This document shows positions 1 through 64,000 of a stretch of DNA of 64,000 nucleotides, piece after piece. Under the pieces are notes generated by a model. It saw only the letters and a program-made list of their open reading frames with translations, had not been told where the DNA came from and ran no database searches. The stretch spans positions 328 to 64,327 of the forward strand of contig WRGA01000119.1 of assembly GCA_009787405.1 (NCBI GenBank), in the 5' to 3' direction. A program made the position numbers and the translations under genes. How positions within the stretch are numbered: the first letter of the stretch is position 1; the number at the start of each line of letters is the position of its first letter. The stretch comes from Candidatus Azobacteroides sp. (GTDB lineage: Bacteria > Bacteroidota > Bacteroidia > Bacteroidales > WRGA01).

Positions 1-2
1 AT

Positions 3-80
3 CCCGGCATGTTCGGACGCGAAGATTTTTTCGGAAGAGGAAATTTCGGGGTTGACGAAGAAAAACAGGAAAACGATTAA
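3..80 (+). CDS. 3' end of a small Gly-rich protein, paralog of 167..601 (partial, runs off the window)
   Basis: Frame 3 reads PGMFGREDFFGRGNFGVDEEKQEND*. This is the same REDFFGRG.FG motif plus acidic tail as the C-terminus of 167..601. Confidence 0.45.
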   Translation, partial: PGMFGREDFFGRGNFGVDEEKQEND

Positions 81-166
81 TTCACGAAAGGGAAACCGGA
101 CAATATGCCGGTTCCCGCAGGAACCGCTGTAAATAATATATTTACGGCGTTTTCCGTTTAAAATAT

Positions 167-601
167 ATGATGAACGATATGAAAACAAGAGGTTTTAAAG
201 TCATTCTGATCGGATTATCAATCATCGCCGGATTCGGAGCGGCGGTGATGTTGCTGTGGAACGCTCTCGTTCCGGACATTTTCGGTTTGCCGACCGTCAA
301 CTTTTGGCAGGCGACGGGTCTGCTTGTCCTGATCCGCATTTTGTTCGGCGGCATCGGCGGAAGAAAAATGGCGGGAGGCGGAAGAATGCACGGCGGATTG
401 TTCGGCGGCATCGGAAAAAGGAATCCCATCCGGGAAAAATGGATGAAAATGACACCGGAAGAACGAAAAGAATTTATCCGGAAAAGACATGAATTTATGG
501 CCGGAGGCTATTTCGACCGGGAAGACTTTTTCGGACGTGGTCGTTTCGGACATGATCATCCGTTCGGAACAGATCATCCGGACGAAAAAGACGAAAACTG
601 A
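167..601 (+). CDS. small membrane protein with a Gly-rich segment (unknown function), co-transcribed with the ECF sigma
   Basis: It has an N-terminal TM segment (VILIGLSIIAGFGAAVMLLW) and a second hydrophobic segment, then GGIGGRKMAGGGRMHGGLFGGIG. Its stop lies 2 nt before the sigma-factor ATG. Confidence 0.6.
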   Translation: MMNDMKTRGFKVILIGLSIIAGFGAAVMLLWNALVPDIFGLPTVNFWQATGLLVLIRILFGGIGGRKMAGGGRMHGGLFGGIGKRNPIREKWMKMTPEERKEFIRKRHEFMAGGYFDREDFFGRGRFGHDHPFGTDHPDEKDEN

Positions 602-603
602 AC

Positions 604-1170
604 ATGTCCGGAACACAAAAAAACATCACGAATTTGATTGTCGAATATCAACCTCGTCTGAAGGCTTTTATCCGAAAACGTGTCTCAAATAAAGAAGATG
701 CGGATGATATTTTGCAAGAGGTTTTTTACCGGTTGGTAAAAGCCGACAATCTGATGAACCCGATCGAACAGGTTTCTGCATGGCTGTATCGCGTTGCACG
801 AAATTTGATCATCAACAACGGGATCAAGAAACACGAAGAAGAACTGTCGTATTTTCAACAAGGCGACGATAGTGATGAAATCATGAAAGATTTTTCCGAA
901 ATTTTGTTCGGCGGCAATGGGTATGAATCTTCTCCCGAAACAGAATATTTGCGTTCATTGGTATGGACGGAACTCGAAAATGCTCTTTCGGAACTGCCTG
1001 CCGAACAACGGGAAATCTTTGAAAAAACGGAATTGGAAGGAATTACGGTTAAAGAAATATCCAAAGAAACAGGGGTAGCGGTCAACACCTTGTTATCCCG
1101 AAAACATTATGCAATCCTGCATCTCCGGGAACGATTGGCAGAATTGTACGAAGAAATCATATCTGCGTAA
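604..1170 (+). CDS. ECF-type RNA polymerase sigma-70 family factor
   Basis: Region 2 reads DADDILQEVFYRL...AWLYRVARNLIIN. Region 4 reads LPAEQREIFEKTELEGITVKEISKETGVAVNTLLSRKHYAILHLRERL. Length is 188 aa. Confidence 0.9.
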   Translation: MSGTQKNITNLIVEYQPRLKAFIRKRVSNKEDADDILQEVFYRLVKADNLMNPIEQVSAWLYRVARNLIINNGIKKHEEELSYFQQGDDSDEIMKDFSEILFGGNGYESSPETEYLRSLVWTELENALSELPAEQREIFEKTELEGITVKEISKETGVAVNTLLSRKHYAILHLRERLAELYEEIISA

Positions 1171-1200
1171 TTTCTTCCCGTCACGCGAAAATACCGCACG

Positions 1201-1221
1201 CGGCAGGGAAATGTCCTGCCG
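1201..1221. terminator. hairpin between the convergent sigma gene and the 4-TM array (cggcagg-N7-cctgccg)
   Basis: A 7-bp perfect stem is visible. The same hairpin module recurs at 1741-1761 and 3147-3169, each time downstream of a 4-TM paralog. Confidence 0.4.
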
Positions 1222-1244
1222 GGACGATATAACCTGATTTTCAA

Positions 1245-1682
1245 TTATTTTTCTTTCTTTATCCGGGCAACTATCTTCTTTGAAAGAACATAAATGCAAT
1301 ACCAATACAACACAGTCCCCAGAAAATAAATTAAATTTCGAAAAATAATATTGTCAATTTGTAAATTGAATTGCGGCAAAAAAGGAATATTTACCGTCGA
1401 TAATCCTATAAAAAGAAGATCAAACGGTCTTTCTCCATGGGAAGAATGAATGGGTATCAATATTGCCGTGATTAAAAATAAAATGATTATCGATACGACT
1501 ATTCCCCATTTGATTGGTCTTATTTTAATCAAATTGATGCAAAAAGCAAGTACTGCCAATATAAAATACCATATACTTGCATCCTCCATTTTAATCTCTC
1601 TCGCGTATATCATACCGGAAATGATATAAACGACTAAAAGTATTGCAAAGAATATGATATGAGTTAATATTTTTTTAATCAT
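1245..1682 (-). CDS. 4-TM small membrane protein, paralog 4 (candidate immunity-like protein)
   Basis: I used the internal start MIKKILTHIIFF (cat at 1680-1682). It has four hydrophobic helices and the conserved tail LYWYCIYVLSKKIVARIKKEK. The tracked ORF extends upstream only because the stub has no stop. Confidence 0.7.
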   Translation of the reverse strand: MIKKILTHIIFFAILLVVYIISGMIYAREIKMEDASIWYFILAVLAFCINLIKIRPIKWGIVVSIIILFLITAILIPIHSSHGERPFDLLFIGLSTVNIPFLPQFNLQIDNIIFRNLIYFLGTVLYWYCIYVLSKKIVARIKKEK

Positions 1683-1740
1683 AGCAGTAATTATAAAATT
1701 TAAAGCGTTAAAAAAATGCATATCGTATCGGAAATCATTC
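1683..1740 (-). pseudogene. orphan 3' stub of the Cys-rich secreted-protein gene
   Basis: It reads ...RYDMHFFNALNFIITA directly before the MIKK start. Compare YDMHLYNALDFMNYYCQ* at the end of 3644..4669. Confidence 0.5.
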
Positions 1741-1784
1741 CGGCAAGACATTTTCCTGCCGAGACGATACAATCTGATTCTCAA

Positions 1785-2219
1785 TCATTTCTCTTTCTTT
1801 ATCCGGGCAACTATTTTCTTTGAAAGAACATAAATGCAATACCAATATAACACAGCTCCCCAAAAATAGATCAAGTACAACAATGTAACCCGGATAATAA
1901 TGCTGTCAATTTGTAAATTGAATTGCGGCAGAAAAGGAATATTTACCGTCGATAATCCTATAAAAAGGTCAAACGGAGTTTCCACAAAGGAATGATTTGG
2001 TATCACTGCCGTAATTAAAAATAAAATGATTATCAATACCACTATTCCCCATTTGACCTTTCTTTTTTTATACAGATTGACGCAAAAAACCAATGTTGTT
2101 AAAATAAAATAATATACAATTGCTCCCGATATTCCTCTTGAATATAATACACAGGAAGTGATATAAATAACCAAAAGTATTCCAAAGAATATAATATGAG
2201 TTAATATTTTCTTAATCAT
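1785..2219 (-). CDS. 4-TM small membrane protein, paralog 3
   Basis: I used the internal start MIKKILTHIIFF (cat at 2217-2219). The C-terminal tail is identical to paralog 4, and the 3' nucleotide sequence looks near-identical by eye. Confidence 0.7.
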   Translation of the reverse strand: MIKKILTHIIFFGILLVIYITSCVLYSRGISGAIVYYFILTTLVFCVNLYKKRKVKWGIVVLIIILFLITAVIPNHSFVETPFDLFIGLSTVNIPFLPQFNLQIDSIIIRVTLLYLIYFWGAVLYWYCIYVLSKKIVARIKKEK

Positions 2220-2435
2220 TGTAGTAATTATAAAATTTAAAGTATTAAACAGATGCATATCTTCCTTGTCATCATCATCACTTTTTTTCTCATCGCCGTC
2301 ACCGACATAAATCGGTAAATCACTGCTGTCGGTACCTTCAGGTGGCTGCGGGTCAAACGGATTGTTAATGTCCGAAATGTCCATCGCAATATGTCCGCCA
2401 CGGTAGGGATATCCTATTTGCCGGAATAGTTTCAA
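2220..2435 (-). pseudogene. orphan, diverged C-terminal fragment of the Cys-rich gene, fused in frame to paralog 3
   Basis: The 72 codons read ...YRGGHIAMDISDINNPFDPQPP...KEDMHLFNTLNFIITT. They align to ...KNGGHQALGLVKK..FNLFDPDT...YDMHLYNALDFMNYYCQ of 3644..4669. Confidence 0.5.
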
Positions 2436-2491
2436 GCTGTCCCGGCAAATATAGACTATCTAATGCTTGAAGCATTTATTCGTTGGAATTT

Positions 2492-2935
2492 TTATTTTTG
2501 CTCATGTACGGTAAAATTAGTGATTTTTTTTGACAAATAATATACCAAATACCAATATAATAAGGTTCCGATAAAATAACCAAAGTAATAGAGAATCAAC
2601 CTGATAATTGCAGTTCCAAAAGGAAAGTCTAACATTGGTAAAAAAGGAATATTCAACGATGATATTACCGTATAGCTTTTTGCAAGATAATGCCCTGTAC
2701 CATTAAATGCAAAAATTGTAATTACTAAAAAATTAATGCTTATTAATAATATTACCGTCCATTTAATACTTCTTTTTCCATATAGATTGACAAAAAAAAC
2801 AATTGATGTCACAACAAAATAATGAAAAACAATTCTTTTTAAATAAATTTCTCTTGAATATATTATATTAGAAATTATATAAACTATTATAAGTATTGAA
2901 AAAAATATAATATAGCTTACTATTTTCTTAATCAT
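2492..2935 (-). CDS. 4-TM small membrane protein, paralog 2 (most divergent, AT-rich)
   Basis: It begins MIKKIVSYIIFFSILIIVYII and ends ...LYWYLVYYLSKKITNFTVHEQK. Length and hydrophobic pattern match the other paralogs. Confidence 0.7.
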   Translation of the reverse strand: MIKKIVSYIIFFSILIIVYIISNIIYSREIYLKRIVFHYFVVTSIVFFVNLYGKRSIKWTVILLISINFLVITIFAFNGTGHYLAKSYTVISSLNIPFLPMLDFPFGTAIIRLILYYFGYFIGTLLYWYLVYYLSKKITNFTVHEQK

Positions 2936-3110
2936 TGCAGTATTTTTTATAAAATTTATAGCATTATACTAAGTGCATATCATACAAATAATTGTCAAGA
3001 AATCCAAAAACTTCACCACTCAAAGATTCTAAGATTTCTAATGCAAATTCAACAGAATATATAATATACTATTTTCTTTTACCAATCCCAACAAAAGGAA
3101 ATACATAAAC
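2936..3110 (-). pseudogene. orphan 3' stub of the Cys-rich gene with a premature stop
   Basis: The reverse strand reads EFALEILESLSGEVFGFLDNYLYDMHLV*. Compare EAALEYLESLGVEYFGYPDDYLYDMHLYNALDF in 3644..4669. Further upstream it shares the ttttaccaatcccaa block. Confidence 0.55.
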
Positions 3111-3191
3111 CTATTCAAAATTTAAAATCAATCGAAAATACCTCCCCCGGCAGGACATTTTCCTGCCGGGACGATACAACCCGATTCTCAA

Positions 3192-3647
3192 TCATTTCTC
3201 TTTCTTTATTTGGGCAACTATTTTCTTTGAAAGAACATAAATGCAATACCAATATAATATGGCACCCCAAAAATAAATCAGATACATGACAGTAAACCGG
3301 ATAATAAAAGTTTCAATGTTCATTAAGCATCGATGGAAATATAGAGGCAAAAAAGGCATAGTTACCGGCGAATCCTCTATAACTAAATCCAAAGGATTAT
3401 CTGCTATTCCTCCCATCGGGCCCAACCATATTGACAATGAAAAAAGAAACCAGATCAGTGCTGCGACTCCCCATTTGATTGGTCTGATTTTAATCAGAGT
3501 AATCAAAAAAACGATTATAACCAAAATAGAATATACTCCACTTGCATTATCAATTTCAATTGTTCTTGAATATATCAGACTGAAAATGATATAAATAACC
3601 AAAAGTATTATAAAGAATATAATAGGAGTTAATATTTTCTTAATCAT
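3192..3647 (-). CDS. 4-TM small membrane protein, paralog 1, translationally coupled to the Cys-rich protein
   Basis: Its start overlaps the stop of 3644..4669 (ATGA at 3644-3647). It begins MIKKILTPIIFF and ends ...LYWYCIYVLSKKIVAQIKKEK. Confidence 0.75.
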   Translation of the reverse strand: MIKKILTPIIFFIILLVIYIIFSLIYSRTIEIDNASGVYSILVIIVFLITLIKIRPIKWGVAALIWFLFSLSIWLGPMGGIADNPLDLVIEDSPVTMPFLPLYFHRCLMNIETFIIRFTVMYLIYFWGAILYWYCIYVLSKKIVAQIKKEK

Positions 3648-4669
3648 TGGCAGTAATAATTCATAAAATCTAAAGCATTATACAAATGCATATCGTACAA
3701 ATAATCGTCAGGATATCCGAAATATTCAACACCCAAAGATTCTAAGTATTCCAATGCAGCTTCTCTTTCATGTTTATAAGTGTCGGGATCAAACAGATTG
3801 AAACCTCCGTCTTTGTTTTTTTTTACCAATCCCAATGCTTGATGTCCACCGTTTTTTTCGGGATAATATTTCAGTTGTAATCCGGAATTTCCTAGTTCAG
3901 AGGAAACGTATGCAACATCGGAACCGGAACTGGAATTGCTTGCCGAAGCCCAACCAGCAATATACCTCTCAGGATGGAGTAATTGATTATATTTCGTGTA
4001 TAACGAACTATTTGTCGGATAATTAATCAAATCCGTCTTTAAATTATCGCGCGTGTATCCCAATTCATATAAAGCCGTCAGATTTGCCAAGCTGATAATA
4101 AACTGTTCCTGAGCGGGGGTAAAAATGTTACTCGAATTCCTCAGGTATTTAGTACTAACTGTTCCGTGATATATGTTGCAGATTCTTTTCTTATCCTTTT
4201 CGAGCGTACATGTACAAAAAGGGCAAGAAGAATCAGAATCAGAACTAATGCTTTTATACCCAAGACAAATAGGACATCGTTCTCCGGTGCAACTGGGATT
4301 CGGCTGTGGGTTCGGGTTCGTACCTGAGTTTGGGTTACCGCCACTACCACCGGTACCTTCGCCGCCGGTACCTCCAAAGCCATCATTACATATTCCGTAA
4401 CAAGAACAGTAGTCTCCGTAGCAAGGAGAGTCGTCACATATTCCATAACAGAAACAAAGATTATAACACGGTGGGTCGTAGTCATTATCATCCGGATATA
4501 CCACAATTTCGTCACATTCATAACCTGCACTGTTGCTTCCATAGCATCCCCATGGATCATCATTGCCGTCGTCTTCATTATTACCGTATGTATCAAATGA
4601 ATAAGCTGACAGGCACATGAATAAACCGCACAGTAAAAATACGTATTTTTTTATAATTCCCTTTTTCAT
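3644..4669 (-). CDS. secreted Cys-rich protein of unknown function (candidate toxin/bacteriocin-like effector)
   Basis: It has a signal peptide (MKKGIIKKYVFLLCGLFMCLSA) and a Cys-dense module (CYNLCFCYGICDDSPCYGDYCSCYGIC). A G/N/P-rich linker and a CPIC...CPFC pair follow, then an unassigned C-terminal domain of about 170 aa. Confidence 0.75.
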   Translation of the reverse strand: MKKGIIKKYVFLLCGLFMCLSAYSFDTYGNNEDDGNDDPWGCYGSNSAGYECDEIVVYPDDNDYDPPCYNLCFCYGICDDSPCYGDYCSCYGICNDGFGGTGGEGTGGSGGNPNSGTNPNPQPNPSCTGERCPICLGYKSISSDSDSSCPFCTCTLEKDKKRICNIYHGTVSTKYLRNSSNIFTPAQEQFIISLANLTALYELGYTRDNLKTDLINYPTNSSLYTKYNQLLHPERYIAGWASASNSSSGSDVAYVSSELGNSGLQLKYYPEKNGGHQALGLVKKNKDGGFNLFDPDTYKHEREAALEYLESLGVEYFGYPDDYLYDMHLYNALDFMNYYCQ

Positions 4670-4688
4670 GACAGGCTGTTTTTAAGAG

Positions 4689-6116
4689 TTATTTAACAAG
4701 TTTTACCGATTGGCTGACCGATTTACCCGCCAACTTCAGCGTGTAGTTTCCGGCAGGTATTCCTTCCGTCGGGATCTCATACAGGTGTTTTCCGCTTTCA
4801 AAGGTTTCTAATTTGCCGGTATAGATCTGCTTTCCCGTTACGTCATACATCACAAAACGAATATCCTGCGCCTCCTGCAACTCAAATTCCACATTAATCC
4901 GGTCATTAAACGGATTAGGATAAGCCGACAGGGATGCCGTCCGGATGTTTTCCGCAGCCGAAGGGGTATTGACCCGTTTCAACACCACATAACTCGGAGC
5001 AAGGTACTCTCTGGTTACATCGCAATAAAAACGTACATTCCCGCTCAGGTACTCCTCGCCGTCTTTAAATTCTCTCTTAAACCTTCCCGTACGCATTTCC
5101 ACAGGCCTTCGGTTTGCATACAACACGATGTTATCAAACTGCCATTCGTCCTTGTTCATGATTGCGGAAACAGCGACAGAAGCCGTATCCGACTCCGTCC
5201 ATACCCCTTCGATGTTTCCGTCGACAGATTGGAGGGATACCTGCAATTTGGTTTCGTCTTCGATTTCTTCGCCCGACCAATCGTAGGTAATGATTTTCCC
5301 TTCCCATACGCCTTCGATGCCGATGTCATTCACGGTATTGGCTATTGAGGTATATCTTGCCGGAATCAACGCATTGATCGGTTCTTCGGCAACCGAACGC
5401 AGGGTTGCCTTCGTCATTCCGAAGGTTTCGGAATGGTTACGGGCCATCAGGTCGATGACTCTGTTGTACCCTAAATCGGCAGCCTTTGCAAACCAGTATT
5501 TTCCTTGTTCTGTGTTCCGCTCTACGCTACGTCCTTTGAAATAACACAGTCCTAAGAAATACATACACATCTTGCTCCCTTTTTGCGCGCCTTGTTCAAA
5601 ATACCTGACCGCTTCCCGATAACTCTGCTTTACCCCCATACCTTTGTAATGCATGTAACCGAGTTGATAGTCAACATTATCGTAACCCGTTTCTTTTGCT
5701 TTTTCGAAACATTCCACGGCTTTTTCGAAGTCTTGTTCCACAAAGTGCCCGAACTTGTACATCAATCCTAAATTGTACCAAGCTTTGGCGTAACCCTGTT
5801 CCGCAGCCTTTGAAAAAAGGTTGAACGCTCTTTCGTCATTTTGTTTCATTCCCAACCCATACTTATACATCATTCCGATCGCATTGCTGGCTTCGGCATC
5901 GCCGTCGGCGGACAAATACCGGAATATTCTTGCCGCTGTTTTGTAGTCTTGAGTCATTTTATACCCGTTCAACATCCGATAAGCATCTCTGATCGCCTTG
6001 TCCCTTTGGGGCAGACTGCTTTTTGAGCCTTTTTGTGCCAATATAGTGCCTGACCCCGCACACAGGCACAGGAGAAGGATAAACGAAATCCTTCGTATGA
6101 TTTGTCGTATTTTCAT
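4689..6116 (-). CDS. Sel1-repeat (TPR-like) protein with a T9SS C-terminal sorting domain
   Basis: I used the internal start MKIRQIIRRISFILLLCLCAGSGTILAQ (signal peptide). It carries repeated Sel1 units (A.NAIGMMYKYGLG..., AWYNLGLMYKFGH..., YQLGYMHYKGMG...). The Por-type tail reads LSAYPNPFNDRINVEF...GNYTLKLAGKSVSQSVKLVK. Confidence 0.85.
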   Translation of the reverse strand: MKIRQIIRRISFILLLCLCAGSGTILAQKGSKSSLPQRDKAIRDAYRMLNGYKMTQDYKTAARIFRYLSADGDAEASNAIGMMYKYGLGMKQNDERAFNLFSKAAEQGYAKAWYNLGLMYKFGHFVEQDFEKAVECFEKAKETGYDNVDYQLGYMHYKGMGVKQSYREAVRYFEQGAQKGSKMCMYFLGLCYFKGRSVERNTEQGKYWFAKAADLGYNRVIDLMARNHSETFGMTKATLRSVAEEPINALIPARYTSIANTVNDIGIEGVWEGKIITYDWSGEEIEDETKLQVSLQSVDGNIEGVWTESDTASVAVSAIMNKDEWQFDNIVLYANRRPVEMRTGRFKREFKDGEEYLSGNVRFYCDVTREYLAPSYVVLKRVNTPSAAENIRTASLSAYPNPFNDRINVEFELQEAQDIRFVMYDVTGKQIYTGKLETFESGKHLYEIPTEGIPAGNYTLKLAGKSVSQSVKLVK

Positions 6117-6142
6117 TGTTCTGTTTTTTAGAAAGATTAATA

Positions 6143-6730
6143 TCACCATTTGTAACCACCTTGATAGACTACACCTTCCTGCTTTGCCTTTTGCAATGCG
6201 TTGGCCGATTTCAAACATTGAGGCTCGTATTTTTTCAATTGGGAAATGTTTTCCTTCAGTTTTTCATTGTTATACTTTTCGCGTACATAAACCACCTTTT
6301 CCAGCATATAATATTCGAATATTTGAACAGAAAATTGCTGTAAATCGGCTTCGCTGTATTTTCCGGATTCCCGGAGCGTATTCAGTTTTCCGGCTGTTTT
6401 ATCGGTAATTTCATCATGAGCACTCACGCGAATGTATTCCTCCATTTGCTTCCCCGAAAGCAAAGCTTGGAATTGTTTGTTGTAAGTCTCTTTTGCATCA
6501 CGAATCAAAGCGGAAGCCGAGATTTTATCATCAACCTTCAATAATATGGAGTCGATCGTCGCATAATAAATCCGGACAAGTTCGGCAAGTCGGGCTTCTT
6601 GTTCGCTGTCGATATCCACCATCTTTTTTACTTCGACGATACGCCGTGTAACATCATTCATTTGAGCTTGAACGGTATGACCGTAAAGGAACGTAAACAT
6701 ACATGCAAGTACATAACCAAGTTTTTTCAT
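6143..6730 (-). CDS. exported helical protein of unknown function, first gene of the minus-strand operon
   Basis: It has a signal peptide (MKKLGYVLACMFTFLYGHTVQAQ). The rest is charged and helix-like. The gap to the next gene is 26 nt. Confidence 0.6.
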   Translation of the reverse strand: MKKLGYVLACMFTFLYGHTVQAQMNDVTRRIVEVKKMVDIDSEQEARLAELVRIYYATIDSILLKVDDKISASALIRDAKETYNKQFQALLSGKQMEEYIRVSAHDEITDKTAGKLNTLRESGKYSEADLQQFSVQIFEYYMLEKVVYVREKYNNEKLKENISQLKKYEPQCLKSANALQKAKQEGVVYQGGYKW

Positions 6731-6906
6731 GTCAATATATTTTAATTAAGTTAATATTTATGCAATGTTAGACAAAACAAAAGAGATACAAGGAGGACAA
6801 ACCGGCTTTTGAAGGGGCATAAACTGACAATATGTTGTAAAACAGGAAAAAATACAGGTTGATAATAAAAATTCTTTCAACTTATCAACATCTCGATTTA
6901 AAATTC

Positions 6907-6914
6907 TACTTTTG
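6907..6914 (+). promoter_or_regulatory. Bacteroidetes-type -7 promoter box (TACTTTTG) upstream of mgtE
   Basis: This is an exact match to TAnnTTTG, about 140 nt before the mgtE ATG, which implies a long leader. Confidence 0.35.
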
Positions 6915-6996
6915 CAAAAATTTTCAATAAGCCTTAATATAAATCATTATGGACGACGGCCCGTATCACAGTTGGAGAGAACAGAAGTATTAATCT

Positions 6997-7046
6997 GCTG
7001 TAAGGGAACCGTTGTGATTTCCTTGCAGCGCTGAATTTGTAAGGAG
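6997..7046 (+). promoter_or_regulatory. mgtE leader hairpin with a possible anti-SD / SD-mimic arrangement
   Basis: gctgtaagggaa (6997-7008) pairs with tttccttgcagc (7018-7029). The same 3' arm is also complementary to tgtaaggag (7038-7046), which lies just before the ATG at 7052. Confidence 0.3.
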
Positions 7047-7051
7047 ATGAC

Positions 7052-8437
7052 ATGATGGAAGATATCAAAATTCAATTCCGGGAATTGATTGACAATAAAA
7101 ACTGGAAAACTTTAAAACAAGAACTCAATAATCTTGATCCGCTTCAAATAGCCGAAATCATCGAAAACACGGAAAAATCCGACCAAATCGTTTTATTCCG
7201 CTTGTTATCGAGGAAACTTGCCAAAGAAACATTTCAATACCTTTCGCACGAAAAACAGGAAGACATTATCGAAGGATTGGCTTCCAACAGTATGAAACTG
7301 ACGGATTTACTCAATGATTTGGATCCTGATGACCGTACCGCATTTTTCGAAGAATTGCCCGGAGCGGTAAGCCAACGTCTTATTCAGATGTTGTCGAAAG
7401 AAGAGCGGGAGGTCGCCATCCGATTGTTGGGGTATCCTGAAGACAGTATCGGCCGTTTGATGACTCCCGAATATGTGGCCGTCAAGCCGGGTTATACCGT
7501 CCGGGAAGCATTGGAACATATTCGAAAATTCGGGCGCGATTCCGAAACACTTAATGTGATTTATGTGGTTGATGATCAATGGAAACTGATCGACGATATC
7601 CGGATCAAAGAAATTATTCTGGCATCTCCGGAACAAACCATCGCCGAAATAATCAACGATCATTTTGTCGCGCTGAATGCCTACGACGATCAAGAAATTG
7701 CCGGTAAAGTATTTCTGGATCAAGACCGGATTGCCTTGCCGGTTGTCGATACCGACGGCACATTGTTGGGCATCGTCACCTTCGACGACGTGATGGACGT
7801 GGTGGAAGAAGAAAATACCGAAGACTTTCAAAAGTTCGGGGGTACCGAAGGATTGGATTTGGCTTACACCAAAACGCCGTTGCTCGAAATGGTGAAAAAA
7901 CGTTCGGGATGGCTTATCATCCTTTTTTTGAGTGAAATGTTGACCGCTTCGGCGATGGGATATTTCGACGAAGAAATTTCCAAAGCTGTTGTTCTGGCTT
8001 TATTCGTTCCGCTGATCATTTCAAGTGGAGGAAATTCCGGCTCCCAAGCTGCCAGTCTTATCATTCGTTCCCTTGCCCTTGACGAATTGAAATTAAGAAA
8101 TTGGTGGTATGTCATGCGGAAAGAAATTTTTTCCGGATTGTTTTTGGGTTCCATTCTCGGAATGATCGGATTTACCCGCATATTTATCTGGCAACATACC
8201 GGATTGTACGATTACGGCGAATATTGGATGTGGATCGGCCTGAGCGTTTCCGTATCACTGATGTTCATCGTATTGTGGGGAACACTGACAGGTTCCATGA
8301 TTCCGTTTATTTTAAAAAAAGCCGGACTGGATCCTGCAACCGCATCCGCGCCCTTTGTGGCGACTCTGGTCGATGTCACCGGACTGATCATTTACTTTAC
8401 CATCGCAGCGTTGTTTTTAGGCGGAAAATTATTATGA
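7052..8437 (+). CDS. mgtE: magnesium transporter MgtE
   Basis: It has the MgtE N-domain, tandem CBS domains (GRLMTPEYVAV..., LPVVDTDGTLLGIVTFDDVMDV) and the C-terminal MgtE membrane domain (SGGNSGSQAA, PFVATLVDVTGLIIYF). Confidence 0.95.
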   Translation: MMEDIKIQFRELIDNKNWKTLKQELNNLDPLQIAEIIENTEKSDQIVLFRLLSRKLAKETFQYLSHEKQEDIIEGLASNSMKLTDLLNDLDPDDRTAFFEELPGAVSQRLIQMLSKEEREVAIRLLGYPEDSIGRLMTPEYVAVKPGYTVREALEHIRKFGRDSETLNVIYVVDDQWKLIDDIRIKEIILASPEQTIAEIINDHFVALNAYDDQEIAGKVFLDQDRIALPVVDTDGTLLGIVTFDDVMDVVEEENTEDFQKFGGTEGLDLAYTKTPLLEMVKKRSGWLIILFLSEMLTASAMGYFDEEISKAVVLALFVPLIISSGGNSGSQAASLIIRSLALDELKLRNWWYVMRKEIFSGLFLGSILGMIGFTRIFIWQHTGLYDYGEYWMWIGLSVSVSLMFIVLWGTLTGSMIPFILKKAGLDPATASAPFVATLVDVTGLIIYFTIAALFLGGKLL

Positions 8438-8534
8438 AAATATTCCGGTTTTTTATTATTATGTATGAACTTGCAGCAGGGGAACTTTTTGCTTATCGCT
8501 CGCACGGATTTCACAGATTTCACGGATTTTCGTC

Positions 8535-8566
8535 GCAGCGGACATGTGTCCGTCTGCTTGTTTATT
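8535..8566 (+). terminator. hairpin plus T-rich tail downstream of mgtE
   Basis: gcagcggaca-tg-tgtccgtctgc is followed by ttgtttattc. Confidence 0.45.
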
Positions 8567-8620
8567 CAAAAGGACTTGCAGTCCGATTTCTACAAAAAGA
8601 TCTTTTTTAAAAAACTAATG

Positions 8621-8957
8621 TGATTATCGGATATTGCACCTACCTATCCCCCAAGTGGGATGTAAAAATGTAATATTCGTTTTTTTGAAAAATCCGTTCT
8701 AAAAAATGTTGTTTTCCGTCCCGCCGGGGACAACATATCGGTAGAAAGGAGAATTCCGCCGGAGATCAACGTCCCGTTAGGGACGTAATGTGAAGAAGAA
8801 AATATTTTGTCCCTGACGGGACAAGGGGTGAAGGGGTGTGGTGTTTTTCTACCGATATAATGTCCCCGGCGGGACAAAAAAAGACGAATATTTTTGAAAC
8901 ATTGATACATTTTTGCATCTCCCTGCAGGGAGAGCCGGGCATAACATCCGATAATCA
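8621..8957 (+). mobile_element. 337-bp MITE-like, hairpin-rich repeat element, copy 1
   Basis: Terminal inverted repeats are tgattatcggatatt and aacatccgataatca. Inside are five GC-rich 14-nt palindromes (gtcccNNNNgggac x4, ctccctgcagggag). A second copy lies in reverse orientation at 59651-59987. Confidence 0.75.
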
Positions 8958-9196
8958 TTTAAAATTATTATGCTTTCCGGTATCGTTTTTCAGATACAAT
9001 AAGATAACCCATGACACAATCGGTACATTGTGATGCCCGAACCCTATAGAGATGCGGCATGCTACGTCTCTACGGCGAGGCGTTAAAACGGCGAGAAAGT
9101 CTCCTCTCGGGGCGGGGTGGGCTGATTGCCGGGTAATTTTACCAATCTTCAAACCTTATTTATCAAAAAATAAACTTATCTTTTTTTAAGGCCGGT

Positions 9197-9204
9197 TACT
9201 TTTG
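9197..9204 (+). promoter_or_regulatory. TAnnTTTG box (TACTTTTG) just upstream of the first PUL gene
   Basis: This is an exact motif match, 20 nt before the ATG at 9224. Confidence 0.3.
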
Positions 9205-9223
9205 CCCTTGTCAAATATGTAAC

Positions 9224-11206
9224 ATGGCCATGATAAAACATCGCATTAAATATTATCCGTTCTTTCTGTTATCTTTCTTTTGCAGCCTGTCTGTCGCTTC
9301 CAATCAAGTCAGACTTGTTCCGACATTTATTTCTTGCAGTGTGTATATTTCATTGGATAGCGTTTCCCAATGTTTTGTCAGTTATAAAATGCAGGGAGAC
9401 AATGTCTGGAAAAAAACGCTTGCTCCTATATATGATTCTCTCAACAAAGAATGCAGGGTGAGTATTGTAAGGTTACGGGAAGACAGTGATTACGATGTTA
9501 AAGTTCAGTTAACCGTTGCCGGACAAACCGAAAAAATCATTACTTCTAATTTCCGGACATGGGCATCTGCTCCTCCTGTTGCACAAACAATTCCCGTCAG
9601 CTCTTTCAACCGCAATGAAGATGGCGGATTGGTTTTTAACCAACTTCACGGTAACCCGGAAGGCTGGATTAAAATCATAGGCGATGTTCCTGTCCATGCC
9701 GGAAAAAAGATGGAAGCTGCGGTCTTGGTCAACAAATGCAGTTATCTTCTTTTCGATGGATTGACCGTCACCGGTGGCGGAAAACACGGCATAAAAACTA
9801 CGGAACACACGTCTGATGTCCGTTTCTCCAATTGTGATATTTCACGGTGGGGAAGAAAACCCGTGCAACAAAACGAAAATGGTCACTTCCTTGATAAAAA
9901 CGGAAAAGAAATCAATAATGATGGCGGTTTCACCTTGTATAAATCGGTAAATATTGTTTTGGAACGCAGTTATATTCACGATCCCAACGGCTATACCAAT
10001 CCTTGGAACGGTACTGTGGAAATAGGAAAGTTAAAAGGCCGGAAATATACGTATGCTCATCCGCAAGGCCCCAATGCTGTATATGTGATGCAAAGCGGAG
10101 GAGGATTCGTACTGAGGTACAATGATTTGGTCGGCAGCCAGACACACCGCTACAATGATCCTGTGGAAGGATGGCAAAACAGGGATGTCGCCGGAGGATT
10201 TGCCAAAGATGCCGATATTTACGGGAATGTCATGGCTTTCGGGCAAGACGATGCGATTGAATTAGATGGCGGGCAATGCAACGTCCGGGTCTTCGATAAC
10301 CGGATGGAACAGACTTATTGTGGTGTCAGTACAGCTCCCAACAAGAAGGGGCCTTCTTACATTTTCAATAATATAATATGGAATTTGGGCAATTCGTTGG
10401 GCATGACAGGCAACGCCATTAAAAACGGCGGCGGAATGGCGCACACGGCAGGCATACAATATTTGTTCAACAACACCATTATTCATAACTCAGGAGGTAT
10501 GGCTGGCGTAGGCTATGGCGACAATACTCCTGAAAACAAACGGGAATTGTATATCGCTCAAACTCGGAATAATATTTTTTATTCTCAGTTAGATCTTGGA
10601 AACAACTATCGGAAAGGATATAATATCAATGATGTATACCGTAATCCGGCCTGTAGTTACGATTACGATATCTTGGGCAACTGTAAGGAAAAAGACGGAC
10701 GGGGAGCTATCATCGCCGCCGACGACTCCGAGAAAAACGGTATCTATGCGTTGTCCTCTTTCGAGAATCTGGAGAATGGCATCCTCATCTTGAAAGCTGA
10801 CGATCCCGGTATTCATAAAGGAATCGTTATTCCCAACTTTGCCGAAGGAACGAACCGGCTGCCGCCAAGCATGGGTGCATTTGAATTTGGCGCGGCATCC
10901 GGTCTTTTCCCCATGCGCCCGATAGCGATACAGGCCGACAAATATTTTGTCCGGATGAAAACGGGCGAACCGGTGCAACTCCGTTTTTTGACAGGAAATG
11001 AACCCGCCGCCGGATTCAAAATCCGGATGAGCGACGATATGCTCCCGTGGTTACAGGTAGATGCTTCCGATACAAGGGTCAGGCCGGGTACGGTAATCAC
11101 GTTAACCCTCAAGGCAACAGATACAGTTCCTTATACTCGCAACGGGATGTTGTTTTTTCGTTTAGACAACGGACTGTCTGTTCCTGTTACGATTTTTGCG
11201 GAATAA
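9224..11206 (+). CDS. exported FN3-like + right-handed beta-helix protein, putative polysaccharide lyase/hydrolase (family unassigned)
   Basis: It has a signal peptide. It is a paralog of 12939..15239, with shared blocks HAG...AVLV/AILVDNC, ISRWGR, YIHD.NGY.NPW, HPQGP, DADIYGN..AF.QDD.IELDG and CGVSTAPN..GPSY. It sits in a PUL. Confidence 0.6.
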   Translation: MAMIKHRIKYYPFFLLSFFCSLSVASNQVRLVPTFISCSVYISLDSVSQCFVSYKMQGDNVWKKTLAPIYDSLNKECRVSIVRLREDSDYDVKVQLTVAGQTEKIITSNFRTWASAPPVAQTIPVSSFNRNEDGGLVFNQLHGNPEGWIKIIGDVPVHAGKKMEAAVLVNKCSYLLFDGLTVTGGGKHGIKTTEHTSDVRFSNCDISRWGRKPVQQNENGHFLDKNGKEINNDGGFTLYKSVNIVLERSYIHDPNGYTNPWNGTVEIGKLKGRKYTYAHPQGPNAVYVMQSGGGFVLRYNDLVGSQTHRYNDPVEGWQNRDVAGGFAKDADIYGNVMAFGQDDAIELDGGQCNVRVFDNRMEQTYCGVSTAPNKKGPSYIFNNIIWNLGNSLGMTGNAIKNGGGMAHTAGIQYLFNNTIIHNSGGMAGVGYGDNTPENKRELYIAQTRNNIFYSQLDLGNNYRKGYNINDVYRNPACSYDYDILGNCKEKDGRGAIIAADDSEKNGIYALSSFENLENGILILKADDPGIHKGIVIPNFAEGTNRLPPSMGAFEFGAASGLFPMRPIAIQADKYFVRMKTGEPVQLRFLTGNEPAAGFKIRMSDDMLPWLQVDASDTRVRPGTVITLTLKATDTVPYTRNGMLFFRLDNGLSVPVTIFAE

Positions 11207-11241
11207 TTCAAATTTTGTTAAATAATTAATATAAATGAATC

Positions 11242-12942
11242 ATGAAAAGAAAAATTACCGGTTTAGTTTTATTATTAAATGTTGTAGTAGTTTTATTGCA
11301 GGCACAAACTACTCGTTATGTAAGCTCAGATGCAGATGCCGGAACGGGTAGTTTGCGTAATGTCATCAGCAGCGCCGGAGTGAATGATAGTATTGTCATC
11401 GAATCCACTGTTACCGAAATTATTTTGACAGCTCAAATTAAAATAACAAGTAAAGGTCTAAAGATCAACGGACAAGGAGCTACGGTGAGGGTACAGGATC
11501 CGAGTGTTTCGCCCTACCGGATATTCCAATTTGAAAGTAAAGATGGTTCAGTCCATTCGTATGCGTTGTATAATCTGACGTTGAAGGGAGGAAATACACA
11601 ATTAGCGACACTGGATGGTAATAATGGAGGGGCCGTTTCTATACCGAACGACAAGACAAATTTTATCATGAAAAATTGTGTTGTTTCCGATTGTAAAGGA
11701 ACAACCGGAGGAGCTTTGCATATGGCTAATCCTTCAGAGACCGGCGTTCTTTTGGAAAATTGTACTTTCAGAAACAATGAAGCGGTAGTTAATGCCGGCG
11801 GTAATTATGGAAATGCCGGTGTCGGGGTTTTCAGGGGAAATAACGGAATTACTTTTAAAAATTGTGTCTTTGAAAATAATACAGCTAAATATAATGCTAT
11901 AGCAACTTTTTCCGAGCCGGCAACTTTTTCCGGCTGTTATTTCAAATATAATTCGGTAATGGATAGTCCGAATACTGCTCAAGTTGCAGCATTGGTTTTA
12001 AGTCATACAAGTGGCATTACCATCATTGAAAATTGTACTTTTGAAGGCAATATACAAGATAATGCTATATCCGACAGTGACGGTAATGCCGTACTTTGTA
12101 CCAATAATTCGGCAACTTCTGCTTTAGTAACCAACTGTACCTTCTATAACAATACCGGCAAGCGGGCGGCAGTATATGGCAGAGACGGATTTTTGACCAT
12201 TGTTAATTCTACATTTGCAGGAAATATAGGGACGAATACTTCAAATAATAAACATGGGAGCGCTCTTTATATCAGAAATGCTACAGTTACATTGGTGAAC
12301 AATATTTTTGCGTATAATTATGATGCGAATGACGCTGATATTTTTGTGCAGAATAGCAATACAACCGGTTCTAACAATATTATTGCTAAAGCTCAATTTT
12401 CTTCGGGAACGATTAATTTGAACGGCCTTTCTTCTCCGGTTTCTTTTTCTTACGGAAGCGTTATTCCGGATAATGATGATGATCCTTTATTTGCAACATA
12501 TACCACAATCAACGGCAAAAAAACGCCTGAATTGGACGCTGATACCAAAACAATTCCTTTGGCGGCAGGTAGTACGGCAATTGGACAGGGTACAACAGTA
12601 TTTTCGCCTGTAACTATTCCAACCACAGATCAACGCGGTATAGCGCGCGACGCCTCTATTGATTTGGGGTCTTATGAATATGATGGTACTCTCACCGGAA
12701 TCCACACCACGCAAAAATCTTCTGAAACGATCATCTATAGATTCGATAATGATGCATTATATATTCAGGCAATTTCCGATGTTATCCGGCAAGTCGCTGT
12801 GTATAATCTACAAGGTCAATTGATCAGAAATGAGGCGGTCAATGCAGGTACCCACATGGTAACCGGTTTGACAAAAGGAATTTATGTGGTAAAAGTAATT
12901 ACCGGAAACGAAATTCAAAATCAAAAAATCATCATAAAATGA
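11242..12942 (+). CDS. T9SS-sorted beta-helix repeat protein (Pmp / choice-of-anchor-like repeats)
   Basis: It has a signal peptide and iterated units (NCVVSDCKG, NCTFRNNEA, NCVFENNTA, NCTFEGN, NCTFYNNTG, NSTFAGN). The Por-type tail reads ...VAVYNLQGQLI...GIYVVKVITGNEIQNQKIIIK. Confidence 0.7.
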   Translation: MKRKITGLVLLLNVVVVLLQAQTTRYVSSDADAGTGSLRNVISSAGVNDSIVIESTVTEIILTAQIKITSKGLKINGQGATVRVQDPSVSPYRIFQFESKDGSVHSYALYNLTLKGGNTQLATLDGNNGGAVSIPNDKTNFIMKNCVVSDCKGTTGGALHMANPSETGVLLENCTFRNNEAVVNAGGNYGNAGVGVFRGNNGITFKNCVFENNTAKYNAIATFSEPATFSGCYFKYNSVMDSPNTAQVAALVLSHTSGITIIENCTFEGNIQDNAISDSDGNAVLCTNNSATSALVTNCTFYNNTGKRAAVYGRDGFLTIVNSTFAGNIGTNTSNNKHGSALYIRNATVTLVNNIFAYNYDANDADIFVQNSNTTGSNNIIAKAQFSSGTINLNGLSSPVSFSYGSVIPDNDDDPLFATYTTINGKKTPELDADTKTIPLAAGSTAIGQGTTVFSPVTIPTTDQRGIARDASIDLGSYEYDGTLTGIHTTQKSSETIIYRFDNDALYIQAISDVIRQVAVYNLQGQLIRNEAVNAGTHMVTGLTKGIYVVKVITGNEIQNQKIIIK

Positions 12943-15239
12943 GATCAAGGTTTTTAGCCGTTTTTATGGCAGTAATCACTCTTCCTGTAGGTGCCGCCGA
13001 CCAGCTTACACTGTTTCCTTCTTTCGAGAATTGCAGTTATTATTACAATTACTCTGCCGGAGTTAGTGTCGATAAATGCTGGAATACTGCGGATGTATTT
13101 AAATTATCGTTCAAAGTTGCGGGTTCCCCGACTTGGGAAGAAGCCTTTCATGCGGTCTGGGATAATTATGCCAAACAGTTCAGAGGCTCAATTTTCTATC
13201 TTGCGGAAAATACGGAATACGACGTAAAAGTGGAAATGAATACCTCCGGCCGGTGGGTTTCCGTGGGAGAAACCACTTTCCGTACATGGAATTCCGATCC
13301 GGGTCTGAAATCTACGCTTAATCTCGGCAGTTTGGCCGCTTACAGGGAGAACCGGGCGATCACACTTTCCAATATGAAAGGTGCCGAAGACAGTTACATT
13401 AAGGTTATCGGAAATGTACCCGTTCATGCCGGTACAACAAGCGATAATGCTATTCTTGTCGATAATTGCGAATACTTGATACTCGAAGGATTTACCGTTA
13501 CCGGCGGACGGTTGAACGGGGTCAAAATCAACGACAACTGTAAAAACATTCGCATCATCGGCGCTGATATTTCCCGTTGGGGACGAATACCTGTTGACCA
13601 AGTCGATTTGTCGGATCCTGTCCATTATCCGGAAGCTAAATATAAAGATTACGATGCCGTTTATTTGGATGAACTCGGCGAATTGATACGGAACGATGCC
13701 GGAATCTGCATGGTAACAACCTCCAACGACGCTTCCCGTCCGCGTTCCGATTTGGTTGTGGAAAGGTGTTATATCCACGATCAGAACGGGTATTGCAATC
13801 CTTGGTATGGTACGCGCACACTGGGATATAGTGCCGGGAAGGAATTTCGCTATCTTCACCCGCAAGGGCCGCAAGGGATCTATATCCGAAACAGCGGGGG
13901 CTTGGTGGTCAGATACAATGATATTGTGGGATCGGACACCAAGCGATTACATGATTTATCCGGATCGATGGATAATGGCAAAACGCTCGGAGGCTATTAC
14001 CGCGATGCCGACATTTACGGTAATTTCCTCGCCTTTGCACAAGACGACGGCATCGAGCTTGACGGCAGTCAGATGAACCTGCGCTTTTACAACAACAGAA
14101 TTGAACAAGTTCGTTGTGGTGTCAGCACAGCGCCCAATCTGGCGGGGCCTTCCTATCTGATCGGCAATGTGATTCATCATGTAGGGGATTCGGAAGGCGA
14201 CAATGGCGCAGCGATTAAAAACGGGGGTGGAACGACTTATTCATTAGGGCTTACGTACTTTTTCAACAATACGATGATTGTTCCCGCAAGTTGTATTGCC
14301 GCTGTAGGATACGGCTCCGACAGCAATCAAGGCATGTTTCAGGGGTATAGCCGCAATAATATTTTAGTTTGTACCGTACCAAACAATCAATATGGCGGAA
14401 ACTGTATTCACGATCCGTACAATCACCCCAACAGCAGTTTCGATTATGATCTGCTGGCTAATACTACCCGCACAAACATGGAAGGTGTTGCCTATACTGT
14501 GGCCGGTAAAGAAGCGAACGCAGTCAAAGGCAATCCACAATTTACGGACCGGGACAATGGCGTGTATACCTTGGAATCTACGAGTCCGGCCATCGGTGCA
14601 GGTATTTCGCAGGCCAATGTCTCGACCACGGCCAATGGCGATCGTCCCGATATGGGAGCATTCGCTTTCGGAGAAAGTTCGCTTTATCCGAAACGACCCC
14701 TTGCAGCGGAATCTGATAAGTATTTAGTAAAAATTAATCCGCAGGGAGACGCTGTTGTTCAAATCAATATCGGAAGTATTCCCGAAGAATTGACTTATAC
14801 CGTTACGAAAAACGAAGATATGGACTGGTTGAATGTTTCTCCGGCAGCAGGCTCTGTAGCGCAGGAAAGTAGTTTCCGACTCCGGCTGACGGCCGACGCT
14901 TCCGACTCGAAAGTTCGTAAAGGAGTGGTTTTTGTCCGTTTTTCTAACGGCTGTTCCATTCCCGTAAGCATTTTCACCGATGTTTCTGCTCCGATGTCTA
15001 TTGCTGATGTCAAAAGAAACGATCCTGTTTTTTATGCCGTAGATAAACAATTGCTGGGTCATCCGGAATGCGCGGGAACATTGCACGTTTATGACATAAC
15101 AGGAAGGCTTGTTTATCAAGGATTCCACGAAGCCGGTAAATTGTCGTTACCGTTAGTGGCGAGTGAAGGCGTCTATATTGTCGCTTTCCGTCCTGTTAAG
15201 GGTAAAAATGTCATTCAGAAAATAATTATCCAACAATAG
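12939..15239 (+). CDS. FN3-like + right-handed beta-helix protein with a T9SS C-terminal sorting domain (paralog of 9224..11206)
   Basis: Its start overlaps the previous stop (ATGA). It shares conserved blocks with 9224..11206 and adds a C-terminal tail LHVYDITGRLVYQG...GVYIVAFRPVKGKNVIQKIIIQQ. Confidence 0.65.
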   Translation: MRSRFLAVFMAVITLPVGAADQLTLFPSFENCSYYYNYSAGVSVDKCWNTADVFKLSFKVAGSPTWEEAFHAVWDNYAKQFRGSIFYLAENTEYDVKVEMNTSGRWVSVGETTFRTWNSDPGLKSTLNLGSLAAYRENRAITLSNMKGAEDSYIKVIGNVPVHAGTTSDNAILVDNCEYLILEGFTVTGGRLNGVKINDNCKNIRIIGADISRWGRIPVDQVDLSDPVHYPEAKYKDYDAVYLDELGELIRNDAGICMVTTSNDASRPRSDLVVERCYIHDQNGYCNPWYGTRTLGYSAGKEFRYLHPQGPQGIYIRNSGGLVVRYNDIVGSDTKRLHDLSGSMDNGKTLGGYYRDADIYGNFLAFAQDDGIELDGSQMNLRFYNNRIEQVRCGVSTAPNLAGPSYLIGNVIHHVGDSEGDNGAAIKNGGGTTYSLGLTYFFNNTMIVPASCIAAVGYGSDSNQGMFQGYSRNNILVCTVPNNQYGGNCIHDPYNHPNSSFDYDLLANTTRTNMEGVAYTVAGKEANAVKGNPQFTDRDNGVYTLESTSPAIGAGISQANVSTTANGDRPDMGAFAFGESSLYPKRPLAAESDKYLVKINPQGDAVVQINIGSIPEELTYTVTKNEDMDWLNVSPAAGSVAQESSFRLRLTADASDSKVRKGVVFVRFSNGCSIPVSIFTDVSAPMSIADVKRNDPVFYAVDKQLLGHPECAGTLHVYDITGRLVYQGFHEAGKLSLPLVASEGVYIVAFRPVKGKNVIQKIIIQQ

Positions 15240-15249
15240 TAAAATTCGT

Positions 15250-18200
15250 ATGAAAAAATATCTAATACCAATAGTCTTTGTTTTCCTCTTTTGCTTTCCT
15301 GTACTGTCGGTTGCACAGGGAGAAATCTCCGGGACTGTTACCGACACATCCGGAGAACCGGTTGTGGGCGCTACTGTAGCAGTTAAAGGAACCACTGTCG
15401 GAACTGTTACGGATATAAACGGAAAATTCAGCCTGAAAATGCCCGGAAATGCAGGCGTTCTGGTATTCTCTTATTTAGGACTGCAAACGCAAGAAGTTGC
15501 GGTGAAGGAAAACCGGACAGTCTATCATATCGTTATGGAGGATAACCAAGTTCTCATGGATGAAGTTGTTGTAATCGGTTATGGAACCGTAGCCAAAAAA
15601 GACCTGACCGGCGCGGTTTCGTCCATGAGAGGAAAAAGTATAACGTCTATTCCTATTACCAATACGGAAACTGCGCTGACCGGAAGAATGGCCGGTGTAA
15701 CGGTTACTACCTCCGATGGAGCGCCTGATGCCGAGGTACAAATCCGGGTGCGTGGCGGCGGCTCCATCACACAAGACAACAGTCCGTTGTTCATCGTTGA
15801 CGGCTTTCCGGTAGAACGAATCTCAGATATTGCTCCTTCCGACATCGAATCGATCGACGTACTGAAAGACGCTTCTGCCAGCGCCATATATGGAGCGCGT
15901 GGCGCTAACGGCGTGGTTATCGTAACGACCAAATCGGCCAAAGCAGGAAAAACAATCGTCAGCTACAATGTCTACGGGCAGTGGAAACAGATCACCAAGA
16001 AATATTCGGTATTGGATTCATACGAATTTGTGAAACTGCAATACGAATTAAACGACCTCAAATTTAATCATGTGATAGATGCTTTTATCGATACTTTCGG
16101 CGATCCGGAAGATTTCGACATCTACAAAAATATCCCCGGCAGGGACAGTCAGGAAGAAATGTACGGCAAAGACGTATACGGACAGTCGCATAATCTCAGC
16201 GTGAGCGGAGGAACCGAAAAAACCAAGTTCACTACCGGGTTAACTTATCTGAAGGAAGAGGGTATCCTGAGAAATTCTTCTTTTGAAAGATTGAATGCCA
16301 ATTTCAAACTGAACCACCAATTGTTCGAGACCTTGAAGCTTGATTTGTCGGTCTACTATTCCAATGCCACAACCATGGGGGCAGGAACATCGGCTAATAC
16401 ATCAACCGAAATACGCAATGCCGTCAGTTTTCGCCCCGTGACCGGTAAAGATAGCCGTAACGCAAACAATATACTTTTCAATCCTGATTTGTACGACGAT
16501 CTCGAAGGTCAAGGCGACCTGTTCGACCCGATTGTCTTAATCGATCAAGACTACAAGAAACAAAACCGCGAAGAAGTGAACGTCAATGCGGCAGTGACTT
16601 GGGATATCATCAAAAACCTGTCATTCAAGAGCGAATACGGCCTGTTGAAAAGTCACCGGGAAACCGACCGTTTTTATGGGCCCATTACCACGATGGCACG
16701 GACTGTCGGTTCCAACCTGCCGATCGCTAAAATCACCGAAGAGGAAAGGCCTCGCCGGCGAATGACTCATACGCTCAATTATAAATTAAAAAATTTTAAA
16801 AAGCAGCATGATATAAACGCATTGCTTGGCTTTGAAGTATTTTCACAAAGTCAATCCGAAAGAAATAATACGTCCCGCCTGTTTCCGGCCGATATTACTC
16901 CGGAAGACGCTTTCGCCCGGATGCAACTTGGGTCGCCGGAATATGTGGAAGTATTCAGCGAACCCGACTATCGGTTAGTTTCTTTTTTCGGACGCGCCAA
17001 CTATTCGTTTCGAGATAAATACCTCGTTTCTTTTACTGCCCGTGCCGATGGTTCGTCCAAATTTGCTCCGGGCAGAAGATGGAGCGTTTTCCCGTCCGGA
17101 GCTGTGGCGTGGCGCTTATCGCAGGAAAATTTCCTGAAAGAAACAGAACAAATAGACGACCTTAAATTGCGCCTCAGTTATGGAGAAGCAGGAAACGACC
17201 GTATCGACAACGATATGTGGAGAATCAATTACATCGGAACCATTGACAAACCGGTAGTGGGTATCGGCAATACGCCGAATCTGTATTACAAGAAAGCTTC
17301 TTCGGTGATGACCAATCCCGACTTACGGTGGGAAACCACCGTCACCCGAAACGCCGGATCGGATTTCTCTTTTTTCAAAAGCCGCCTTTCCGGAACGCTC
17401 GACTTCTACTATAATACCACCGTAGATTTACTGTTGCAGTCTATTGTTCCCGAACAGACCGGCTACAGTTATCAGCAACAAAACATTGGTCAAACGTCCA
17501 ATAGAGGTTTTGAGATAACGCTGAACGCACCGCTTATTCAGAAAAAAGATTTCACGCTTTCCGCCTCCTTCAATTTCGCCGTGAATCGTAACAGAGTCGG
17601 TAAGTTGAACGACGGAAACTCCTCTTTCTATCGAAGCGATTGGGCAGACGGTCTGCGTGAAACCGACGATTTCATCCTGAAAGTAGGCGAGCCGGTGGGA
17701 TTGATGTACGGCTACGTCACCGATGGATTTTATACCGTTGACGATTTTGTGATTAATACCGGAGGTAAATGGGAACTCAAACCCGGAGTACCTAATGCCA
17801 CGCAAATTACCAATCCGTATTGGATAGGCAATGAGGCTGCAGGGATGCCTACCGTAGGTACCTTGAAACTCAAAAAAACTACGTCTTACAATCCCGACGA
17901 CCCGGCTTCCTGCGTTGTCACTCCCGATGATCGGCAGGTAATCGGCAATGCTCAGCCCAAAAATACCGGAGGATTCAGTTTTACATCGACCTATAAAAAC
18001 ATCGACCTGTCACTCTATTTCAACTGGGTATACGGAAACGACATTTATAATGCCAACAAGATTCTATTTACTACCTTATGGAAGAAAAACTACTATAACA
18101 TGCTTGATATTGTCGATGCTGATAACCGTTTTGTTTATACTGATGATGCCGGAAAAAGAATCACCGATATGGAACAGTTACGCGAAATGAATAAAAACGC

Positions 18201-18507
18201 TGTCATATGGAATCCGAATATGAAAAATCCCGTATTCCATTCATGGGCAGTAGAGGATGGTTCTTTTCTCCGTTTGAATAATGTGATTGTGGGGTACTCT
18301 CTTCCCAAAAATTGGATTACGAAAGTACGTCTGTCACAATGCCGCTTTTATCTGAATGTCAACAATGTTTTTGTTTGGACGAAGTATACCGGATTTGATC
18401 CGGAAGTCAATACGCGCACGCAAACGCCGCTCACGCCGGGTGTGGATTATTCTTCCTATCCCAAGGCAAGGTCATTTACGTTGGGGGCAAATATTACTTT
18501 TGAATGA
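15250..18507 (+). CDS. susC: SusC/RagA-family TonB-dependent outer-membrane transporter
   Basis: It has a carboxypeptidase-regulatory-like N-domain (GTVTDTSGEPVVGATVAVKGTTVGTVTDINGKF), a TonB box (DEVVVIGYGT) and a plug plus barrel. Length is 1085 aa and it ends ...SFTLGANITFE. Confidence 0.93.
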   Translation: MKKYLIPIVFVFLFCFPVLSVAQGEISGTVTDTSGEPVVGATVAVKGTTVGTVTDINGKFSLKMPGNAGVLVFSYLGLQTQEVAVKENRTVYHIVMEDNQVLMDEVVVIGYGTVAKKDLTGAVSSMRGKSITSIPITNTETALTGRMAGVTVTTSDGAPDAEVQIRVRGGGSITQDNSPLFIVDGFPVERISDIAPSDIESIDVLKDASASAIYGARGANGVVIVTTKSAKAGKTIVSYNVYGQWKQITKKYSVLDSYEFVKLQYELNDLKFNHVIDAFIDTFGDPEDFDIYKNIPGRDSQEEMYGKDVYGQSHNLSVSGGTEKTKFTTGLTYLKEEGILRNSSFERLNANFKLNHQLFETLKLDLSVYYSNATTMGAGTSANTSTEIRNAVSFRPVTGKDSRNANNILFNPDLYDDLEGQGDLFDPIVLIDQDYKKQNREEVNVNAAVTWDIIKNLSFKSEYGLLKSHRETDRFYGPITTMARTVGSNLPIAKITEEERPRRRMTHTLNYKLKNFKKQHDINALLGFEVFSQSQSERNNTSRLFPADITPEDAFARMQLGSPEYVEVFSEPDYRLVSFFGRANYSFRDKYLVSFTARADGSSKFAPGRRWSVFPSGAVAWRLSQENFLKETEQIDDLKLRLSYGEAGNDRIDNDMWRINYIGTIDKPVVGIGNTPNLYYKKASSVMTNPDLRWETTVTRNAGSDFSFFKSRLSGTLDFYYNTTVDLLLQSIVPEQTGYSYQQQNIGQTSNRGFEITLNAPLIQKKDFTLSASFNFAVNRNRVGKLNDGNSSFYRSDWADGLRETDDFILKVGEPVGLMYGYVTDGFYTVDDFVINTGGKWELKPGVPNATQITNPYWIGNEAAGMPTVGTLKLKKTTSYNPDDPASCVVTPDDRQVIGNAQPKNTGGFSFTSTYKNIDLSLYFNWVYGNDIYNANKILFTTLWKKNYYNMLDIVDADNRFVYTDDAGKRITDMEQLREMNKNAVIWNPNMKNPVFHSWAVEDGSFLRLNNVIVGYSLPKNWITKVRLSQCRFYLNVNNVFVWTKYTGFDPEVNTRTQTPLTPGVDYSSYPKARSFTLGANITFE

Positions 18508-18526
18508 AAAATTAATAATTAAAATA

Positions 18527-20341
18527 ATGAAACAACTATATAAAATCAGTGCATTATTTATTAGTATGGTATGTTTATTTTGTGCTTGTGAAGATTTCCT
18601 GAATACAAATTCCAAATCACAACTCAACGAAACGACCATGTACAATACGGAAGGCGACATATACAGAGCTGTGTTGGGGATCTATTCCGCTATTATGGTG
18701 GATGGTGTATATGGATTAGACATTCCGTTTATTTTCTGTTATAGCAGCGATATTGAATACGGAGAATGTAACGCCGCCGTTGATAATTCCCGGAGAGGCA
18801 TTTGGGATTATTCGGTTTCGTCTGATAACGATGAAATCGGACGGGCTTGGGGTCCTATTTATTCTGCCGTTAATACAGCCAACGAGTGTATCGAAGGAAT
18901 AGAAAAAAGCGACTTGTTTGCCGAATCTTCTCCGGAAGTACCGTCTGTGGTACGGCAACTCTACGGAGAAGCTAAAGCCATGCGCGCCATGCTCTACCTT
19001 GACTTGGTTCGCAATTGGGGCGACGTACCTTTCCTGACTAAGGGAACCAAAGCCGGCGATGATTTCTATCAAGGGGTAACAAATCGCAACGAAATTCTCT
19101 CTTGGCTGATAAACGATCTGATAGATGCCGAACCGGCCATGTTTTATGCTTCCGAAATTTCACAGTCGATAGAACGATTTAACAGAGGCGCCGTACAAGG
19201 ATTCATTGCCCGAATGTCGCTGGCTCGCGGAGGTTATTCTCTCTACCCTGATTACAACAATCCGTCGGCACCGGGAGAAATGAAAAGACCGGACGACTAT
19301 TTGGAATACTACCGTATCGCCAATACTTATGCCCGAAAACTGCAAACATCGGGTAAACATGGTTTGCTTTCAAGTTTTGCCCAAGTGTTTGTCAATGAAT
19401 GTCAGGAAATTTATCCATCCGGTGATGATGTGCTGTTTGAAATTCCTTTTGCTACATCCTACAATGGCAATACAGGTGTTATTGTCGGACACCGGGTCAA
19501 TCAAAGCAAGAATAACCCCTACGGATGGTCGAGCGGATGGTATTATGCCACGATTACTTATCATGCATCCTTCGATTACAGCGATATACGTCGTGATGTT
19601 ACCTGCGCTCCCTATTCGTGGAGTTGGAATGCCGAAAAAGGCCGTATGGAACAAGTCTTTTCGGAATGGAGATCTATTTACATCGGTAAGTGGAACAGAT
19701 TGTGGATGAAAATACAACAAGGCCCTGACGCCCAATACAGCACAGGCATCAACTTCCCGGTAATCCGTTATGCCGACGTATTGTTGATGTTGGCGGAAAC
19801 GGAGAACGAATTGAACAACGGCCCGACCGACGATGCCCGTAATGCACTTAAGGAAGTACGTCTCCGTGCTTTCCCCGAAAACGTGCAGCATATAAAGGTA
19901 GAGAAATATGTGAACGACCTTGTCACTTACGGCGAGTTTTTTCATGCTGTTCAAAATGAACGCGCATGGGAATTCGGGGGCGAAGCCATCCGCAAATACG
20001 ACCTTATCCGCTGGAATCGCATGGGCAACATCCGGCAAATGAAAATAGACGTAAGCAACATGAGCGGTGATGCCGGTTACCCGAAATATGTGTATACGAA
20101 AACAAAAGATGATGGTACGCTCGATATTCTCAACTTCGATAACACCATGGCTGCTGCTCTGGCCGGATATACCCGCAGGGATTGGGCTGTCGGCACCGCT
20201 ACCGGTGGTTTTACCACTTACGATAAGAGTTTCAAGGACGAATATATTAACCCCGAACCGATGGTGTACATTTTTCCTTTATATAAAGATGTTATAACCG
20301 ACAGTCGCGGTGCATTGAAAAATTATTATGGAAAAAAATAA
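18527..20341 (+). CDS. susD: SusD/RagB-family nutrient-binding lipoprotein
   Basis: I chose the internal start MKQLYKISALFISMVCLFCAC (lipobox), 19 nt after susC. SusD-like blocks are present (RAMLYLDLVRNWGDVPF, FPVIRYADVLLMLAE, ERAWEFGGEAIRKYDLIRW). Confidence 0.9.
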   Translation: MKQLYKISALFISMVCLFCACEDFLNTNSKSQLNETTMYNTEGDIYRAVLGIYSAIMVDGVYGLDIPFIFCYSSDIEYGECNAAVDNSRRGIWDYSVSSDNDEIGRAWGPIYSAVNTANECIEGIEKSDLFAESSPEVPSVVRQLYGEAKAMRAMLYLDLVRNWGDVPFLTKGTKAGDDFYQGVTNRNEILSWLINDLIDAEPAMFYASEISQSIERFNRGAVQGFIARMSLARGGYSLYPDYNNPSAPGEMKRPDDYLEYYRIANTYARKLQTSGKHGLLSSFAQVFVNECQEIYPSGDDVLFEIPFATSYNGNTGVIVGHRVNQSKNNPYGWSSGWYYATITYHASFDYSDIRRDVTCAPYSWSWNAEKGRMEQVFSEWRSIYIGKWNRLWMKIQQGPDAQYSTGINFPVIRYADVLLMLAETENELNNGPTDDARNALKEVRLRAFPENVQHIKVEKYVNDLVTYGEFFHAVQNERAWEFGGEAIRKYDLIRWNRMGNIRQMKIDVSNMSGDAGYPKYVYTKTKDDGTLDILNFDNTMAAALAGYTRRDWAVGTATGGFTTYDKSFKDEYINPEPMVYIFPLYKDVITDSRGALKNYYGKK

Positions 20342-20344
20342 ACG

Positions 20345-22060
20345 ATGAAAACAAAGAAGTATTATGGTTACATATCACTGCTTGCAGGAATTATTTGCTT
20401 GTTTGCAGCAGCTTGTGAAGACAAGGATAACTACGATGAGCCGCGTCTTTTCAAACCGACCGGTTTGTCGGTCAGAGTGTCGTACAACAATGTTAGCGCT
20501 ACATGGAAAGCTACGGATGGAGCCGAAGGATATGAAATAGAAGCTTCGGTTTCTCAAACGTTTGAAACCGGCGATACAATAATTTATACCGATGGAAGTA
20601 CCTTGTCTGCGCAATTCACCGGATTGCAAGAAAACCGGCTTTACTATTTTCGGTTGCGCGGGATAATGAGCGACCCGCAATGCAATTCCAAATACATCTA
20701 TGCACAAATAACTACGCAAGCGGCTTTTTCTGTTTTCTATCCGGTTAATCAGGATTCCATATCTTATTCGGCAGCCATACTCAAATTGCGTGAAGAAGTT
20801 ATTGCCGACAGAATGGTTGTCATCAAAACATCCGGCGACGGAGGTTCCTTTGAGCAGGCGGTAAGCACGGTAGAGTTGAAAAACAAGCGTATCCGGATCG
20901 AGGGGTTGGAAGCCGGTGAATCCTACAAAGTTATTTTGTACAACGGCAGTGAATCGTATGGCTATACGGTATTTACGTTACCCTCTGTCCCGGAAAGAAT
21001 GATAATTATAGACGCCGGTAATAAAGAACAATTGCAAAGTTTACTTGACAATGCCGAAGAAGGTGCTGTTTTTATGTTTCGGGGAAATGTGTTTGATTAT
21101 TCGACAACAGACATCGTTCTCGGCAAAGCTGTTACGCTGATGGGAGAACCGGGCGTTCCCAAGCCCAAATTGTATGTGAAAAATCTGCTGATTGGCGGAA
21201 GAAATGCGGCGGCATCAATCATTGTCGGCAAAATATCGCTGCTCCGCATTGATTTTTCAGGTTACAAGCTGAACGGAAGTACAGAACAAACTTCGGCAGA
21301 ACCCAATCGTTACCTGCTCTCGTGCGATTTTACACAAACTCCCGACATTACTGTTCAACAGATAGATGTACAGGATTGTATGATCCGCAATTACAGTTAT
21401 AGTTTCTTGGAATTGAATGATAAATTGAAAGTAAACGCTGCCAATAAAGTTGTCATCGACGAGATAAATGTGATGCGGACCATTGCTTTCGACTTGGGAA
21501 GAAATAACAGCGGCTATTCTTCATTTATCAGTATTTGCAACAATGCGGCTAATAATGGGTACTGCAAACGGTACAATATTCAAAACAGCACGTTCCATCA
21601 TTTGTTGAGAGGCATGATAGAAGCGCGTATATTTGTTGCGGAACAGGCTGAAGCGAATGTCTTGGTTGAGTCTTGTACTTTTGATTATTCAGGAAAACAA
21701 GATCCTGCGTTAACGGGACGATGGTACGGAACAAACTCCGAGATGACCAAGCCTATATTTGACTTCAAAGCAACGGACGCCGTATCAGCAGTACAAATGA
21801 ATATCAATAACAGTATTTTCGGAGAATTATTTGCAGAGAAGTTAAGTAATGCTTTTTCGCAAGGAATTTCCTCCGTCAGTTTTGGCGGTAGTTTCATGTT
21901 GGCAGCTTCCAAACAGGCAATTACATCAGGAACATTACTGATAACCAACATCAACGCAACGATTAACGAACTATTTCCGAAACGGGCTGATTTTAATTAC
22001 ACAGTAGGAACGGCATTGCCCGAAACGGTTAAAAATGCGGGAGACCCCGGATGGAGATGA
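20345..22060 (+). CDS. surface lipoprotein, FN3 domain + beta-helix-like region (resembles DUF4957/DUF5123 proteins of pectin PULs)
   Basis: It has a lipobox (LFAAC) and an FN3-like segment (PTGLSVRVSYNNVSATWKATDGAEGYEIE...YYFRLRG). It directly follows susD. The family name is from memory and was not searched. Confidence 0.55.
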   Translation: MKTKKYYGYISLLAGIICLFAAACEDKDNYDEPRLFKPTGLSVRVSYNNVSATWKATDGAEGYEIEASVSQTFETGDTIIYTDGSTLSAQFTGLQENRLYYFRLRGIMSDPQCNSKYIYAQITTQAAFSVFYPVNQDSISYSAAILKLREEVIADRMVVIKTSGDGGSFEQAVSTVELKNKRIRIEGLEAGESYKVILYNGSESYGYTVFTLPSVPERMIIIDAGNKEQLQSLLDNAEEGAVFMFRGNVFDYSTTDIVLGKAVTLMGEPGVPKPKLYVKNLLIGGRNAAASIIVGKISLLRIDFSGYKLNGSTEQTSAEPNRYLLSCDFTQTPDITVQQIDVQDCMIRNYSYSFLELNDKLKVNAANKVVIDEINVMRTIAFDLGRNNSGYSSFISICNNAANNGYCKRYNIQNSTFHHLLRGMIEARIFVAEQAEANVLVESCTFDYSGKQDPALTGRWYGTNSEMTKPIFDFKATDAVSAVQMNINNSIFGELFAEKLSNAFSQGISSVSFGGSFMLAASKQAITSGTLLITNINATINELFPKRADFNYTVGTALPETVKNAGDPGWR

Positions 22061-25000
22061 AAAAAATAAAGAAAGCAATCATTGCAGGCTTGTGCGGACT
22101 GTGCGCAAGCCTTGCACTACAAGCCGCCGACATTCCCCGCCGGGCCGTTTATCCGGTGAGGGACGCAATGGAAATCAAGTCGCTGAATGGTGTCTGGAAA
22201 TTTCGGCTGGTGCCGGAGGGTAAAATTCCTGCGTCTGAAACCGATTTCTTCCGACCGGAGTTTAACGACGGAGCATGGGATCATATTCGTGTACCGGCTA
22301 ACTGGGAAATGGAAGGGAAAAAAGAGCCTGAATACGGAGGCGATATCCGGGATTGCCTCGGATTATACCGGACAACCTTCCGGCTCAATTCGGCTTGGCA
22401 GTCCAAACACGTCATCCTGCGGTTCGACGGAGTATTGTTTGCTTACGATGTATATGTGAACGGGCATCATGTCGGATATTGGGCAAGCTCGTTCAACATG
22501 TGTCAGTTCGACATTACGCCTTTCATTTATTTCGATGGACCGAATGTGCTGGCGGTGAAAGTTTCCACACGGGCCAAAGGTTATCGTTTCGACCTGAACG
22601 ATGATTGGGCGTTGTCGGGAATTTTCCGTGATGTGGAACTTTTCTCCGTTCCCGATACTCATTTAAAAGACGTTACGTTCAAGAGTTTTCTCAAGGATGA
22701 TCATAAGGCAATGATTTCCGTTGATGTTTCTGTCGACGCTTTTACCGGGCCGCCCGGTGAGTTGTACGTACAGGCGATGTTAAACGATGAATCCGGAAAA
22801 ACGGTTTGCGCTTTTCGCAACAAAATGAACCGGGAAGGAGAAGCTCTGACGCATTTTGAAGGCCTCATAGAACAACCAACGCTTTGGACAGCCGAAACGC
22901 CGTATCTGTATCGTTTGGAAGTTTATCTTACCGATGTTAAAAATAATGTTGTTCAACACATTACGGAAAAAGTAGGCATTCGCGAAGTTTCCGTTAAAGA
23001 TGGAATATTGCTGATTAACAACAAACCTGTACACATTCGCGGCGTGTGCATGAATGAGATGCATCCCACATTGGGACGGGCATGGACGGATGAGGTGCGG
23101 ATACACGACCTGAAAATGCTGAAAGCGGCCAATGCAAATTTTGTCCGCACGGCGCATTATCCTTTTCACCCGCGCTTTTTGGAAATATGCGATGAGCTGG
23201 GGCTGTATGTTTGCAATGAAGTGCCTTTCGGCTACGGCGATATGCATCTGACGGATCCCGCTTATCAAGACGAACTTTACAAGCGTGCCGAAGCAACCAT
23301 CGCACGGGATAAAAATCATCCGTCGGTTATAGTTTGGAGCGTAGGCAACGAAAATCCCTATACGGAATTGGTGGAAAATACCGTGCAATATGTCAAGGAG
23401 AAAGACCCGACCCGACCGCGTGTGTTGCCGATGGTGGGTACGTATTTCATGGAAAACCGTGAACGATTGTCGGATAATGTAAGCATGTATTCCTTTCATT
23501 ATCAATCGCCCGAAGCGGTAGAACGTATTGCGAAATTGAATGAAAAACCCATCTTGCTGACGGAATATTCACATTCATTAGGACTATCGTTTGATGCACT
23601 CGAAGCGCAGTATGCCATGATGAAGAAATATAAAAACATCGCCGGTGGTTCTGTCTGGGATTGGGCGGATCAGGCGATACTGAAAACACGCAGCAAACAA
23701 GAGTTTCTCAACGATACCCTTGTGCAGGGTGTTTGGAAAGATTCCACACAATATTACGATAGTTTCAATGACCGGGGCAGCGATGGTATCGTTTACGCCA
23801 ACCGCTATCCGCAAGAAGACTACCGGCAAGTGCGCAAAGTTTATTCTCCGGTTGTGTTTACGGACTCATTGATTCATGCAGCAACAGGAAATCAGGAAAT
23901 CAGGCTTACCATCGAAAATCGTTTCGACTTTATTTCCCTGTGTGGGTATCAATGTCGGTGGGCATTAAAAAATTTCCGGCAAATCTTGTCTTTCGGGGTG
24001 ATAGACTTGAATACGCCTGCACAAAGCCAAAGCGAAGTAAAACTTACGGTGAACGTTCCGGATTCGGTTGCGTACCGCGATTACGTATTGGTTTTAACCG
24101 TATACGACAAACAAATGCATGCGGTATGCGAACGTTCTCTTCCGTTGCTCGTAAACGCTGAGCCATTGAACTACCCGGTGTTGCTTAATCGTGAATTTGC
24201 CGGAAAAACATGGAAGGTAGAAAAAGGTAAAACCATTCGCGCTGCCACCGATGATTTGCGTTTTTCTTTAGATCATAACGGAAAAATACGATTGACCGGT
24301 AAAGGCGGAAAAGTATATTTGGATAGTGAACTGCTGATTCGTGTAGGCCGGAAACCAACCATCAATTTGCTGAACTTGGGTATGCGCCGTAAAGATCTGT
24401 TCTATTGGAATCCCTATTTGTTGCCGCCCGAAATAGTCGGAAAAAATGTTTACCAAACAAAAGATACATTGCATATTGCACTGGATTGCCGTTGGAACCG
24501 ACAGGAAAAACAAGGGGAATATATTGACGGAAAAATAAATATCGCAGTCTCCCGCAACAGTGTAATTCACTTTGACTATAGCGTGAAGCCTCAACAGGCA
24601 ACGGGCAGTCTTTTGGAATTTGGACTTGCCTTATGCTTACCGTTTGATGTTACGACATTTCGCTGGCTGGGCGATGGGCCGTTTTCTTCTACTCCCGGCA
24701 AGAGGGCGCTCAATGAGAAAGATGTTTGGACATTGGATAAAGACGACATCCGTTTCACCGGCAACCGTGCCAATGTAGATGTTGCTTTGTTTACCGGCGA
24801 TGATAACTATGCGATAGGTTTTGCCGGTAACCGTTCTGATTTGGGTGTAGAAAATATAGACGGCAGGATTGTCATTTCCGACAATCTCGTTGTGGTAGGA
24901 TACGGAACGAAACTTTCTCAGCCCATTAATGAACAAAAGGCTGACAAAATAGGGGAGAAGCGAGGCGCTTTTTGTCTGACGATAGTAAATACCATTCAGA

Positions 25001-25083
25001 ATAAGGGGTTGTTCCATGCTGTTTTCAGTCCTTATGATATTGTATTGCCCGAAAAACCATTTCTGAAAAGTTACGGGTTTTAA
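22051..25083 (+). CDS. glycoside hydrolase family 2 (beta-galactosidase-like)
   Basis: It has a signal peptide and a sugar-binding domain (NGHHVGYWASSFNMCQFDIT). The TIM barrel carries RTAHYPFHPRFLEICDELGLYV, WSVGNENP (acid/base) and LLTEYSH (nucleophile). Length is 1010 aa. Confidence 0.88.
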   Translation: MEMKKIKKAIIAGLCGLCASLALQAADIPRRAVYPVRDAMEIKSLNGVWKFRLVPEGKIPASETDFFRPEFNDGAWDHIRVPANWEMEGKKEPEYGGDIRDCLGLYRTTFRLNSAWQSKHVILRFDGVLFAYDVYVNGHHVGYWASSFNMCQFDITPFIYFDGPNVLAVKVSTRAKGYRFDLNDDWALSGIFRDVELFSVPDTHLKDVTFKSFLKDDHKAMISVDVSVDAFTGPPGELYVQAMLNDESGKTVCAFRNKMNREGEALTHFEGLIEQPTLWTAETPYLYRLEVYLTDVKNNVVQHITEKVGIREVSVKDGILLINNKPVHIRGVCMNEMHPTLGRAWTDEVRIHDLKMLKAANANFVRTAHYPFHPRFLEICDELGLYVCNEVPFGYGDMHLTDPAYQDELYKRAEATIARDKNHPSVIVWSVGNENPYTELVENTVQYVKEKDPTRPRVLPMVGTYFMENRERLSDNVSMYSFHYQSPEAVERIAKLNEKPILLTEYSHSLGLSFDALEAQYAMMKKYKNIAGGSVWDWADQAILKTRSKQEFLNDTLVQGVWKDSTQYYDSFNDRGSDGIVYANRYPQEDYRQVRKVYSPVVFTDSLIHAATGNQEIRLTIENRFDFISLCGYQCRWALKNFRQILSFGVIDLNTPAQSQSEVKLTVNVPDSVAYRDYVLVLTVYDKQMHAVCERSLPLLVNAEPLNYPVLLNREFAGKTWKVEKGKTIRAATDDLRFSLDHNGKIRLTGKGGKVYLDSELLIRVGRKPTINLLNLGMRRKDLFYWNPYLLPPEIVGKNVYQTKDTLHIALDCRWNRQEKQGEYIDGKINIAVSRNSVIHFDYSVKPQQATGSLLEFGLALCLPFDVTTFRWLGDGPFSSTPGKRALNEKDVWTLDKDDIRFTGNRANVDVALFTGDDNYAIGFAGNRSDLGVENIDGRIVISDNLVVVGYGTKLSQPINEQKADKIGEKRGAFCLTIVNTIQNKGLFHAVFSPYDIVLPEKPFLKSYGF

Positions 25084-25222
25084 GTATGGTGAAAAAATAG
25101 TTTATATTTTAAATGCCAAAGTCGCCAAGGCAGAAAGACACGAAGTTTAAAATCTTTGCGGCTTTGCATCTTCGCGTTTAAAATCATTTAAATTGAAAAT
25201 ACTGATAAAGAAAATACGAACA

Positions 25223-27478
25223 ATGAAGCATTTTATAATCATTTTTCTGCTTTGTCCTTTGTGGCTTGCAGCCTCCAACGTCAATGACTTTGGAGCCAAA
25301 GGCGATGGTAAAACGTTAAACACAGAATACATCCAAAAAGCCATTGATCAACTGTCCGAAACCGGAGGGGGAGAATTGCTTTTTCCTGCCGGGAAATATC
25401 TTACGGGAACGCTGAAGTTGAAAAGCCATGTTACTCTCCGGCTCTCGAAAGGCGCCATACTATCGGGCAGTACGGATTTGAAAGATTATCCCGTTATCGA
25501 GGTGGGTTACGTGTCGCACATCAACCGTTACACCAACCGATTTCTTATTTATGCCGAAAACGCCGAAAATATTTCTATCACCGGCGAAGGAACCATTGAC
25601 GGGCAGGGTGACGACCCGAATTTCAAAGCCGATATTACCGATGATTTGCTCGGTATCCGTTCGCGGCCTTATGTTATCCGCATGATTTCGTGCAATCATG
25701 TGTATATAGCAGGCATCACCCTGCGAAACTCTCCCTCTTGGATGCAGCATTACCTCCATTGCAGTAATCTCCGGCTCGAAAATTTGCAAATTTTCAGCCA
25801 TGGCAATTACAATAACGATGGCATGGACATCGATAACTGCCGGAATGTCTGTATCACAGGTTGTAACATTGACACGGATGACGATGGTATCTGTTTCAAA
25901 TCGACTAACAGTGGAGATGCCTGTGAAAATGTTGTTGTCTCAAACTGTATTGTCGCCAGTAATTGCAATGCCGTCAAAATAGGTACGGAGACTAACGGTG
26001 GATTCTATAATTTCACGATAAGTAACTGTGTTTTCTGGCGTCCGGAACATCCTACTATTTATCCGCGTCCGCATCGTGCATTGGGCGGTATCGCCTTTTC
26101 AACTGCTGACGGAGCGACGATCGACGGAATCAATATTTCCAACATCAGCATGAACGGTGTGATGACGCCTTTGTTTCTCCACCTTGCCGACAGGGGGCGG
26201 AATTTTTATGATGGCGGTCCTTCGCAACCTCCCGGAACGTTACGCAACATTCAAATAACGAATATTTTTGCCCGCACGGAAGGTCTTGTTGCCGGTTCCA
26301 TCACCGGTTTGCCCGGACATCCGGTAGAAAATATTACGCTGAGTAATATTCACTTTGTTTCTTCCGGCGGCGGCTCTCTCGAAGATGCCCTGCGGCGCAA
26401 TATCCCCGAAAGGGAAAAAGAATATCCCGAAACGTTGAAGTTTTCCGATGTTCCGGCTTACGGACTCTTCATTCGCCATGCCGTCGGTATCACAATGAAT
26501 AATATCCGCCTTGAAGTACTTGGCGCTGATTATCGTAATGCTTTGTATGCCGAAGATGTGAAGCAGCTGGCTTTGTCCGGTTTTACGTTCTCCAATCCTC
26601 AACAGGAAGCGGGTCTGATTACGCTTGATAACGTGCAGAACGCTCAAATATCCGGCAATCGTTCAACCGGGAAAAACAAATACCTGATTCGGATAGAAGG
26701 TGAACATTCGTCCGACATCCGGCAGTTCGACAATCAGATAGCCGATTACAAAAAAGTGGTTTATGATACCCGCCTCCTTAAGATTCTCCTTGCCGGGGAT
26801 TCTACCATGCAGGATGTCGATCACGATAGAAGTCTTGATTGGGGCTGGGGACAGGTATTCTCCTGTTTCTTCAACGACTCCGTCAGTATATTGAACTTTG
26901 CCAAAGGCGGTCGAAGCACCCGTACTTTTATCGGGGAAGGGCTTTGGGATAATCTTATGGCAGAAACTGCGCCCGGTGATTATGTCTTTATCCAATTCGG
27001 ACATAATGATGCCTCGCAAAAGAAAACGGACAGATACACCCCGCCCGAACAGTACCGGCAGTTTCTGGAAAAATTTGTTCGTGAAACTCTTGCCAAAGGC
27101 GCCAATCCGATATTGGTGACACCTGTCGGCCGACGGATATTCAAAAACGGGCAATTGCTTGCTAATACGCACGGTTTGTATCCTGCCGTCGTGAAAGAAG
27201 TGGCGGCGAAAACCGGCGTTCCTTTCATCGACCTTCAGGAAAAAAGCGTCAGGTTAATTGCACAGTATGGGGAAGAAGAAGCTAAAAAAATGTTCGTTTA
27301 CGTCGCTCCGGGCGAAAGCCGCTTATTCCCCGAAGGGAAAGCAGACGATACGCATTTTTCCCGATTCGGCGCCATGCAAATGGCAAGCCTGATTGTAGAA
27401 GGGATTAAAGAATTGCAATTGACTCCATTGGATAGGTTTCTGAAAAATACCGATTTGCAAACTTATTTTACCAAATAG
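25223..27478 (+). CDS. GH28 polygalacturonase-family domain fused to an SGNH/GDSL esterase (rhamnogalacturonan acetylesterase-like)
   Basis: I used the start MKHFIIIFLLCPLWLAA. GH28 blocks are FGAKGDGKT, NDGMDIDNC, DTDDDGICFKS and NAVKIGTE. The C-terminal SGNH blocks are LLAGDSTMQD, GHNDA and DDTHFS. Confidence 0.85.
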   Translation: MKHFIIIFLLCPLWLAASNVNDFGAKGDGKTLNTEYIQKAIDQLSETGGGELLFPAGKYLTGTLKLKSHVTLRLSKGAILSGSTDLKDYPVIEVGYVSHINRYTNRFLIYAENAENISITGEGTIDGQGDDPNFKADITDDLLGIRSRPYVIRMISCNHVYIAGITLRNSPSWMQHYLHCSNLRLENLQIFSHGNYNNDGMDIDNCRNVCITGCNIDTDDDGICFKSTNSGDACENVVVSNCIVASNCNAVKIGTETNGGFYNFTISNCVFWRPEHPTIYPRPHRALGGIAFSTADGATIDGINISNISMNGVMTPLFLHLADRGRNFYDGGPSQPPGTLRNIQITNIFARTEGLVAGSITGLPGHPVENITLSNIHFVSSGGGSLEDALRRNIPEREKEYPETLKFSDVPAYGLFIRHAVGITMNNIRLEVLGADYRNALYAEDVKQLALSGFTFSNPQQEAGLITLDNVQNAQISGNRSTGKNKYLIRIEGEHSSDIRQFDNQIADYKKVVYDTRLLKILLAGDSTMQDVDHDRSLDWGWGQVFSCFFNDSVSILNFAKGGRSTRTFIGEGLWDNLMAETAPGDYVFIQFGHNDASQKKTDRYTPPEQYRQFLEKFVRETLAKGANPILVTPVGRRIFKNGQLLANTHGLYPAVVKEVAAKTGVPFIDLQEKSVRLIAQYGEEEAKKMFVYVAPGESRLFPEGKADDTHFSRFGAMQMASLIVEGIKELQLTPLDRFLKNTDLQTYFTK

Positions 27479-27555
27479 CACACCTTTAAGGGTTGTCTCT
27501 TGGGTATCTTTGACAAAATATATTTTAATTTATTCATTTTATAAACACAGTTATC

Positions 27556-29265
27556 ATGAAAAAAAGTACCATTACGATTTTATTTGCGGCCCTCAGCCTT
27601 ATGCAGGTAAACGCCGCCACATGGGTTGTCAATAACACAGAAGCCATTGCCGAAGGCCCTGCAAGTACAACTGAAGGTTCTTTGAGCTACTGTATCGGTA
27701 ATGCCGCAGACAACGATATTATCGTTTTCGATGCCGGCATGAGCGGACAATCTATTGAGTTCTTATCCGCCGTCAAAGTTGAAAAAAGTTTGACATTCGA
27801 TGCTTCCTCCCTTCTCCTGCCTGTATCTTTCGATGCCAAGGGAAATAATCAAATTATGATGTTGAGCAACTATGCTAACAGGAACAACAACTCTCAGGTC
27901 AATAAGTTTTACAACATCATTTTTAAGAATGGTGCGGCACATGTCGGTGACGAACCTGGAGCTGTCGGCATTTATGCTTCAAAGGTTTATTTTACCGGTT
28001 GTCAATTTCTTAACAATAAATCAGATACAGGAACAGGCCGGCAACCTGGAGCCATTCGTTGCATATCACCCCTTGCTTTTATATATTTCAATAACTGTAT
28101 TTTCAGAGGAAATGAATCTGTCAGGCAAGGCGGGGTCATCAGCGTAGATATTGCTCATGTAGAAATCGACGGATGTTTGTTTGAATCCAATCTGGCCGGT
28201 ATAAGCGGCGCTGCCATAGACATCAAAGGCGGAACCAAATCGGGAGCGAATACTTTTCCTTCTTTAACGATCCGCAACTCAACGTTCTTGAATAATACGG
28301 CAAATGTAGTATCGGGCAAAAGCGCTAACGGCACCGTCATTTGCTGTAATCAAGACAACGGGTATCCGATATATTTGTTCAACAATACGTTTGTCGGCAA
28401 CATGAACAATAACAACAGTAATGCTGCGATATACACGAATGCGGACGACATTTTTATGGGAGGAAATCTTTTCGGCGGTAATAAATACAACGCGGCAAGC
28501 GGAATACAGTATTCAAACGATGTGCGTATCGGCAGCAACAAGAAAATCACCTCCTACGGCTACAATATTTATTACGGTATAATGCCTAACTCGGCAGAAG
28601 AGATGTCATCAACCGACAGAGAATATCGTGCATGGACAGCAGCGCCTTACGTAGAGGCAGTCGCTAATGTTGCAGGAGTATGTGTTCCCAATGAAACGAA
28701 TGGACTTTGGAAAGACTTGAAGGTAATACCTAATGCTTTGTTATGCGAATTTATCGGCGAAAACCCTGTTGACCAGACCGGCGCTCCACGTACCGGCAAG
28801 CTGGGATTTATCGGCGCTTATGAGTTCCCGTCATACGTACTTGAGGTAACCGACGACCGTTTCGCCTCCACTCCCGGAAATGGAGAAACCGTTTATAAAG
28901 CCGGAGAAACCGTTGAATTGAACAACGTAAGCGGAGAATTTGTATCGTGGTACATCAACGGTCAGCACTACACCGACAATCCAAAACAGTTGGTTATGGA
29001 CAATGACTACAGTGTTGCAGCGAATTATGAGCAAATCTCTGCCATAGAAAATATACTGGTTGCCGATGCACAGATTTATCTTTCGGGAACGACCCTTCAG
29101 GTTAAAAACCTGACCGACTCTTCCGTGGTAATTTATTCTATAGGCGGCCAACAGGTAATATCCCAAGTTGTTGTTTCCGGTTCGGGGAGCATTGACTTGA
29201 TAAATCTTCCCCATGGAATATATATTGTGAAAGCCGGTAACCGGGTGAAAAAGATTGTCAGGTGA
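27556..29265 (+). CDS. T9SS-sorted beta-helix repeat protein (second Pmp-like cargo in the PUL)
   Basis: It has a signal peptide and repeats FTGCQFLNNKS, FNNCIFRGNES, IDGCLFESNLA, IRNSTFLNNTA and LFNNTFVGN. The tail reads ...VVIYSIGGQQV...GIYIVKAGNRVKKIVR. Confidence 0.7.
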   Translation: MKKSTITILFAALSLMQVNAATWVVNNTEAIAEGPASTTEGSLSYCIGNAADNDIIVFDAGMSGQSIEFLSAVKVEKSLTFDASSLLLPVSFDAKGNNQIMMLSNYANRNNNSQVNKFYNIIFKNGAAHVGDEPGAVGIYASKVYFTGCQFLNNKSDTGTGRQPGAIRCISPLAFIYFNNCIFRGNESVRQGGVISVDIAHVEIDGCLFESNLAGISGAAIDIKGGTKSGANTFPSLTIRNSTFLNNTANVVSGKSANGTVICCNQDNGYPIYLFNNTFVGNMNNNNSNAAIYTNADDIFMGGNLFGGNKYNAASGIQYSNDVRIGSNKKITSYGYNIYYGIMPNSAEEMSSTDREYRAWTAAPYVEAVANVAGVCVPNETNGLWKDLKVIPNALLCEFIGENPVDQTGAPRTGKLGFIGAYEFPSYVLEVTDDRFASTPGNGETVYKAGETVELNNVSGEFVSWYINGQHYTDNPKQLVMDNDYSVAANYEQISAIENILVADAQIYLSGTTLQVKNLTDSSVVIYSIGGQQVISQVVVSGSGSIDLINLPHGIYIVKAGNRVKKIVR

Positions 29266-29276
29266 TCATTTCATAT

Positions 29277-29315
29277 ACGCCAATGAAAATCCGGTGTTTT
29301 CATTGGCGTATTTTG
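29277..29315 (+). terminator. rho-independent-type terminator closing the PUL structural operon
   Basis: acgccaatgaaaa-tccggtg-ttttcattggcgt forms a 13-bp stem followed by attttg. Confidence 0.7.
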
Positions 29316-29317
29316 AT

Positions 29318-29325
29318 TATTTTTG
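29318..29325 (+). promoter_or_regulatory. TAnnTTTG box (TATTTTTG) upstream of the HTCS gene
   Basis: This is an exact motif match, 25 nt before the ATG at 29350. Confidence 0.3.
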
Positions 29326-29349
29326 ACTTGAATTTCCTTAAATTAAACC

Positions 29350-32300
29350 ATGAACCCACGGATACTGTTTTTTTGTCTGGTTATTTTCTGCCTGAATACA
29401 GCTTCGGTGAAAGGATTCAAGCATCTTGACACCCATAACGGATTAAGTAATAAGAGAACATTTTCCATAGAAAAAGATCGGGCAGGCTTTATGTGGATCT
29501 CTACAAGGGTAGGTGTAGACCGTTATGACGGGCGATATATCAAACAATACAAACTTCTTGATGAAAACTCGAAAGATATTGCCGGTAGAATCAATATGTT
29601 GGCTAAAGATTGCAATGATAACCTCTGGGTATATACCAATAACGGACAAATTTTTCAATACGACATCGACCGCGATGCGTATACACTTCGAATCAATCTT
29701 CCGGAAAAAATCCCCGATGAAAATATTTTTCTGAACGGCATTTATTTTACACGCGATAACCACTTGTTCATTTTAGGTTCGTTTGGGTTGTTGCTGTATC
29801 TGCCCGAATCTGGACAAATACGGGAAATAGAGCCTTACAAGCAATACAATATTTTCTCCATGAAAGAAATCGGAACTTCCAAATATGCCGTTGGCACGCA
29901 GGAAGATTTGTTCATATCCGAGATAAGCGTGAAGGATGGCGGTGTTTCTTGCCGGGAGATTTTTCCGGTGCATTTGCGGGAACGGGTACAATGTATGTAT
30001 TTTGAAGAATTTAACAATACCTTGCTCATCGGAACTTTCAGTGGAAAACTGCTTATGTATGATATTTTCCGGAAAAAACTTTCGGACACCCGATATGATT
30101 TTGGCGAAAGCGTCCGTGATATTGAGAGCTATAACAATACTTTTTTCATTGCCACCGATGGGATAGGAGTGATTCGTATCAACAAGGATAACAAAAAGAT
30201 ACAGGAATCCTACTCTCACTTCAAAGATGAGAAAATGGCCGACCCTCCATATTCCATCTATAATTTGCTGATAGACGATAATCGTCTTTGGATCGCTACT
30301 TATTCCAACGGCATTTATATTTACGACGACAATCTTCCCATGTTCAAACCTATCCGTCCGGAAAAACAGACCCGAAACCCGAATCATTCCGTAGATGCCC
30401 TGTTGGAAGATCGTGACGGAAATATATGGTATGGAACAAACGATGGAGTAAGCAAATATAATGTGTACACGGGGCAGTGGCAACATGTATTGGAAAGCGC
30501 CGGAACAAATAACAAAAAATACAATACCCTTGCGTTATGCGAAGATGATGCGGGACGAATCTGGGCAGGCGGAGCTTCTGCGGTTTGCATCAATCCTGTT
30601 TCCATGCAAATCGACAAATACCTGCAAATTCCGAATACATCCGGCATCGCCCGTCCATATACCATCTTCAATGATTCCGAAGGCATGATATGGTTGGGTG
30701 GTTTGTATTTCCCGCTGACAAAATACAATACGCACACTCAAACGTTCAAACAATATAAAGTAAAATCCGTCAATACCATCGTCGAAACAAACAATACCCT
30801 GATGGCAGGAACGGCGCAGGGATTATATATTTTAGACAAAAACGCAGATGCTTTCGTGGAATTTCTGTCCGTCAAACGCACAGCATCCACTATGCAAAGT
30901 TTTATTAACGCCATCTACGAAGATAGTCAAGGTATTTTGTGGCTGGGAACCGAAGGCGGATTGTTGAAATATGACCGCAAACGTGATTTGCTGGACGTAC
31001 ATACGAAAGACAACGGATTGCCGTCCAACAGCCTTTACAGTATCTTGTCCGACAAAAGGAATCGTTTGTGGATCAGTACGGAATCAGGTCTTTCTTGTTA
31101 TGATCCTGTTTCCATGGAATTTATCAATTTCGGCGTAGAGGAAGGTCTTGTCGACGAGCGTTTCAAAGCGCGTTCCTTTCTCAAAAAACGTAACGGGGAA
31201 CTGATGTACGGAACAACCGGTGGCGCTGTTTGTTTCACCCCCGAAGTTATCGACCGGGTAAATACCAAACATAAATTGTTCATGACCGAATTGAGTATCC
31301 TTTATCAGCCGGTATATCCCCACGAGAAAAATTCGCCGTTGAAGACTACCCTGGAGAATACCGGACGGATACGTCTGAAATATTATCAGAATACATTTTC
31401 TTTTGAGTTCACTTCGATTAACTACACTAATCCTCACGCTTCCCGGTTTGAATGGCGGTTGAAATCTTACGATAAGGAATGGATTAATCAAAAAGACATT
31501 AATACGGCGTTCTATACCAATGTGCCGCCGGGCAGATATACTTTTGAGATTAGATTAGTCAATAAGGACAATCTGAATGTCATTGATTCGAAAAGCATTG
31601 ACGTAGAAATCGCTCCGCCGTTTTGGGAAACCATCGGGGCGAAAATCATCTATTTGTTGTTGCTGTCGGGATTGGGCTGGATTATTATCCAATTTTTCAG
31701 AGCAAAAATGGAAAAAAGAGGGGTTTCTGAAAAGATGGAATTTTTTACTCATACCGCCCATGAATTAAAAACGCCGGTTACTTTAATCAAAGGGCCTTTG
31801 GAAAAACTCCGGGAAAATGACCATTATTGGGGAGAAGACGACAAAATACTCTTGAATTTGGCGGTAAAAAATACAAACAGGCTTTATAAATTAGTCACAC
31901 AAATGCTCGACTTTCAGAAAACGGCTAAAAGTTTTGTCAAATTAACCTTGTCGAAACACGATTTGAACGAATACATGAAAGACAGGTTGGAGCTTTTCCA
32001 ACCATCCGCCCGAAAAAAAGACATTCGTATAACTCTTACCGCCGGAGCATCCATTCCGGTTTGGATTGATGTGGAAAAAACGGATAAAATCATCGGCAAT
32101 CTGTTGTCTAATGCTATTAAATATACTCCTGAGAGAGGAAGCATAGACGTTTCCTTGTCATCCGACAATAAATATTGGAGGATCCAAATTAAGGACAGCG
32201 GCATCGGGATTCCTAAAAAGAATCAAAAAGACATTTTCAAGCCTTTTTTCCGTGCCAAAAATGCCGTTAATTCATCCGAAAACGGTACCGGAATCGGGTT

Positions 32301-33261
32301 GCTGCTGACAAAAAACCTGATACGGTTACATCACGGAGACATCTCTTTTGATAGTGTCGAAGGCAAAGGAAGTATTTTTACGCTTACATTTCCTTGTGGA
32401 AAAAGCCATTTCGATGTCGATAAATGTATATTTTTGGAAGACGAAACGCCGGAAGAGTATCATAGTGACATTGAAGCATCGACAGTTGTGGAAATATCCG
32501 GCAACGATAAAACAACGATCGTAGTGGTGGAAGACAGCCCGGATATGAGAACTTTACTCAAGCAGGAATTGAAGGACAAATATACGGTATTGGAAGCTTC
32601 TAATGGAGAAGAAGCCGTCCGGATGATTAAAAAATCCGACATCGAACTAATCATTTCCGATGTTATGATGCCCGGAATAGACGGCTATGAATTGTGCACC
32701 CGGATTAAGTCGGATAAAGAAACGTCACACATTCCTATCATCCTTCTCACGGTATTGGACGATGTGGAGAATGTGCATAAAGGATATTTGTTGGGAGCTG
32801 ATAATTACATCACCAAACCATTTGACCCGGCCATCCTGAGAATGACTGTTGAAAACACTATTGCCACCAGACAGGCTCTACGGAAAAATTTAGTATTGCC
32901 GTTGGAACAAGACGATGTTCCGGAGGAATTGGATACCAACCCGTTGGATAAAGCGTTCATAGAAGAAGTGATTGCCATCATTGACAAAAATATTAATGAC
33001 AGCGAACTTTCCATTGATGAGATATGCCGGGAAGTGGCGATGAGTCGGTCGTCTTTTTTCAAGAAACTGAAAATCCTGACCAATCAAGGGCCTAACAATT
33101 TTATCCGGACGGTTCGCCTGAATCGCGCCGCTAAAATGCTCAGGGAAAAGAAATATACGATTGCCGAAGTCGCTTATTCCACCGGATTTAACGATGTCAA
33201 ATATTTCAGTACAATATTTAAGAAACATTTTGGGATTAATCCCGGCAAGTATGAGAATTGA
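29350..33261 (+). CDS. hybrid two-component system sensor kinase/response regulator (HTCS) with an AraC-type output
   Basis: It has a periplasmic beta-propeller/Y_Y_Y-like region and a TM segment (IIYLLLLSGLGWIIIQF). Also present are the H-box HTAHELKTP, an HATPase motif (GTGIGLLL), a receiver (VVVEDSPDM...SDVMMPGIDG) and an AraC HTH (STGFNDVKYFSTIFKKHFG). Confidence 0.93.
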   Translation: MNPRILFFCLVIFCLNTASVKGFKHLDTHNGLSNKRTFSIEKDRAGFMWISTRVGVDRYDGRYIKQYKLLDENSKDIAGRINMLAKDCNDNLWVYTNNGQIFQYDIDRDAYTLRINLPEKIPDENIFLNGIYFTRDNHLFILGSFGLLLYLPESGQIREIEPYKQYNIFSMKEIGTSKYAVGTQEDLFISEISVKDGGVSCREIFPVHLRERVQCMYFEEFNNTLLIGTFSGKLLMYDIFRKKLSDTRYDFGESVRDIESYNNTFFIATDGIGVIRINKDNKKIQESYSHFKDEKMADPPYSIYNLLIDDNRLWIATYSNGIYIYDDNLPMFKPIRPEKQTRNPNHSVDALLEDRDGNIWYGTNDGVSKYNVYTGQWQHVLESAGTNNKKYNTLALCEDDAGRIWAGGASAVCINPVSMQIDKYLQIPNTSGIARPYTIFNDSEGMIWLGGLYFPLTKYNTHTQTFKQYKVKSVNTIVETNNTLMAGTAQGLYILDKNADAFVEFLSVKRTASTMQSFINAIYEDSQGILWLGTEGGLLKYDRKRDLLDVHTKDNGLPSNSLYSILSDKRNRLWISTESGLSCYDPVSMEFINFGVEEGLVDERFKARSFLKKRNGELMYGTTGGAVCFTPEVIDRVNTKHKLFMTELSILYQPVYPHEKNSPLKTTLENTGRIRLKYYQNTFSFEFTSINYTNPHASRFEWRLKSYDKEWINQKDINTAFYTNVPPGRYTFEIRLVNKDNLNVIDSKSIDVEIAPPFWETIGAKIIYLLLLSGLGWIIIQFFRAKMEKRGVSEKMEFFTHTAHELKTPVTLIKGPLEKLRENDHYWGEDDKILLNLAVKNTNRLYKLVTQMLDFQKTAKSFVKLTLSKHDLNEYMKDRLELFQPSARKKDIRITLTAGASIPVWIDVEKTDKIIGNLLSNAIKYTPERGSIDVSLSSDNKYWRIQIKDSGIGIPKKNQKDIFKPFFRAKNAVNSSENGTGIGLLLTKNLIRLHHGDISFDSVEGKGSIFTLTFPCGKSHFDVDKCIFLEDETPEEYHSDIEASTVVEISGNDKTTIVVVEDSPDMRTLLKQELKDKYTVLEASNGEEAVRMIKKSDIELIISDVMMPGIDGYELCTRIKSDKETSHIPIILLTVLDDVENVHKGYLLGADNYITKPFDPAILRMTVENTIATRQALRKNLVLPLEQDDVPEELDTNPLDKAFIEEVIAIIDKNINDSELSIDEICREVAMSRSSFFKKLKILTNQGPNNFIRTVRLNRAAKMLREKKYTIAEVAYSTGFNDVKYFSTIFKKHFGINPGKYEN

Positions 33262-33289
33262 TTAAAGCAACATTTAAATTATTTTTTGT

Positions 33290-34630
33290 ATGAAAAATTT
33301 AATAACAATCTGTGTCATTTGTTCTCTCTTTTCTTGTTCTGCCCAGCAAAAAATAGAACAAGAGAAATATTCACAATTGGTGGTGGAAAGCCTTGCTTTG
33401 AAGACGTTCCTGAGTAACACAAAAGAAGAACAATTGGTTACTGCTCATTGGGATTATGTTCCCGGTTTGGTCGCTGTCAGTGTGTTAAAGGCGTGGCAGC
33501 AATATCCGGAGAAAACAGATTATTATGATGCGGTAAAACAGTATGCCGATTATTGTTTACAGGGATCTGATACTGTAAAAGTGAGAGAAAGTAATATTGA
33601 TGACCTTGCTGCGGGTAAAATCTTCTTCACTTTGTATCAGGAAGAAATAAAAAGGGGTAATATTTCCGATGCGACCCGTTATAAGCATTGCGCCACCTAT
33701 TTAAGAAATAAATTGAAGTACAGCCACCGTCGTATTGATGCTTCCAAACCCGGTACGGGTGCATTTTTTCATAAAATGCAATACCCTGATCAGTTGTGGT
33801 TGGACGGTTTGTATATGGGGCCTGCTATGTATGCCGAATGGCAATACAATTTTGGAGAAGAATCGGGATTGGAAGATAATATCGCTTCATGGTCGGATAT
33901 TGCCTTGCAATTTAAGATCATTAATCAATACACTTATAATCCTCAAAAAGGGTTGAACTATCATGTATGGTCAGCCGATCCGACGGATGTAAATTCATTT
34001 TGGGCAAAAAAGAGTAACCCTTATTTGGGATGTTCTCCCGAATTTTGGGGTAGAGGAATGGGGTGGTTTTTTGCAGCTTTGGTTGATGTGTTGGATTTGA
34101 TGCCTAAATCACACCCTGATTATCAGGATTTAAAGAAAATCGTTAATCAAGTTGCGGCCGGATTAGCTAAATATCAGGATCCGGAATCCGGTTGTTGGTA
34201 TCAACTATTACAATACGATGCTGACAAAAGAGGAGATAATGTTGGCGACAAAGTCATTGACGCAACAGGAAAAGAAAAAATCTACAACCAATGCGATAAT
34301 CCTAACTATATAGAATCTTCCGCATCAAGTATGTTTACATACGCATACTTGAAAGGCATCCGAATTGGAGTATTGGATGCCGGAACCTATAAACTGCCGG
34401 GAGAGAAAGCTTATCGAGGATTGATTAAACAATTTATTGTAAGAGAAACAAACGGAAATATTTCTGTCATACAGTCTTGTGCATCGGCGGGATTAGGCCC
34501 TGCAAGCGACTTGTCGCGCACCGGTACTGTAAATTATTATCTTTGCGGAAAAGATATTGCAATTACCAAAAATGAAGGGAAAGCCATCGGGCCGTTTATT
34601 ATGGCAAGTTTAGAGTACGAGCGCCGTTAA
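33290..34630 (+). CDS. GH105-type unsaturated rhamnogalacturonyl/glucuronyl hydrolase (YteR/YesR-like)
   Basis: It has an N-terminal export signal. The blocks WDYVPGLV, DQLWLDGLYMGPAMYAEW, GRGMGWFFAAL and SSASSMFTYAYLKG are typical of the (alpha/alpha)6 GH105/GH88 fold family. Confidence 0.8.
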   Translation: MKNLITICVICSLFSCSAQQKIEQEKYSQLVVESLALKTFLSNTKEEQLVTAHWDYVPGLVAVSVLKAWQQYPEKTDYYDAVKQYADYCLQGSDTVKVRESNIDDLAAGKIFFTLYQEEIKRGNISDATRYKHCATYLRNKLKYSHRRIDASKPGTGAFFHKMQYPDQLWLDGLYMGPAMYAEWQYNFGEESGLEDNIASWSDIALQFKIINQYTYNPQKGLNYHVWSADPTDVNSFWAKKSNPYLGCSPEFWGRGMGWFFAALVDVLDLMPKSHPDYQDLKKIVNQVAAGLAKYQDPESGCWYQLLQYDADKRGDNVGDKVIDATGKEKIYNQCDNPNYIESSASSMFTYAYLKGIRIGVLDAGTYKLPGEKAYRGLIKQFIVRETNGNISVIQSCASAGLGPASDLSRTGTVNYYLCGKDIAITKNEGKAIGPFIMASLEYERR

Positions 34631-34651
34631 AGGCTGCATCAAAAGTAATTT

Positions 34652-34766
34652 AGCACGCAGATGACACAGATTTAACAGGAAAACACAAATGTAAAATTAT
34701 TGATAATCAATATATTACAAAACTTATATTTTGTCTTTCCGGGTAAATCTATGGCATCTGCGTGCT
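34652..34766. repeat. long imperfect inverted repeat between convergent genes (probable bidirectional terminator or repeat element)
   Basis: agcacgcagatgacacagattta (34652-34674) pairs with taaatctatggcatctgcgtgct (34744-34766) at 21 of 23 positions, with a 69-nt spacer. Confidence 0.6.
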
Positions 34767-34793
34767 TTTAAAACAACCTCCACCGTACACCGT

Positions 34794-35525
34794 TTATTGC
34801 AATTCCCTGATTCGTACTTCGATGGCGGGGCTTTCGGTTGCAAGCCGGGTTTTGATTTCTTCGACGTTGGTGTCGCTGTAATGATAAGGATACAAAATGA
34901 CCGGTTTTATCATCTTCGCCGCATGAACGGCCTGATCGACAGTCATGGTGTATGGCTGGTTGACGGGCAGAAATGCGATGTCGATGTTTTTGATGTTGTT
35001 CATTTCCGGAATATCCTCTGTATCACCGGCAATATAAATGCGTAATCCGTCGATGGTCAGAATATAGCCGTTGTCCCGACCTTTCGGATGAAAATGTTCT
35101 CTCCCCGGAGTCGTGTTGTAAGCCGGAACGGCTTCTATACTCAAAAACGGTTCGGGATTGATTTTATCTCCGTTTTTAATGTCGGTTCCTTCTCCCAATT
35201 TGTCGCGGGTGGAAAGATTCAGGATGATTTTCGTATTTTCTTTCTTCAACGTGTCGATGGCATTCGGATCGAAATGATCGGCATGTTCGTGAGTCACCAA
35301 AATCATGTCGGCTTGAGGTTGCAGGCTGTAATTGGTGAACATCGTCACCGGATCCACATAAATCAGGTAACCGTTGTACTTTAGAATCAAGCTGGAGTGT
35401 TTAATGAAAAAAATATCCAGATTCTTTCCTGATTTAGTCTTAAAACTGTCTTTTTCAAAAGTTTGAGCATTCATAGCAATTCCTATTAATAAAAAACATA
35501 AAATAAAATAAATTCTCGCTTTCAT
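34794..35525 (-). CDS. exported metallo-beta-lactamase-fold hydrolase
   Basis: It has a signal peptide (MKARIYFILCFLLIGIAMNAQ) and the motif VTHEHADHFD. Length is 243 aa. Confidence 0.8.
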   Translation of the reverse strand: MKARIYFILCFLLIGIAMNAQTFEKDSFKTKSGKNLDIFFIKHSSLILKYNGYLIYVDPVTMFTNYSLQPQADMILVTHEHADHFDPNAIDTLKKENTKIILNLSTRDKLGEGTDIKNGDKINPEPFLSIEAVPAYNTTPGREHFHPKGRDNGYILTIDGLRIYIAGDTEDIPEMNNIKNIDIAFLPVNQPYTMTVDQAVHAAKMIKPVILYPYHYSDTNVEEIKTRLATESPAIEVRIRELQ

Positions 35526-35558
35526 AATTTAACATTGTATAGTATAAATTGTAAATAA

Positions 35559-36323
35559 TTAAACAGGTGAAGACAGAAATTGTTCCAAACTTTCGGGTGA
35601 CAACCTTAAATTCAGTTGTCCTTGATAAGCCACTGAGATGTACCCGGTTTCTTCCGATACGACAATGGCTTTGGCGTCGGTTTCCTGAGAAATTCCCAAC
35701 GCGGCCCGATGCCTGAGCCCCAATTCTTTGGGAATATGAGCATTGTGCGATAATGGCAGCACACAGCCTGTCGACCGTATTTTTCCGTATGCGATGATCA
35801 TGGCCCCGTCGTGTAAGGGACTGTTTTTGAAGAAAATGTTTTCGATCAGACGGGTTTTGATTTCGGCATTTATTTTTTCTCCCGTTTTTTCGTATGTTTC
35901 CAAACTGATCCCGTTTTCAATGACGATTAAAGCGCCTGTTTTTGTCCGGGACATGTTCATGCAGGCCAAAACAATTGCCGTTAAATAACCGGTGTCTTTT
36001 TCCGGATTTTTTTGAAGCGAAAAATAGCGCGCAAAAAACTGCCATCGTCGGTGAGAACCGATGTCCACGAGAAAACGGCGGATTTCATCCTGAAAAAGAA
36101 TCACCAGAATAATGGCGCCCACACTGACCAATTTATCCAAAATGGCGCCCATCAACGGTAAATCCAGAATGTGGGTGATAATCACCCATATCGCCATAAA
36201 AGCCAATACGCCCACAAACAAGTTAAAAACTCCGGACATTTTCATCAATCTGTACACATAATACAGAAACAGGGCGACCAAAAATATATCTAAAGCATCT
36301 TTTATGCCGAAAGGAACAAACAT
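35559..36323 (-). CDS. cdaA: diadenylate cyclase CdaA (c-di-AMP synthase)
   Basis: It has three N-terminal TM helices. DAC-domain blocks are TGALIVIE, DGAMII and RHRAALGISQETDAKAIVVSEETGYISV. It lies directly downstream of folP, as is usual in Bacteroidetes. Confidence 0.9.
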   Translation of the reverse strand: MFVPFGIKDALDIFLVALFLYYVYRLMKMSGVFNLFVGVLAFMAIWVIITHILDLPLMGAILDKLVSVGAIILVILFQDEIRRFLVDIGSHRRWQFFARYFSLQKNPEKDTGYLTAIVLACMNMSRTKTGALIVIENGISLETYEKTGEKINAEIKTRLIENIFFKNSPLHDGAMIIAYGKIRSTGCVLPLSHNAHIPKELGLRHRAALGISQETDAKAIVVSEETGYISVAYQGQLNLRLSPESLEQFLSSPV

Positions 36324-36406
36324 CTTAATTTAAGTTGAAAATAAAAGTAATACGTTTCGGATAGGATCATATCCCGGATCTTCTCCATCGCTTTGAATCA
36401 ATTTGT

Positions 36407-37258
36407 TCATGCACTGTTCACTGTGCACTCACGTGTTGTGCATCCGACTATTTTCACCGCTTCCGCCGCCTCTTTTACATCGTGTACCCGCAAAATATGC
36501 GCACCCGACATCAACGCGACAGTATTGAGCACGGTGGTTCCGTTGAGGCTTTCTTCGGGTGTCGTGCCCGATAATTTATAAATCATGGATTTTCGGGATA
36601 TACCGACCAATAACGGATGGTCAAATATACGAAAATAGTTCAAATATTTCATCAGGGTATAATTTTGTTCCAAATTTTTGGAGAATCCGAAACCCGGATC
36701 AACGATAATGTCGTTGACTCCGAGAAGTTGCAACCGGTTGATTTTTTTCGAAAAATACAAAAAAACATCCCGGATAAAATGTTCGTACCGGGTATGTTGC
36801 TGCATGGTTTGAGGCGTACCTTGCATGTGCATCAGTATGTACGGAACCTGAAGTCCGGCAATGGTTTCAAACATTTTCGGATCCATTTCTCCGCCTGAAA
36901 TATCATTGATGACGGCCGCTCCAAATTCTTTTACGCATCGTTCGGCTATTCCGGCCCGGAAGGTATCGATCGAGATAAAAGCATCGGGATGTTCCTTCAA
37001 AATAATGGTTAAAGCAAACGACAACCGTTTCATTTCTTCGTTTTCCGAAATATGCCCGGCATTCGGACGGGAAGAGTAGGCGCCGACGTCGATGATGCTT
37101 CCGCCTTCGGATAAAATTCGCCTTGCTCCGGCCGAAACAGCTTCTTCCGTCTGAACCCGGCTGCCGGGATAAAAAGAATCGGGTGTTATGTTTAAAATGC
37201 CCATGACCAAAGGCGTGGACAGGTCGATTAAGTTTCCTTTCAGATTGATTGAATACAT
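36407..37258 (-). CDS. folP: dihydropteroate synthase
   Basis: Pterin-binding domain blocks are present: GILNITPDSFYPGS, IIDVGAYSSRPNA, SIDTFRA, INDISGG and DPGFGFSK. Confidence 0.92.
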   Translation of the reverse strand: MYSINLKGNLIDLSTPLVMGILNITPDSFYPGSRVQTEEAVSAGARRILSEGGSIIDVGAYSSRPNAGHISENEEMKRLSFALTIILKEHPDAFISIDTFRAGIAERCVKEFGAAVINDISGGEMDPKMFETIAGLQVPYILMHMQGTPQTMQQHTRYEHFIRDVFLYFSKKINRLQLLGVNDIIVDPGFGFSKNLEQNYTLMKYLNYFRIFDHPLLVGISRKSMIYKLSGTTPEESLNGTTVLNTVALMSGAHILRVHDVKEAAEAVKIVGCTTRECTVNSA

Positions 37259-37331
37259 TATCGGTCGGATTTGTCGTTGATGTCATGCATGATGAAAGAG
37301 TGATTTTTGAGACAGCTTTTTTCGGTTATAA

Positions 37332-37862
37332 TTATAATCCGAGTATCTGCTTTTTCTTTAAATCAAATTCTTCCGGAGTGATAATCCCTTTTTCTTTCAT
37401 TGATGCCAGATATTCCAAGTCTTCCAAATCGGCGGACGCTTGCGGTTGAATAACAATCGGTTGTGTCGAATGAGTTGCTTTTATCCTTTGCTCGTTGATT
37501 TTGTAAGCCAGATTTTCGCCGATGTGCCGTTTTCCTATCCGCGAAAAACGGAGCGATTCGGCGGGCGTTTCTATGATCAATTCGGAGACGGCCGCTCCTT
37601 TATTATAGGTTACACCGATTATGTCTTTAAATAAAATATTTTTTCTCAAAATAGTCCTGAATATGGTGTTTGCCGTAAAAATCACCTGCTTATCGGTCAG
37701 TGTCAGCGCACCTCTTCTATTTCCCACATTGCAGGGAGTGACAAATAAAACGTTTTCGTCGGGCAATAACGACTTAAGCATCGATTTGATGGAGTATTTG
37801 GGTTTGAAAGCATTGATATGTCCGTGGTATACTCCGGGTTTTAAAAGTTGTTTTGGATCCAT
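37332..37862 (-). CDS. PH-like domain protein with a C-terminal SHOCT domain
   Basis: The C-terminus LASMKEKGIITPEEFDLKKKQILGL matches the SHOCT motif. The N-terminal part is GRAM/PH-like (ALTLTDKQVIF...). Confidence 0.5.
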   Translation of the reverse strand: MDPKQLLKPGVYHGHINAFKPKYSIKSMLKSLLPDENVLFVTPCNVGNRRGALTLTDKQVIFTANTIFRTILRKNILFKDIIGVTYNKGAAVSELIIETPAESLRFSRIGKRHIGENLAYKINEQRIKATHSTQPIVIQPQASADLEDLEYLASMKEKGIITPEEFDLKKKQILGL

Positions 37863-37878
37863 GTCGGTTATTTTTTTA

Positions 37879-37886
37879 CAAATATA
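37879..37886 (-). promoter_or_regulatory. TAnnTTTG box (TATATTTG on the minus strand) upstream of 37332..37862
   Basis: The plus strand reads caaatata, an exact motif match 17 nt upstream of the ATG at 37862. Confidence 0.3.
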
Positions 37887-38025
37887 CCGAAAGCTTTTGA
37901 GATGAGATGCCGGATGTATCCGAAAAATGAATTCTTCAATTTATTCGTGAATGGAAACGGTTGAAATATTTGCTCTTACACGTTCTATTTTCGGGTATTT
38001 TTCGTTATGGATTCAAATAAAATCA

Positions 38026-38033
38026 TACTTTTG
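38026..38033 (+). promoter_or_regulatory. TAnnTTTG box (TACTTTTG) upstream of ppdK
   Basis: This is an exact motif match, about 100 nt before the ATG at 38131. Confidence 0.35.
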
Positions 38034-38130
38034 CAAATGCTTTAAACTTTTGATAAATAATAGCGTTTTTCTTGGATGAGTATGTTTTAATGATACAAAA
38101 TAAACACAATTAAAAATTAACGTAACGATT

Positions 38131-40854
38131 ATGGAAAACAAAAGAGTCTATACTTTCGGTAACGGTAAGGCCGAAGGTAAAGCGGACATGAGAAATTTAC
38201 TCGGCGGAAAAGGAGCCAATCTGGCTGAAATGAATTTGATCGGAGTGCCTGTACCTCCCGGATTTACGATTACGACGGAAATGTGTACCGAATATAATCG
38301 ATCGGGAAAAGACGCTGTGGTGAATTTGCTTAAACCTGAAGTTGAAAAGGCGATCGCTTATATCGAAAAATCAATGAATTGCAAATTCGGAGACAAAGAC
38401 AATCCGTTATTGGTTTCGGTACGTTCGGGATCGAGAGTTTCAATGCCGGGAATGATGGATACTGTTTTGAATCTCGGATTGAATGACGAAGCGGTGGAAG
38501 GCATCGCCAAAAAATCGGGAAACGACCGTTTTGCCTGGGACAGTTACCGTCGTTTTATACAAATGTACGGCGACGTGGTTTTGGGAATGAAACCGAAAAC
38601 CAAAGAAGATATAGATCCTTTCGAGGAAATCATGGAACATGTCAAAAAAACCAAAGATATAGAATTGGATACTGATCTGACGGTGGATGATTTGAAAGAA
38701 CTGGTCAAAAAATTTAAGGCGGCCGTAAAAAAACGAACCGGAAACGATTTTCCCGTCAGTCCGTGGGAACAACTTTGGGGTGCGGTTTGCGCGGTATTCG
38801 ACAGTTGGATGAACGAACGTGCGGTGGTGTATCGCCGCATGTATCAAATTCCCGAAGAATGGGGTACTGCCGTAAACGTACAAGCGATGGTTTTCGGAAA
38901 CATGGGGCAGACATCGGCTACGGGTGTTGCTTTTACTCGTGATGCAGCTACCGGCGAAGATATTTTCAACGGTGAATATTTGATTAATGCTCAAGGTGAA
39001 GATGTGGTTGCCGGTATTCGCACGCCTCAGCAAATCACAACCGAAGGAGCGCGCCGTTGGGCCTTGTTGCAAGGCATTCCGGAAGAAGAGCGGAAAGCGA
39101 AATATCCGTCTTTGGAAGAGGCAATGCCCAAATGTGCAAAAGAATTGATCGAGACACAGCAAAAGCTCGAAGATTATTTCAAAGATATGCAGGATCTTGA
39201 ATTTACGATTCAAGACAACAAATTGTGGTTGTTGCAGACTCGGAACGGAAAACGCACGGGTGCGGCCATGGTGCGTATTGCCGTGGAAATGTTGCAACAA
39301 GGCATCATTGACGAAAAAACAACTTTGTTGCGGATGGAAGCTCAAAAATTGGATGAATTATTGCATCCGGTTTTTGACGAAAAGGCTGTGAAAAGCGCCG
39401 AAGTCATGGCTAAAGGTCTTCCGGCGTCTCCCGGTGCGGCGACGGGAAAAATCGTTTTCTTTGCCGATGATGCTGTGGCATGGAACGAAAAACGCAAAAG
39501 AGTGATTTTGGTACGGATCGAAACTTCGCCCGAAGACCTCAGCGGAATGGATGCCGCTCAAGGTATTTTGACGGCTCGCGGAGGTATGACTTCGCATGCT
39601 GCCGTGGTTGCCCGCGGTATGGGTAAATGTTGTGTTTCGGGTGCCGGTGAAATTAAAGTGGATTATAAAAAACGTACCGTGGAAATGGGCGGTAAAGTCT
39701 ATAACGAAGGGGATTGGATTTCTTTGAACGGTTCTACCGGCGATGTTTACGACGGTCAGGTGGATACGATGGATCCTGATTTAAGCGGTGATTTCGGAAA
39801 AATCATGGAATTGGCCGAAAAATATACGCACATGGATGTCCGCACCAATGCCGATACCCCGAAAGATGCCGTGGTTGCCCGCAAATTCGGTGCAAAAGGG
39901 ATCGGTCTTTGCCGTACCGAACACATGTTTTTCGAAGGTGACCGGATCAAGGCCATGCGGGAAATGATTCTGGCGAAAGATATCGAAGGGCGTAAAGAAG
40001 CTTTGAAAAAACTGCTTCCGATGCAACGCAGCGACTTTGAAGGTATTTTTGAAGTAATGGACGGATTTGGTGTCACCATTCGTTTGTTGGATCCGCCTCT
40101 GCATGAATTTGTTCCTCATCAATTGGCCACTCAAAAAGAATTGGCCGAAGAGATGGGAATGACTCTCGATGAAATAAAACGTGCCGTAGATGATTTGGAA
40201 GAATTTAATCCGATGCTGGGACACCGTGGTTGCCGTTTGGGAAATACGTATCCCGAAATCACCGGAATGCAGGCCCGTGCCATTATCGAAGCCGCATTGA
40301 ACGTTCAAGCCAAGGGAATCAAGCTTCTTCCCGAGATCATGGTTCCGTTGGTGGGTACGGTGGAAGAGCTTAAGTTGCAGTCGGATATCATTCGTCGGAC
40401 AGCCGAAAAAGTTTTTGCCGAAAAAGGCAGTCGGGTCGAATACAAAATCGGAACGATGATCGAGATTCCGCGTGCTGCGGTTACTGCCGATAAGATTGCG
40501 CAATATGCCGATTTCTTTTCGTTCGGTACCAATGATTTGACGCAAATGACTTTCGGTTATTCCCGTGATGATGCCGGCAAATTTTTGAAAGTTTACCGCG
40601 AAATCGGAATTTTGAAATATGATCCGTTTGAAATTCTGGATCAGGAGGGGGTGGGTTCATTAATCAAAATCGCCGTGGAAAAAGGCCGCTCGACCAAACC
40701 GAACCTGAAAGTCGGTATTTGCGGCGAACATGGCGGCGAACCGTCTTCCGTGAAATTCTGCGCAAGCCTGGGCATGAATTATGTGAGTTGTTCGCCTTTC
40801 CGTGTGCCGATTGCACGTGTGGCGGCGGCTCAGGCGGCGATTGAAAAGAAGTGA
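38131..40854 (+). CDS. ppdK: pyruvate, phosphate dikinase
   Basis: Length is 907 aa. It has an ATP-grasp N-domain, the phospho-His motif GGMTSHAAVVARGMG, and PEP/pyruvate-domain blocks CRTEHMF, FFSFGTNDLTQ and CGEHGG. Confidence 0.96.
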   Translation: MENKRVYTFGNGKAEGKADMRNLLGGKGANLAEMNLIGVPVPPGFTITTEMCTEYNRSGKDAVVNLLKPEVEKAIAYIEKSMNCKFGDKDNPLLVSVRSGSRVSMPGMMDTVLNLGLNDEAVEGIAKKSGNDRFAWDSYRRFIQMYGDVVLGMKPKTKEDIDPFEEIMEHVKKTKDIELDTDLTVDDLKELVKKFKAAVKKRTGNDFPVSPWEQLWGAVCAVFDSWMNERAVVYRRMYQIPEEWGTAVNVQAMVFGNMGQTSATGVAFTRDAATGEDIFNGEYLINAQGEDVVAGIRTPQQITTEGARRWALLQGIPEEERKAKYPSLEEAMPKCAKELIETQQKLEDYFKDMQDLEFTIQDNKLWLLQTRNGKRTGAAMVRIAVEMLQQGIIDEKTTLLRMEAQKLDELLHPVFDEKAVKSAEVMAKGLPASPGAATGKIVFFADDAVAWNEKRKRVILVRIETSPEDLSGMDAAQGILTARGGMTSHAAVVARGMGKCCVSGAGEIKVDYKKRTVEMGGKVYNEGDWISLNGSTGDVYDGQVDTMDPDLSGDFGKIMELAEKYTHMDVRTNADTPKDAVVARKFGAKGIGLCRTEHMFFEGDRIKAMREMILAKDIEGRKEALKKLLPMQRSDFEGIFEVMDGFGVTIRLLDPPLHEFVPHQLATQKELAEEMGMTLDEIKRAVDDLEEFNPMLGHRGCRLGNTYPEITGMQARAIIEAALNVQAKGIKLLPEIMVPLVGTVEELKLQSDIIRRTAEKVFAEKGSRVEYKIGTMIEIPRAAVTADKIAQYADFFSFGTNDLTQMTFGYSRDDAGKFLKVYREIGILKYDPFEILDQEGVGSLIKIAVEKGRSTKPNLKVGICGEHGGEPSSVKFCASLGMNYVSCSPFRVPIARVAAAQAAIEKK

Positions 40855-40898
40855 CAACGTTTTTCTTTTTAGGAAAATAAAGATGATTTTTTAGTCGG

Positions 40899-40940
40899 AA
40901 AGGCTGTTTCTCGAAACAAGAAACAGCCTTTTCAATTTTA
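40899..40940 (+). terminator. rho-independent-type terminator of ppdK
   Basis: aaaggctgtttct-cgaaaca-agaaacagccttt forms a 13-bp perfect stem followed by tcaatttta. Confidence 0.75.
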
Positions 40941-41124
40941 CTTGTGCAGTATTACATCCGAGATGGTCAGATATAAATCGGATAAACAAATCATCCGTCT
41001 TTATTTCCTGACTTTGACACTTTAAAAAAATAGTTTGTAAAATTACATTACAAATACAAACATCGATATCAATGGCAACGGAGGATCGTTTTTTTTGGAA
41101 AAACGATCTTCCGTTTAATAAAAC

Positions 41125-41151
41125 AAAATCCCGGCATGGTACCGGGATTTT
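41125..41151 (-). terminator. hairpin terminator downstream of 41173..41658
   Basis: aaaatcccgg-catggta-ccgggatttt forms a 10-bp stem and is followed by a T-rich run on the minus strand. Confidence 0.6.
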
Positions 41152-41172
41152 GAAATAAAATATAATCGACTA

Positions 41173-41658
41173 TCATTCCGAATCAGGAATATTTTTTACT
41201 ACTTTAATAAAACGTCCTTTTTCAATTTGCTCTTCGGTAGGTGAAGATACGTCAAATACAAGTTGGCCGTTATACCGGACTTTTGTACAAATAGTATAGT
41301 TTTCACCTCGTTTCATTTCTGTCCTGACAGTATCAGTTCCCAAACTTCCAAGATTAACCAATGTTTCTCCATTATAGTCAATGTCATTAGGGAACAAACT
41401 CATTACAGGATAACCATAATCTGTATAAAAGAAAAAGGCATTGCGTGCACGCTCTTTTTCGCCTGCTACGACATAATCAATACTTATATCATTAGTAATA
41501 ACTAAACCCGTCGAATCAACAGTGAAAATATTATCACCCTTTTGATCTACAAACAGTATATTTATTGCGGTGTCAATTACTACACAACAATCTTCCCTTT
41601 GTTTACAAGATGGGAACAAAAGAATTATCGACACAATAACTTGAATTATTATTTTCAT
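41173..41658 (-). CDS. small lipoprotein of unknown function
   Basis: The signal and lipobox-like N-terminus reads MKIIIQVIVSIILLFPSC. The body looks beta-rich. Confidence 0.55.
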   Translation of the reverse strand: MKIIIQVIVSIILLFPSCKQREDCCVVIDTAINILFVDQKGDNIFTVDSTGLVITNDISIDYVVAGEKERARNAFFFYTDYGYPVMSLFPNDIDYNGETLVNLGSLGTDTVRTEMKRGENYTICTKVRYNGQLVFDVSSPTEEQIEKGRFIKVVKNIPDSE

Positions 41659-41757
41659 AATTTATATATAAGCATACTAACAATTTGTATATTAATATTC
41701 GTCGTTTCTATGAAATATCCCGAGGCAGACCGGATGGATTTTTTTTGATGAAAAATA

Positions 41758-42350
41758 TTAACGTTTTATGACAACCATTTTAGTGCGATAATTAAATGTA
41801 AATTCTCCGGGATCAAAATTGTCAAAAGCATAAAAACCATTATATGAGCCATTATACCATCCCCAATTCATGCTTAAAGACAATGTTGAATAGCTTGAAC
41901 CTCCGATTCCGGTTGAGTTTAATGCCCTTAATGCTTCTACAGCCGTAGTGCTTGTATAATTAATCTTTATATAGCCGTCACAAACCCAAGCATGACCATC
42001 ACTATAAACACCAAATATCCACCGGCCGGTAGCACGTCCTCCTGATAAAATAACAGGGCGTTTTGCATTCAATTCATTTACCACGGTTGCATAATTATAA
42101 TCTGAACAAACAGCATAAGAATAACCATAATTTTTTAATATTGAACATACATTTTCCGTCTTTGCACTTGATGCATCGCAATCATATTATATGAATTCGG
42201 GTATTGATAATACTTCATTATTTGTGCAGTTGCTACCGCAACACAACCAACCGGAGGTTTTCCATATATTTTTTCAAGGGTATTGTTAATCTTATGTAGA
42301 TTTAAAATAAAAACCTTACTCTCTAAAAGTCCCCTTAGCAGCCGATACAA
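41758..42350 (-). pseudogene. peptidase C10 (streptopain-like cysteine protease) remnant, N-terminally truncated and frameshifted
   Basis: The catalytic-Cys block GCVAVATAQIMKYYQYPNSYN lies in ORF 42135..42350. The His block DGHAWVCDGY lies in ORF 41758..42084, in a different frame. No pro-domain is found upstream. Confidence 0.7.
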
Positions 42351-42602
42351 TGTGAACCAAACCCTTATTTAAATACAATAAATGTTGATAAAATCCCCTG
42401 AAATAAGCGAATAAGGGCAGAAATTAGCCCGGATTACCGGGCTACTAGGGGAACTATGAAACAAAGGTGTCTATATCTATTTAACAATGCCCTTTCAAGC
42501 CGGCTTGTTCAGCCGTTCTGCCTATTATCTCTGTCATAATTTTGTTTTTATAGCTCGTGGTAAAGATATAAAAAATGTCGATATAGCGAGATAAAATGTT
42601 TT

Positions 42603-42647
42603 ATAACTCGCTGAATCGATATAAAAATAACAGATTCAGCGAATTAT
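42603..42647. promoter_or_regulatory. 15-bp inverted repeat upstream of the metal ATPase/Fur operon (candidate operator)
   Basis: ataactcgctgaatc (42603-42617) pairs with gattcagcgaattat (42633-42647) at 14 of 15 positions. A degenerate direct copy of the left half lies about 55 nt upstream. Confidence 0.35.
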
Positions 42648-42746
42648 AACAAGATATGATTTGTTTTTATAATCTTTGCAAAATCAAAAAAAACGGGCAG
42701 TGATTTTATTTCAGACAAGTTCGATGATTTGTCCTATCGAAAAAAA

Positions 42747-44693
42747 ATGCAATCCGATTGCACTTTTTGGGCATTATCTTTGTTTTTATTATTAATAGGG
42801 ATGAACATCATGAAGTTACCTCTTAACGATAAAAAGTTTATTTTTTTGCTGACGGCGGTTTTAATTTCCGTGGTGTTGGAAATATTGTCGCTTGCGGATG
42901 TTAAAATTCCGATGCCGTATGCACCGTTTGTATTTGCCGTTTTTATTCTGGGAATAGGATACGAGGTGTTGTGGGGAGGATTGAAGGCGTTGGGCAAATT
43001 GAATTTCGGCAGCATCAATTTATTGATGTTAATTGCCGTTTGTGCGGCTTTTTATTTAGGTGAATATTCTGAAGCGGCGGTTGTCATTGTATTGTTTGTG
43101 CTTGGGGAGAGATTGGAGGACATCGGCATCGGAAACAGTATGTCGGCTCTGGACAATTTGACAAGTAAAGCGCCGAAAACCGCATGGGTGAAATCGGCCG
43201 GAGAGTTGTTGCCCATTGATACGATTGTTCCGGGTACGATCATTCAAATCAAGCCGCATGATTTGATTCCGTTGGACGGGATTGTGGAGTCGGGGGAAAC
43301 CTCCGTTGATGAATCGTCCATTACCGGAGAGCCGATTCCGAACAATAAAATTCCGGGTGACACCGTTTTTGCGGGAACATTGAACAAAAACGGTTTTATC
43401 GAAGTAAAAACAACCAAGACGGCGAATGACACGACATTTGCAAAGATCGTCGAATTGACGTATGAGGCGCAAAGTAATAAGTCGGATGCACAGAAATTCA
43501 TTCAGCGGTTTGCCTCGATTTATACGCCGGTCATTATTGTGTTGGCTGTTTTGATTTTTGTGATTCCCGTTTTTGTTTTCGGCTTGGATGTCGATCATTG
43601 GTTGAAACAGGCGGTTACATTATTGGTGATTTCTTGTCCGTGCGCATTGGTGATTTCCATTCCCGTCGCTGTGTATGCCGCGATCGGAAATGCTTCTGCC
43701 GGAGGCGCTTTGATCAAGGGCGGGAAATATTTGGAAACTATGGGGGCGGTGCGTGTCGTCGGAATGGATAAAACGCGGACGATTACTTACGGGAATCCGG
43801 TGGTGTCGGATGTCATTCCGTTGAACGGAACAAGCCGGGAAGAACTTTTAGCTTGCAGCGCCGGGACGGAATTGTTTTCCGAGCATCCTTTGGCACAGGC
43901 CATTGTAGATGCGTCGAATAGGGAAGGATATAAGCCGCATGTGGCCGGACAGTTTGAAAGTGTCGTCGGAAAAGGAACCAAGGCCGTTTGTTCGATCTGT
44001 GATCACAGTTCCGTGTTGGTCGGTAAACCGGATTTTATTCGTCAACATCATGTGATTGAAAAGGACGTGGAGGATATTATCGAAAGACTTTCCGCTCAAG
44101 GAAAAACTTGTGTTGTGGTGAGTTGTAATCATGAAATCACAGGAGTGATCGCATTGACGGATGAAATCAAACCCGAAAGCGGCGAGGTGATCCGGCAATT
44201 GAAATCATTGGGCGTTGATTCGGTGGTGATTACGGGCGATAATAACCGGGCCGCTCATCATGTTGCGTCTCAATTGGGTGTGGATGCGGTTTATAGTGAA
44301 TTGCTCCCGCAAGATAAAGTGGAAATTATCAAGAAATTACAGTCCGAATATAAATACGTGGCCATGGTGGGCGACGGTGTGAATGATGCCCCCGCGCTGG
44401 CGGAAGCGGATGTCGGTATTGCCATGGGCGCCGCAGGAAGCGATACGGCCATTGAAATTGCCGATATTGCACTGATGAACGACAAATTGTCGTTGATTCC
44501 TTTTTTGATCCGTTTGGGACGTAAAACGACTCGAATCATCAAAGGAAATACCATCGGGGCTATTGCCGTGAAAATTATTTTCATTCTGCCGGCCTTTTTC
44601 GGATCCGGTAATTTGGTGCTTGCCATCACAGCCGATGTGGGCGTGACGCTGGCAGTTATTTTGATCAGTTTGAGGCTGATGAATTTTAAATGA
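42747..44693 (+). CDS. heavy-metal-translocating P1B-type ATPase (Zn/Cd/Co-type), lacking an N-terminal HMA domain
   Basis: Motifs present are ITGEP, the CPC motif (SCPCALVIS), SEHPLAQAI and GDGVNDAPAL. The phosphorylation motif reads DKTRT instead of DKTGT. The start is uncertain (ATG at 42747, or the TTG at 42729 used by the track). Confidence 0.85.
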   Translation: MQSDCTFWALSLFLLLIGMNIMKLPLNDKKFIFLLTAVLISVVLEILSLADVKIPMPYAPFVFAVFILGIGYEVLWGGLKALGKLNFGSINLLMLIAVCAAFYLGEYSEAAVVIVLFVLGERLEDIGIGNSMSALDNLTSKAPKTAWVKSAGELLPIDTIVPGTIIQIKPHDLIPLDGIVESGETSVDESSITGEPIPNNKIPGDTVFAGTLNKNGFIEVKTTKTANDTTFAKIVELTYEAQSNKSDAQKFIQRFASIYTPVIIVLAVLIFVIPVFVFGLDVDHWLKQAVTLLVISCPCALVISIPVAVYAAIGNASAGGALIKGGKYLETMGAVRVVGMDKTRTITYGNPVVSDVIPLNGTSREELLACSAGTELFSEHPLAQAIVDASNREGYKPHVAGQFESVVGKGTKAVCSICDHSSVLVGKPDFIRQHHVIEKDVEDIIERLSAQGKTCVVVSCNHEITGVIALTDEIKPESGEVIRQLKSLGVDSVVITGDNNRAAHHVASQLGVDAVYSELLPQDKVEIIKKLQSEYKYVAMVGDGVNDAPALAEADVGIAMGAAGSDTAIEIADIALMNDKLSLIPFLIRLGRKTTRIIKGNTIGAIAVKIIFILPAFFGSGNLVLAITADVGVTLAVILISLRLMNFK

Positions 44694-44721
44694 GAGTCAA
44701 GAATCAGAAGTTAGGAAATTT

Positions 44722-45150
44722 ATGGAATCGGGATGTGACGGGGAAAAACCGGTTTTGGAAAAATTGGAATATCGGGGGATAAAACCCACCGCCATGCGTA
44801 TTTTGGTATTGAAAATTCTGTTGAAACAGGAATATGCCGTCAGTTTAAACGATTTGGAAACACAGTTTGAAAACGTTGACCGGGTAACGTTGTTCCGAAC
44901 TTTGAAAACGTTTGAGGAACATCGTTTGATTCATCGGGTCGACGATGGTACGGGAATGATTAAATATGCGTTGTGCAGCGACGATTGTGACTGTGATCTG
45001 GAGGATTTGCATATTCATTTTCATTGTGTCAAATGTAAAAAAACGTATTGTATGGTTAACAATGATATTCCGAATATTCAGTTGCCCGTTCGTTTTAAAA
45101 TCCGGGAAGTAAATGTTATCATTAAAGGGTTGTGCGAAAAATGTTCTTAG
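44722..45150 (+). CDS. Fur-family metalloregulator (Zur-like by context)
   Basis: It has a winged-helix region (PTAMRILVLKIL...VTLFRTLKTFEEHRLIHRV) and Cys pairs (HCVKCKK...GLCEKC). It lies 28 nt after the ATPase. Confidence 0.8.
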   Translation: MESGCDGEKPVLEKLEYRGIKPTAMRILVLKILLKQEYAVSLNDLETQFENVDRVTLFRTLKTFEEHRLIHRVDDGTGMIKYALCSDDCDCDLEDLHIHFHCVKCKKTYCMVNNDIPNIQLPVRFKIREVNVIIKGLCEKCS

Positions 45151-45229
45151 TTTATAAATAAAGTAAACAAATTATGAATCAATCAATTACAATTTGAATT
45201 TGCGGTCGATTACCAAATTAAAATAAAGC

Positions 45230-46003
45230 ATGAGGAAGCAAGAATTGCCGGAACCCCGAAAGACATTGTTTGTCGACTCCGGAGATGCTGATATTTATTG
45301 TGAATTGTTCGGTATTGAAAGTAATCGGACAATGGTTTTGCTGCACGGGAACGGGGAGGATTTGCATTATTTTGATCCGCAAATTTCTTGTTTCTCATCG
45401 AATTATAACATTGTGGCCATTGATAGTCGCGGGCACGGACGGTCGACGCGCGGAACAAAATCGCTTGATTTTTCGACCATGACGAAAGATGTGCTGAATG
45501 TTTTAAATACGCTTCAAATCGATAAAGCACATCTTTTGGGATTCAGCGACGGGGCTAATTTAGCATTGTATTTGGCATTGTCGGCTCCCGACCGGTTTTT
45601 TTCCATAATTTTGACGGGTGCCAATTATCGTCCGGAAGGACTTTTGCCATCGGTTCGTGCATCTATTTATTTGACGTATGCCGGGTTGATTTTCAAGTCT
45701 TTTTTTTCGAAAAAATATATTCTTAAGAAAGAAATTTGTGAGTTGATGGTATATCATCCGAATTTAACGATAACCGAAATTTCCCGCATCAATATTCCGA
45801 CGTTGGTAATGACAGGAGAACATGATATGGTGAGTCAAACGCACAATGATGAAATCAGTCGTGCCGTTTCCGGTTCCGAACGGATTATTGTTCCGAACGG
45901 AGATCATTTTTTATCTTCGAAAATGCCGGAAACGTTTAACCGGATAATCGGCGATTTTCTTTCCCGGGTTGATAATGATTCCGGTGTTTTGACCGGTAAT
46001 TAG
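45230..46003 (+). CDS. alpha/beta-fold hydrolase
   Basis: It carries HGNGEDL, the nucleophile elbow GFSDGAN, and the late acid and His blocks (GEHDMV, GDHF). Confidence 0.8.
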   Translation: MRKQELPEPRKTLFVDSGDADIYCELFGIESNRTMVLLHGNGEDLHYFDPQISCFSSNYNIVAIDSRGHGRSTRGTKSLDFSTMTKDVLNVLNTLQIDKAHLLGFSDGANLALYLALSAPDRFFSIILTGANYRPEGLLPSVRASIYLTYAGLIFKSFFSKKYILKKEICELMVYHPNLTITEISRINIPTLVMTGEHDMVSQTHNDEISRAVSGSERIIVPNGDHFLSSKMPETFNRIIGDFLSRVDNDSGVLTGN

Positions 46004-46202
46004 TTTTTGATCTCTTATGTTTTGCATTCGGAATAAATAAATCATATAAAACTAAGTACATGGAATTTAATGTCTATTATTTTAAACGCGAAGACGAAAA
46101 GACACAAAATCTCAAAAAATTTAAACTTTGCATCTTTCCGTCTTTGCGACTTAGTGTTTAAAATATTGTTTTTTGCGACATACTTAATCATCAATAATCA
46201 AA

Positions 46203-48644
46203 ATGAAAATGAAAATACTGATCATAGGCGGAGTGGCCGGAGGTGCGGCGGCTGCCGCAAGACTTCGCAGGTTGGACGAACATGCGGAGATTATTTTGTT
46301 TGAGCGGGGAGAGTATATTTCGTACGCCAATTGCGGATTGCCTTATTATATCGGCGGAACGATTAATGAACGGGATCGGCTGTTTGTTCAAACAGTCGAA
46401 GGATTTACCGGTCGGTTTAAGATCGATGTCCGGATTCGGTCGGAAGTAACGGCTGTTCATCCGGACCATAAAACGGTTACGGTTCGGGACACGGCATCGG
46501 GAAAGACGTATGACGAATCGTACGACAAATTGGTGATTGCCGTCGGTGCGGAACCGGTTCGTCCGGCTCTTCCGGGTATCGCCGGCAAACGGATTTTTAC
46601 GCTTCGAAGTGTTTCCGATGCCGATGCGATCAAAAAATTCATTGATGATCACAAACCGAAAAAAGCGGTAGTTGCCGGAGGCGGGTTCATCGGCTTGGAA
46701 ATGGCCGAAAATCTGCATGATGCGGGCTTGAGCGTCGATGTCGTGGAAATGGCCGATCAGGTGATGGCGCCGTTGGATTTTTCGATGGCGGCCATCGTTC
46801 ACCATCATTTGATCTCCAAAAATATCGGATTGCATTTGAAAGAAAAGATAACCGGATTTTCGGAAACGGAAGCGGGTCTTGAAATTCAATTGGAAAGCAA
46901 AAAAGAATTGTTCGCCGATATGGTAATCTGGAGTATCGGCGTGCGTCCCGAAATTCGTTTGGCGGAAGAAGCCGGACTTACGATCGGAACGCTCGGCGGT
47001 ATTGCGGTCAATGAATATATGCAAACGTCCGATCCCGATATTTATGCGGCAGGCGATGCTGTCGAGGTATTGAATCCGGCAATCGGAAAACCTGCTCTGA
47101 TTCCGTTGGCCGGCCCTGCCGGGAAACAGGCGCGTATCGTTGCGAATAATATTGTCGAGGGAAATAAATATACATACAACGGTACGATCGGAACTTCCGT
47201 TGTTAAAGTGTTTGATTTGACGATTGCAACGGCAGGCGTTTCTTCGAAAGTATTGAAAAAGAATGATGTGCCGTATCTGTCGTCATATACGCACGTGGTT
47301 TCTCATGCCGGATATTATCCCGGCGCCGTGCCGATTTCGATCAAGATTATTTTTGCTCCCGGAACAGGCCGGCTGTTGGGGGCGCAAGTCATTGGTTTTG
47401 ACGGTGTCGACAAACGCATCGAGATGTTGGCGCAAGTGATTCAACGAAAAGGAACGACCGGTGATTTGACGGAAATGGAACAAGCGTATGCGCCGCCTTA
47501 TTCTTCGTCGAAGGATCCGGTGAATATGGCCGGGTTTGTTGCCGACAATATTTTGTCCGGAAAAATGAAAATCATTCATTGGCGCGAAATCGACCGGCTT
47601 GATCCGGAAAAAGATTTTCTGCTGGATGTGAGGACAGAGCAGGAATTTAGATTGAACCACATCTGTGGAGCGGTTCATATTCCGGTGGATGAATTGAGAA
47701 GCCGTTTGAATGATTTGCCGCGCAATAAACGTATCATTGTGTATTGTGCCGTCGGGTTACGCGGTTATCTGGCGTGCCGGATATTGTCGCAAAACGGATT
47801 CGATGAGGTTTATAATTTGTCGGGCGGATTTAAAACGTGGTCTGAAGCGACCGGGAATAATGAATTATTTCAAAAGAAAGAAAATCGACGGGAAAATATG
47901 AAAGAGACAGCCGTAAGTAATACGATTTTTGTTGATGCCTGCGGGTTGGCATGTCCGGGACCGATTATGCAACTGAAAAAACATTATGACGGGTTAAAGG
48001 TCGGAGAACATTTGGAGATCAAAGCCACCGATCAAGCTTTTGTCAAGGATGCGGAAGCGTGGTGCAATATGACCGGCGCCAAACTGATCGGAATTGAAAA
48101 TCAAAGAGGTGTTGTGTCTGTTATGATCGAGAAATCGGAAAAGACAGAAGTTTCCGGTTCAACCGGTTTGGTCGGAGATCACAAAACCATTATTGTTTTC
48201 AGTGACGATTTAGACAAGGCTTTGGCGTCATTTGTCATTGCAAACGGTATTGCGGCGACCGGCAAGAAAGTCAGCATGTTTTTCACATTTTGGGGATTGA
48301 GTGTGATTAAAAAAGCGGAAAAACCTTCCGTATCCAAAGATTTTTTCGGAAAAATGTTCGGATGGATGCTTCCTTCAAGCAGCAAAAAATTGGGCTTGTC
48401 GAAATGGAACATGGGCGGATTGGGCAGTTTCATGATGCGCACCATCATGAAAAGGAAAAATATCGAAAGCTTGGAAACCCTTATCCGGCAAGCTGCCGAA
48501 GCCGGTGTGGAAATGATTGCCTGCACGATGTCGATGGATGTAATGGGAGTGAAAAAAGAGGAACTGAGAGACCATGTCAGCTTGGGAGGCGTGGCCGTTT
48601 ATTTGGAGCGGGCCGAATCGGCGAATATGAACCTGTTTATTTGA
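46203..48644 (+). CDS. CoA-disulfide/persulfide reductase-like flavoprotein fused to rhodanese, TusA-like and DsrE-like domains
   Basis: FAD-binding GGVAGGAAAAARL is followed by the redox Cys in SYANCGLPYY and a second Rossmann motif (VAGGGFIGLE). The rhodanese Cys is in VYCAVGLRGY. The TusA motif is DACGLACPGP. The DsrE-like C-terminus reads IIVFSDDLDKALASFVIANG...MIACTMSMDVMG. Confidence 0.85.
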   Translation: MKMKILIIGGVAGGAAAAARLRRLDEHAEIILFERGEYISYANCGLPYYIGGTINERDRLFVQTVEGFTGRFKIDVRIRSEVTAVHPDHKTVTVRDTASGKTYDESYDKLVIAVGAEPVRPALPGIAGKRIFTLRSVSDADAIKKFIDDHKPKKAVVAGGGFIGLEMAENLHDAGLSVDVVEMADQVMAPLDFSMAAIVHHHLISKNIGLHLKEKITGFSETEAGLEIQLESKKELFADMVIWSIGVRPEIRLAEEAGLTIGTLGGIAVNEYMQTSDPDIYAAGDAVEVLNPAIGKPALIPLAGPAGKQARIVANNIVEGNKYTYNGTIGTSVVKVFDLTIATAGVSSKVLKKNDVPYLSSYTHVVSHAGYYPGAVPISIKIIFAPGTGRLLGAQVIGFDGVDKRIEMLAQVIQRKGTTGDLTEMEQAYAPPYSSSKDPVNMAGFVADNILSGKMKIIHWREIDRLDPEKDFLLDVRTEQEFRLNHICGAVHIPVDELRSRLNDLPRNKRIIVYCAVGLRGYLACRILSQNGFDEVYNLSGGFKTWSEATGNNELFQKKENRRENMKETAVSNTIFVDACGLACPGPIMQLKKHYDGLKVGEHLEIKATDQAFVKDAEAWCNMTGAKLIGIENQRGVVSVMIEKSEKTEVSGSTGLVGDHKTIIVFSDDLDKALASFVIANGIAATGKKVSMFFTFWGLSVIKKAEKPSVSKDFFGKMFGWMLPSSSKKLGLSKWNMGGLGSFMMRTIMKRKNIESLETLIRQAAEAGVEMIACTMSMDVMGVKKEELRDHVSLGGVAVYLERAESANMNLFI

Positions 48645-49866
48645 TCTCCCGTAAATAACAGAAATAATACTTTTTCGCTTCTTTCGATAACAGCGAAATG
48701 TTGAACATGTCGGAGGCTTCCGAAATGTCTTTTACGCTGCCGTCGTTGAAAAATATGCCGATCCGGTCGTCGTCGGGGTTGTACATGTTGGTGGAAACAG
48801 TGTCGGTGCTGACAAAATATGCGGCATCTTTTTCGGGGATGTTCAGCTTGAACGCGAAATCGGAAATATAGTGTTGTTTTCGGTGGACGTCGAACGGTTT
48901 CGGGCTGATTTCTATTTTGAAAAGCAACCGGTTGATCATGCACCGGCTCAGGATGGAGAGGACTTTGTCGGAATGATTGCACCAGACTTTCAGTGCGCTC
49001 CAGATATCGGTGTCGTCCAACAGGGCAAAATGATGCAAAGCCTCCCCGTCCTTTTCAAAGTCGGATCGGGTAATATCGTTATATAAAAAATAACGGAGGG
49101 CAGGCGACGCAAATAATTCCGTGCCTTTCGAGGCCAATTCTTTGGCGCGCGACAACGTATTGACCATTACTTTTTCGGCGGCGACGGCGGTTTTGTGCAA
49201 ATATACCTGCCAATACATCAGGCGGCGGGCGGTGAGAAAATTCTCGATCGAATAAATGCCTTTTGCTTCGACGACCAGCTTGTCGTCTTTCACGTTCAAC
49301 ATTTTGATGATGCGGGCTGAACCGATGTTTCCTTCCGTAACGCCGGTAAAAAAACTGTCGCGGCGCAAATAATCCAGCCGGTCCATATCCAATTGCCCGC
49401 TCACCAGTTGATGGAGAAACTGTTTCGGATACCGGTCGTTGAAAATCTGCAATGTCAGATCCAGTTTTCCGCCGGTTTCTTCGTTAATGACCTCCATCAT
49501 GTATTGAGACACAACTTCGTGCGGGATGTTTTTGACCAGCGTATATTCCAGTACATGTGAAAACGGCCCGTGTCCGACGTCGTGCAGCAAAATGGCGGCG
49601 GAAACTCCCTCGGCTTCTTCATCGGAAATGAAATTCCCTTTGGCGCGTAAGGTGGCGACCGTCTCATTCATCAAATACATGGTGCCTAATGAATGCTGAA
49701 AACGGGTATGTTGCGCACCCGGATACACAAAGGACGCGAGTCCTAATTGCTTGATTCTTCCGAGTCGTTGAAAATAAGGATGTTGAATCAGTTGAAAAAG
49801 CAATTCGGAAGGAATATTAATGAATCCGAAAACCGGATCGTTGATTATTTTTCGTTTGTTATACAT
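48637..49866 (-). CDS. HD-domain phosphohydrolase
   Basis: I used the start MYNKRKIINDPVFGFINI. The motifs are TRFQHSLGTMYL and LLHDVGHGPFSH. Confidence 0.85.
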   Translation of the reverse strand: MYNKRKIINDPVFGFINIPSELLFQLIQHPYFQRLGRIKQLGLASFVYPGAQHTRFQHSLGTMYLMNETVATLRAKGNFISDEEAEGVSAAILLHDVGHGPFSHVLEYTLVKNIPHEVVSQYMMEVINEETGGKLDLTLQIFNDRYPKQFLHQLVSGQLDMDRLDYLRRDSFFTGVTEGNIGSARIIKMLNVKDDKLVVEAKGIYSIENFLTARRLMYWQVYLHKTAVAAEKVMVNTLSRAKELASKGTELFASPALRYFLYNDITRSDFEKDGEALHHFALLDDTDIWSALKVWCNHSDKVLSILSRCMINRLLFKIEISPKPFDVHRKQHYISDFAFKLNIPEKDAAYFVSTDTVSTNMYNPDDDRIGIFFNDGSVKDISEASDMFNISLLSKEAKKYYFCYLREIK

Positions 49867-49951
49867 GATTTGCTTATGGTTAAAAAGAGAACAAATATAG
49901 AACAAATATAATGAGAGACGATTTAAAATTCAAAATGTTAAACAATCTTTT

Positions 49952-49959
49952 TATCTTTG
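49952..49959 (+). promoter_or_regulatory. TAnnTTTG box (TATCTTTG) upstream of 50007..50561
   Basis: This is an exact motif match, about 48 nt before the ATG. Confidence 0.35.
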
Positions 49960-50006
49960 CATGGAAAAACGGTCAGATACAATCCTTTTTGTTTAGTTGA
50001 CGGAAC

Positions 50007-50561
50007 ATGCAAGATACCAACAAGCAGTTTGAACATGTGATTTCGATTTGCAGAGATTTGTTTGCGAAAAAATCGAAAGATTACGGCCCGTCGTGGCGCA
50101 TCATGCGTCCCGAATCCATCACCGATCAGATTTTTATCAAAGCCAACCGGATTCGCAGTCTGGAAACCAAAGAAAAATCGATGATCGACGAAGGAATACG
50201 CGCCGAATTTATCGCAATCGTCAATTACGGGGTGATCGGGTTGATTCAACTCGAAAAAGGATATGCCGACACCGCCGATATGTCGGAAGAAGAGGTGTTG
50301 AAGTTGTATGACAAGCATATTACCGCGACCAAGGAATTGATGTATGCCAAAAATCACGATTATGACGAAGCGTGGCGTAGCATGCGCATCAGTTCGTATA
50401 CCGATTTCATTTTGATGAAAATATACCGTGCCAAGCAAATTGAAGCAAACAAAGGGAAAACGCTGGTGTCGGAAGGTATCGACGCCAATTATATGGATAT
50501 GATTAATTATGCGCTTTTCGCTCTGATAAAATTGGAATACGGTGAATCAGACGGGAAATGA
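50007..50561 (+). CDS. DUF1599-like protein (internal two-fold repeat)
   Basis: It has two homologous halves (DYGPSWRIMRPESITDQIFIKANRIRSLE and DYDEAWRSMRISSYTDFILMKIYRAKQIE). The family name is from memory. Confidence 0.6.
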   Translation: MQDTNKQFEHVISICRDLFAKKSKDYGPSWRIMRPESITDQIFIKANRIRSLETKEKSMIDEGIRAEFIAIVNYGVIGLIQLEKGYADTADMSEEEVLKLYDKHITATKELMYAKNHDYDEAWRSMRISSYTDFILMKIYRAKQIEANKGKTLVSEGIDANYMDMINYALFALIKLEYGESDGK

Positions 50562-50629
50562 AAGTGATGCCGGTCGGGGTGAGAATCAAACATGTTCCGG
50601 TCGGAATATAAAAAATAAAAAATAAATAC

Positions 50630-51928
50630 ATGAAAAAGATTATTTCTCCGAAAGTAAGACCGATCCTGATTCTTGTTTTTCAAGTGTTGACAGGCGCGAC
50701 GTTTATTTTTTCCGGATTCGTGAAGGCGGTCGATCCGGTGGGTTTTGCCATTAAAATCCAAGATTACCTGACATCGTTCGGCGCGGATATTTTTATTCCT
50801 ATGGCGTTTCCTGTTGCCGTTGTCTTGTCGACGTTGGAATTTCTGCTGGGAATTAACATGCTGTTGGGGATGCACGTGAAAACGACGTATATCCTGACCT
50901 TGATTTTCATGGCGGTGATGACGCCGTTGACGTTTTATCTGGCATTGTTTAACCCCGTGAGCGACTGCGGATGTTTCGGCGAAGCATTGATCATCAGCAA
51001 TTGGGCTACATTCTGGAAAAATATCGTGCTTTCGGCGATGGTGATTTTCGTGTTTATTTTCCGGAAAAACGTCAAATCGCCGTATTCCGAAAAAACACAA
51101 TGGCTGACCAGCTTTTCCTCCATTATTTTCATTGTCGGAATTGCTTTGATCGGGTACCGGCATTTGCCGATTTTGGATTTTCGTCCGTATAAAATCGGAA
51201 CGAACATTCCCGAAGCGATGAAACTTCCCGAAGGCGCCCCGCAAGATGAGTATCAATCGGTTTATATTTATAAGAAAAACGGTGTCGAGAAAAAATTCGA
51301 CCGCTTGGAAGATGCGCCTGTGGGCGACAGTACATGGACTTTTGTCGATGCCGGACATACGTTGATCAAAAAAGGCGCTCAACCGCTTATTCATGATTTT
51401 TCCATTGTGGAAGCCGATACCGATGAGGACATTACCGATGATGTTTTACATTCCGACCGGTATATTTTCTTGCTGATTTCGGAAGATTTGAGAAAGGCAA
51501 ACATCGATCATATTGATAACATCAACGATATTTACGATTATGCCAAGGAAAACGGTTACGGCTTTTATTGCCTGACGGCAAGCACTCCCGAACAGATTTC
51601 GCGTTGGGCGAACTTCACCGGCGCCGAATATCCGTTTTGCAAAACCGACGAAACGACGTTGAAGACGATTCTCCGTTCCAATCCCGGACTGATGTTGATT
51701 AAAAACGGAACCATCTACAATAAATGGCATTACAACGATTTCCCCGATGAAAGCGAATTGCGGCTCGAACCGCTGGATAAATCGCCGTTGGGACAAATCG
51801 CCACGCCTCACCCCAAATCCGTGATTCTGATGGTCAGTATTTCTTTTGTCGTCCTGTTGTTGCTGGTTTTCGGGTTAGATAAGCTGGCATTGTATATTTC
51901 CGCAAGAAGAAGAAAGACGCCGATTTGA
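50630..51928 (+). CDS. DoxX/MauE-like membrane domain fused to a soluble C-terminal domain (conserved Bacteroidetes family)
   Basis: It has several N-terminal TM helices with a CGCFG motif, a hydrophilic C-terminal domain and a final TM segment. It sits next to DUF1599, as in other Bacteroidetes. Confidence 0.6.
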   Translation: MKKIISPKVRPILILVFQVLTGATFIFSGFVKAVDPVGFAIKIQDYLTSFGADIFIPMAFPVAVVLSTLEFLLGINMLLGMHVKTTYILTLIFMAVMTPLTFYLALFNPVSDCGCFGEALIISNWATFWKNIVLSAMVIFVFIFRKNVKSPYSEKTQWLTSFSSIIFIVGIALIGYRHLPILDFRPYKIGTNIPEAMKLPEGAPQDEYQSVYIYKKNGVEKKFDRLEDAPVGDSTWTFVDAGHTLIKKGAQPLIHDFSIVEADTDEDITDDVLHSDRYIFLLISEDLRKANIDHIDNINDIYDYAKENGYGFYCLTASTPEQISRWANFTGAEYPFCKTDETTLKTILRSNPGLMLIKNGTIYNKWHYNDFPDESELRLEPLDKSPLGQIATPHPKSVILMVSISFVVLLLLVFGLDKLALYISARRRKTPI

Positions 51929-51991
51929 GCCGTTGAATTAAACATAAACCGGTGGTCTGACAACAAAATTATACGGAACCGAGAATTATGC

Positions 51992-52223
51992 TTGCGTCAA
52001 TATTCAAGTTTTGATGCATTTTACGAACTGCCTGCAATGGCTGTCAGCGAGGTAACTTCTGCCGGCAAAGCGGATTTTACCGTTGATAGCAAGTATGTTT
52101 TTGAAGTCGGCGGCAAAAACAAAGGGTACGAACAGATTGCAGGTTTGCAAAATGCTTATTTGACGTTTGGAATACGGCTTTGGCAACAAAGTTCCGCTTT
52201 GGTTGTTCGGAATGTTATACTGA
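51992..52223 (+). pseudogene. C-terminal remnant of an AAA+ ATPase (DUF4143-type), frameshifted
   Basis: One frame reads ...KADFTVDSKYVFEVGGKNKGYEQIAGLQNAYL. The canonical tail RLEYGFGNKVPLWLFGMLY* is in a second frame and ends at 52223. Confidence 0.6.
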
Positions 52224-52330
52224 ATCCCAAAAAGCATAAACTGTAAGCGACAATGATTATATTTATCTCGTCAAAAAAATAACTCTTTCAAAAATTACAA
52301 ATTAATATTAATCTTTAAAATTTTTAGGTG

Positions 52331-52777
52331 ATGAAGAAGATGATTTTAACATTCGCATTATTCGGAGCTTTGTTTTTCACGGCAAATTCGGTTTCGGCAA
52401 GAGGTATTATCGTCTACAGTAACGGCGAAAAAATTGAAGTAGTGAAAAACCTTCCCGATAGTGTAATTATTGACGGCAAACACGTCAATCTTGGCGTAAT
52501 GTACAAACAATTTTCTGTTTTTTGGATTCCGATGTGGAATTACGGGGAAACTAAATCCGTGTTAGTCAACGATAAAGAAGACATTTATTACGACCTCACG
52601 GCAGAAGATGTCGAAATGCTGAAAATCGGATTTAATATTGATGTTCCCCAAGAGCCTGTTATTGGTTTTTGGAACAAAATAGGCGGAAAAATCGTTTGGG
52701 GTGTTGTGATTTTAGCGGTGATTTGCGGTTGCCTGATAACTCGCAAGGACGATAAAGAGGCGGAAGTTCCGAAATAA
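52331..52777 (+). CDS. small exported/membrane-anchored protein of unknown function
   Basis: It has a signal peptide (MKKMILTFALFGALFFTANSVSA) and a C-terminal TM segment (IVWGVVILAVICGCLI). Confidence 0.55.
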   Translation: MKKMILTFALFGALFFTANSVSARGIIVYSNGEKIEVVKNLPDSVIIDGKHVNLGVMYKQFSVFWIPMWNYGETKSVLVNDKEDIYYDLTAEDVEMLKIGFNIDVPQEPVIGFWNKIGGKIVWGVVILAVICGCLITRKDDKEAEVPK

Positions 52778-52870
52778 AATGTGTGAAACAATGGTATGAG
52801 CAAGATTCATAATAAACATTGATTTTGCATGGAAGATACGACTGATAAAGTAAAATAAGAAGAAGATAAC

Positions 52871-54844
52871 ATGTTCCTTTTTGAATACATTTTGATATTG
52901 CTGGCTGCAGTATGCCTGTCGAACATTATGAACAGGTTTATGCCGGTTATGTCCGTACCCATCATACAAATTGCGTTGGGAGCGTTTGTAACCTTGCTGC
53001 CGTTAGGTTTTCGGCTTGAGTTGGACCCGGACTTGTTTTTTGTTTTGTTTGTTGCTCCGCTGATTTTCCGGATCAGCCTGCTGACGGACAAAAAGACCTT
53101 ATGGGCACAACGCAAACCCATACTGAATGCGAGCATTTTGTTACTTCTTATAACCATTGTCGCAGTGGGATACTTGGTCAATTTGCTGATTCCTTCCATT
53201 CCGCTTGCCGCCGCATTTGCGCTGGTTGCCGCCCTTGGACCGACCGACGACGTCGCTGTGGCATCCGTGGGGAAACGGGTGAATGTACCGCCCAAAATCA
53301 TGAACATCCTGCAGGGAGAATCCATTATCAACGATGCTTCGGGTATTGTCAGTTTTCAATTTGCCATGGCGGCAATGCTTACAGGCTCGTTTTCGCCGGT
53401 TTATGCTACAGGCCGTTTTTTTGTTGTCGCGCTGGGAGGAATCGCAGTCGGATTGTTGCTTTCGTGGTTCAAACATATTCTTATTCGTTGGATCCGCTCG
53501 CTGGGTATGGAAAATGTCACGCTGCATCTTTTGCTGAGTGTTTTGACTCCGTTTGTGATTTATTTGATTGCCGAAGGGCTTGGAGTAAGCGGTATTCTGG
53601 CTGTTTTTGCGGCAGGCATAACTCATTCGCTCAACAGGGACAAGTTTAATCCCGAAAGAGTAAATTTCAACATCGCCTCCGAAAGCGTATGGTCGATGCT
53701 GTCGTTTACATTCGAAGGCTTGGTATTCGTGATTTTAGGGACGCAACTGCCTCGAATTTTAGCCTCAATCAGTGAAAACTATTCCGTTGCCACTTGGGAA
53801 ATTATCGTTTATATCCTGCTCATTACCTTGTTGTTGTTGCTGTTACGGTTTGTCTGGTCGATTGTCGCCATTAAAAAGAAAAACTACGACGATCCCGAAC
53901 ATCCCGCCGGTCGGTTCCGTATGGGCGTCATTTTCAGTTTGTCGGGTGCGAGAGGCGCGGTGACGCTGGTGAGTGTGATGTCCATACCGTTTCTTTTGAC
54001 CAACGGTGAAGCATTTCCCGAACGCGACCTGATTATCCTGATAGCCGGCGGCGTTATCGTGATCTCACTGATTATCACGAGTTTTATCCTGCCTCTTTGT
54101 GTCGAAAAGCAATCTGTAACCGATGAATCTGCCGAAGATGAAGCTTATTCGGAAATACTTCAAAACGTGATCGTGGAACTGAAAAAGCACATGACTCCCG
54201 AAAACGAAGGGGCAACGGCTATTGTCATTGCAAATTATCACAGCCGGAGCGCAGCGTTGCAACACAAACATAACAACCGGCCTGTCAACCGCAAATACGA
54301 ACGGGAGTTGCGGATAACCACCTGCGAATGGGAAAAGGAAAACGTCATGGCAATGCTTGCACGCGGCGAAACAAGTGAATTTGTCGCGCAACAATATTTG
54401 GATATTCTGGATACACTGGTCAAAAAACTTTCAAAAAACAGATTTACTTTCAGGAAAATCAATATGAGGCTTTTTCACCGCAGTCGCCGGGTTAAAGGAA
54501 AAAAACAACGCGCTCTGCTGCGCGTCAAGCTCATCGAGCTTATGAAAGTCAATGCCCGGTTCGTGCTTGAAAAGTTAAAAGTAATGAGCCGTACCGATGA
54601 TAATCCTGCTCTCCGGAAAATAGAGGCGGATTACGAATTAAAACTGTCGATGTATCAAAAGAGGATGCATCACAGCAAGGCGGACAATGAAATTCTTACT
54701 GCTGTTGTTTCGTACGGCTTCCAGGCAGAGCGCGACAACATCCAGGCCATGTTCGAAGCCGGACGTATTTCACGGGAAACCGCGGGGGAAATGCGGCATA
54801 ATATTTCGTTATTGGAAGCGGAATTGAACAAGAATTATTTTTGA
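52871..54844 (+). CDS. Na+/H+ antiporter (CPA1/NhaP-type) with a long cytoplasmic C-terminal domain
   Basis: It has about 12 TM helices and the blocks ALGPTDDVAV and ESIINDASGIV. Length is 657 aa. Confidence 0.85.
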   Translation: MFLFEYILILLAAVCLSNIMNRFMPVMSVPIIQIALGAFVTLLPLGFRLELDPDLFFVLFVAPLIFRISLLTDKKTLWAQRKPILNASILLLLITIVAVGYLVNLLIPSIPLAAAFALVAALGPTDDVAVASVGKRVNVPPKIMNILQGESIINDASGIVSFQFAMAAMLTGSFSPVYATGRFFVVALGGIAVGLLLSWFKHILIRWIRSLGMENVTLHLLLSVLTPFVIYLIAEGLGVSGILAVFAAGITHSLNRDKFNPERVNFNIASESVWSMLSFTFEGLVFVILGTQLPRILASISENYSVATWEIIVYILLITLLLLLLRFVWSIVAIKKKNYDDPEHPAGRFRMGVIFSLSGARGAVTLVSVMSIPFLLTNGEAFPERDLIILIAGGVIVISLIITSFILPLCVEKQSVTDESAEDEAYSEILQNVIVELKKHMTPENEGATAIVIANYHSRSAALQHKHNNRPVNRKYERELRITTCEWEKENVMAMLARGETSEFVAQQYLDILDTLVKKLSKNRFTFRKINMRLFHRSRRVKGKKQRALLRVKLIELMKVNARFVLEKLKVMSRTDDNPALRKIEADYELKLSMYQKRMHHSKADNEILTAVVSYGFQAERDNIQAMFEAGRISRETAGEMRHNISLLEAELNKNYF

Positions 54845-54940
54845 TTACCGGAAAGGTATTCACATAAACAAAATAAAACATAAACTTTGTTTATTACAAT
54901 ATGCAATTTGACAGATTAGATAAAAAATATTGAAAATGAT

Positions 54941-56821
54941 ATGGCAGCAGAAGATTGGTTTAAAGAGGGCAATAATTGGTTTGAAAAAGAGGATTACTCA
55001 AAAGCCTTAGATTGTTATGAAAAATGGTTAGATGCCGACTACATTTTAGATGAAGTAATTTCAAAAACTATACTTGCAAATAGTGAAAAAGCCTTGCAGA
55101 CAAATCCAAATAATGCAAAGGCGTGGCTATTCAAAGGCATTGCTTATAATGGGCTTAGAAATTATACAGAGGCAATAAAATGTTATGATATAGCAATAGA
55201 CTTAAAGAATGACTATGAAAGAGCGTATAACTACAAAGGAAATGTGTTATATGATTTAGGCAAATATGAAGAGGCAATACAATATTATGACAAGGCCATG
55301 GCGTTAAATCCTGACTATGCAAGAGCGCATTACAACAAAGGATGTTGTTTAGATGATTTAGGCAGGAAAGAAGATGCAATACAATGTTATAATAAAGCCA
55401 TTGAGTTAAATCATGACTATAACAACAAAGGACTTGCGTTATCTGATTTAGGCAGGAAAGAAGATGCAATACAATGTTATGACAAGGCCATAGCGTTAAA
55501 TCATGACTTCGCACTTGCGTATAACAACAAAGGAAATGCGTTATCTGATTTAGGCAAATATGAAGAGGCAATACAATGTTATGATAAAGCCATTGAGTTA
55601 AATAATAATTTAACATTAGCGCATAACAACAGGAGAATTATTTTGCAAATGTTGGAGGAAAAGAAACGAAACAAAGATTTTCCAGAAGGCCTAAAGGATT
55701 CATACCTTTCATTGTATGATAGTGATTTTTTCAATGAGGTAACTACGGGCTGTTCAAAAAATATCAAACAACATTGTGAAAAAATATATTGTCTTTCTTT
55801 GAAGATATTAAACGTTCTGCAAATAAAAAAAGAAGATAAACACGAAAAAGGCGTTGCTCATTATACATACAAAAGAGTATCACAAATATTATTCTTTGAT
55901 AAAGTAAAAGATAAGGAAGGGAAAGAAATAATAGATGAAAATGGTAATAAAAAACCTGTTCCTTTTCGATTAAATTCCGTAACGAATTCAAATGATATAC
56001 AAGAGGGAAAAACGCTGTTCAATTATCTGTTTGACAATCAAAAAATGCGCCCGCAACCTGAACAATTTGTGGCATTTGTGGGGTGTTTTATGTTCAATTA
56101 CGATAATCTGAATCAATTCCGCCTGTATGGAAAAGAAGAAGGGAGAAAGGAAGGAACGGGAATTAGTATTGTGATGAAATCCGATTTTTTTAGTTTAATT
56201 GAAAAATCACCTATTCAGCAGGAGAAAAGAAGAACTTCTCAAGACGATGTCGATATGAAAGCGTCTCTGTTTCGTTGTATTTATATTGACCCGGAAACAA
56301 ATCAAGTGGTATCGGTAGGACATAGAGATTTTCATACATTTTATAAAACCGGCGATATTTTATACAATAGAGAAAATAATAAAGACCACATTAAAAAAAT
56401 AGCGGAAGATATAGCAGTTTATAAAGACGGTATTGATAAAAAAGTAGAAGCTGTAAAGGGATATTTAGAAGATTTGAGAACAGCAGTAAATAAGGCAAGA
56501 AAGAAGAAATTAGATGAAAACGTGATTTGTGATTTATTGCTTAATTTGCGGTATTTGGTAAAGCACGTTGCTTTTAAAGAAGAACAGGAATGTCGTATTA
56601 TAAAAATAAAAAGACCTTGTGAATCAGATAATGAGCAACCAATAGATGAAGATGAAAAACGCGAAAGATTTTATGTTAATTATTTACCTGTAACCAATTA
56701 CGTAAGTAAAGTTATTTTCGGTCCCAAAGCTACAGGAATGGAATTGTTTCAAAGTCTGCTGACATATCAAAAAGGTTTTGAAAAGGTAGTATGCTCTCGA
56801 AGTACAAGCCCTTTGGCGTAA
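54941..56821 (+). CDS. TPR-repeat protein fused to a DUF2971-like C-terminal domain
   Basis: About 6 TPR units are present (A..YNNKGNAL.DLGKYEEAIQCYDKAIELN). The C-terminal blocks are AHYTYKRVSQIL...FRLNSVTNSNDIQEG, FVGCFMFNYDNLNQFRLYG and VKHVAFKEEQECRI. The family name is from memory. Confidence 0.6.
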   Translation: MAAEDWFKEGNNWFEKEDYSKALDCYEKWLDADYILDEVISKTILANSEKALQTNPNNAKAWLFKGIAYNGLRNYTEAIKCYDIAIDLKNDYERAYNYKGNVLYDLGKYEEAIQYYDKAMALNPDYARAHYNKGCCLDDLGRKEDAIQCYNKAIELNHDYNNKGLALSDLGRKEDAIQCYDKAIALNHDFALAYNNKGNALSDLGKYEEAIQCYDKAIELNNNLTLAHNNRRIILQMLEEKKRNKDFPEGLKDSYLSLYDSDFFNEVTTGCSKNIKQHCEKIYCLSLKILNVLQIKKEDKHEKGVAHYTYKRVSQILFFDKVKDKEGKEIIDENGNKKPVPFRLNSVTNSNDIQEGKTLFNYLFDNQKMRPQPEQFVAFVGCFMFNYDNLNQFRLYGKEEGRKEGTGISIVMKSDFFSLIEKSPIQQEKRRTSQDDVDMKASLFRCIYIDPETNQVVSVGHRDFHTFYKTGDILYNRENNKDHIKKIAEDIAVYKDGIDKKVEAVKGYLEDLRTAVNKARKKKLDENVICDLLLNLRYLVKHVAFKEEQECRIIKIKRPCESDNEQPIDEDEKRERFYVNYLPVTNYVSKVIFGPKATGMELFQSLLTYQKGFEKVVCSRSTSPLA

Positions 56822-57025
56822 TTGCAAAAAGACGAAAAGTTATTGTAATTATGATATAATCTATAAAAGAGATCAGCGCCCAACGAGCAGTTTGTCAAAA
56901 GAAGTGAGTATTTTCTTGTCTGAACGGCTTTGGTATTTGGCAGTTTTTTAATTTCATCTGCAATTTGCGATGCAATCGGTTGAGCGTATAATGATAAAGT
57001 TTTTCGCCGTCTTGCATCAATACAG

Positions 57026-57418
57026 TCATTTGATAAATAAATAGGCTATAACCGACATTCCAATTGCGACCGTTCCAATGAATAAGCAGATGAGCCCAAG
57101 AAAAATGGGTGCTATGTCTCCTTCTATACAAAATCGCTCAGGTTTTTCCTTGTCATAAAACACTTGTACAACATTTCCTTTTTGAAAAAAAGTGGGACTG
57201 CCAGATAAACTTTTTACTTTCAATAATCCCTGCTCTGTTTGATATTCAACGGTGGGTCTGCCTCGGAATGATACCGCCACTACTGTAGCATTAGTTTTTA
57301 TTCCATACTTTTTCAGTTTTCTTTTCCTAAATAAAATATTTATACCAAAAACAAAAAATGTAATGCTTCCTAATAATGTTAATCCAATAACTAACAATTT
57401 TATTTGATTGATATCCAT
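57026..57418 (-). CDS. DUF3592-like small membrane protein
   Basis: Its layout is an N-terminal TM segment, a beta-rich middle (TNATVVAVSFRGRPTVEYQ...GNVVQVFYDKEKP) and a C-terminal TM segment. Confidence 0.55.
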   Translation of the reverse strand: MDINQIKLLVIGLTLLGSITFFVFGINILFRKRKLKKYGIKTNATVVAVSFRGRPTVEYQTEQGLLKVKSLSGSPTFFQKGNVVQVFYDKEKPERFCIEGDIAPIFLGLICLFIGTVAIGMSVIAYLFIK

Positions 57419-58125
57419 TTGTTTAAATATTATTTTTATTTGAATTGATTTTTATTTCAAGTTTGTCTCGCTCCCTGTCTTCTTAAAAAAGTTCATAATT
57501 TTTCTTTTTTACGTCATTGGGAACAGTTTGTATCGCAAATTTATATATTTTTTGTCTATAATCACACTATTTTCGAACTTGAATGTAATGTCTAATGAAC
57601 TTGGTACTCAAGTGGGGAAACTGCCAATACTGAAAAGCTGTTTGAATTATGTTACATGCTGAAATTTTAAATGCTTATCCGCAAAAATACCCCCCGGATG
57701 CGAAAGGTGTGGGTCTATTTTTTTGGAAGTACGTTCTTTTTGTATTGCCCTTATTTTTAAAAATTCCCCTTAATAGTAGAAAACAGTATATACAACCATC
57801 CCTTATTTTCCTTTATAAAAGACTGAAAATAAGGGAATAAGCGGGAGACTAAAAAGACAGCTGAGGCTGCTAAAGGTATTTTAGGGTGTAAGGGTTTTCC
57901 CGGATATATAAAATCTTTGCGTTGAATTTTTTTTGATTTTTGGATATAAATAGGAAATTCATCGTATGTCCGAATAACTCAAACAGTTTCTAAGACTCGA
58001 ATGGGACGGAAAAATTGCGAAATCCCGCAATAATTGTTTGCGAGGATATAACTCTATTTAGTGTCAACCCGTTTGTTGTGCGTTCGGCATTTCTGTTATG
58101 ATTGTCAATCTTCATTCTAATATGC

Positions 58126-58791
58126 TTACTTATAATTTATGACATCAAAAGTATAATAAAGGTGATATGGATTGTAACCCACTTCATATTCATAGATATA
58201 AATATGTGCGTTTGTATCGCTTTCTACTCCTTTTTTCACTACATAACCCTCATTATTAAGAAAATAGTGAAAACTACAACACCAAAGACCATTCGACATT
58301 CCATAAGAAAGTTCATAGTGTTTTTTTGAATGTTCAATTAAACTACACCCTTCATCACAACGCAAAATTTGATTATTGTCCATCACCCTTATGAAATAAT
58401 CTTTAGCCTTCATCGAATATGAACCGTTTTTCTTTTCTCCATATTTTTCATACTTCCATAATATCAACACACTGTCAGAATTCGAGTATATTATCGTATC
58501 GGAACTCCATTCGTAAGAAATGCTGTCATCTCGAATTTCATACTTTTTTATGCTCACAAGTTGGCTGCCATCATAAGAATAAACAGTTTCGTATTCGAGC
58601 CGCGCGGTAGAGTCATTTATAATTTCAGGAATACCAAAACTATTGCTTGTATATACTTTTTCCCGCACAATTCTATATTGTTGTTTGTTTGGTGTTTTTG
58701 AAGAAAAAGAGGGATTCTTGCAAGACATAAAAATCAAAAAGCAACATAAACAATTTAAAATCAGCCAAATATCCTGTTTTATAGTTTTCAT
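58126..58791 (-). CDS. hypothetical lipoprotein
   Basis: It has a signal and lipobox-like N-terminus (LILNCLCCFLIFMSC). I recognise no family. Confidence 0.5.
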   Translation of the reverse strand: MKTIKQDIWLILNCLCCFLIFMSCKNPSFSSKTPNKQQYRIVREKVYTSNSFGIPEIINDSTARLEYETVYSYDGSQLVSIKKYEIRDDSISYEWSSDTIIYSNSDSVLILWKYEKYGEKKNGSYSMKAKDYFIRVMDNNQILRCDEGCSLIEHSKKHYELSYGMSNGLWCCSFHYFLNNEGYVVKKGVESDTNAHIYIYEYEVGYNPYHLYYTFDVINYK

Positions 58792-58842
58792 TTTATTATA
58801 TTCAAATCGTTATAAACTGTCTTTGTCTGTTATGCTGTCGTT

Positions 58843-59540
58843 CTATTTTCGCATTCCTATCGGACACACCGACACACATATTCCACAAGTTGCAGAATTT
58901 GAATTTAAATACTTTTTACTTAACTCTACGCACTTGGCTCTGCATTTGTATGCGTCAAAAAATACGTCTCTATCGGTATGAATATCCCATAATTGTCCAT
59001 TACCTGCTTTTGCCGGACAAGCAGAAATACATTCAATACATTTGCCACATCTGCTGTTGTTTATTGCTTTCCCTGTCTGATCAAGCGGATAATCTGTCAA
59101 TAAACTTACTAATCTTAATCTTGGTCCGAATTTTTTTGATATGAACAAATCTGTTTTTCCGATCCAACCTAATCCTGCACGAGTGGCAACCATTTTATGA
59201 GATATTGATGTTCTTAGGGTTCGTTGGTAATTTTCATTTTTTATTTCGTTTTCATCCGAAGGTTCTACAATTTTACAATTATACCCGTTCGCAATAATAT
59301 AGTCTCCAACGTTATGAATAAGTTTGGAAAGATTTTTGTTCATAGATTTATAGTAATTGTAATGCTCTATTGTAGGCGCACAATAATTGTATCGATTATA
59401 TTATCTTCTAACCGTTGACCTATAACAATTCCATATCGGTACGGATAGGATTTCAACAATCCTTCCATATCCGCAAATCCGACAATGAAATCATCCGGTC
59501 TTTCAACGTGATTTTCAATTATAGAGTTAATCTCATGCAT
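58843..59540 (-). pseudogene. short QueG-like 4Fe-4S double-cluster protein, frameshifted
   Basis: The C-terminal ORF carries AGLGWIGK, CGKCIECISACP and CGICVSVCP. An untracked 57-codon N-terminal ORF (59367..59540, MHEINSIIENHVERPDDFIVGFADMEG...) lies in another frame. A third frame reads CAPTIEHYNYYKS and joins the two. Confidence 0.6.
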
Positions 59541-59650
59541 ATAAATATAAATTTTCTGTAATCAGTCTCAGATGTGTAGATAAAATGACAGAGCCTTATT
59601 TTTACAAAAAATCTCCGATAAGGCAAATGAGTAAAATTAAAAAATAAAAA

Positions 59651-59987
59651 TGATTATCGGATGTTATGCCCGGCTCTCCCTGCAGGGAGATGCAAAAAAT
59701 GTGTCAATGTTTCAAAATATTCGTCTTTTTTGTCCCGTCAGGGGACATTATATCGGTAGAAAACACCACATCTCTTCACCCCCTGTCCCGTCAGGGACGT
59801 AATGTGAAGAAGAAAACATTTAGTCCCTGACGAGACTTTGTCCACCGGCGGAATTTTCCATTCTACCGATATGTTGTCCCCGGCGGGACGGAAAACAACA
59901 TTTTTTAGACCGGATTTTTCAAAAAAAAACGAATATTACATTTTACATTCCACTTGGGGGATAGATAGGTGCAACATCCGATAATCA
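59651..59987 (-). mobile_element. 337-bp MITE-like, hairpin-rich repeat element, copy 2 (reverse orientation relative to 8621-8957)
   Basis: It starts tgattatcggatgttatgcccggctctccctgcagggag, which is the reverse complement of the end of copy 1. It has the same length and the same palindromes. Confidence 0.75.
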
Positions 59988-60259
59988 TAAAAATAAATAA
60001 AAGCAAATAATCTCAATTAATTAAACGTTCGTTATTTATTGTTTATTTCATATTTCACCTCGTTTTTTCCGGAAACAGTCCGGCTTCAGGTTCTCTCTAC
60101 CGTCTTAACCCTTCGATGATGCACTCTCAGCGGTTGCGCCCAAGGAGATTTCGTCTTTGCTTTTTACGTTATATCGTCCAGCGACTTGACGTTCGGGCTG
60201 AGGAATACTAATGCGTGGACACGCGACTTCCAAATTCCCGCAAAATTGTTCGTGAACGA

Positions 60260-60298
60260 CAGTCTGCCTGATGCCTGCAGGCAGGCTGTTCTGTTTAT
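60260..60298 (+). terminator. strong hairpin plus T-rich tail inside a GC-richer non-coding block
   Basis: cagtctgcctg-atgcctg-caggcaggctg forms an 11-bp stem with one G-U pair. It is followed by ttctgtttat on the plus strand. Confidence 0.4.
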
Positions 60299-60312
60299 CG
60301 CCGAAAGTCTTT

Positions 60313-61173
60313 TTACTCACGATTCATCAAAAATTCTTTTGTTATTACTTCAAAAATTTGCGGATATTTTCTAAATACTCCGTGAGGCGCAAACGGAATA
60401 TTGAGAAGCAAAGAATTTTTTACTTTCATTGTAAGCTTGACCGCGCTTTCGAGAGGAAACATATCGTCGTCATTGCCACGAATAATCAGCGTTGGAACGA
60501 TAATGTTCTCAACACTTGTATCCGGATACCCGTCTGCGGTTTTGTCCGTCCACATCCCGATTACGCATTTTGCAAATTTGTCGAAATCGGGTAGTGGATT
60601 GTGTTGCCGGTAAAAATCGAAACTTTACTTAAAATAATTTCTGCAATCTTCAGGAGTCGTTTCTGCCATTAAATTTTCCGCCGGCCCGGCATCGGACAAG
60701 CTCCATGTTCCGCCAATGGTAACAATTTTTCGTATCGAAATTTTGTCAGCCGCAGCAAGTCGGTAGGCAATAACTCCGCCATCGCTATAGCCGATAATAT
60801 CAATATTTTTCAGATGCAACCGGTTTACGACAGCTTCAACATCAAGTTGCAATCGCCTGTATGTCAACTTACCGGTTCCCAAAGTAGATTTTCCGTGTCC
60901 CCGACTGTCAATACCAATAATATGGTAATCGCCGGTAAATATGTGCAGTATGGAATTAAAATCTTCGATATTTCCAAAACCACTGTGCAGCATGAGTAAA
61001 GTCGGCTTTCCTACGTTTTCTATTTCTTCGTAGTATATATTTGCATCATCAACTTCAAGATATTTCCCTGTTTTGTGATTAAATTCAGTAATTTGTGCGT
61101 CGGTTGTGATTGCAATAAGCGTAAATGCAAATGTGAAAACAGCGGAAATAATTGTTGAAACAACTTTTCTCAT
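60313..61173 (-). pseudogene. exported alpha/beta-fold hydrolase interrupted by an in-frame TAA
   Basis: ORFs 60625..61173 and 60313..60555 are in the same frame. They read ...CRNYFK*SFDFYRQHNPLPDFDKFAKCVIGMWTDK..., with the stop at 60625-60627. The GYSDGG elbow is present. Confidence 0.7.
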
Positions 61174-61188
61174 TTTCCTTTTGATATT

Positions 61189-61596
61189 TTACTCAAGTTT
61201 TTTTTGTAAGACATATTGGTCTGCCAACTCACCTGTAATACGGTTACCTTCAATATCCAATTGGATCAGACTGTTTTTATCCACTAAATATTTATTTGGT
61301 GGATTTATGCTATCCAGAGTAATCATGTTTTCTTCCTTATTCAAGGTGTATTTCCCTTTGTCCTCAAAAACACCATCTTTACCTACATATTCGGTCTTCT
61401 TTATGTAAGCGCCATTTTCAAGGGTAATGGTAATCGTCATACCCATCCCGCTTGCAGTAGGTAGTGTGCCTACATAAGTACCCTCGCAATCAAGCGGTTT
61501 TTTTGTTTTTGAAGTGTTTCCCCCGCAGCTGCACAGGATTCCTAAAATCGCTGCGACAATCCACATTTTTGTCATCAAACTTTGATTATTGTTCAT
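61189..61596 (-). CDS. NlpE/CutF N-terminal-domain-like lipoprotein
   Basis: It has a lipobox (ILCSC). The block YVGTLPTASGMGMTITITL followed by a beta-rich region resembles the NlpE_N pattern (Y.G.LP.A...G....L.L). Confidence 0.55.
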   Translation of the reverse strand: MNNNQSLMTKMWIVAAILGILCSCGGNTSKTKKPLDCEGTYVGTLPTASGMGMTITITLENGAYIKKTEYVGKDGVFEDKGKYTLNKEENMITLDSINPPNKYLVDKNSLIQLDIEGNRITGELADQYVLQKKLE

Positions 61597-61777
61597 TTTT
61601 AATCTGTTTTTTTATTCCTACTCTTACGGCTTCGTAGGTGTTTTGCCTTTTTATTATACTTTATACCTTCAATTTTCCGGTTCGTTGTTTATCGCACTGT
61701 CATTGGTTTGTACCCTATAGATGCAAAGATACAACATTTTTATCTGAAAATTTTGATATAGTAATACAATGTCTGAT

Positions 61778-62290
61778 CTAAAATGATGACTGCGTTACAA
61801 TACTTCCTGCGCCGATGGTAACGCACGGAAAAATGATGCTGCCTCCGTTAATCCAAACATTGTTTCCGATGCTTACAGTAGTGGTTTTGGATACTGCAAA
61901 CGGGAAATTCTCATTTACACTTTTATTTAGTTTTTCATTTGCACTTCCGGGATGAAAAACAGTGTATATATGAACTCCGGGGGCAATTAACATATTATCG
62001 TCGACAGTGATGCGGTTATCATCCGGAAATACACAATTCATGTTGATTTCGCAGTTATTGTTCGGAAAGATAAATTTACCACAATCAACAAAAAAGGAGC
62101 CGTAATTTGCGTATGTTTTCCCCGTGCGCCCAATAAAATTCGTCGAGTATCTTTAATGGTTCCTTTTTATCGGAATAATCAAGGTTATTGTATTGTTGCA
62201 TCAGATTTCTCGCGGAAGTCCATAATTTCATTAATTCGGAGTTTCCGCAATCATACGATTCACCGACAAGCATTTTTCTTTTTCAGTCAT
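61778..62290 (-). pseudogene. maltose/galactoside O-acetyltransferase-like (left-handed beta-helix) gene with frameshifts
   Basis: The N-terminal ORF reads MLVGESYDCGNSELMKLW... The hexapeptide-repeat ORF (...IGNNVWINGGSIIFPCVTIGAGSIV) is in a different frame. The upstream ATG (MTEKEK) is out of frame across an A-run. Confidence 0.65.
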
Positions 62291-62915
62291 GATTTTCATA
62301 TCTATGAATTTTAAGCAAATATGCACATTTTTCATAGATAAAATGTGAGAAATCTCACGAAGTTGTTATTTTTGCGTACAGACAACAAAAAACGGTAAAA
62401 TCATTTTTCGGATTTTGCCGAATGAACGCTGTGTATAATTTTGGTTATTGGTTATTAGTTGCCGGTTATTAACCTGATCCTTTTGTATTCGATTAATGTC
62501 AAAAATAACATTGTTCCGTCAGGAACAAAATATTGGCAGCATGATACATATCTTGGCAACCACCCCTCTGCTTGCGCCGATTCCGATTTATCGGAATGAA
62601 GAATATTGTAATCGGTGCGTTGTTACATCATGCACGGGTTACAAAACCGTACGAGCGAAGGGCCATGCACATTTTTTAATCCTGAAAATTATATGGTGTT
62701 GAAAATAGATAAAATAAATTAGACAGCAATACCTCAAGGTTAATGATGAGATGAATGGAAGAATATAACGACTTGTGAATCAATGAATAATCATCATGAA
62801 AAACAGTCAATGAATATTTTTCGTTTTCTTGCTTTGCTTTCCAAAATATTTTCTATAACTTGCCGGTGGTTTTCAGTCAGATTATGTCAAGTAAATGGTC
62901 TTAAAATCACAAAAT

Positions 62916-63656
62916 ATGAACGACAACATTAAAAAACAGACAGCGGGACGCGATGCATTAGGCACATTTGCTCCCAAATTTGCAGAATTGAACGACGATG
63001 TTCTTTTCGGCGAAATATGGCCGCGCGAAGCGGAATTATCCGCGCGTGACAGAAGTGTAATAACGGTTACTGCACTCATCAGCGGCGGTAATTTTGAGCA
63101 ACTTAGCTTTCATTTGAAAAAAGCAAAGGAAAACGGCGTAACTAAAAGTGAAATCGCCGAAATCATTACGCATTTGGCGTTTTATGTGGGGTGGCCCAAA
63201 GCATGGTCGGCATTTAACATGGCAAAGGAAATTTATAAAGAGGATAAAATACTTATCGACAACAGCATTTGGGATAAAGGCGAAAAAGGCTCATCCGATT
63301 GGTTTACCGGAACGGTGTGGGTCAAAGGATTATTGTCGCCCGACGAAATGGAAAATTTGTACAATATCGGTTGCGTAACTTTTGAACCGTGCGGCAGAAC
63401 GCTGTGGCATACGCATCCGGTAGGACAAACACTGCTGGTAACTGAAGGCAGGGGCTGGTATCAGGAAAGAGGCAAACCTGCGCTGCTATTGACAAAAGGC
63501 AGTGTGGTAGCCATTCCGAAAGAGGTGGAACATTGGCACGGAGCGGCTAAAGACAGCAAATTGGTACATATTGCTATTTCCAATATGAAAGACGGCAGTA
63601 ATGTTACATGGTTGAAGTCCGTTACAGAGGGAGAATATAACGATATACAGAATTAA
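62916..63656 (+). CDS. carboxymuconolactone decarboxylase-family domain fused to a cupin domain
   Basis: The CMD-like part reads LSARDRSVITVTALISGG...EIITHLAFYVGWPKAWSA. The cupin part reads FEPCGRTLWHTHPVGQTLLVTEG...EHWHGA. Confidence 0.7.
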   Translation: MNDNIKKQTAGRDALGTFAPKFAELNDDVLFGEIWPREAELSARDRSVITVTALISGGNFEQLSFHLKKAKENGVTKSEIAEIITHLAFYVGWPKAWSAFNMAKEIYKEDKILIDNSIWDKGEKGSSDWFTGTVWVKGLLSPDEMENLYNIGCVTFEPCGRTLWHTHPVGQTLLVTEGRGWYQERGKPALLLTKGSVVAIPKEVEHWHGAAKDSKLVHIAISNMKDGSNVTWLKSVTEGEYNDIQN

Positions 63657-63913
63657 AACAAGTATAATGATTTCCGGCCGTTTGATTTTTAGGTTCATGT
63701 AAATCTTTATTAGACTTTATTTAAATTTCAGGCAAATATCCTGAAAAGAACAAATCCTTTCGGAATAAAATTTGATAATTTTTTAATTCTTGATTTGGAT
63801 AAATGACACAATCATTTAATTATTGAAACCTGTTGTGCATTTAAAATTTTTTGCTAATGAGTTGATTTAAGAAATCACAACTTTCTAAACACACAACAGG
63901 GTGGTAATCCGTT

Positions 63914-64000
63914 TCATCGCTTCAATCTTTGTACGGCTTCCACTAATTTATCTATTTCGTCTGTTGTGTTATAAAACGCAACCGAAGGTCTTACGGTGGC
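63914..64000 (-). CDS. sufS: 3' end of a SufS-type cysteine desulfurase (partial, runs off the window)
   Basis: The reverse strand reads ATVRPSVAFYNTTDEIDKLVEAVQRLKR*, which matches the conserved SufS C-terminal pattern (R.S...YNT.EEID.LV.AL). Confidence 0.6.
   Translation of the reverse strand, partial: ATVRPSVAFYNTTDEIDKLVEAVQRLKR

Follow-up and report, generated by a model that had tools for sequence, protein, structure and literature searches.

Gene content of the array

The window (the whole 64 kb stretch of DNA that was analysed) derives from a termite-gut Bacteroidales symbiont, and open reading frames (ORFs) were found in it at all positions named in an earlier note made from the sequence alone. 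All features of the array described below lie on the minus strand. The gene at 3644..4669, listed in GenBank as a "hypothetical protein" (MCL1943774.1), encodes a protein of 341 aa in which a Sec signal, a Cys-rich module, a G/N/P linker, a CxxC...CxxC pair, and a C-terminal domain (hereafter the toxin domain, a putative assignment) follow one another; the hydrophobic signal, Cys-dense module, linker, and CPIC...CPFC pair described in the earlier note were all present. The signal peptide (residues 1-22, MKKGIIKKYVFLLCGLFMCLSA; 4604..4669) was assigned by eye from a single hydrophobic segment (residues 4-22), and it may, judging by its residues, either be cleaved by SPase I after A22 or be lipidated at C19. 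The N-terminal Cys-rich region (residues 42-154; 4208..4546) has 16 Cys, compared to 18 in the mature protein, and comprises a 16-codon internal repeat (repeat family D13), the linker (residues 95-126), and the CPIC...CPFC pair. Searches of 5.8e9 proteins returned 11 homolog clusters for the 341-aa protein, with conservation confined to its C-terminal 53%, and no relatives of its own Cys-rich N-terminus; Cys-rich N-termini also occur in homologs P0010 and P0011, and a role of this region in receptor binding or delivery is presumed. The window protein had no match in Pfam or NCBIfam, and no RHS, PAAR, or T9SS C-terminal domain was found in it.

The TGA of this gene overlaps the ATG of the next (ATGA), which encodes a 151-aa membrane protein, the candidate cognate immunity protein (imm1; 3192..3647); the 341-aa ORF and its overlap with the 151-aa ORF were confirmed as previously described. 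Three paralogs lie beyond it: imm2 (147 aa; 2492..2935), imm3 (144 aa; 1785..2219), and imm4 (145 aa, with a 4-residue deletion in TM4; 1245..1682). They are 39-57% identical to imm1. Of the copies, imm2 diverges furthest (39% to imm1) and has the highest AT content, and imm3 and imm4 are about 72% identical to each other. Four transmembrane (TM) helices with both termini in the cytoplasm (N-in, C-in) were deduced from hydropathy and the positive-inside rule, in agreement with the 4-TM topology proposed earlier. Identity among the paralogs is 69-73% in the cytoplasm-facing parts versus 13-33% in the periplasmic loops; these vary in sequence but surround an invariant N-[IV]-P-F-L-P motif (71% for the PFLP motif).

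The positions given in the earlier note for the paralogs held, but its description of a simple head-to-tail arrangement did not, as a degenerate toxin-gene remnant, derived from the 3' end, lies ahead of each of imm2, imm3, and imm4. Remnant 2 (2937..3091), corresponding approximately to toxin residues 279-340 (tblastn E=2e-7), aligned by blastn with the intact toxin gene at 82% over 116 nt (E=5e-26) and at 95% over 20 nt; it contains in-frame stops and lacks an 11-residue insertion found in the intact domain. Remnant 3 (2221..2435; blastn 86% over 42 nt, E=1e-8) matched significantly only in its last ~14 codons (2221-2261) and is in frame with imm3, both being given in GenBank as one 199-aa ORF. 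Remnant 4 (1688..1739) covers ~16 codons (...RYDMHFFNALNFI...; tblastn E=5e-4) and aligned with the intact gene at 88% over 41 nt (blastn E=3e-9). Two mis-annotated genes of the GenBank record were put right by this analysis. A GC-rich, terminator-like hairpin with a U-rich tail follows imm1 (3145..3171; -25.4 kcal/mol, z = -4.5), a weaker one follows imm3 (1741..1761; -16.8 kcal/mol), and a third lies after imm4, between the array and an ECF sigma factor gene (1201..1221; -20.6 kcal/mol, z = -3.7); no other copy of this GC-rich hairpin motif was found in the 64 kb window. These hairpins may halt transcription before the orphan copies are read.

Read from its sequence, the array consists of one toxin-immunity pair that is putatively live and three cassettes with orphan immunity genes. 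If this is confirmed, the window would offer a clear case of toxin decay with immunity retained in a termite-gut Bacteroidales symbiont. Comparable states were seen at other loci, with a lone immunity gene without toxin at L022/L023 and a split toxin beside an intact immunity gene at L015. Such decay with immunity retention would suggest ongoing strain-level conflict in the termite-gut community.

The putative toxin domain, its carriers, and its partner

The toxin domain comprises residues 159-341 (3647..4195), with evidence from alignments, a profile search, RHS context, and an AlphaFold2 model. The earlier note was right to set off a C-terminal domain, though its estimate of about 170 aa was short of the measured 183 aa, which include the 11-residue lineage-specific insertion. 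Neither partner could be placed in a named family, as had been supposed: both the toxin domain and the 4-TM protein lacked matches in Pfam, NCBIfam, and PDB sequences, and a search of 48 members of the toxin domain family against Pfam was likewise empty. A profile search with the domain recovered 106 representatives in 1.84 billion proteins, and the domain ends within 25 residues (<=25) of the C-terminus in 79 of the 80 near-complete hits. All ten longer relatives tested (10/10) carry TIGR03696 (Rhs_assc_core) upstream of it, some with additional RHS repeats or DUF6443, and this position is a hallmark of a polymorphic-toxin payload.

As in polymorphic toxins, the C-terminal domain is borne by varied carriers, namely RHS-core proteins, Sec-signal proteins (some with a lipobox-like Cys) that combine Gly-rich linkers with unrelated N-terminal scaffolds, and short signal-peptide proteins. 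One scaffold may also bear alternative C-terminal toxins: the scaffold of homolog P0009 recurs in P0132 (55% identical across 158 aa, as far as the Gly-rich linker), where Peptidase_M23 takes the place of the toxin domain. The RHS/YD repeats and Rhs-associated core that define Rhs toxins are lacking in the window protein, and only its distant relatives are RHS proteins. Alignments of the toxin superfamily identified Y236, K267, Y269, H300, and N331 as invariant and D213, S246, S256, E303, E307, M327, and H328 as near-invariant, and every one of these conserved residues is retained in the window protein. Two further residues at the domain termini, C164 and C340, are conserved within the close (Sec-exported) subfamily only, C164 being missing from RHS-linked relatives, and the pair suggests a disulfide-locked extracytoplasmic fold in that subfamily.

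The immunity candidate directly downstream is equally characteristic of polymorphic toxins. Among close homologs with downstream DNA available, all eight other loci (8/8, Bacteroidia only) have an overlapping gene of the 4-TM family, and a 4-TM ORF overlaps or abuts the toxin gene at L001, L002/L010, L003, L009, L011, L012, L013, L015, and L021. Loci with more similar toxins also tend to have more similar partners (pairwise identities, r=0.81, Mantel p=6e-4), a correlation confounded by linkage and shared phylogeny, and the partner evolves faster than the toxin (mean identity 35% vs 55%). The distant RHS-linked members are followed by multi-TM ORFs of 154-179 aa that are alike in size and layout, with four hydrophobic segments in three of them and three in L007 according to a hydropathy scan; sequence homology between these partners and the window 4-TM family was undetectable.

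The array forms a low-GC island in an otherwise ordinary chromosomal setting, with a polysaccharide utilisation locus (PUL) adjoining and the ECF sigma factor gene convergent with it. Plasmid and phage records gave no match to the locus, no recombinase family was matched among the 19 window ORFs scanned (including six flanking the array and ten in the PUL), and no T6SS was found near the array. Two near-identical strain variants share the layout of the locus, and the copy-number polymorphism across strains that the earlier note had proposed to look for was not seen between them. The chromosomal setting, with its PUL, sigma factor, and unmatched plasmid and phage records, would suit an enzyme of the cell surface or periplasm that has its own membrane partner (e.g., in envelope maintenance or signalling) and takes no part in conflict, with the paralogs having arisen by ordinary tandem duplication. 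We consider this most improbable, given that the domain is the RHS C-terminal payload in many relatives, that the family is sparse and patchy (7 loci in 185,579 species genomes), that decayed toxin remnants sit beside intact, fast-evolving partners, and that the array is a low-GC island, with Ntox23 and RHS C-terminal orphan arrays as neighbours of distant family members. Overall, the locus is probably a polymorphic-toxin type of toxin-immunity module, used against other bacteria. The earlier proposal of a secreted toxin, a membrane immunity protein translationally coupled to it, and additional immunity copies is supported by the RHS C-terminal position, the pairing at 8 loci, the P0132 swap, and the remnants.

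Predicted fold, candidate site, and proposed mode of action

The AlphaFold2 model of the toxin domain is confident (pLDDT 87.1) and shows a compact alpha/beta fold in which a six-strand beta-meander is inserted between helices. Foldseek, which the earlier note had suggested as a check, returned no match to this model in PDB or BFVD. Conservation and model together single out Y236, K267, Y269, H300, E303, E307, H328, and N331 as a candidate catalytic set, predicted to sit on the beta-meander where it packs against two C-terminal helices. Known active sites were also considered. The papain-like/NlpC-P60/amidase site (GGH...D), which the earlier note had itself flagged as speculative, was rejected, because 8 of 10 aligned close homologs have Tyr, Ser, or Asn in place of His276, FDPD falls within the 11-residue insertion unique to the window protein, no papain-like fold was among the Foldseek matches of the model, and C164 is missing in RHS-linked relatives. 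Colicin M has the motif DxYDx5HR. A colicin M-like lipid II phosphatase was discarded as well, as the window protein has DDYLYDMHLYN, without the right spacing or the Arg, and no colicin M entry was among the Foldseek matches listed.

Our best guess is that the toxin acts enzymatically, on the periplasmic side of the inner membrane. Mechanistically, the 341-aa protein would be exported by Sec and then released or displayed, with the Cys-rich N-terminal part serving delivery and the C-terminal domain damaging a target associated with the inner membrane of competitors, on its periplasmic face. In the producer, imm1 would reside in the inner membrane and neutralise the toxin via its two periplasmic loops, while imm2-imm4 may have been kept after the decay of their own toxins as protection against related toxins of other strains.

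Small 4-TM inner-membrane immunity proteins are the type that counters pore-forming colicins, and a membrane-depolarising or pore-forming toxin domain (like pore-forming colicins or Tse5-CT), whose insertion the 4-TM protein would block within the bilayer as Cai and Cia do, would accord with such a partner. Hydrophobic features could be cited in its favour, namely the Gly-zipper-rich segments right upstream of the domain in 12 of 80 relatives (one RHS-linked branch) and the hydrophobic helix 3 (QEQFIISLANLAAL) of the domain. We nevertheless judge it unlikely and rejected a pore-forming colicin domain: there is no hydrophobic segment beyond the signal peptide and no TM-length hydrophobic hairpin in the toxin domain, the model is compact alpha/beta rather than an all-helical bundle, the positions that do not vary are polar and look catalytic (Y, K, Y, H, N plus E, E, H), and Foldseek of the PDB gave no match to a colicin pore domain. 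A cytoplasmic target, attacked for example by a metal-independent nuclease with a His/Lys/Tyr/Glu site, would be compatible with the conserved residues in terms of RNase-like chemistry; the 4-TM protein would then block import across the inner membrane and not the toxin itself, and the upstream Gly-zipper segments of some relatives could mediate membrane translocation. Against this, the scaffold of P0009 elsewhere bears the periplasm-acting Peptidase_M23, the C164/C340 pair points to an extracytoplasmic fold, no nuclease fold or family was matched, and a producer exporting its toxin by Sec needs no import protection unless the toxin re-enters, so we give a cytoplasmic target little credence.

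For the enzyme at the periplasmic face, a more specific version is put forward tentatively as a possibility: the new enzymatic toxin fold might attack, from the periplasm, an envelope component that is lipid-linked or embedded in the membrane and be countered by the dedicated 4-TM immunity protein, and the forms with a Sec signal or lipobox might be delivered without T6SS, RHS, or T9SS signals (e.g., from the cell surface or in vesicles), with the Cys-rich module binding a receptor, as a previously unrecognised bacteriocin-like class in Bacteroidia. If the toxin-immunity reading is confirmed, the known interbacterial weapons would be extended by a toxin fold that has no solved relative and by a new family of membrane-embedded immunity proteins. 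Few of the polymorphic-toxin immunity families described so far are integral-membrane proteins; this trait points to an inner-membrane target, and new antibacterial targets at the inner membrane are of practical interest.

Comparison with known systems

Acquired interbacterial defense (AID) clusters sit on mobile elements. Assignment of the array in the window to such an orphan-immunity cluster was considered, since array and remnants are both present, but was not upheld, as a live cognate toxin heads the array, no recombinase family was matched among the 19 ORFs scanned, and plasmid and phage records gave no match. As described (bioRxiv 10.1101/471110; PMC12247911), AID clusters are orphan immunity arrays in gut Bacteroidales that neutralise T6SS effectors and are presumed protective against the toxins of other strains; the window array, in contrast, has no T6SS nearby, follows immediately on a live cognate pair from its own family, and encodes 4-TM immunity proteins.

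The window shares with Rhs/CDI-type modules (Zhang et al. 2012, PMC3482391) a C-terminal toxin tip on varied carriers including RHS, an immunity gene directly downstream, and tandem orphan cassettes composed of a toxin fragment and an immunity gene. It differs in that its protein lacks RHS, PAAR, filamentous, or other known trafficking domains and relies on no more than its Sec signal and Cys-rich module, in that the remnants stem from the very 3' end of the gene for the toxin and not from a 5' recombination handle as in Rhs/CDI-type orphans, and in that its toxin and immunity families lie outside the Pfam Tox, Ntox, and Imm models. Compared to Cai/Cia-type colicin immunity proteins, the layout is alike, whereas the sequences are dissimilar and the window toxin model is polar alpha/beta with no helical bundle. 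Proteins of the Cai/Cia type are small inner-membrane proteins with 3-4 TM helices, encoded beside a secreted bacteriocin.

Bacteroidota also possess systems combining a lipobox, a Cystatin-like domain, a linker, and a toxin, and Min-Wnt toxins with 4-TM immunity proteins (PMC12419801). These lipocone systems resemble the window in having a signal or lipobox, an unstructured linker, and a C-terminal toxin in a two-gene operon, as well as membrane-located immunity and a predicted periplasmic or intramembrane action (PMC12419801). The core of lipocone superfamily toxins (Min-Wnt, CapCone, TelC), however, is a four-helix cone whose helices H2 to H4 bear conserved polar residues (PMC12419801), whereas the window model has a six-strand beta-meander between helices; no Pfam hit to the Wnt, SAA, VanZ, or TelC-type families was obtained among the 48 toxin-domain members, and accessions of the toxin family are absent from the supplements of the lipocone paper (PMC12419801). 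SitA toxins, which are myxobacterial lipoprotein polymorphic toxins whose delivery needs TraA-mediated outer-membrane exchange (PMC5562445), belong to a different phylum, and family scans found no sequence relation to them, yet in them too a lipoprotein signal replaces a dedicated secretion-system domain and the immunity gene lies downstream (PMC5562445). Because the window family occurs both as RHS payload and in simple Sec-signal or lipobox proteins, it would allow one warhead to be compared across delivery routes.

Organisation of the array and its surroundings

An ORF scan placed the putative toxin gene, encoding 341 aa, at 3644..4669 on the minus strand and four paralogous four-transmembrane (4-TM) ORFs behind it (imm1 to imm4), at the same coordinates as in the earlier note. 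The source is a MAG labelled 'Candidatus Azobacteroides sp.', in which GenBank lists the 341-aa product as hypothetical (MCL1943774.1). The TGA stop of the toxin gene overlaps the ATG of the candidate cognate immunity gene imm1 (151 aa, 3192..3647, minus strand), and the ATGA claimed for this junction is indeed present in the sequence. In an alignment of the four paralogs (A1), imm2 (2492..2935) was 39% identical to imm1, and imm3 (1785..2219) and imm4 (1245..1682) were each 57% identical to imm1 and ~72% identical to one another. In GenBank, imm1 (3192-3647) is cut to 104 aa (MCL1943773.1), and a 199-aa ORF (MCL1943771.1, 1785-2435) joins toxin remnant 3 (see below) with imm3.

That three further paralogs follow imm1 had been recognized before, but it had been overlooked that the spacers between them are not random and hold decayed toxin 3' ends and hairpins. 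Remnant 2, before imm2 (2937..3050), matches the 3'-terminal 115 nt of the toxin gene (82% over 116 nt, E=5e-26), contains in-frame stops, and reads EFALEILESLSGEVFGFLDNYLYDMHLV* where the intact gene has EAALEYLESLGVEYFGYPDDYLYDMHLY; an extra 20-nt toxin match (LGLVKEN) at 3072..3091 belongs to the same remnant. The same toxin 3' end recurs before imm3 as remnant 3 (2221..2261; 86% over 42 nt, E=1e-8) and before imm4 as remnant 4 (1688..1727; 88% over 41 nt, E=3e-9). Because of these remnants, the array is best described, on sequence comparison, as one intact putative toxin-immunity pair followed by three cassettes of a remnant and an orphan immunity gene. Cassette 2 probably came from another toxin lineage, since remnant 2 is missing an 11-residue insertion peculiar to the intact toxin and imm2 has diverged furthest and has the highest AT content among the immunity genes of the array; cassettes 3 and 4 appear to have arisen by a recent duplication. 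Behind imm1, imm3, and imm4 lies a GC-rich hairpin (CGGCAGG...CYTGCCG; folding energies of -25.4, -16.8, and -20.6 kcal/mol, respectively) that is absent from the rest of the 64 kb window, with U-rich tails on the first and third (i.e., after imm1 and imm4). Promoter scans were less informative, as sigma-70 matches in the locus were at chance level and a search for Bacteroides-type -7 boxes turned up a single plausible site, which precedes the cassette of remnant 3 and imm3.

The GC content was 0.23-0.35 across the array (1500-4000) versus 0.42-0.48 in its flanks, with the highest AT content in cassette 2 (2492-3114), which suggests a foreign origin. No match to the locus was found in plasmid and phage collections (tblastn), no Rfam match in the window, and no T6SS within the window. 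Upstream on the same strand, a gene whose product has Sel1 repeats and a C-terminal sorting domain of the T9SS (4689-6218, minus strand) ends 19 nt before the toxin start; it is not kept upstream of the homologs in loci L001 or L002, and a part for its product in toxin release is conceivable. On the other side, a pair of plus-strand genes, for a small Gly/His-rich membrane protein (167..601) and, immediately after it, an ECF sigma factor (604..1170), is convergent with the array, and a hairpin at 1201-1221 is common to both. Elsewhere, the window is occupied by a polysaccharide utilisation locus (PUL; 15250-33261, plus strand) encoding a SusC-like TonB receptor, SusD, an fn3 protein, GH2, GH28 with a GDSL esterase, and a hybrid two-component regulator, with beta-helix proteins upstream at 11242-12942. 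The Sel1/T9SS gene and the PUL are consistent with Bacteroidales.

The C-terminal domain, its carriers, and its predicted structure

The N-terminal part of the toxin protein was much as previously described, with a putative signal (a single hydrophobic segment at residues 4-22 by hydropathy scan), a Cys-dense module, a linker rich in G/N/P, and a CPIC...CPFC pair each being present; of the 18 Cys of the mature protein, 16 fall within residues 42-154. Cleavage by SPase I after A22 and lipidation at C19 are indistinguishable here, and the protein has no T9SS tail. The Cys-rich module contains a 16-codon internal direct repeat (4383-4456, minus strand; 81% DNA identity) that encodes CxCYGIC[DN]D units.

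The C-terminal domain (residues 159-341) has a distribution of its own. A word-indexed search covering 5.8 billion proteins matched only 11 clusters, and, apart from a 99%-identical strain variant, these matches covered only the last 53-61% of the query and had unrelated N-termini. An exhaustive search of 1.84 billion representatives with a profile of close domain sequences (A3) retrieved 106 proteins at E<=1e-3 (29 at E<=1e-30), and the domain ended <=25 residues from the C-terminus in 79 of 80 near-complete matches. The RHS-associated core TIGR03696 lay upstream of the domain in each of the ten longer relatives tested, several of which also had RHS/YD repeats or DUF6443; in the 2019-aa P0053, for example, the core spans 1749-1827 and the domain 1869-2008, and it is after this core that the toxic tip of RHS proteins sits (Zhang et al. 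2012, PMC3482391). The window protein itself is not an RHS protein. In a further group of carriers, a Sec signal that frequently includes a lipobox-like Cys precedes a globular scaffold and a Gly-rich linker, and still others are short signal-peptide proteins. One protein, P0132 (367 aa), shares the scaffold of the homolog P0009 up to the Gly-rich linker (55% identity over 158 aa) and past it continues as a Peptidase_M23 domain (E=4e-12), so that the two sequences represent a clean cassette swap at the linker. A distant member lies within an array of RHS C-terminal orphan modules (L018), and in L020 an Ntox23 module adjoins an RHS C-terminal fragment carrying the domain. Judged by position, the C-terminal domain is the payload of a putative polymorphic toxin. 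A scan of 185,579 species genomes with the A3 profile found seven toxin loci, all in Bacteroidia. In one branch of the superfamily (P0046, P0087, P0091, P0096, P0113, P0114, and P0123), Gly-zipper-rich hydrophobic segments lie between the RHS core and the domain and may serve it as a membrane anchor or crossing aid.

Neither the toxin protein nor the four paralogs matched Pfam or NCBIfam even at E<=1, Pfam on 48 domain members gave scattered chance matches only, and profiles A2, A3, and A4 found nothing meaningful among PDB sequences (best, a malaria MSP-1 stretch, E=0.05); the earlier inability to name a family for either partner extends to these libraries. The AlphaFold and Foldseek check proposed earlier gave a confident domain model: a first AlphaFold2 model from 11 sequences (pLDDT 56) was superseded by a run on the diverse 48-sequence alignment A4 (pLDDT 87.1, pTM 0.83; five models spanning 83.5-87.1), which predicts a six-strand beta-meander set between four N-terminal helices and a pair of long C-terminal ones. 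Foldseek found no significant fold match in the PDB (best E=0.39, TM<0.2) or BFVD (best E=0.25), and within these two collections the modelled fold is provisionally without a known relative. An ART-type fold was set aside because the PDB search gave no significant match though many ARTs have been solved.

Five residues are invariant across the superfamily (Y236, K267, Y269, H300, and N331) and seven are nearly so (D213, S246, S256, E303, E307, M327, and H328). They concentrate in the LKYYPxKxG strand and the HxxExxxE and YDMHxxN helices, and the full set is kept in the window protein. This conserved set is polar and, from sequence, catalytic-looking; beside it, a pore-former with in-membrane immunity, a reading that would also accommodate a membrane-embedded partner, is less supported than an enzyme. 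A papain-like or amidase site built on GGH...D, put forward speculatively in the earlier note, was rejected, as 8 of the 10 aligned close homologs have Tyr, Ser, or Asn in place of His276 and FDPD falls within the 11-residue insertion unique to the window protein, where model confidence is lowest. A colicin M motif and a colicin-type pore domain were likewise rejected for the toxin domain. Two cysteines at opposite ends of the domain, C164 and C340, are conserved in the Sec-exported subfamily only, which suggests a disulfide locking an extracytoplasmic fold.

The membrane partner and a proposed mode of action

Hydropathy scanning and the positive-inside rule predicted four TM helices with both termini cytoplasmic for the paralogs, in agreement with their earlier description as 4-TM proteins. 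Loop 1 is short and acidic, loop 2 is basic (KxRxxK), and loop 3 is acidic, spans ~34 residues, and contains an invariant N-[IV]-P-F-L-P motif. Wherever a close locus has DNA downstream of the toxin gene (L001, L002/L010, L003, L009, L011, L012, L013, L015, and L021; hosts Labilibaculum, Prolixibacteraceae, Carboxylicivirga, and Marinifilaceae, plus metagenomic contigs), an ORF of this family overlaps or abuts the toxin gene; L001 has the partner in two copies, and L015 has a split toxin and an intact partner. A lone partner stands beside an AsnC-type regulator in L022 (4001-4495) and L023 (1379-1873), where a six-frame search found no toxin-domain match, and it represents, by sequence, an orphan immunity gene from an unrelated genome. 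Members of the family are very scarce, its alignment profile retrieving only 14 clusters. Distant RHS-linked toxins are followed by multi-TM ORFs alike in size and layout (154-179 aa; four hydrophobic segments in three ORFs and three in L007), with no homology to the 4-TM profile detectable by hhalign or hmmsearch.

In seven cognate pairs, identity between toxin domains was correlated with identity between partners (r=0.81, Mantel p=6e-4), a co-variation that is confounded by linkage and thus supportive only, and the partner diverges faster than the toxin domain (35% vs 55% mean identity). Among the four paralogs, cytoplasm-facing segments were 69-73% identical versus 13-33% for the periplasmic loops (71% for the PFLP motif), as expected if the periplasmic face sets specificity.

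The payload position, the tip swap on a shared scaffold, the overlapping 4-TM partner, the orphan cassettes, and the intact residue set form the observed basis for a mechanism. We hypothesize that the toxin protein is exported via Sec, that its Cys-rich module helps delivery, and that the domain would act as an enzyme on the periplasmic side of the inner membrane of target cells; imm1 would neutralise it via its periplasmic loops, and imm2 to imm4 may guard against toxin relatives. A periplasmic site of action is favored by Sec export, the membrane location and loop variation of the partner, the M23 domain on the same scaffold, and the terminal Cys pair; a cytoplasm-targeting toxin whose import is blocked by the partner is less supported. 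An enzyme-partner pair outside conflict is likewise less supported, next to the payload position and orphan cassettes, than a toxin with its immunity protein.

Relation to known systems

On the sequence evidence, the finding is real, and the original reading of a toxin with a coupled immunity gene and extra immunity copies is supported and sharpened by payload position, conserved pairing, and remnant cassettes, its function being putative. The kind of system is already known, as the locus has the layout of polymorphic toxin systems with orphan cassettes. Within the libraries and literature covered, in which nothing was found on the accession numbers or DUF6443, the toxin domain and the 4-TM family seem to be undescribed, and the predicted toxin-domain fold would be without a solved relative.

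The array is similar to orphan-immunity arrays described for gut Bacteroidales (bioRxiv 10.1101/471110); unlike those, it has a live cognate pair at its head, lacks mobile-element marks among the 19 ORFs scanned, and encodes immunity proteins predicted to be membrane-embedded. Lipobox-linker-toxin systems in the lipocone study (PMC12419801), whose supplements do not contain the toxin-family accessions, also parallel the locus, and some Min-Wnt toxins in that study have 4-TM immunity (PMC12419801), as the imm genes would provide here; the lipocone is a four-helix cone, however, from which the predicted structure of the window toxin domain appears to differ.

Follow-up and report, generated by a model that had tools for sequence, protein, structure and literature searches.

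Paralogous beta-helix proteins as candidate backbone-cleaving enzymes of a pectin locus in Candidatus Azobacteroides sp.

Contig WRGA01000119.1 of Candidatus Azobacteroides sp. (GCA_009787405.1) carries a pectin locus with a GH105 gene and no recognisable polysaccharide lyase, which raises the question of what breaks the backbone and supplies GH105 with unsaturated ends. The whole stretch of DNA analysed, hereafter the window, comprises 64,000 nucleotides (Table 1). The set of GH2, GH28, acetylesterase and GH105 proposed for this locus by an earlier, sequence-only reading was recovered through Pfam, NCBIfam and PDB matches at the genes concerned. The best NCBIfam model for the GH2 protein is LacZ-type beta-galactosidase (464 bits), and the GH28-esterase fusion matches RhamgalacuronBT4146 (283 bits) with a PaeY-like esterase part; GH28 and the GDSL esterase form one gene here, whereas they are two separate genes in Bacteroides. 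The GH105 protein, with the N-terminus ..LFSC/SAQQ, matches PF07470 (2.4e-64), PDB entry 4wu0 (2.7e-55) and YteR, 1nc5 (6e-43). As the same reading had it, Pfam polysaccharide-lyase families are absent from the locus, and we found none elsewhere in the window; the Pfam search also revealed no known rhamnosidase (GH78 or GH106) in the PUL. The SusD-like frame as listed begins with residues unlike a signal peptide, and its true start is probably just past the SusC stop.

Table 1 Features of the locus, with positions in the window
Feature	Position	Strand	Basis
Protein A, 660 aa	9224..11206	+	ORF listing, translation
Protein A: cleavable signal peptide, FN3, right-handed beta-helix, C-terminal Ig-like domain	9224..11206	+	
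FN3 domain of A, residues 29-111	9308..9556	+	beta-sandwich in model, Foldseek, family profile
Right-handed parallel beta-helix of A, residues about 118-560, putative catalytic domain	9575..10903	+	AF2
Acidic motif of A, D342-D343-A-I-E346-L-D348 in GQDDAIELDG	10247..10267	+	conservation, A/C alignment
K400 codon of A, AIKNGGG strand	10421..10423	+	99% conserved
Ig-like or BACON-like C-terminal beta-sandwich of A, residues 569-659	10928..11200	+	strand-only in model
Protein B, 566 aa, Pmp-like beta-helix, FxxN repeats, choice-of-anchor Q, T9SS CTD	11242..12942	+	
Protein C, 766 aa, A paralog, two helix insertions, T9SS CTD	12939..15239	+	BLASTP, alignment
Acidic motif of C, D369-D375, equivalent of A D342-D348	14043-14063	+	
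K427 of C, equivalent of A K400	14217-14219	+	
T9SS type A C-terminal sorting domain of C, residues 711-765	15069..15233	+	TIGR04183
SusC-like TonB-dependent transporter	15250..18507	+	CarbopepD_reg_2, Plug domains
SusD-like protein	18356..20341	+	SusD_RagB, SusD-like_3
fn3 surface lipoprotein, 571 aa	20345..22060	+	lipobox, fn3 match
GH2, LacZ-type beta-galactosidase-like	22051..25083	+	Pfam GH2 domains; NCBIfam
GH28 fused to SGNH/GDSL acetylesterase	25193..27478	+	Pfam GH28, Lipase_GDSL_2
T9SS-secreted uncharacterised protein, 569 aa, distant Pmp-like relative of B	27556..29265	+	TIGR04183
HTCS, hybrid two-component sensor/regulator	29350..33261	+	Reg_prop, Y_Y_Y, HisKA, HATPase_c, Response_reg, HTH_18
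GH105, YteR-like unsaturated rhamnogalacturonyl hydrolase, lipoprotein signal	33290..34630	+	PF07470

The products of the first and third genes, A and C, had been described as paralogs of FN3 plus beta-helix architecture, one of them with a T9SS sorting domain, and each part of that description stood. BLASTP aligned the two over 685 columns with 37% identity and 56% positives (E 4e-155), a paralogy far beyond chance; all four blocks quoted earlier (YIHDPNGYTNPW/YIHDQNGYCNPW, HPQGP, DADIYGN..AF.QDD.IELDG and CGVSTAPN..GPSY) fall within the alignment, in which C has two helix insertions relative to A. The FN3 domain of A found FN3 structures in Foldseek (TM about 0.7 on the target), and the family profile matches FN3 domains of tenascin and NCAM. 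The beta-helix is supported by weak matches to Pfam Beta_helix and by confident AF2 models (pLDDT 93.6 and pTM 0.92 for full-length A, pLDDT 95.3 for its helix domain alone), and rung analysis placed an Asn ladder along the helix (N300, N335, N359, N383, N417, N450). Both proteins end their folded part in an Ig-like domain, for which there is a weak BACON_2 match in C, and PF19190 is precomputed on homologues. The sorting domain is confined to C: TIGR04183 scored 24.9 bits (cut-off 23), the domain weakly matches the gingipain CTD chain 7pq4, and the database record of C, from a Candidatus Azobacteroides sp. MAG, reads T9SS type A sorting domain-containing protein. Export of C to the cell surface or the medium is thus predicted. 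Protein A has neither a T9SS domain nor a lipobox, and is therefore predicted to be periplasmic; it matched no NCBIfam model at all, and its orthologues carry SPI-type signals ending ..A/Q.

We consider A and C the best candidates for the pectin-backbone-breaking enzyme, and probably lyases. Our favoured reading, held tentatively at a probability of about 0.47, is that they represent a new lyase family for acetylated rhamnogalacturonan-I (RG-I), with C extracellular and A periplasmic, feeding GH105. It builds on their paralogy, domain architecture, predicted locations, invariant residues, gene partnership and membership of a large unmatched family, from which we infer the substrate, the lyase chemistry and a split into endo- and oligo-acting roles. 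The substrate would be the backbone of acetylated RG-I, [-2)-a-L-Rha-(1-4)-a-D-GalA-(1-]n. T9SS-exported C would cut the polymer outside the cell, fragments would be taken in via SusC/D, and periplasmic A would further cut the imported oligosaccharides; the SGNH esterase would take off O-acetyl groups, GH2 would trim galactose stubs, GH105 would take off the 4,5-unsaturated GalA left at new non-reducing ends, and GH28 would remove saturated terminal GalA. The Rha-(1-4)-GalA bond would most likely be broken by metal-assisted beta-elimination: D312, D342, D343, E346 and D348 would hold Ca2+ against the GalA carboxylate and K400 would abstract H5. The same enzyme logic operates in RG-I degradation by Bacillus subtilis, which employs the paralogous lyases YesW (endo) and YesX (exo), GH105, CE12 esterases and a beta-galactosidase, and no rhamnosidase. 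This reading is further supported by the type of the YteR-like GH105, an unsaturated rhamnogalacturonyl hydrolase, by the closeness of GH28 to the BT4146 rhamnogalacturonidase model, and by the absence of another recognisable lyase in the locus or the window.

As the sequence-only reading had expected, neither protein has a confident match to a known enzyme family: no GH, PL or other enzyme family of Pfam or NCBIfam matched A or C, and the beta-helix part of the family profiles matches no sequence of any solved structure. The best PDB neighbour of the A helix domain in Foldseek is Pel9A of PL9 (E 2.1e-6, TM 0.42/0.46), followed by GH136, PL6, AlgG and PL1; beyond the best neighbour, uronate lyases and epimerases feature strongly (PL6, AlgG, PL1, PL31, AlgE4). 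Together with the confident helix models, these neighbours support lyase activity and are in line with the earlier guess of a divergent PL9-like or undescribed family; with TM below 0.5 and 14% identity, the modelled likeness to PL9 is one of fold, that of a generic beta-helix. The family comprises at least 1214 clusters (E<=1e-30) from Bacteroidota, Clostridia, Paenibacillus and PVC phyla, the majority of members belonging to PVC phyla and marine taxa. Various members bear a T9SS CTD, dockerin, SLH, CBM9, CBM4_9 or LamG module, which suggests a polymer-type architecture and was counted toward a role as depolymerase.

Conservation across 267 unique domains of the family yields candidate active-site residues. 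Eleven charged residues are 97-100% conserved; in A numbering, D312, D343 and E346 reach 100%, D342, K400, H252, H279 and R298 99%, and position 348 is D or E in 100% of the domains. About 20 polar residues are invariant across phyla at about 32% identity. D342 and K400 occupy a common rung position, K400 lying two helix turns further on. The D342-D348 cluster may bind Ca2+ or provide catalytic acids, and K400 may serve as Bronsted base or bind the carboxylate. The order D312..D342-x3-E346..K400 parallels that of the Ca2+ ligands D209, D233 and D237 and the base K273 of Pel9A, which again supports lyase chemistry.

The same residues can be read otherwise. Motifs I-IV of GH28 in A. niger PGII are NTD, GDD, CGPGHGIS and RIK at a spacing of 21/21/35; in A and C, YND, GQDD, CG[VI]S and [AS][IV]K follow in the same order at a similar spacing of 30/24/31, and DD[GA]I is a local identity with the GH28 of the PUL itself. 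Judged by motifs, the GH28 hydrolase order fits about as well as the PL9 site. The earlier naming of A and C as obvious candidates for the missing depolymerase stands in part: the family is conserved and partnered with the esterase and GH105, and its lyase chemistry is putative. The main rival explanation, which we regard as unlikely, is a new glycoside hydrolase family cutting the RG-I backbone, most plausibly at the a-L-Rha-(1-4)-GalA bond. Protein A would then be a rhamnogalacturonan rhamnohydrolase that takes turns with the exo-GH28 in the periplasm, C its extracellular endo-version, and GH105 would serve only unsaturated ends made by other lyases, whether PL11, as in some genomes, or enzymes of other community members. 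Precedents are the beta-helix endorhamnosidases of phage tailspikes and the GH28 rhamnohydrolases, and Foldseek returned beta-helix hydrolases too (GH136 at TM 0.46; also GH110, GH87, GH28 and GH141). However, the Pfam GH28 model misses both proteins, and hhalign of the family against the PUL GH28 alignment gave a probability of 13.7% over about residues 170-297 of A, a different, earlier part of the helix that leaves the QDD motif outside. Furthermore, the catalytic His of GH28 lacks a conserved equivalent, C366 being conserved in only 72% of the domains, and the invariant acids E346 and D348 have equivalents in PL9 but none in GH28.

Gene neighbourhoods bear on both the chemistry and the substrate. 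Among 81 non-redundant loci of the family, an SGNH esterase is found near the A/C family gene in 20, GH105 in 12 (15 by tblastn), GH28 in 10 and the rhamnogalacturonan lyase PL11 in four, which ties the family to acetylated RG-I and unsaturated products. A, C, GH105, GH28, SGNH esterase and GH2 stay grouped in orthologous PULs, which have no known lyase. The PUL of Bacteroides difficilis/congonensis, in which we found no known PL, reads SusC-SusD-fn3 lipoprotein-GH2-GH28-GDSL-A-GH105-C, with GH105 between A and C; a Flavobacteriaceae PUL reads HTCS-GH105-GDSL-SusC-SusD-A-GH2-GH28. In two Clostridia loci, one of them with ABC-transporter genes, secreted family members occur with a GDSL protein and GH105, the latter presumably cytoplasmic, as it has no recognisable signal peptide. 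If A and C were hydrolases, GH105 in PULs without a known lyase would have no locus-made substrate, and its position directly after secreted family genes in Clostridia also speaks against hydrolysis; cellulosomal, CBM-bearing and T9SS architectures are, moreover, unusual among exo-rhamnosidases. On the other hand, no known rhamnosidase (GH78, GH106) was found in the related GH105-containing loci scanned, a gap shared with this PUL that a hydrolase of the A/C family could fill, and the conserved exo-type GH28 suits a hydrolytic cycle. Loci L021 and L011 (PL11, GH105, GH28, GH2 and A) miss only a rhamnosidase. In two PULs an A-type member directly adjoins a canonical PL11 lyase; there, unsaturated ends could also come from an enzyme outside the family.

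Most loci in PVC phyla have neither GH105 nor pectin genes, and the specificity of the family is thus probably broader than RG-I. It is improbable, in our view, that A and C themselves depolymerise a different glycan, acetylated and containing uronic acid, whose linkage is Rha-uronate or similar; an ulvan-like glycan or the exopolysaccharide of a bacterium or protist would be examples. Such a substrate would agree with the preponderance of PVC and marine members, with the sulfatases beside family members in nine loci and with a Bacteroidaceae locus ordered sulfatase-A/C family member-GH105-sulfatase, and GH105 enzymes also act on unsaturated glucuronyl ends. In the window protein's own clade (above 45% identity), however, the partners are the RG-I enzyme set: BT4146-like GH28, a pectin-acetylesterase-like SGNH domain, LacZ-type GH2, YteR-like GH105 and, in two loci, PL11.

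The sequence-only reading had passed over the unrelated beta-helix gene B between A and C, as well as the further uncharacterised secreted proteins at 20345-22060 and 27556-29265. Protein B exceeds the Pfam Beta_helix threshold (34.5 bits) and matches NCBIfam choice_anch_Q and TIGR04183; hhalign against the A/C family (probability 1%) ruled it out as a relative. The 569-aa protein shows weak BLASTP similarity to B and the same architecture. The fn3 lipoprotein has a lipobox and export signal, AAC/EDKDNYDE, and FN3 domains; its C-terminal part, some 350 aa without characterised relatives, may be a beta-helix to judge from the sequence pattern. The protein showed no relation to PDB entries or known families. 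It follows SusD in seven related PULs as well, and is present in exactly those PULs with both A and C, a phyletic pattern equal to that of C. It may bind glycans at the surface or act as an uncharacterised enzyme. We see little probability that one of these proteins is the lyase and that A and C are accessory, e.g., a different glycosidase, an esterase, a C5-epimerase or a binding protein. The phyletic pattern, surface-export signal and putative helix of the fn3 lipoprotein would suit a lyase, as would the helix of B and the T9SS cargo status of B and the 569-aa protein, and the C5-epimerase AlgG ranked top in the full-length Foldseek search. Against this, the Flavobacteriaceae and Clostridia loci in which the A/C family still accompanies GH105 and an esterase have no fn3 lipoprotein, and the slot after SusD is the usual position of surface glycan-binding proteins. 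B and the 569-aa protein were unmatched by tblastn (E<=1e-10) among 84 related loci, and a later blastp (E<=1e-5) gave one short match in the sorting-domain region and none full-length; both look like Pmp-type adhesins, and B is probably an accessory surface protein. The invariant polar residues of A and C are, furthermore, typical of enzymes and not of binders.

Overall, A and C belong to a large family without a match in Pfam, NCBIfam or solved structures, and are the best backbone-cleaving candidates of this pectin locus.

Proteins A (660 aa) and C (766 aa) had been picked out in the sequence-only reading as candidates for the missing lyase of a polysaccharide utilisation locus (PUL) that contains a GH105 gene. 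The paralogy claimed for them was recovered, with 37% identity over 685 aligned columns (E 4e-155), and all four quoted conserved blocks are present in the A–C alignment. A sorting domain had been assigned to one paralog of the two, and indeed a T9SS type A domain was found above threshold in C (TIGR04183, 24.9 bits against a cut-off of 23, residues 711-765) and none in A. C also has an N-terminal signal peptide (MRSRFLAVFMAVITLPVGA|AD), and thus carries both marks of T9SS type A cargo; being such cargo, it would be extracellular. For A and its orthologues, which combine an SPI-type signal with the lack of a sorting domain, a periplasmic location is predicted. Both proteins of the window were deposited from a Candidatus Azobacteroides sp. 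MAG.

Coordinates of the features discussed, with the genes of the PUL block in gene order
Sequence	Feature	Positions	Strand	Description
Window	Co-oriented gene block	9224-34630	+	From A to GH105
Window	Bacteroidota PUL	15250-34630	+	SusC/SusD, GH2, GH28-SGNH, HTCS, GH105
Window	A	9224-11206	+	660 aa
Window	B	11242-12942	+	566 aa, T9SS
Window	C	12939-15239	+	766 aa, T9SS
Window	SusC		+
Window	SusD		+
Window	fn3 lipoprotein	20345-22060	+	571 aa
Window	GH2		+
Window	GH28-GDSL/SGNH esterase	25193-27478	+	Fusion
Window	569-aa protein	27556-29265	+	T9SS
Window	HTCS		+
Window	GH105	33290-34630	+	GH88/105 fold
Window	813-aa protein	46203-48644		Sulfur-transfer fusion
Window	AT-rich stretches	2001-4000; 56001-60000		ORFs 3644-4669, 1785-2435, 58126-58791
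Bacteroides PUL (L001)	GH28 and SGNH esterase	7570-9989		Two adjacent genes
Dysgonamonadaceae MAG JAITQA010000046.1 (L021)	GH105, GH28 and GH2 in one ORF	11975-17476		1834 aa
Related locus L011	DUF4861 protein	12015-13397
Persicobacter psychrovividus plasmid pPP1, NZ_AP025293.1 (L086)	Distant family member	572640-573812		27.5% identity

The gene block was delimited from the ORF listing of the window, and its content is that of a Bacteroidota PUL, with SusC and SusD side by side, CAZyme genes in one orientation and a sensor/regulator. The GH105 reported for it is, by its sequence matches, a YteR-like enzyme: it matches PF07470 at 2.4e-64 and, in the PDB, 4wu0 at 2.7e-55 and YteR itself (1nc5/2gh4) at about 1e-42. 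The GH28 has the BT4146 rhamnogalacturonidase as its nearest NCBIfam model, the esterase resembles the pectin acetylesterase PaeY, and the GH2 is a LacZ-type beta-galactosidase by model match. An RG-type GH28, an acetylesterase, a beta-galactosidase and a YteR-like GH105, sometimes joined by PL11, make up the enzyme set for acetylated rhamnogalacturonan-I (RG-I). No Pfam lyase family was found in the locus, as the sequence-only reading had it, or in the rest of the window, where no other CAZyme was found either. The GH28 and SGNH esterase, fused here, are encoded by two adjacent genes in the orthologous PUL of Bacteroides. Elsewhere in the window, a protein unrelated to the PUL combines a pyridine nucleotide-disulfide oxidoreductase with rhodanese, TusA and DsrE-like domains, as a CoA-disulfide-reductase-like sulfur-transfer fusion. 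Two stretches are markedly AT-rich (GC 0.31-0.34, against 0.42-0.47 in the PUL), and the three ORFs tested in them have no Pfam matches.

An AlphaFold2 model of A, built on a 49-sequence alignment (pLDDT 93.6, pTM 0.92), comprises a signal peptide, an FN3 domain (residues 29-111), a right-handed beta-helix (approximately 118-560) and an Ig-like or BACON-like C-terminal sandwich (569-659); the helix modelled separately reached a pLDDT of 95.3. Searches of Pfam and NCBIfam assigned neither A nor C to an enzyme family, the sole matches being sub-threshold ones to Beta_helix and BACON_2, and phmmer with both proteins retrieved no related chain from all PDB sequences. With hmmsearch, the full-length family profile retrieved from the PDB sequences FN3 domains and one marginal match, 9rx2 (‘Parallel beta-helix repeat protein’, E 0.095), and nothing else; this entry, of which no mention was found in the literature, was discarded, as the match was lost with the helix-only profile, which gave nothing at E<=10. 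Foldseek with the full model yielded weak generic beta-helix matches only. For the helix-only model the best match was the pectate lyase Pel9A of Dickeya (PL9, PDB 1RU4; E 2.1e-6, TM 0.42/0.46, 14% identity), followed by GH136 lacto-N-biosidases, PL6, AlgG, PL1, PL31 and AlgE4, all with TM <0.5; the PL9 enzyme BT4170 of B. thetaiotaomicron (PDB 5OLQ/5OLR) was also among the matches to A. From these profile, PDB-sequence and Foldseek results, the fold is therefore of a known kind as modelled, and in Pfam, NCBIfam and the PDB no sequence relationship to a known family could be detected.

Conservation was counted over 267 unique helix domains (numbering of A). D312, D343 and E346 are conserved in 100% and position 348 is Asp or Glu in 100%; D342, K400, H252, H279, R298 and W261 follow with 99%, E247 with 98% and R355 with 97%. 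An asparagine ladder (N300, N335, N359, N383, N417 and N450) marks the rungs of the helix, in which D342 and K400 hold the same rung position two turns apart, with the small residues C366/G367 and S369 standing between them. Since so many invariant charged residues are kept across phyla at about 32% identity, we infer that A and C are enzymes and not binding proteins.

In its action the family is predicted to come closest to the rhamnogalacturonan lyases of PL9 or PL11, the alternative being hydrolases of the GH28 type. With PL9 it shares the occurrence in pectin or RG-I loci and the beta-helix, the catalytic domain of PL9, which both models of A reproduce. The invariant constellation D..D(D)xxE..K of the family follows the order seen in Pel9A, and D312...D342-x3-E346...K400 would parallel the Ca2+ ligands D209, D233 and D237 and the base K273; compared by sequence order, D312, D342/D343, E346 and K400 are spaced 30/4/54, against 24/4/36 in Pel9A. 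A bridging Ca2+ would, we infer, better explain the many invariant acids in a cleft for an anionic substrate. The family differs from PL9 in that its lysine lies 54 residues past the acidic motif instead of 36, in its additional N-terminal FN3 and C-terminal Ig-like domains, and in many further invariant residues (H252, H279, R298 and R355). No PL9 chain was retrieved from the PDB at E<=10, either by phmmer of A and C or by hmmsearch of two family profiles (A1 and A5). Among the fetched loci, a candidate PL9 sequence sought for residue alignment turned out not to be PL9.

The same invariant residues can be read in a GH28-like order, GH28 being the family of polygalacturonases, rhamnogalacturonases, RG galacturonohydrolases and rhamnohydrolases. 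The GH28 active site is formed by four segments, NTD, DD, GHG and RIK (PMC6102391), and YND312 / GQD342D343 / CG[VI]S369 / [AS][IV]K400 resemble motifs I-IV (NTD / GDD / CGPGHGIS / RIK) in order and rough spacing; the string DD[GA]I is common to the family and the PUL’s own GH28, and both are beta-helix proteins of pectin loci that co-occur in the same PULs. A and C would then be hydrolases of a new family, exo or endo rhamnohydrolases at the Rha-(1-4)-GalA bond, supplying the rhamnosidase that these PULs lack despite their conserved exo-type GH28 and explaining why A-type genes adjoin PL11. We consider this rather unlikely, and homology to GH28 itself finds several objections: the His of motif III has no conserved counterpart, the Arg of RIK is also absent, and the invariant E346 and D348 are without GH28 equivalents. 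PF00295 did not match A or C at E<=0.01, whereas the PUL’s own GH28 scores 2e-24, and Foldseek scores to the family are weaker for GH28 than for PL9 and PL6. GH28 membership was rejected after hhalign comparisons with the window GH28 and with a 10-sequence GH28 alignment proved insignificant or paired the wrong part of the helix; that of the family alignment A5 with the GH28 alignment A7 gave a probability of 13.7% over a different, earlier part of the helix and not over the QDD motif.

For PL1, PL3, PL6 and PL31, neither A nor C had a Pfam match to Pectate_lyase, Pec_lyase_C or Chondroitinas_B, no chain was found among PDB sequences with the family profiles, and Foldseek similarity was at fold level only (TM <0.5). 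PL6 lyases and the C5-epimerases AlgG and AlgE4 are beta-helix enzymes that abstract the C5 proton of uronates, and the family is predicted likewise to act on uronates by a beta-helix cleft. The resemblance is one of fold in Foldseek (TM up to 0.49 for PL6, E 6.9e-5 for AlgG); their substrates (alginate, dermatan sulfate) differ, no sequence relationship to the family was found, and neither their catalytic Lys/Arg nor their DPHD motif can be made out in it. In Pfam, RGL11_C and RGI_lyase had no match in A or C; for comparison, true PL11 proteins encoded beside family members elsewhere reach 1e-46 to 1e-86. PL11 is moreover a beta-propeller, whereas A is a beta-helix. For PL4 and PL26, the judgement used only the fold and the fact that no lyase family gave a match. 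PL40 was considered since ulvan, too, contains Rha-(1-4)-uronate bonds and GH105 is found in ulvan loci; this lyase has an (alpha/alpha)6 toroid, an antiparallel beta-sheet domain and His/Tyr catalysis (PMC12915356), and was rejected because A consists of all-beta FN3, beta-helix and Ig parts. According to a 2026 pectin review, the RG-I lyases belong to PL4, PL9, PL11 and PL26 only, and no description of the A/C family was found in the literature on new PL families, PL43-46, Monoglobus, or RG-I and hypothetical beta-helix proteins.

The family is large. A word-indexed search gave 387 relatives at E<=1e-5; where these have a name, it is ‘hypothetical protein’, ‘right-handed parallel beta-helix repeat-containing protein’ or that of a domain (T9SS sorting domain, LamG-like). 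When 1.84 billion cluster representatives were searched with the profile, at least 1214 proteins scored E<=1e-30, rising to 2807 at the looser limit of E<=1e-10. In GTDB, scanned with a single genome for each species, 286 stretches encoding a member were confirmed; they are most numerous in Lentisphaerota, Verrucomicrobiota, Planctomycetota and Kiritimatiellota and occur also in Bacteroidota, Clostridia, Paenibacillus and Hahella. Carriers include the human-gut Bacteroides difficilis and B. congonensis, rumen and insect-gut Bacteroidales and gut Clostridia, and dockerin-bearing (cellulosome-type) proteins also occur. Members bear T9SS CTD, dockerin, SLH, CBM9, CBM4_9, LamG and Cu_amine_oxidN1 modules; a second known catalytic module was sought on them and never found, the long members having only Cu_amine_oxidN1, BACON, CBM, LamG, SLH and dockerin, and fusion to such a module was dismissed. 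A search of a plasmid collection revealed a single unannotated, distant homologue, located on a 1.07-Mb megaplasmid of the marine Cytophagales member Persicobacter psychrovividus, in a region without features in the distributed annotation.

Gene neighbourhoods in several other genomes repeat the association with pectin enzymes. Contigs of the B. difficilis/congonensis type have the order SusC-SusD-fn3 lipoprotein-GH2-GH28-GDSL-A-GH105-C, followed by unrelated genes; the enzymes of the window locus all recur in this PUL, GH105 stands between the two paralogs, and no known lyase is present. In rumen and other Bacteroidales MAGs the window order A-C-SusC-SusD-fn3 is retained within flanks of 10 kb, which stop short of the place that GH105 takes in the window. 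The gene order of a Flavobacteriaceae PUL is HTCS-GH105-GDSL-SusC-SusD-A-GH2-GH28-SASA esterase. Two Clostridia loci encode two secreted family members, a GDSL protein and a GH105, one of the two loci having ABC-transporter genes as well; their GH105 proteins have no recognisable signal peptide and are thus presumably cytoplasmic. Among 81 non-redundant loci, 20 have a homologue of the PUL esterase, 12 a GH105 (15 by tblastn), 10 a GH28 and four a PL11 rhamnogalacturonan lyase; GH78 and GH106 rhamnosidases were absent from the neighbours of the GH105-containing loci scanned. Two of these PL11 loci, one from a Bacteroides MAG and one from a Dysgonamonadaceae MAG, have PL11 immediately upstream of an A-type gene, and both PULs are without a C-type paralog.

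Some related loci have peculiarities of their own. Directly downstream of the A-type and PL11 genes of a Dysgonamonadaceae MAG, one ORF joins the GH105, GH28 and GH2 activities that are three separate genes in the window; it is a candidate triple fusion of an unusual kind, and may be an assembly or frameshift artefact. In another locus, a protein of DUF4861, a further uncharacterised family alongside pectin genes, is encoded between an apparently frameshift-split A-type gene and a GH105-GH28-GH115-GH43 block.

In the PVC loci, the usual neighbours (GntR-SBP regulators and DUF1559 pseudopilin-like genes) and the sulfatases found in nine of them are uninformative on substrate. The family gene sits there in a recurring cassette, seen in approximately 30-34 loci of Lentisphaerota, Planctomycetota and Verrucomicrobiota, with a regulator of about 450 aa (GntR N-terminal and periplasmic-binding domains) and a DUF1559/N-methyl pseudopilin-like protein of about 260 aa; it may be the PVC counterpart of PUL organisation. 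That A and C are depolymerases of a substrate other than RG-I, a reading that overlaps the others, we regard as improbable.

The substrates of GH105 enzymes are restricted to 4,5-unsaturated uronyl ends. No known source of such ends is present in several complete loci, drawn from three phyla, and of the uncharacterised protein families only A/C is common to all of them; A and C are therefore proposed to be beta-eliminating enzymes. Our main reading, to which we give a probability of about 0.47, is that they are RG-I backbone lyases. C would make the first cuts in the polymer outside the cell and A would degrade imported oligosaccharides in the periplasm, both cleaving the Rha-(1-4)-GalA bond by beta-elimination, and GH105, GH28, the esterase and GH2 would complete the degradation. 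This scheme would mirror the B. subtilis system, which consists of YesW/YesX (PL11), YesR/YteR (GH105), YesT/YesY (CE12) and the beta-galactosidase YesZ and needs no rhamnosidase. Both have two paralogous backbone-cleaving enzymes (predicted ones in the case of A and C) together with GH105, an acetylesterase and a beta-galactosidase, and no rhamnosidase; the cutting outside the cell followed by GH105 inside, as in the proposed scheme, has the same layout in the Clostridia loci. PL11 and the A/C family coexist in four loci.

Could another protein of the locus be the lyase? We think this improbable as well. The fn3 lipoprotein has a textbook Bacteroidota surface-export lipobox (C-EDKDNYDE) and co-occurs with the C-type paralog; its two FN3-like domains precede a conserved, uncharacterised C-terminal region of about 350 aa, whose sequence suggests a short beta-helix and for which neither Pfam nor the PDB gave a match. 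The lipoprotein is kept in seven related PULs and may be a glycan-binding protein; an enzymatic role is possible. B and the 569-aa protein are Pmp-like T9SS proteins with no full-length match in related loci, so they look like lineage-specific surface proteins and are unlikely to be core enzymes. Flanking parts of the PUL, they form a second, very distant similar pair, with GSL..I-type N-termini, Pmp-like FxxN beta-helix repeats, a choice-of-anchor-Q-like segment (DQ.G..R....G.YE) and a T9SS sorting domain in both; as hidden paralogs of A and C they were rejected (hhalign probability about 1%).

We regard the family as a candidate new CAZy family of familiar fold and probably familiar chemistry, set apart by means of Pfam, NCBIfam and the PDB and possibly already classified in CAZy/dbCAN. 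Somewhat more tentatively, A and C could found an undescribed beta-helix PL family with a Ca2+/Lys-type site and FN3 and Ig-like flanks, specific for a-L-rhamnosyl-(1-4)-uronate bonds. Its substrate would be RG-I in Clostridia and in Bacteroidota of the gut, the rumen and termites, with sulfated or other acidic glycans as possible targets in marine PVC bacteria. Given its secreted and periplasmic paralogs as an endo/oligo pair, neither the known RG lyases nor rhamnosidases would be needed.

Conceptually the advance is moderate, both the fold and the likely chemistry being of known kinds, and a CAZyme specialist would find it unsurprising; the finding is directly testable and concerns a broadly distributed family, human-gut Bacteroides included. 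Confirmation of A and C as enzymes would give a function to a family that numbers no fewer than 1200 sequence clusters and whose entries, among those found here with a name, are labelled only as hypothetical, as beta-helix repeat proteins or by a domain, and CAZy would gain a PL or GH family for the RG-I backbone. In practical terms, RG-I oligosaccharides could then be tailored with a new enzyme. PULs with GH105 yet no recognisable lyase would be explained, and the use of pectin would be better predicted from genomes.
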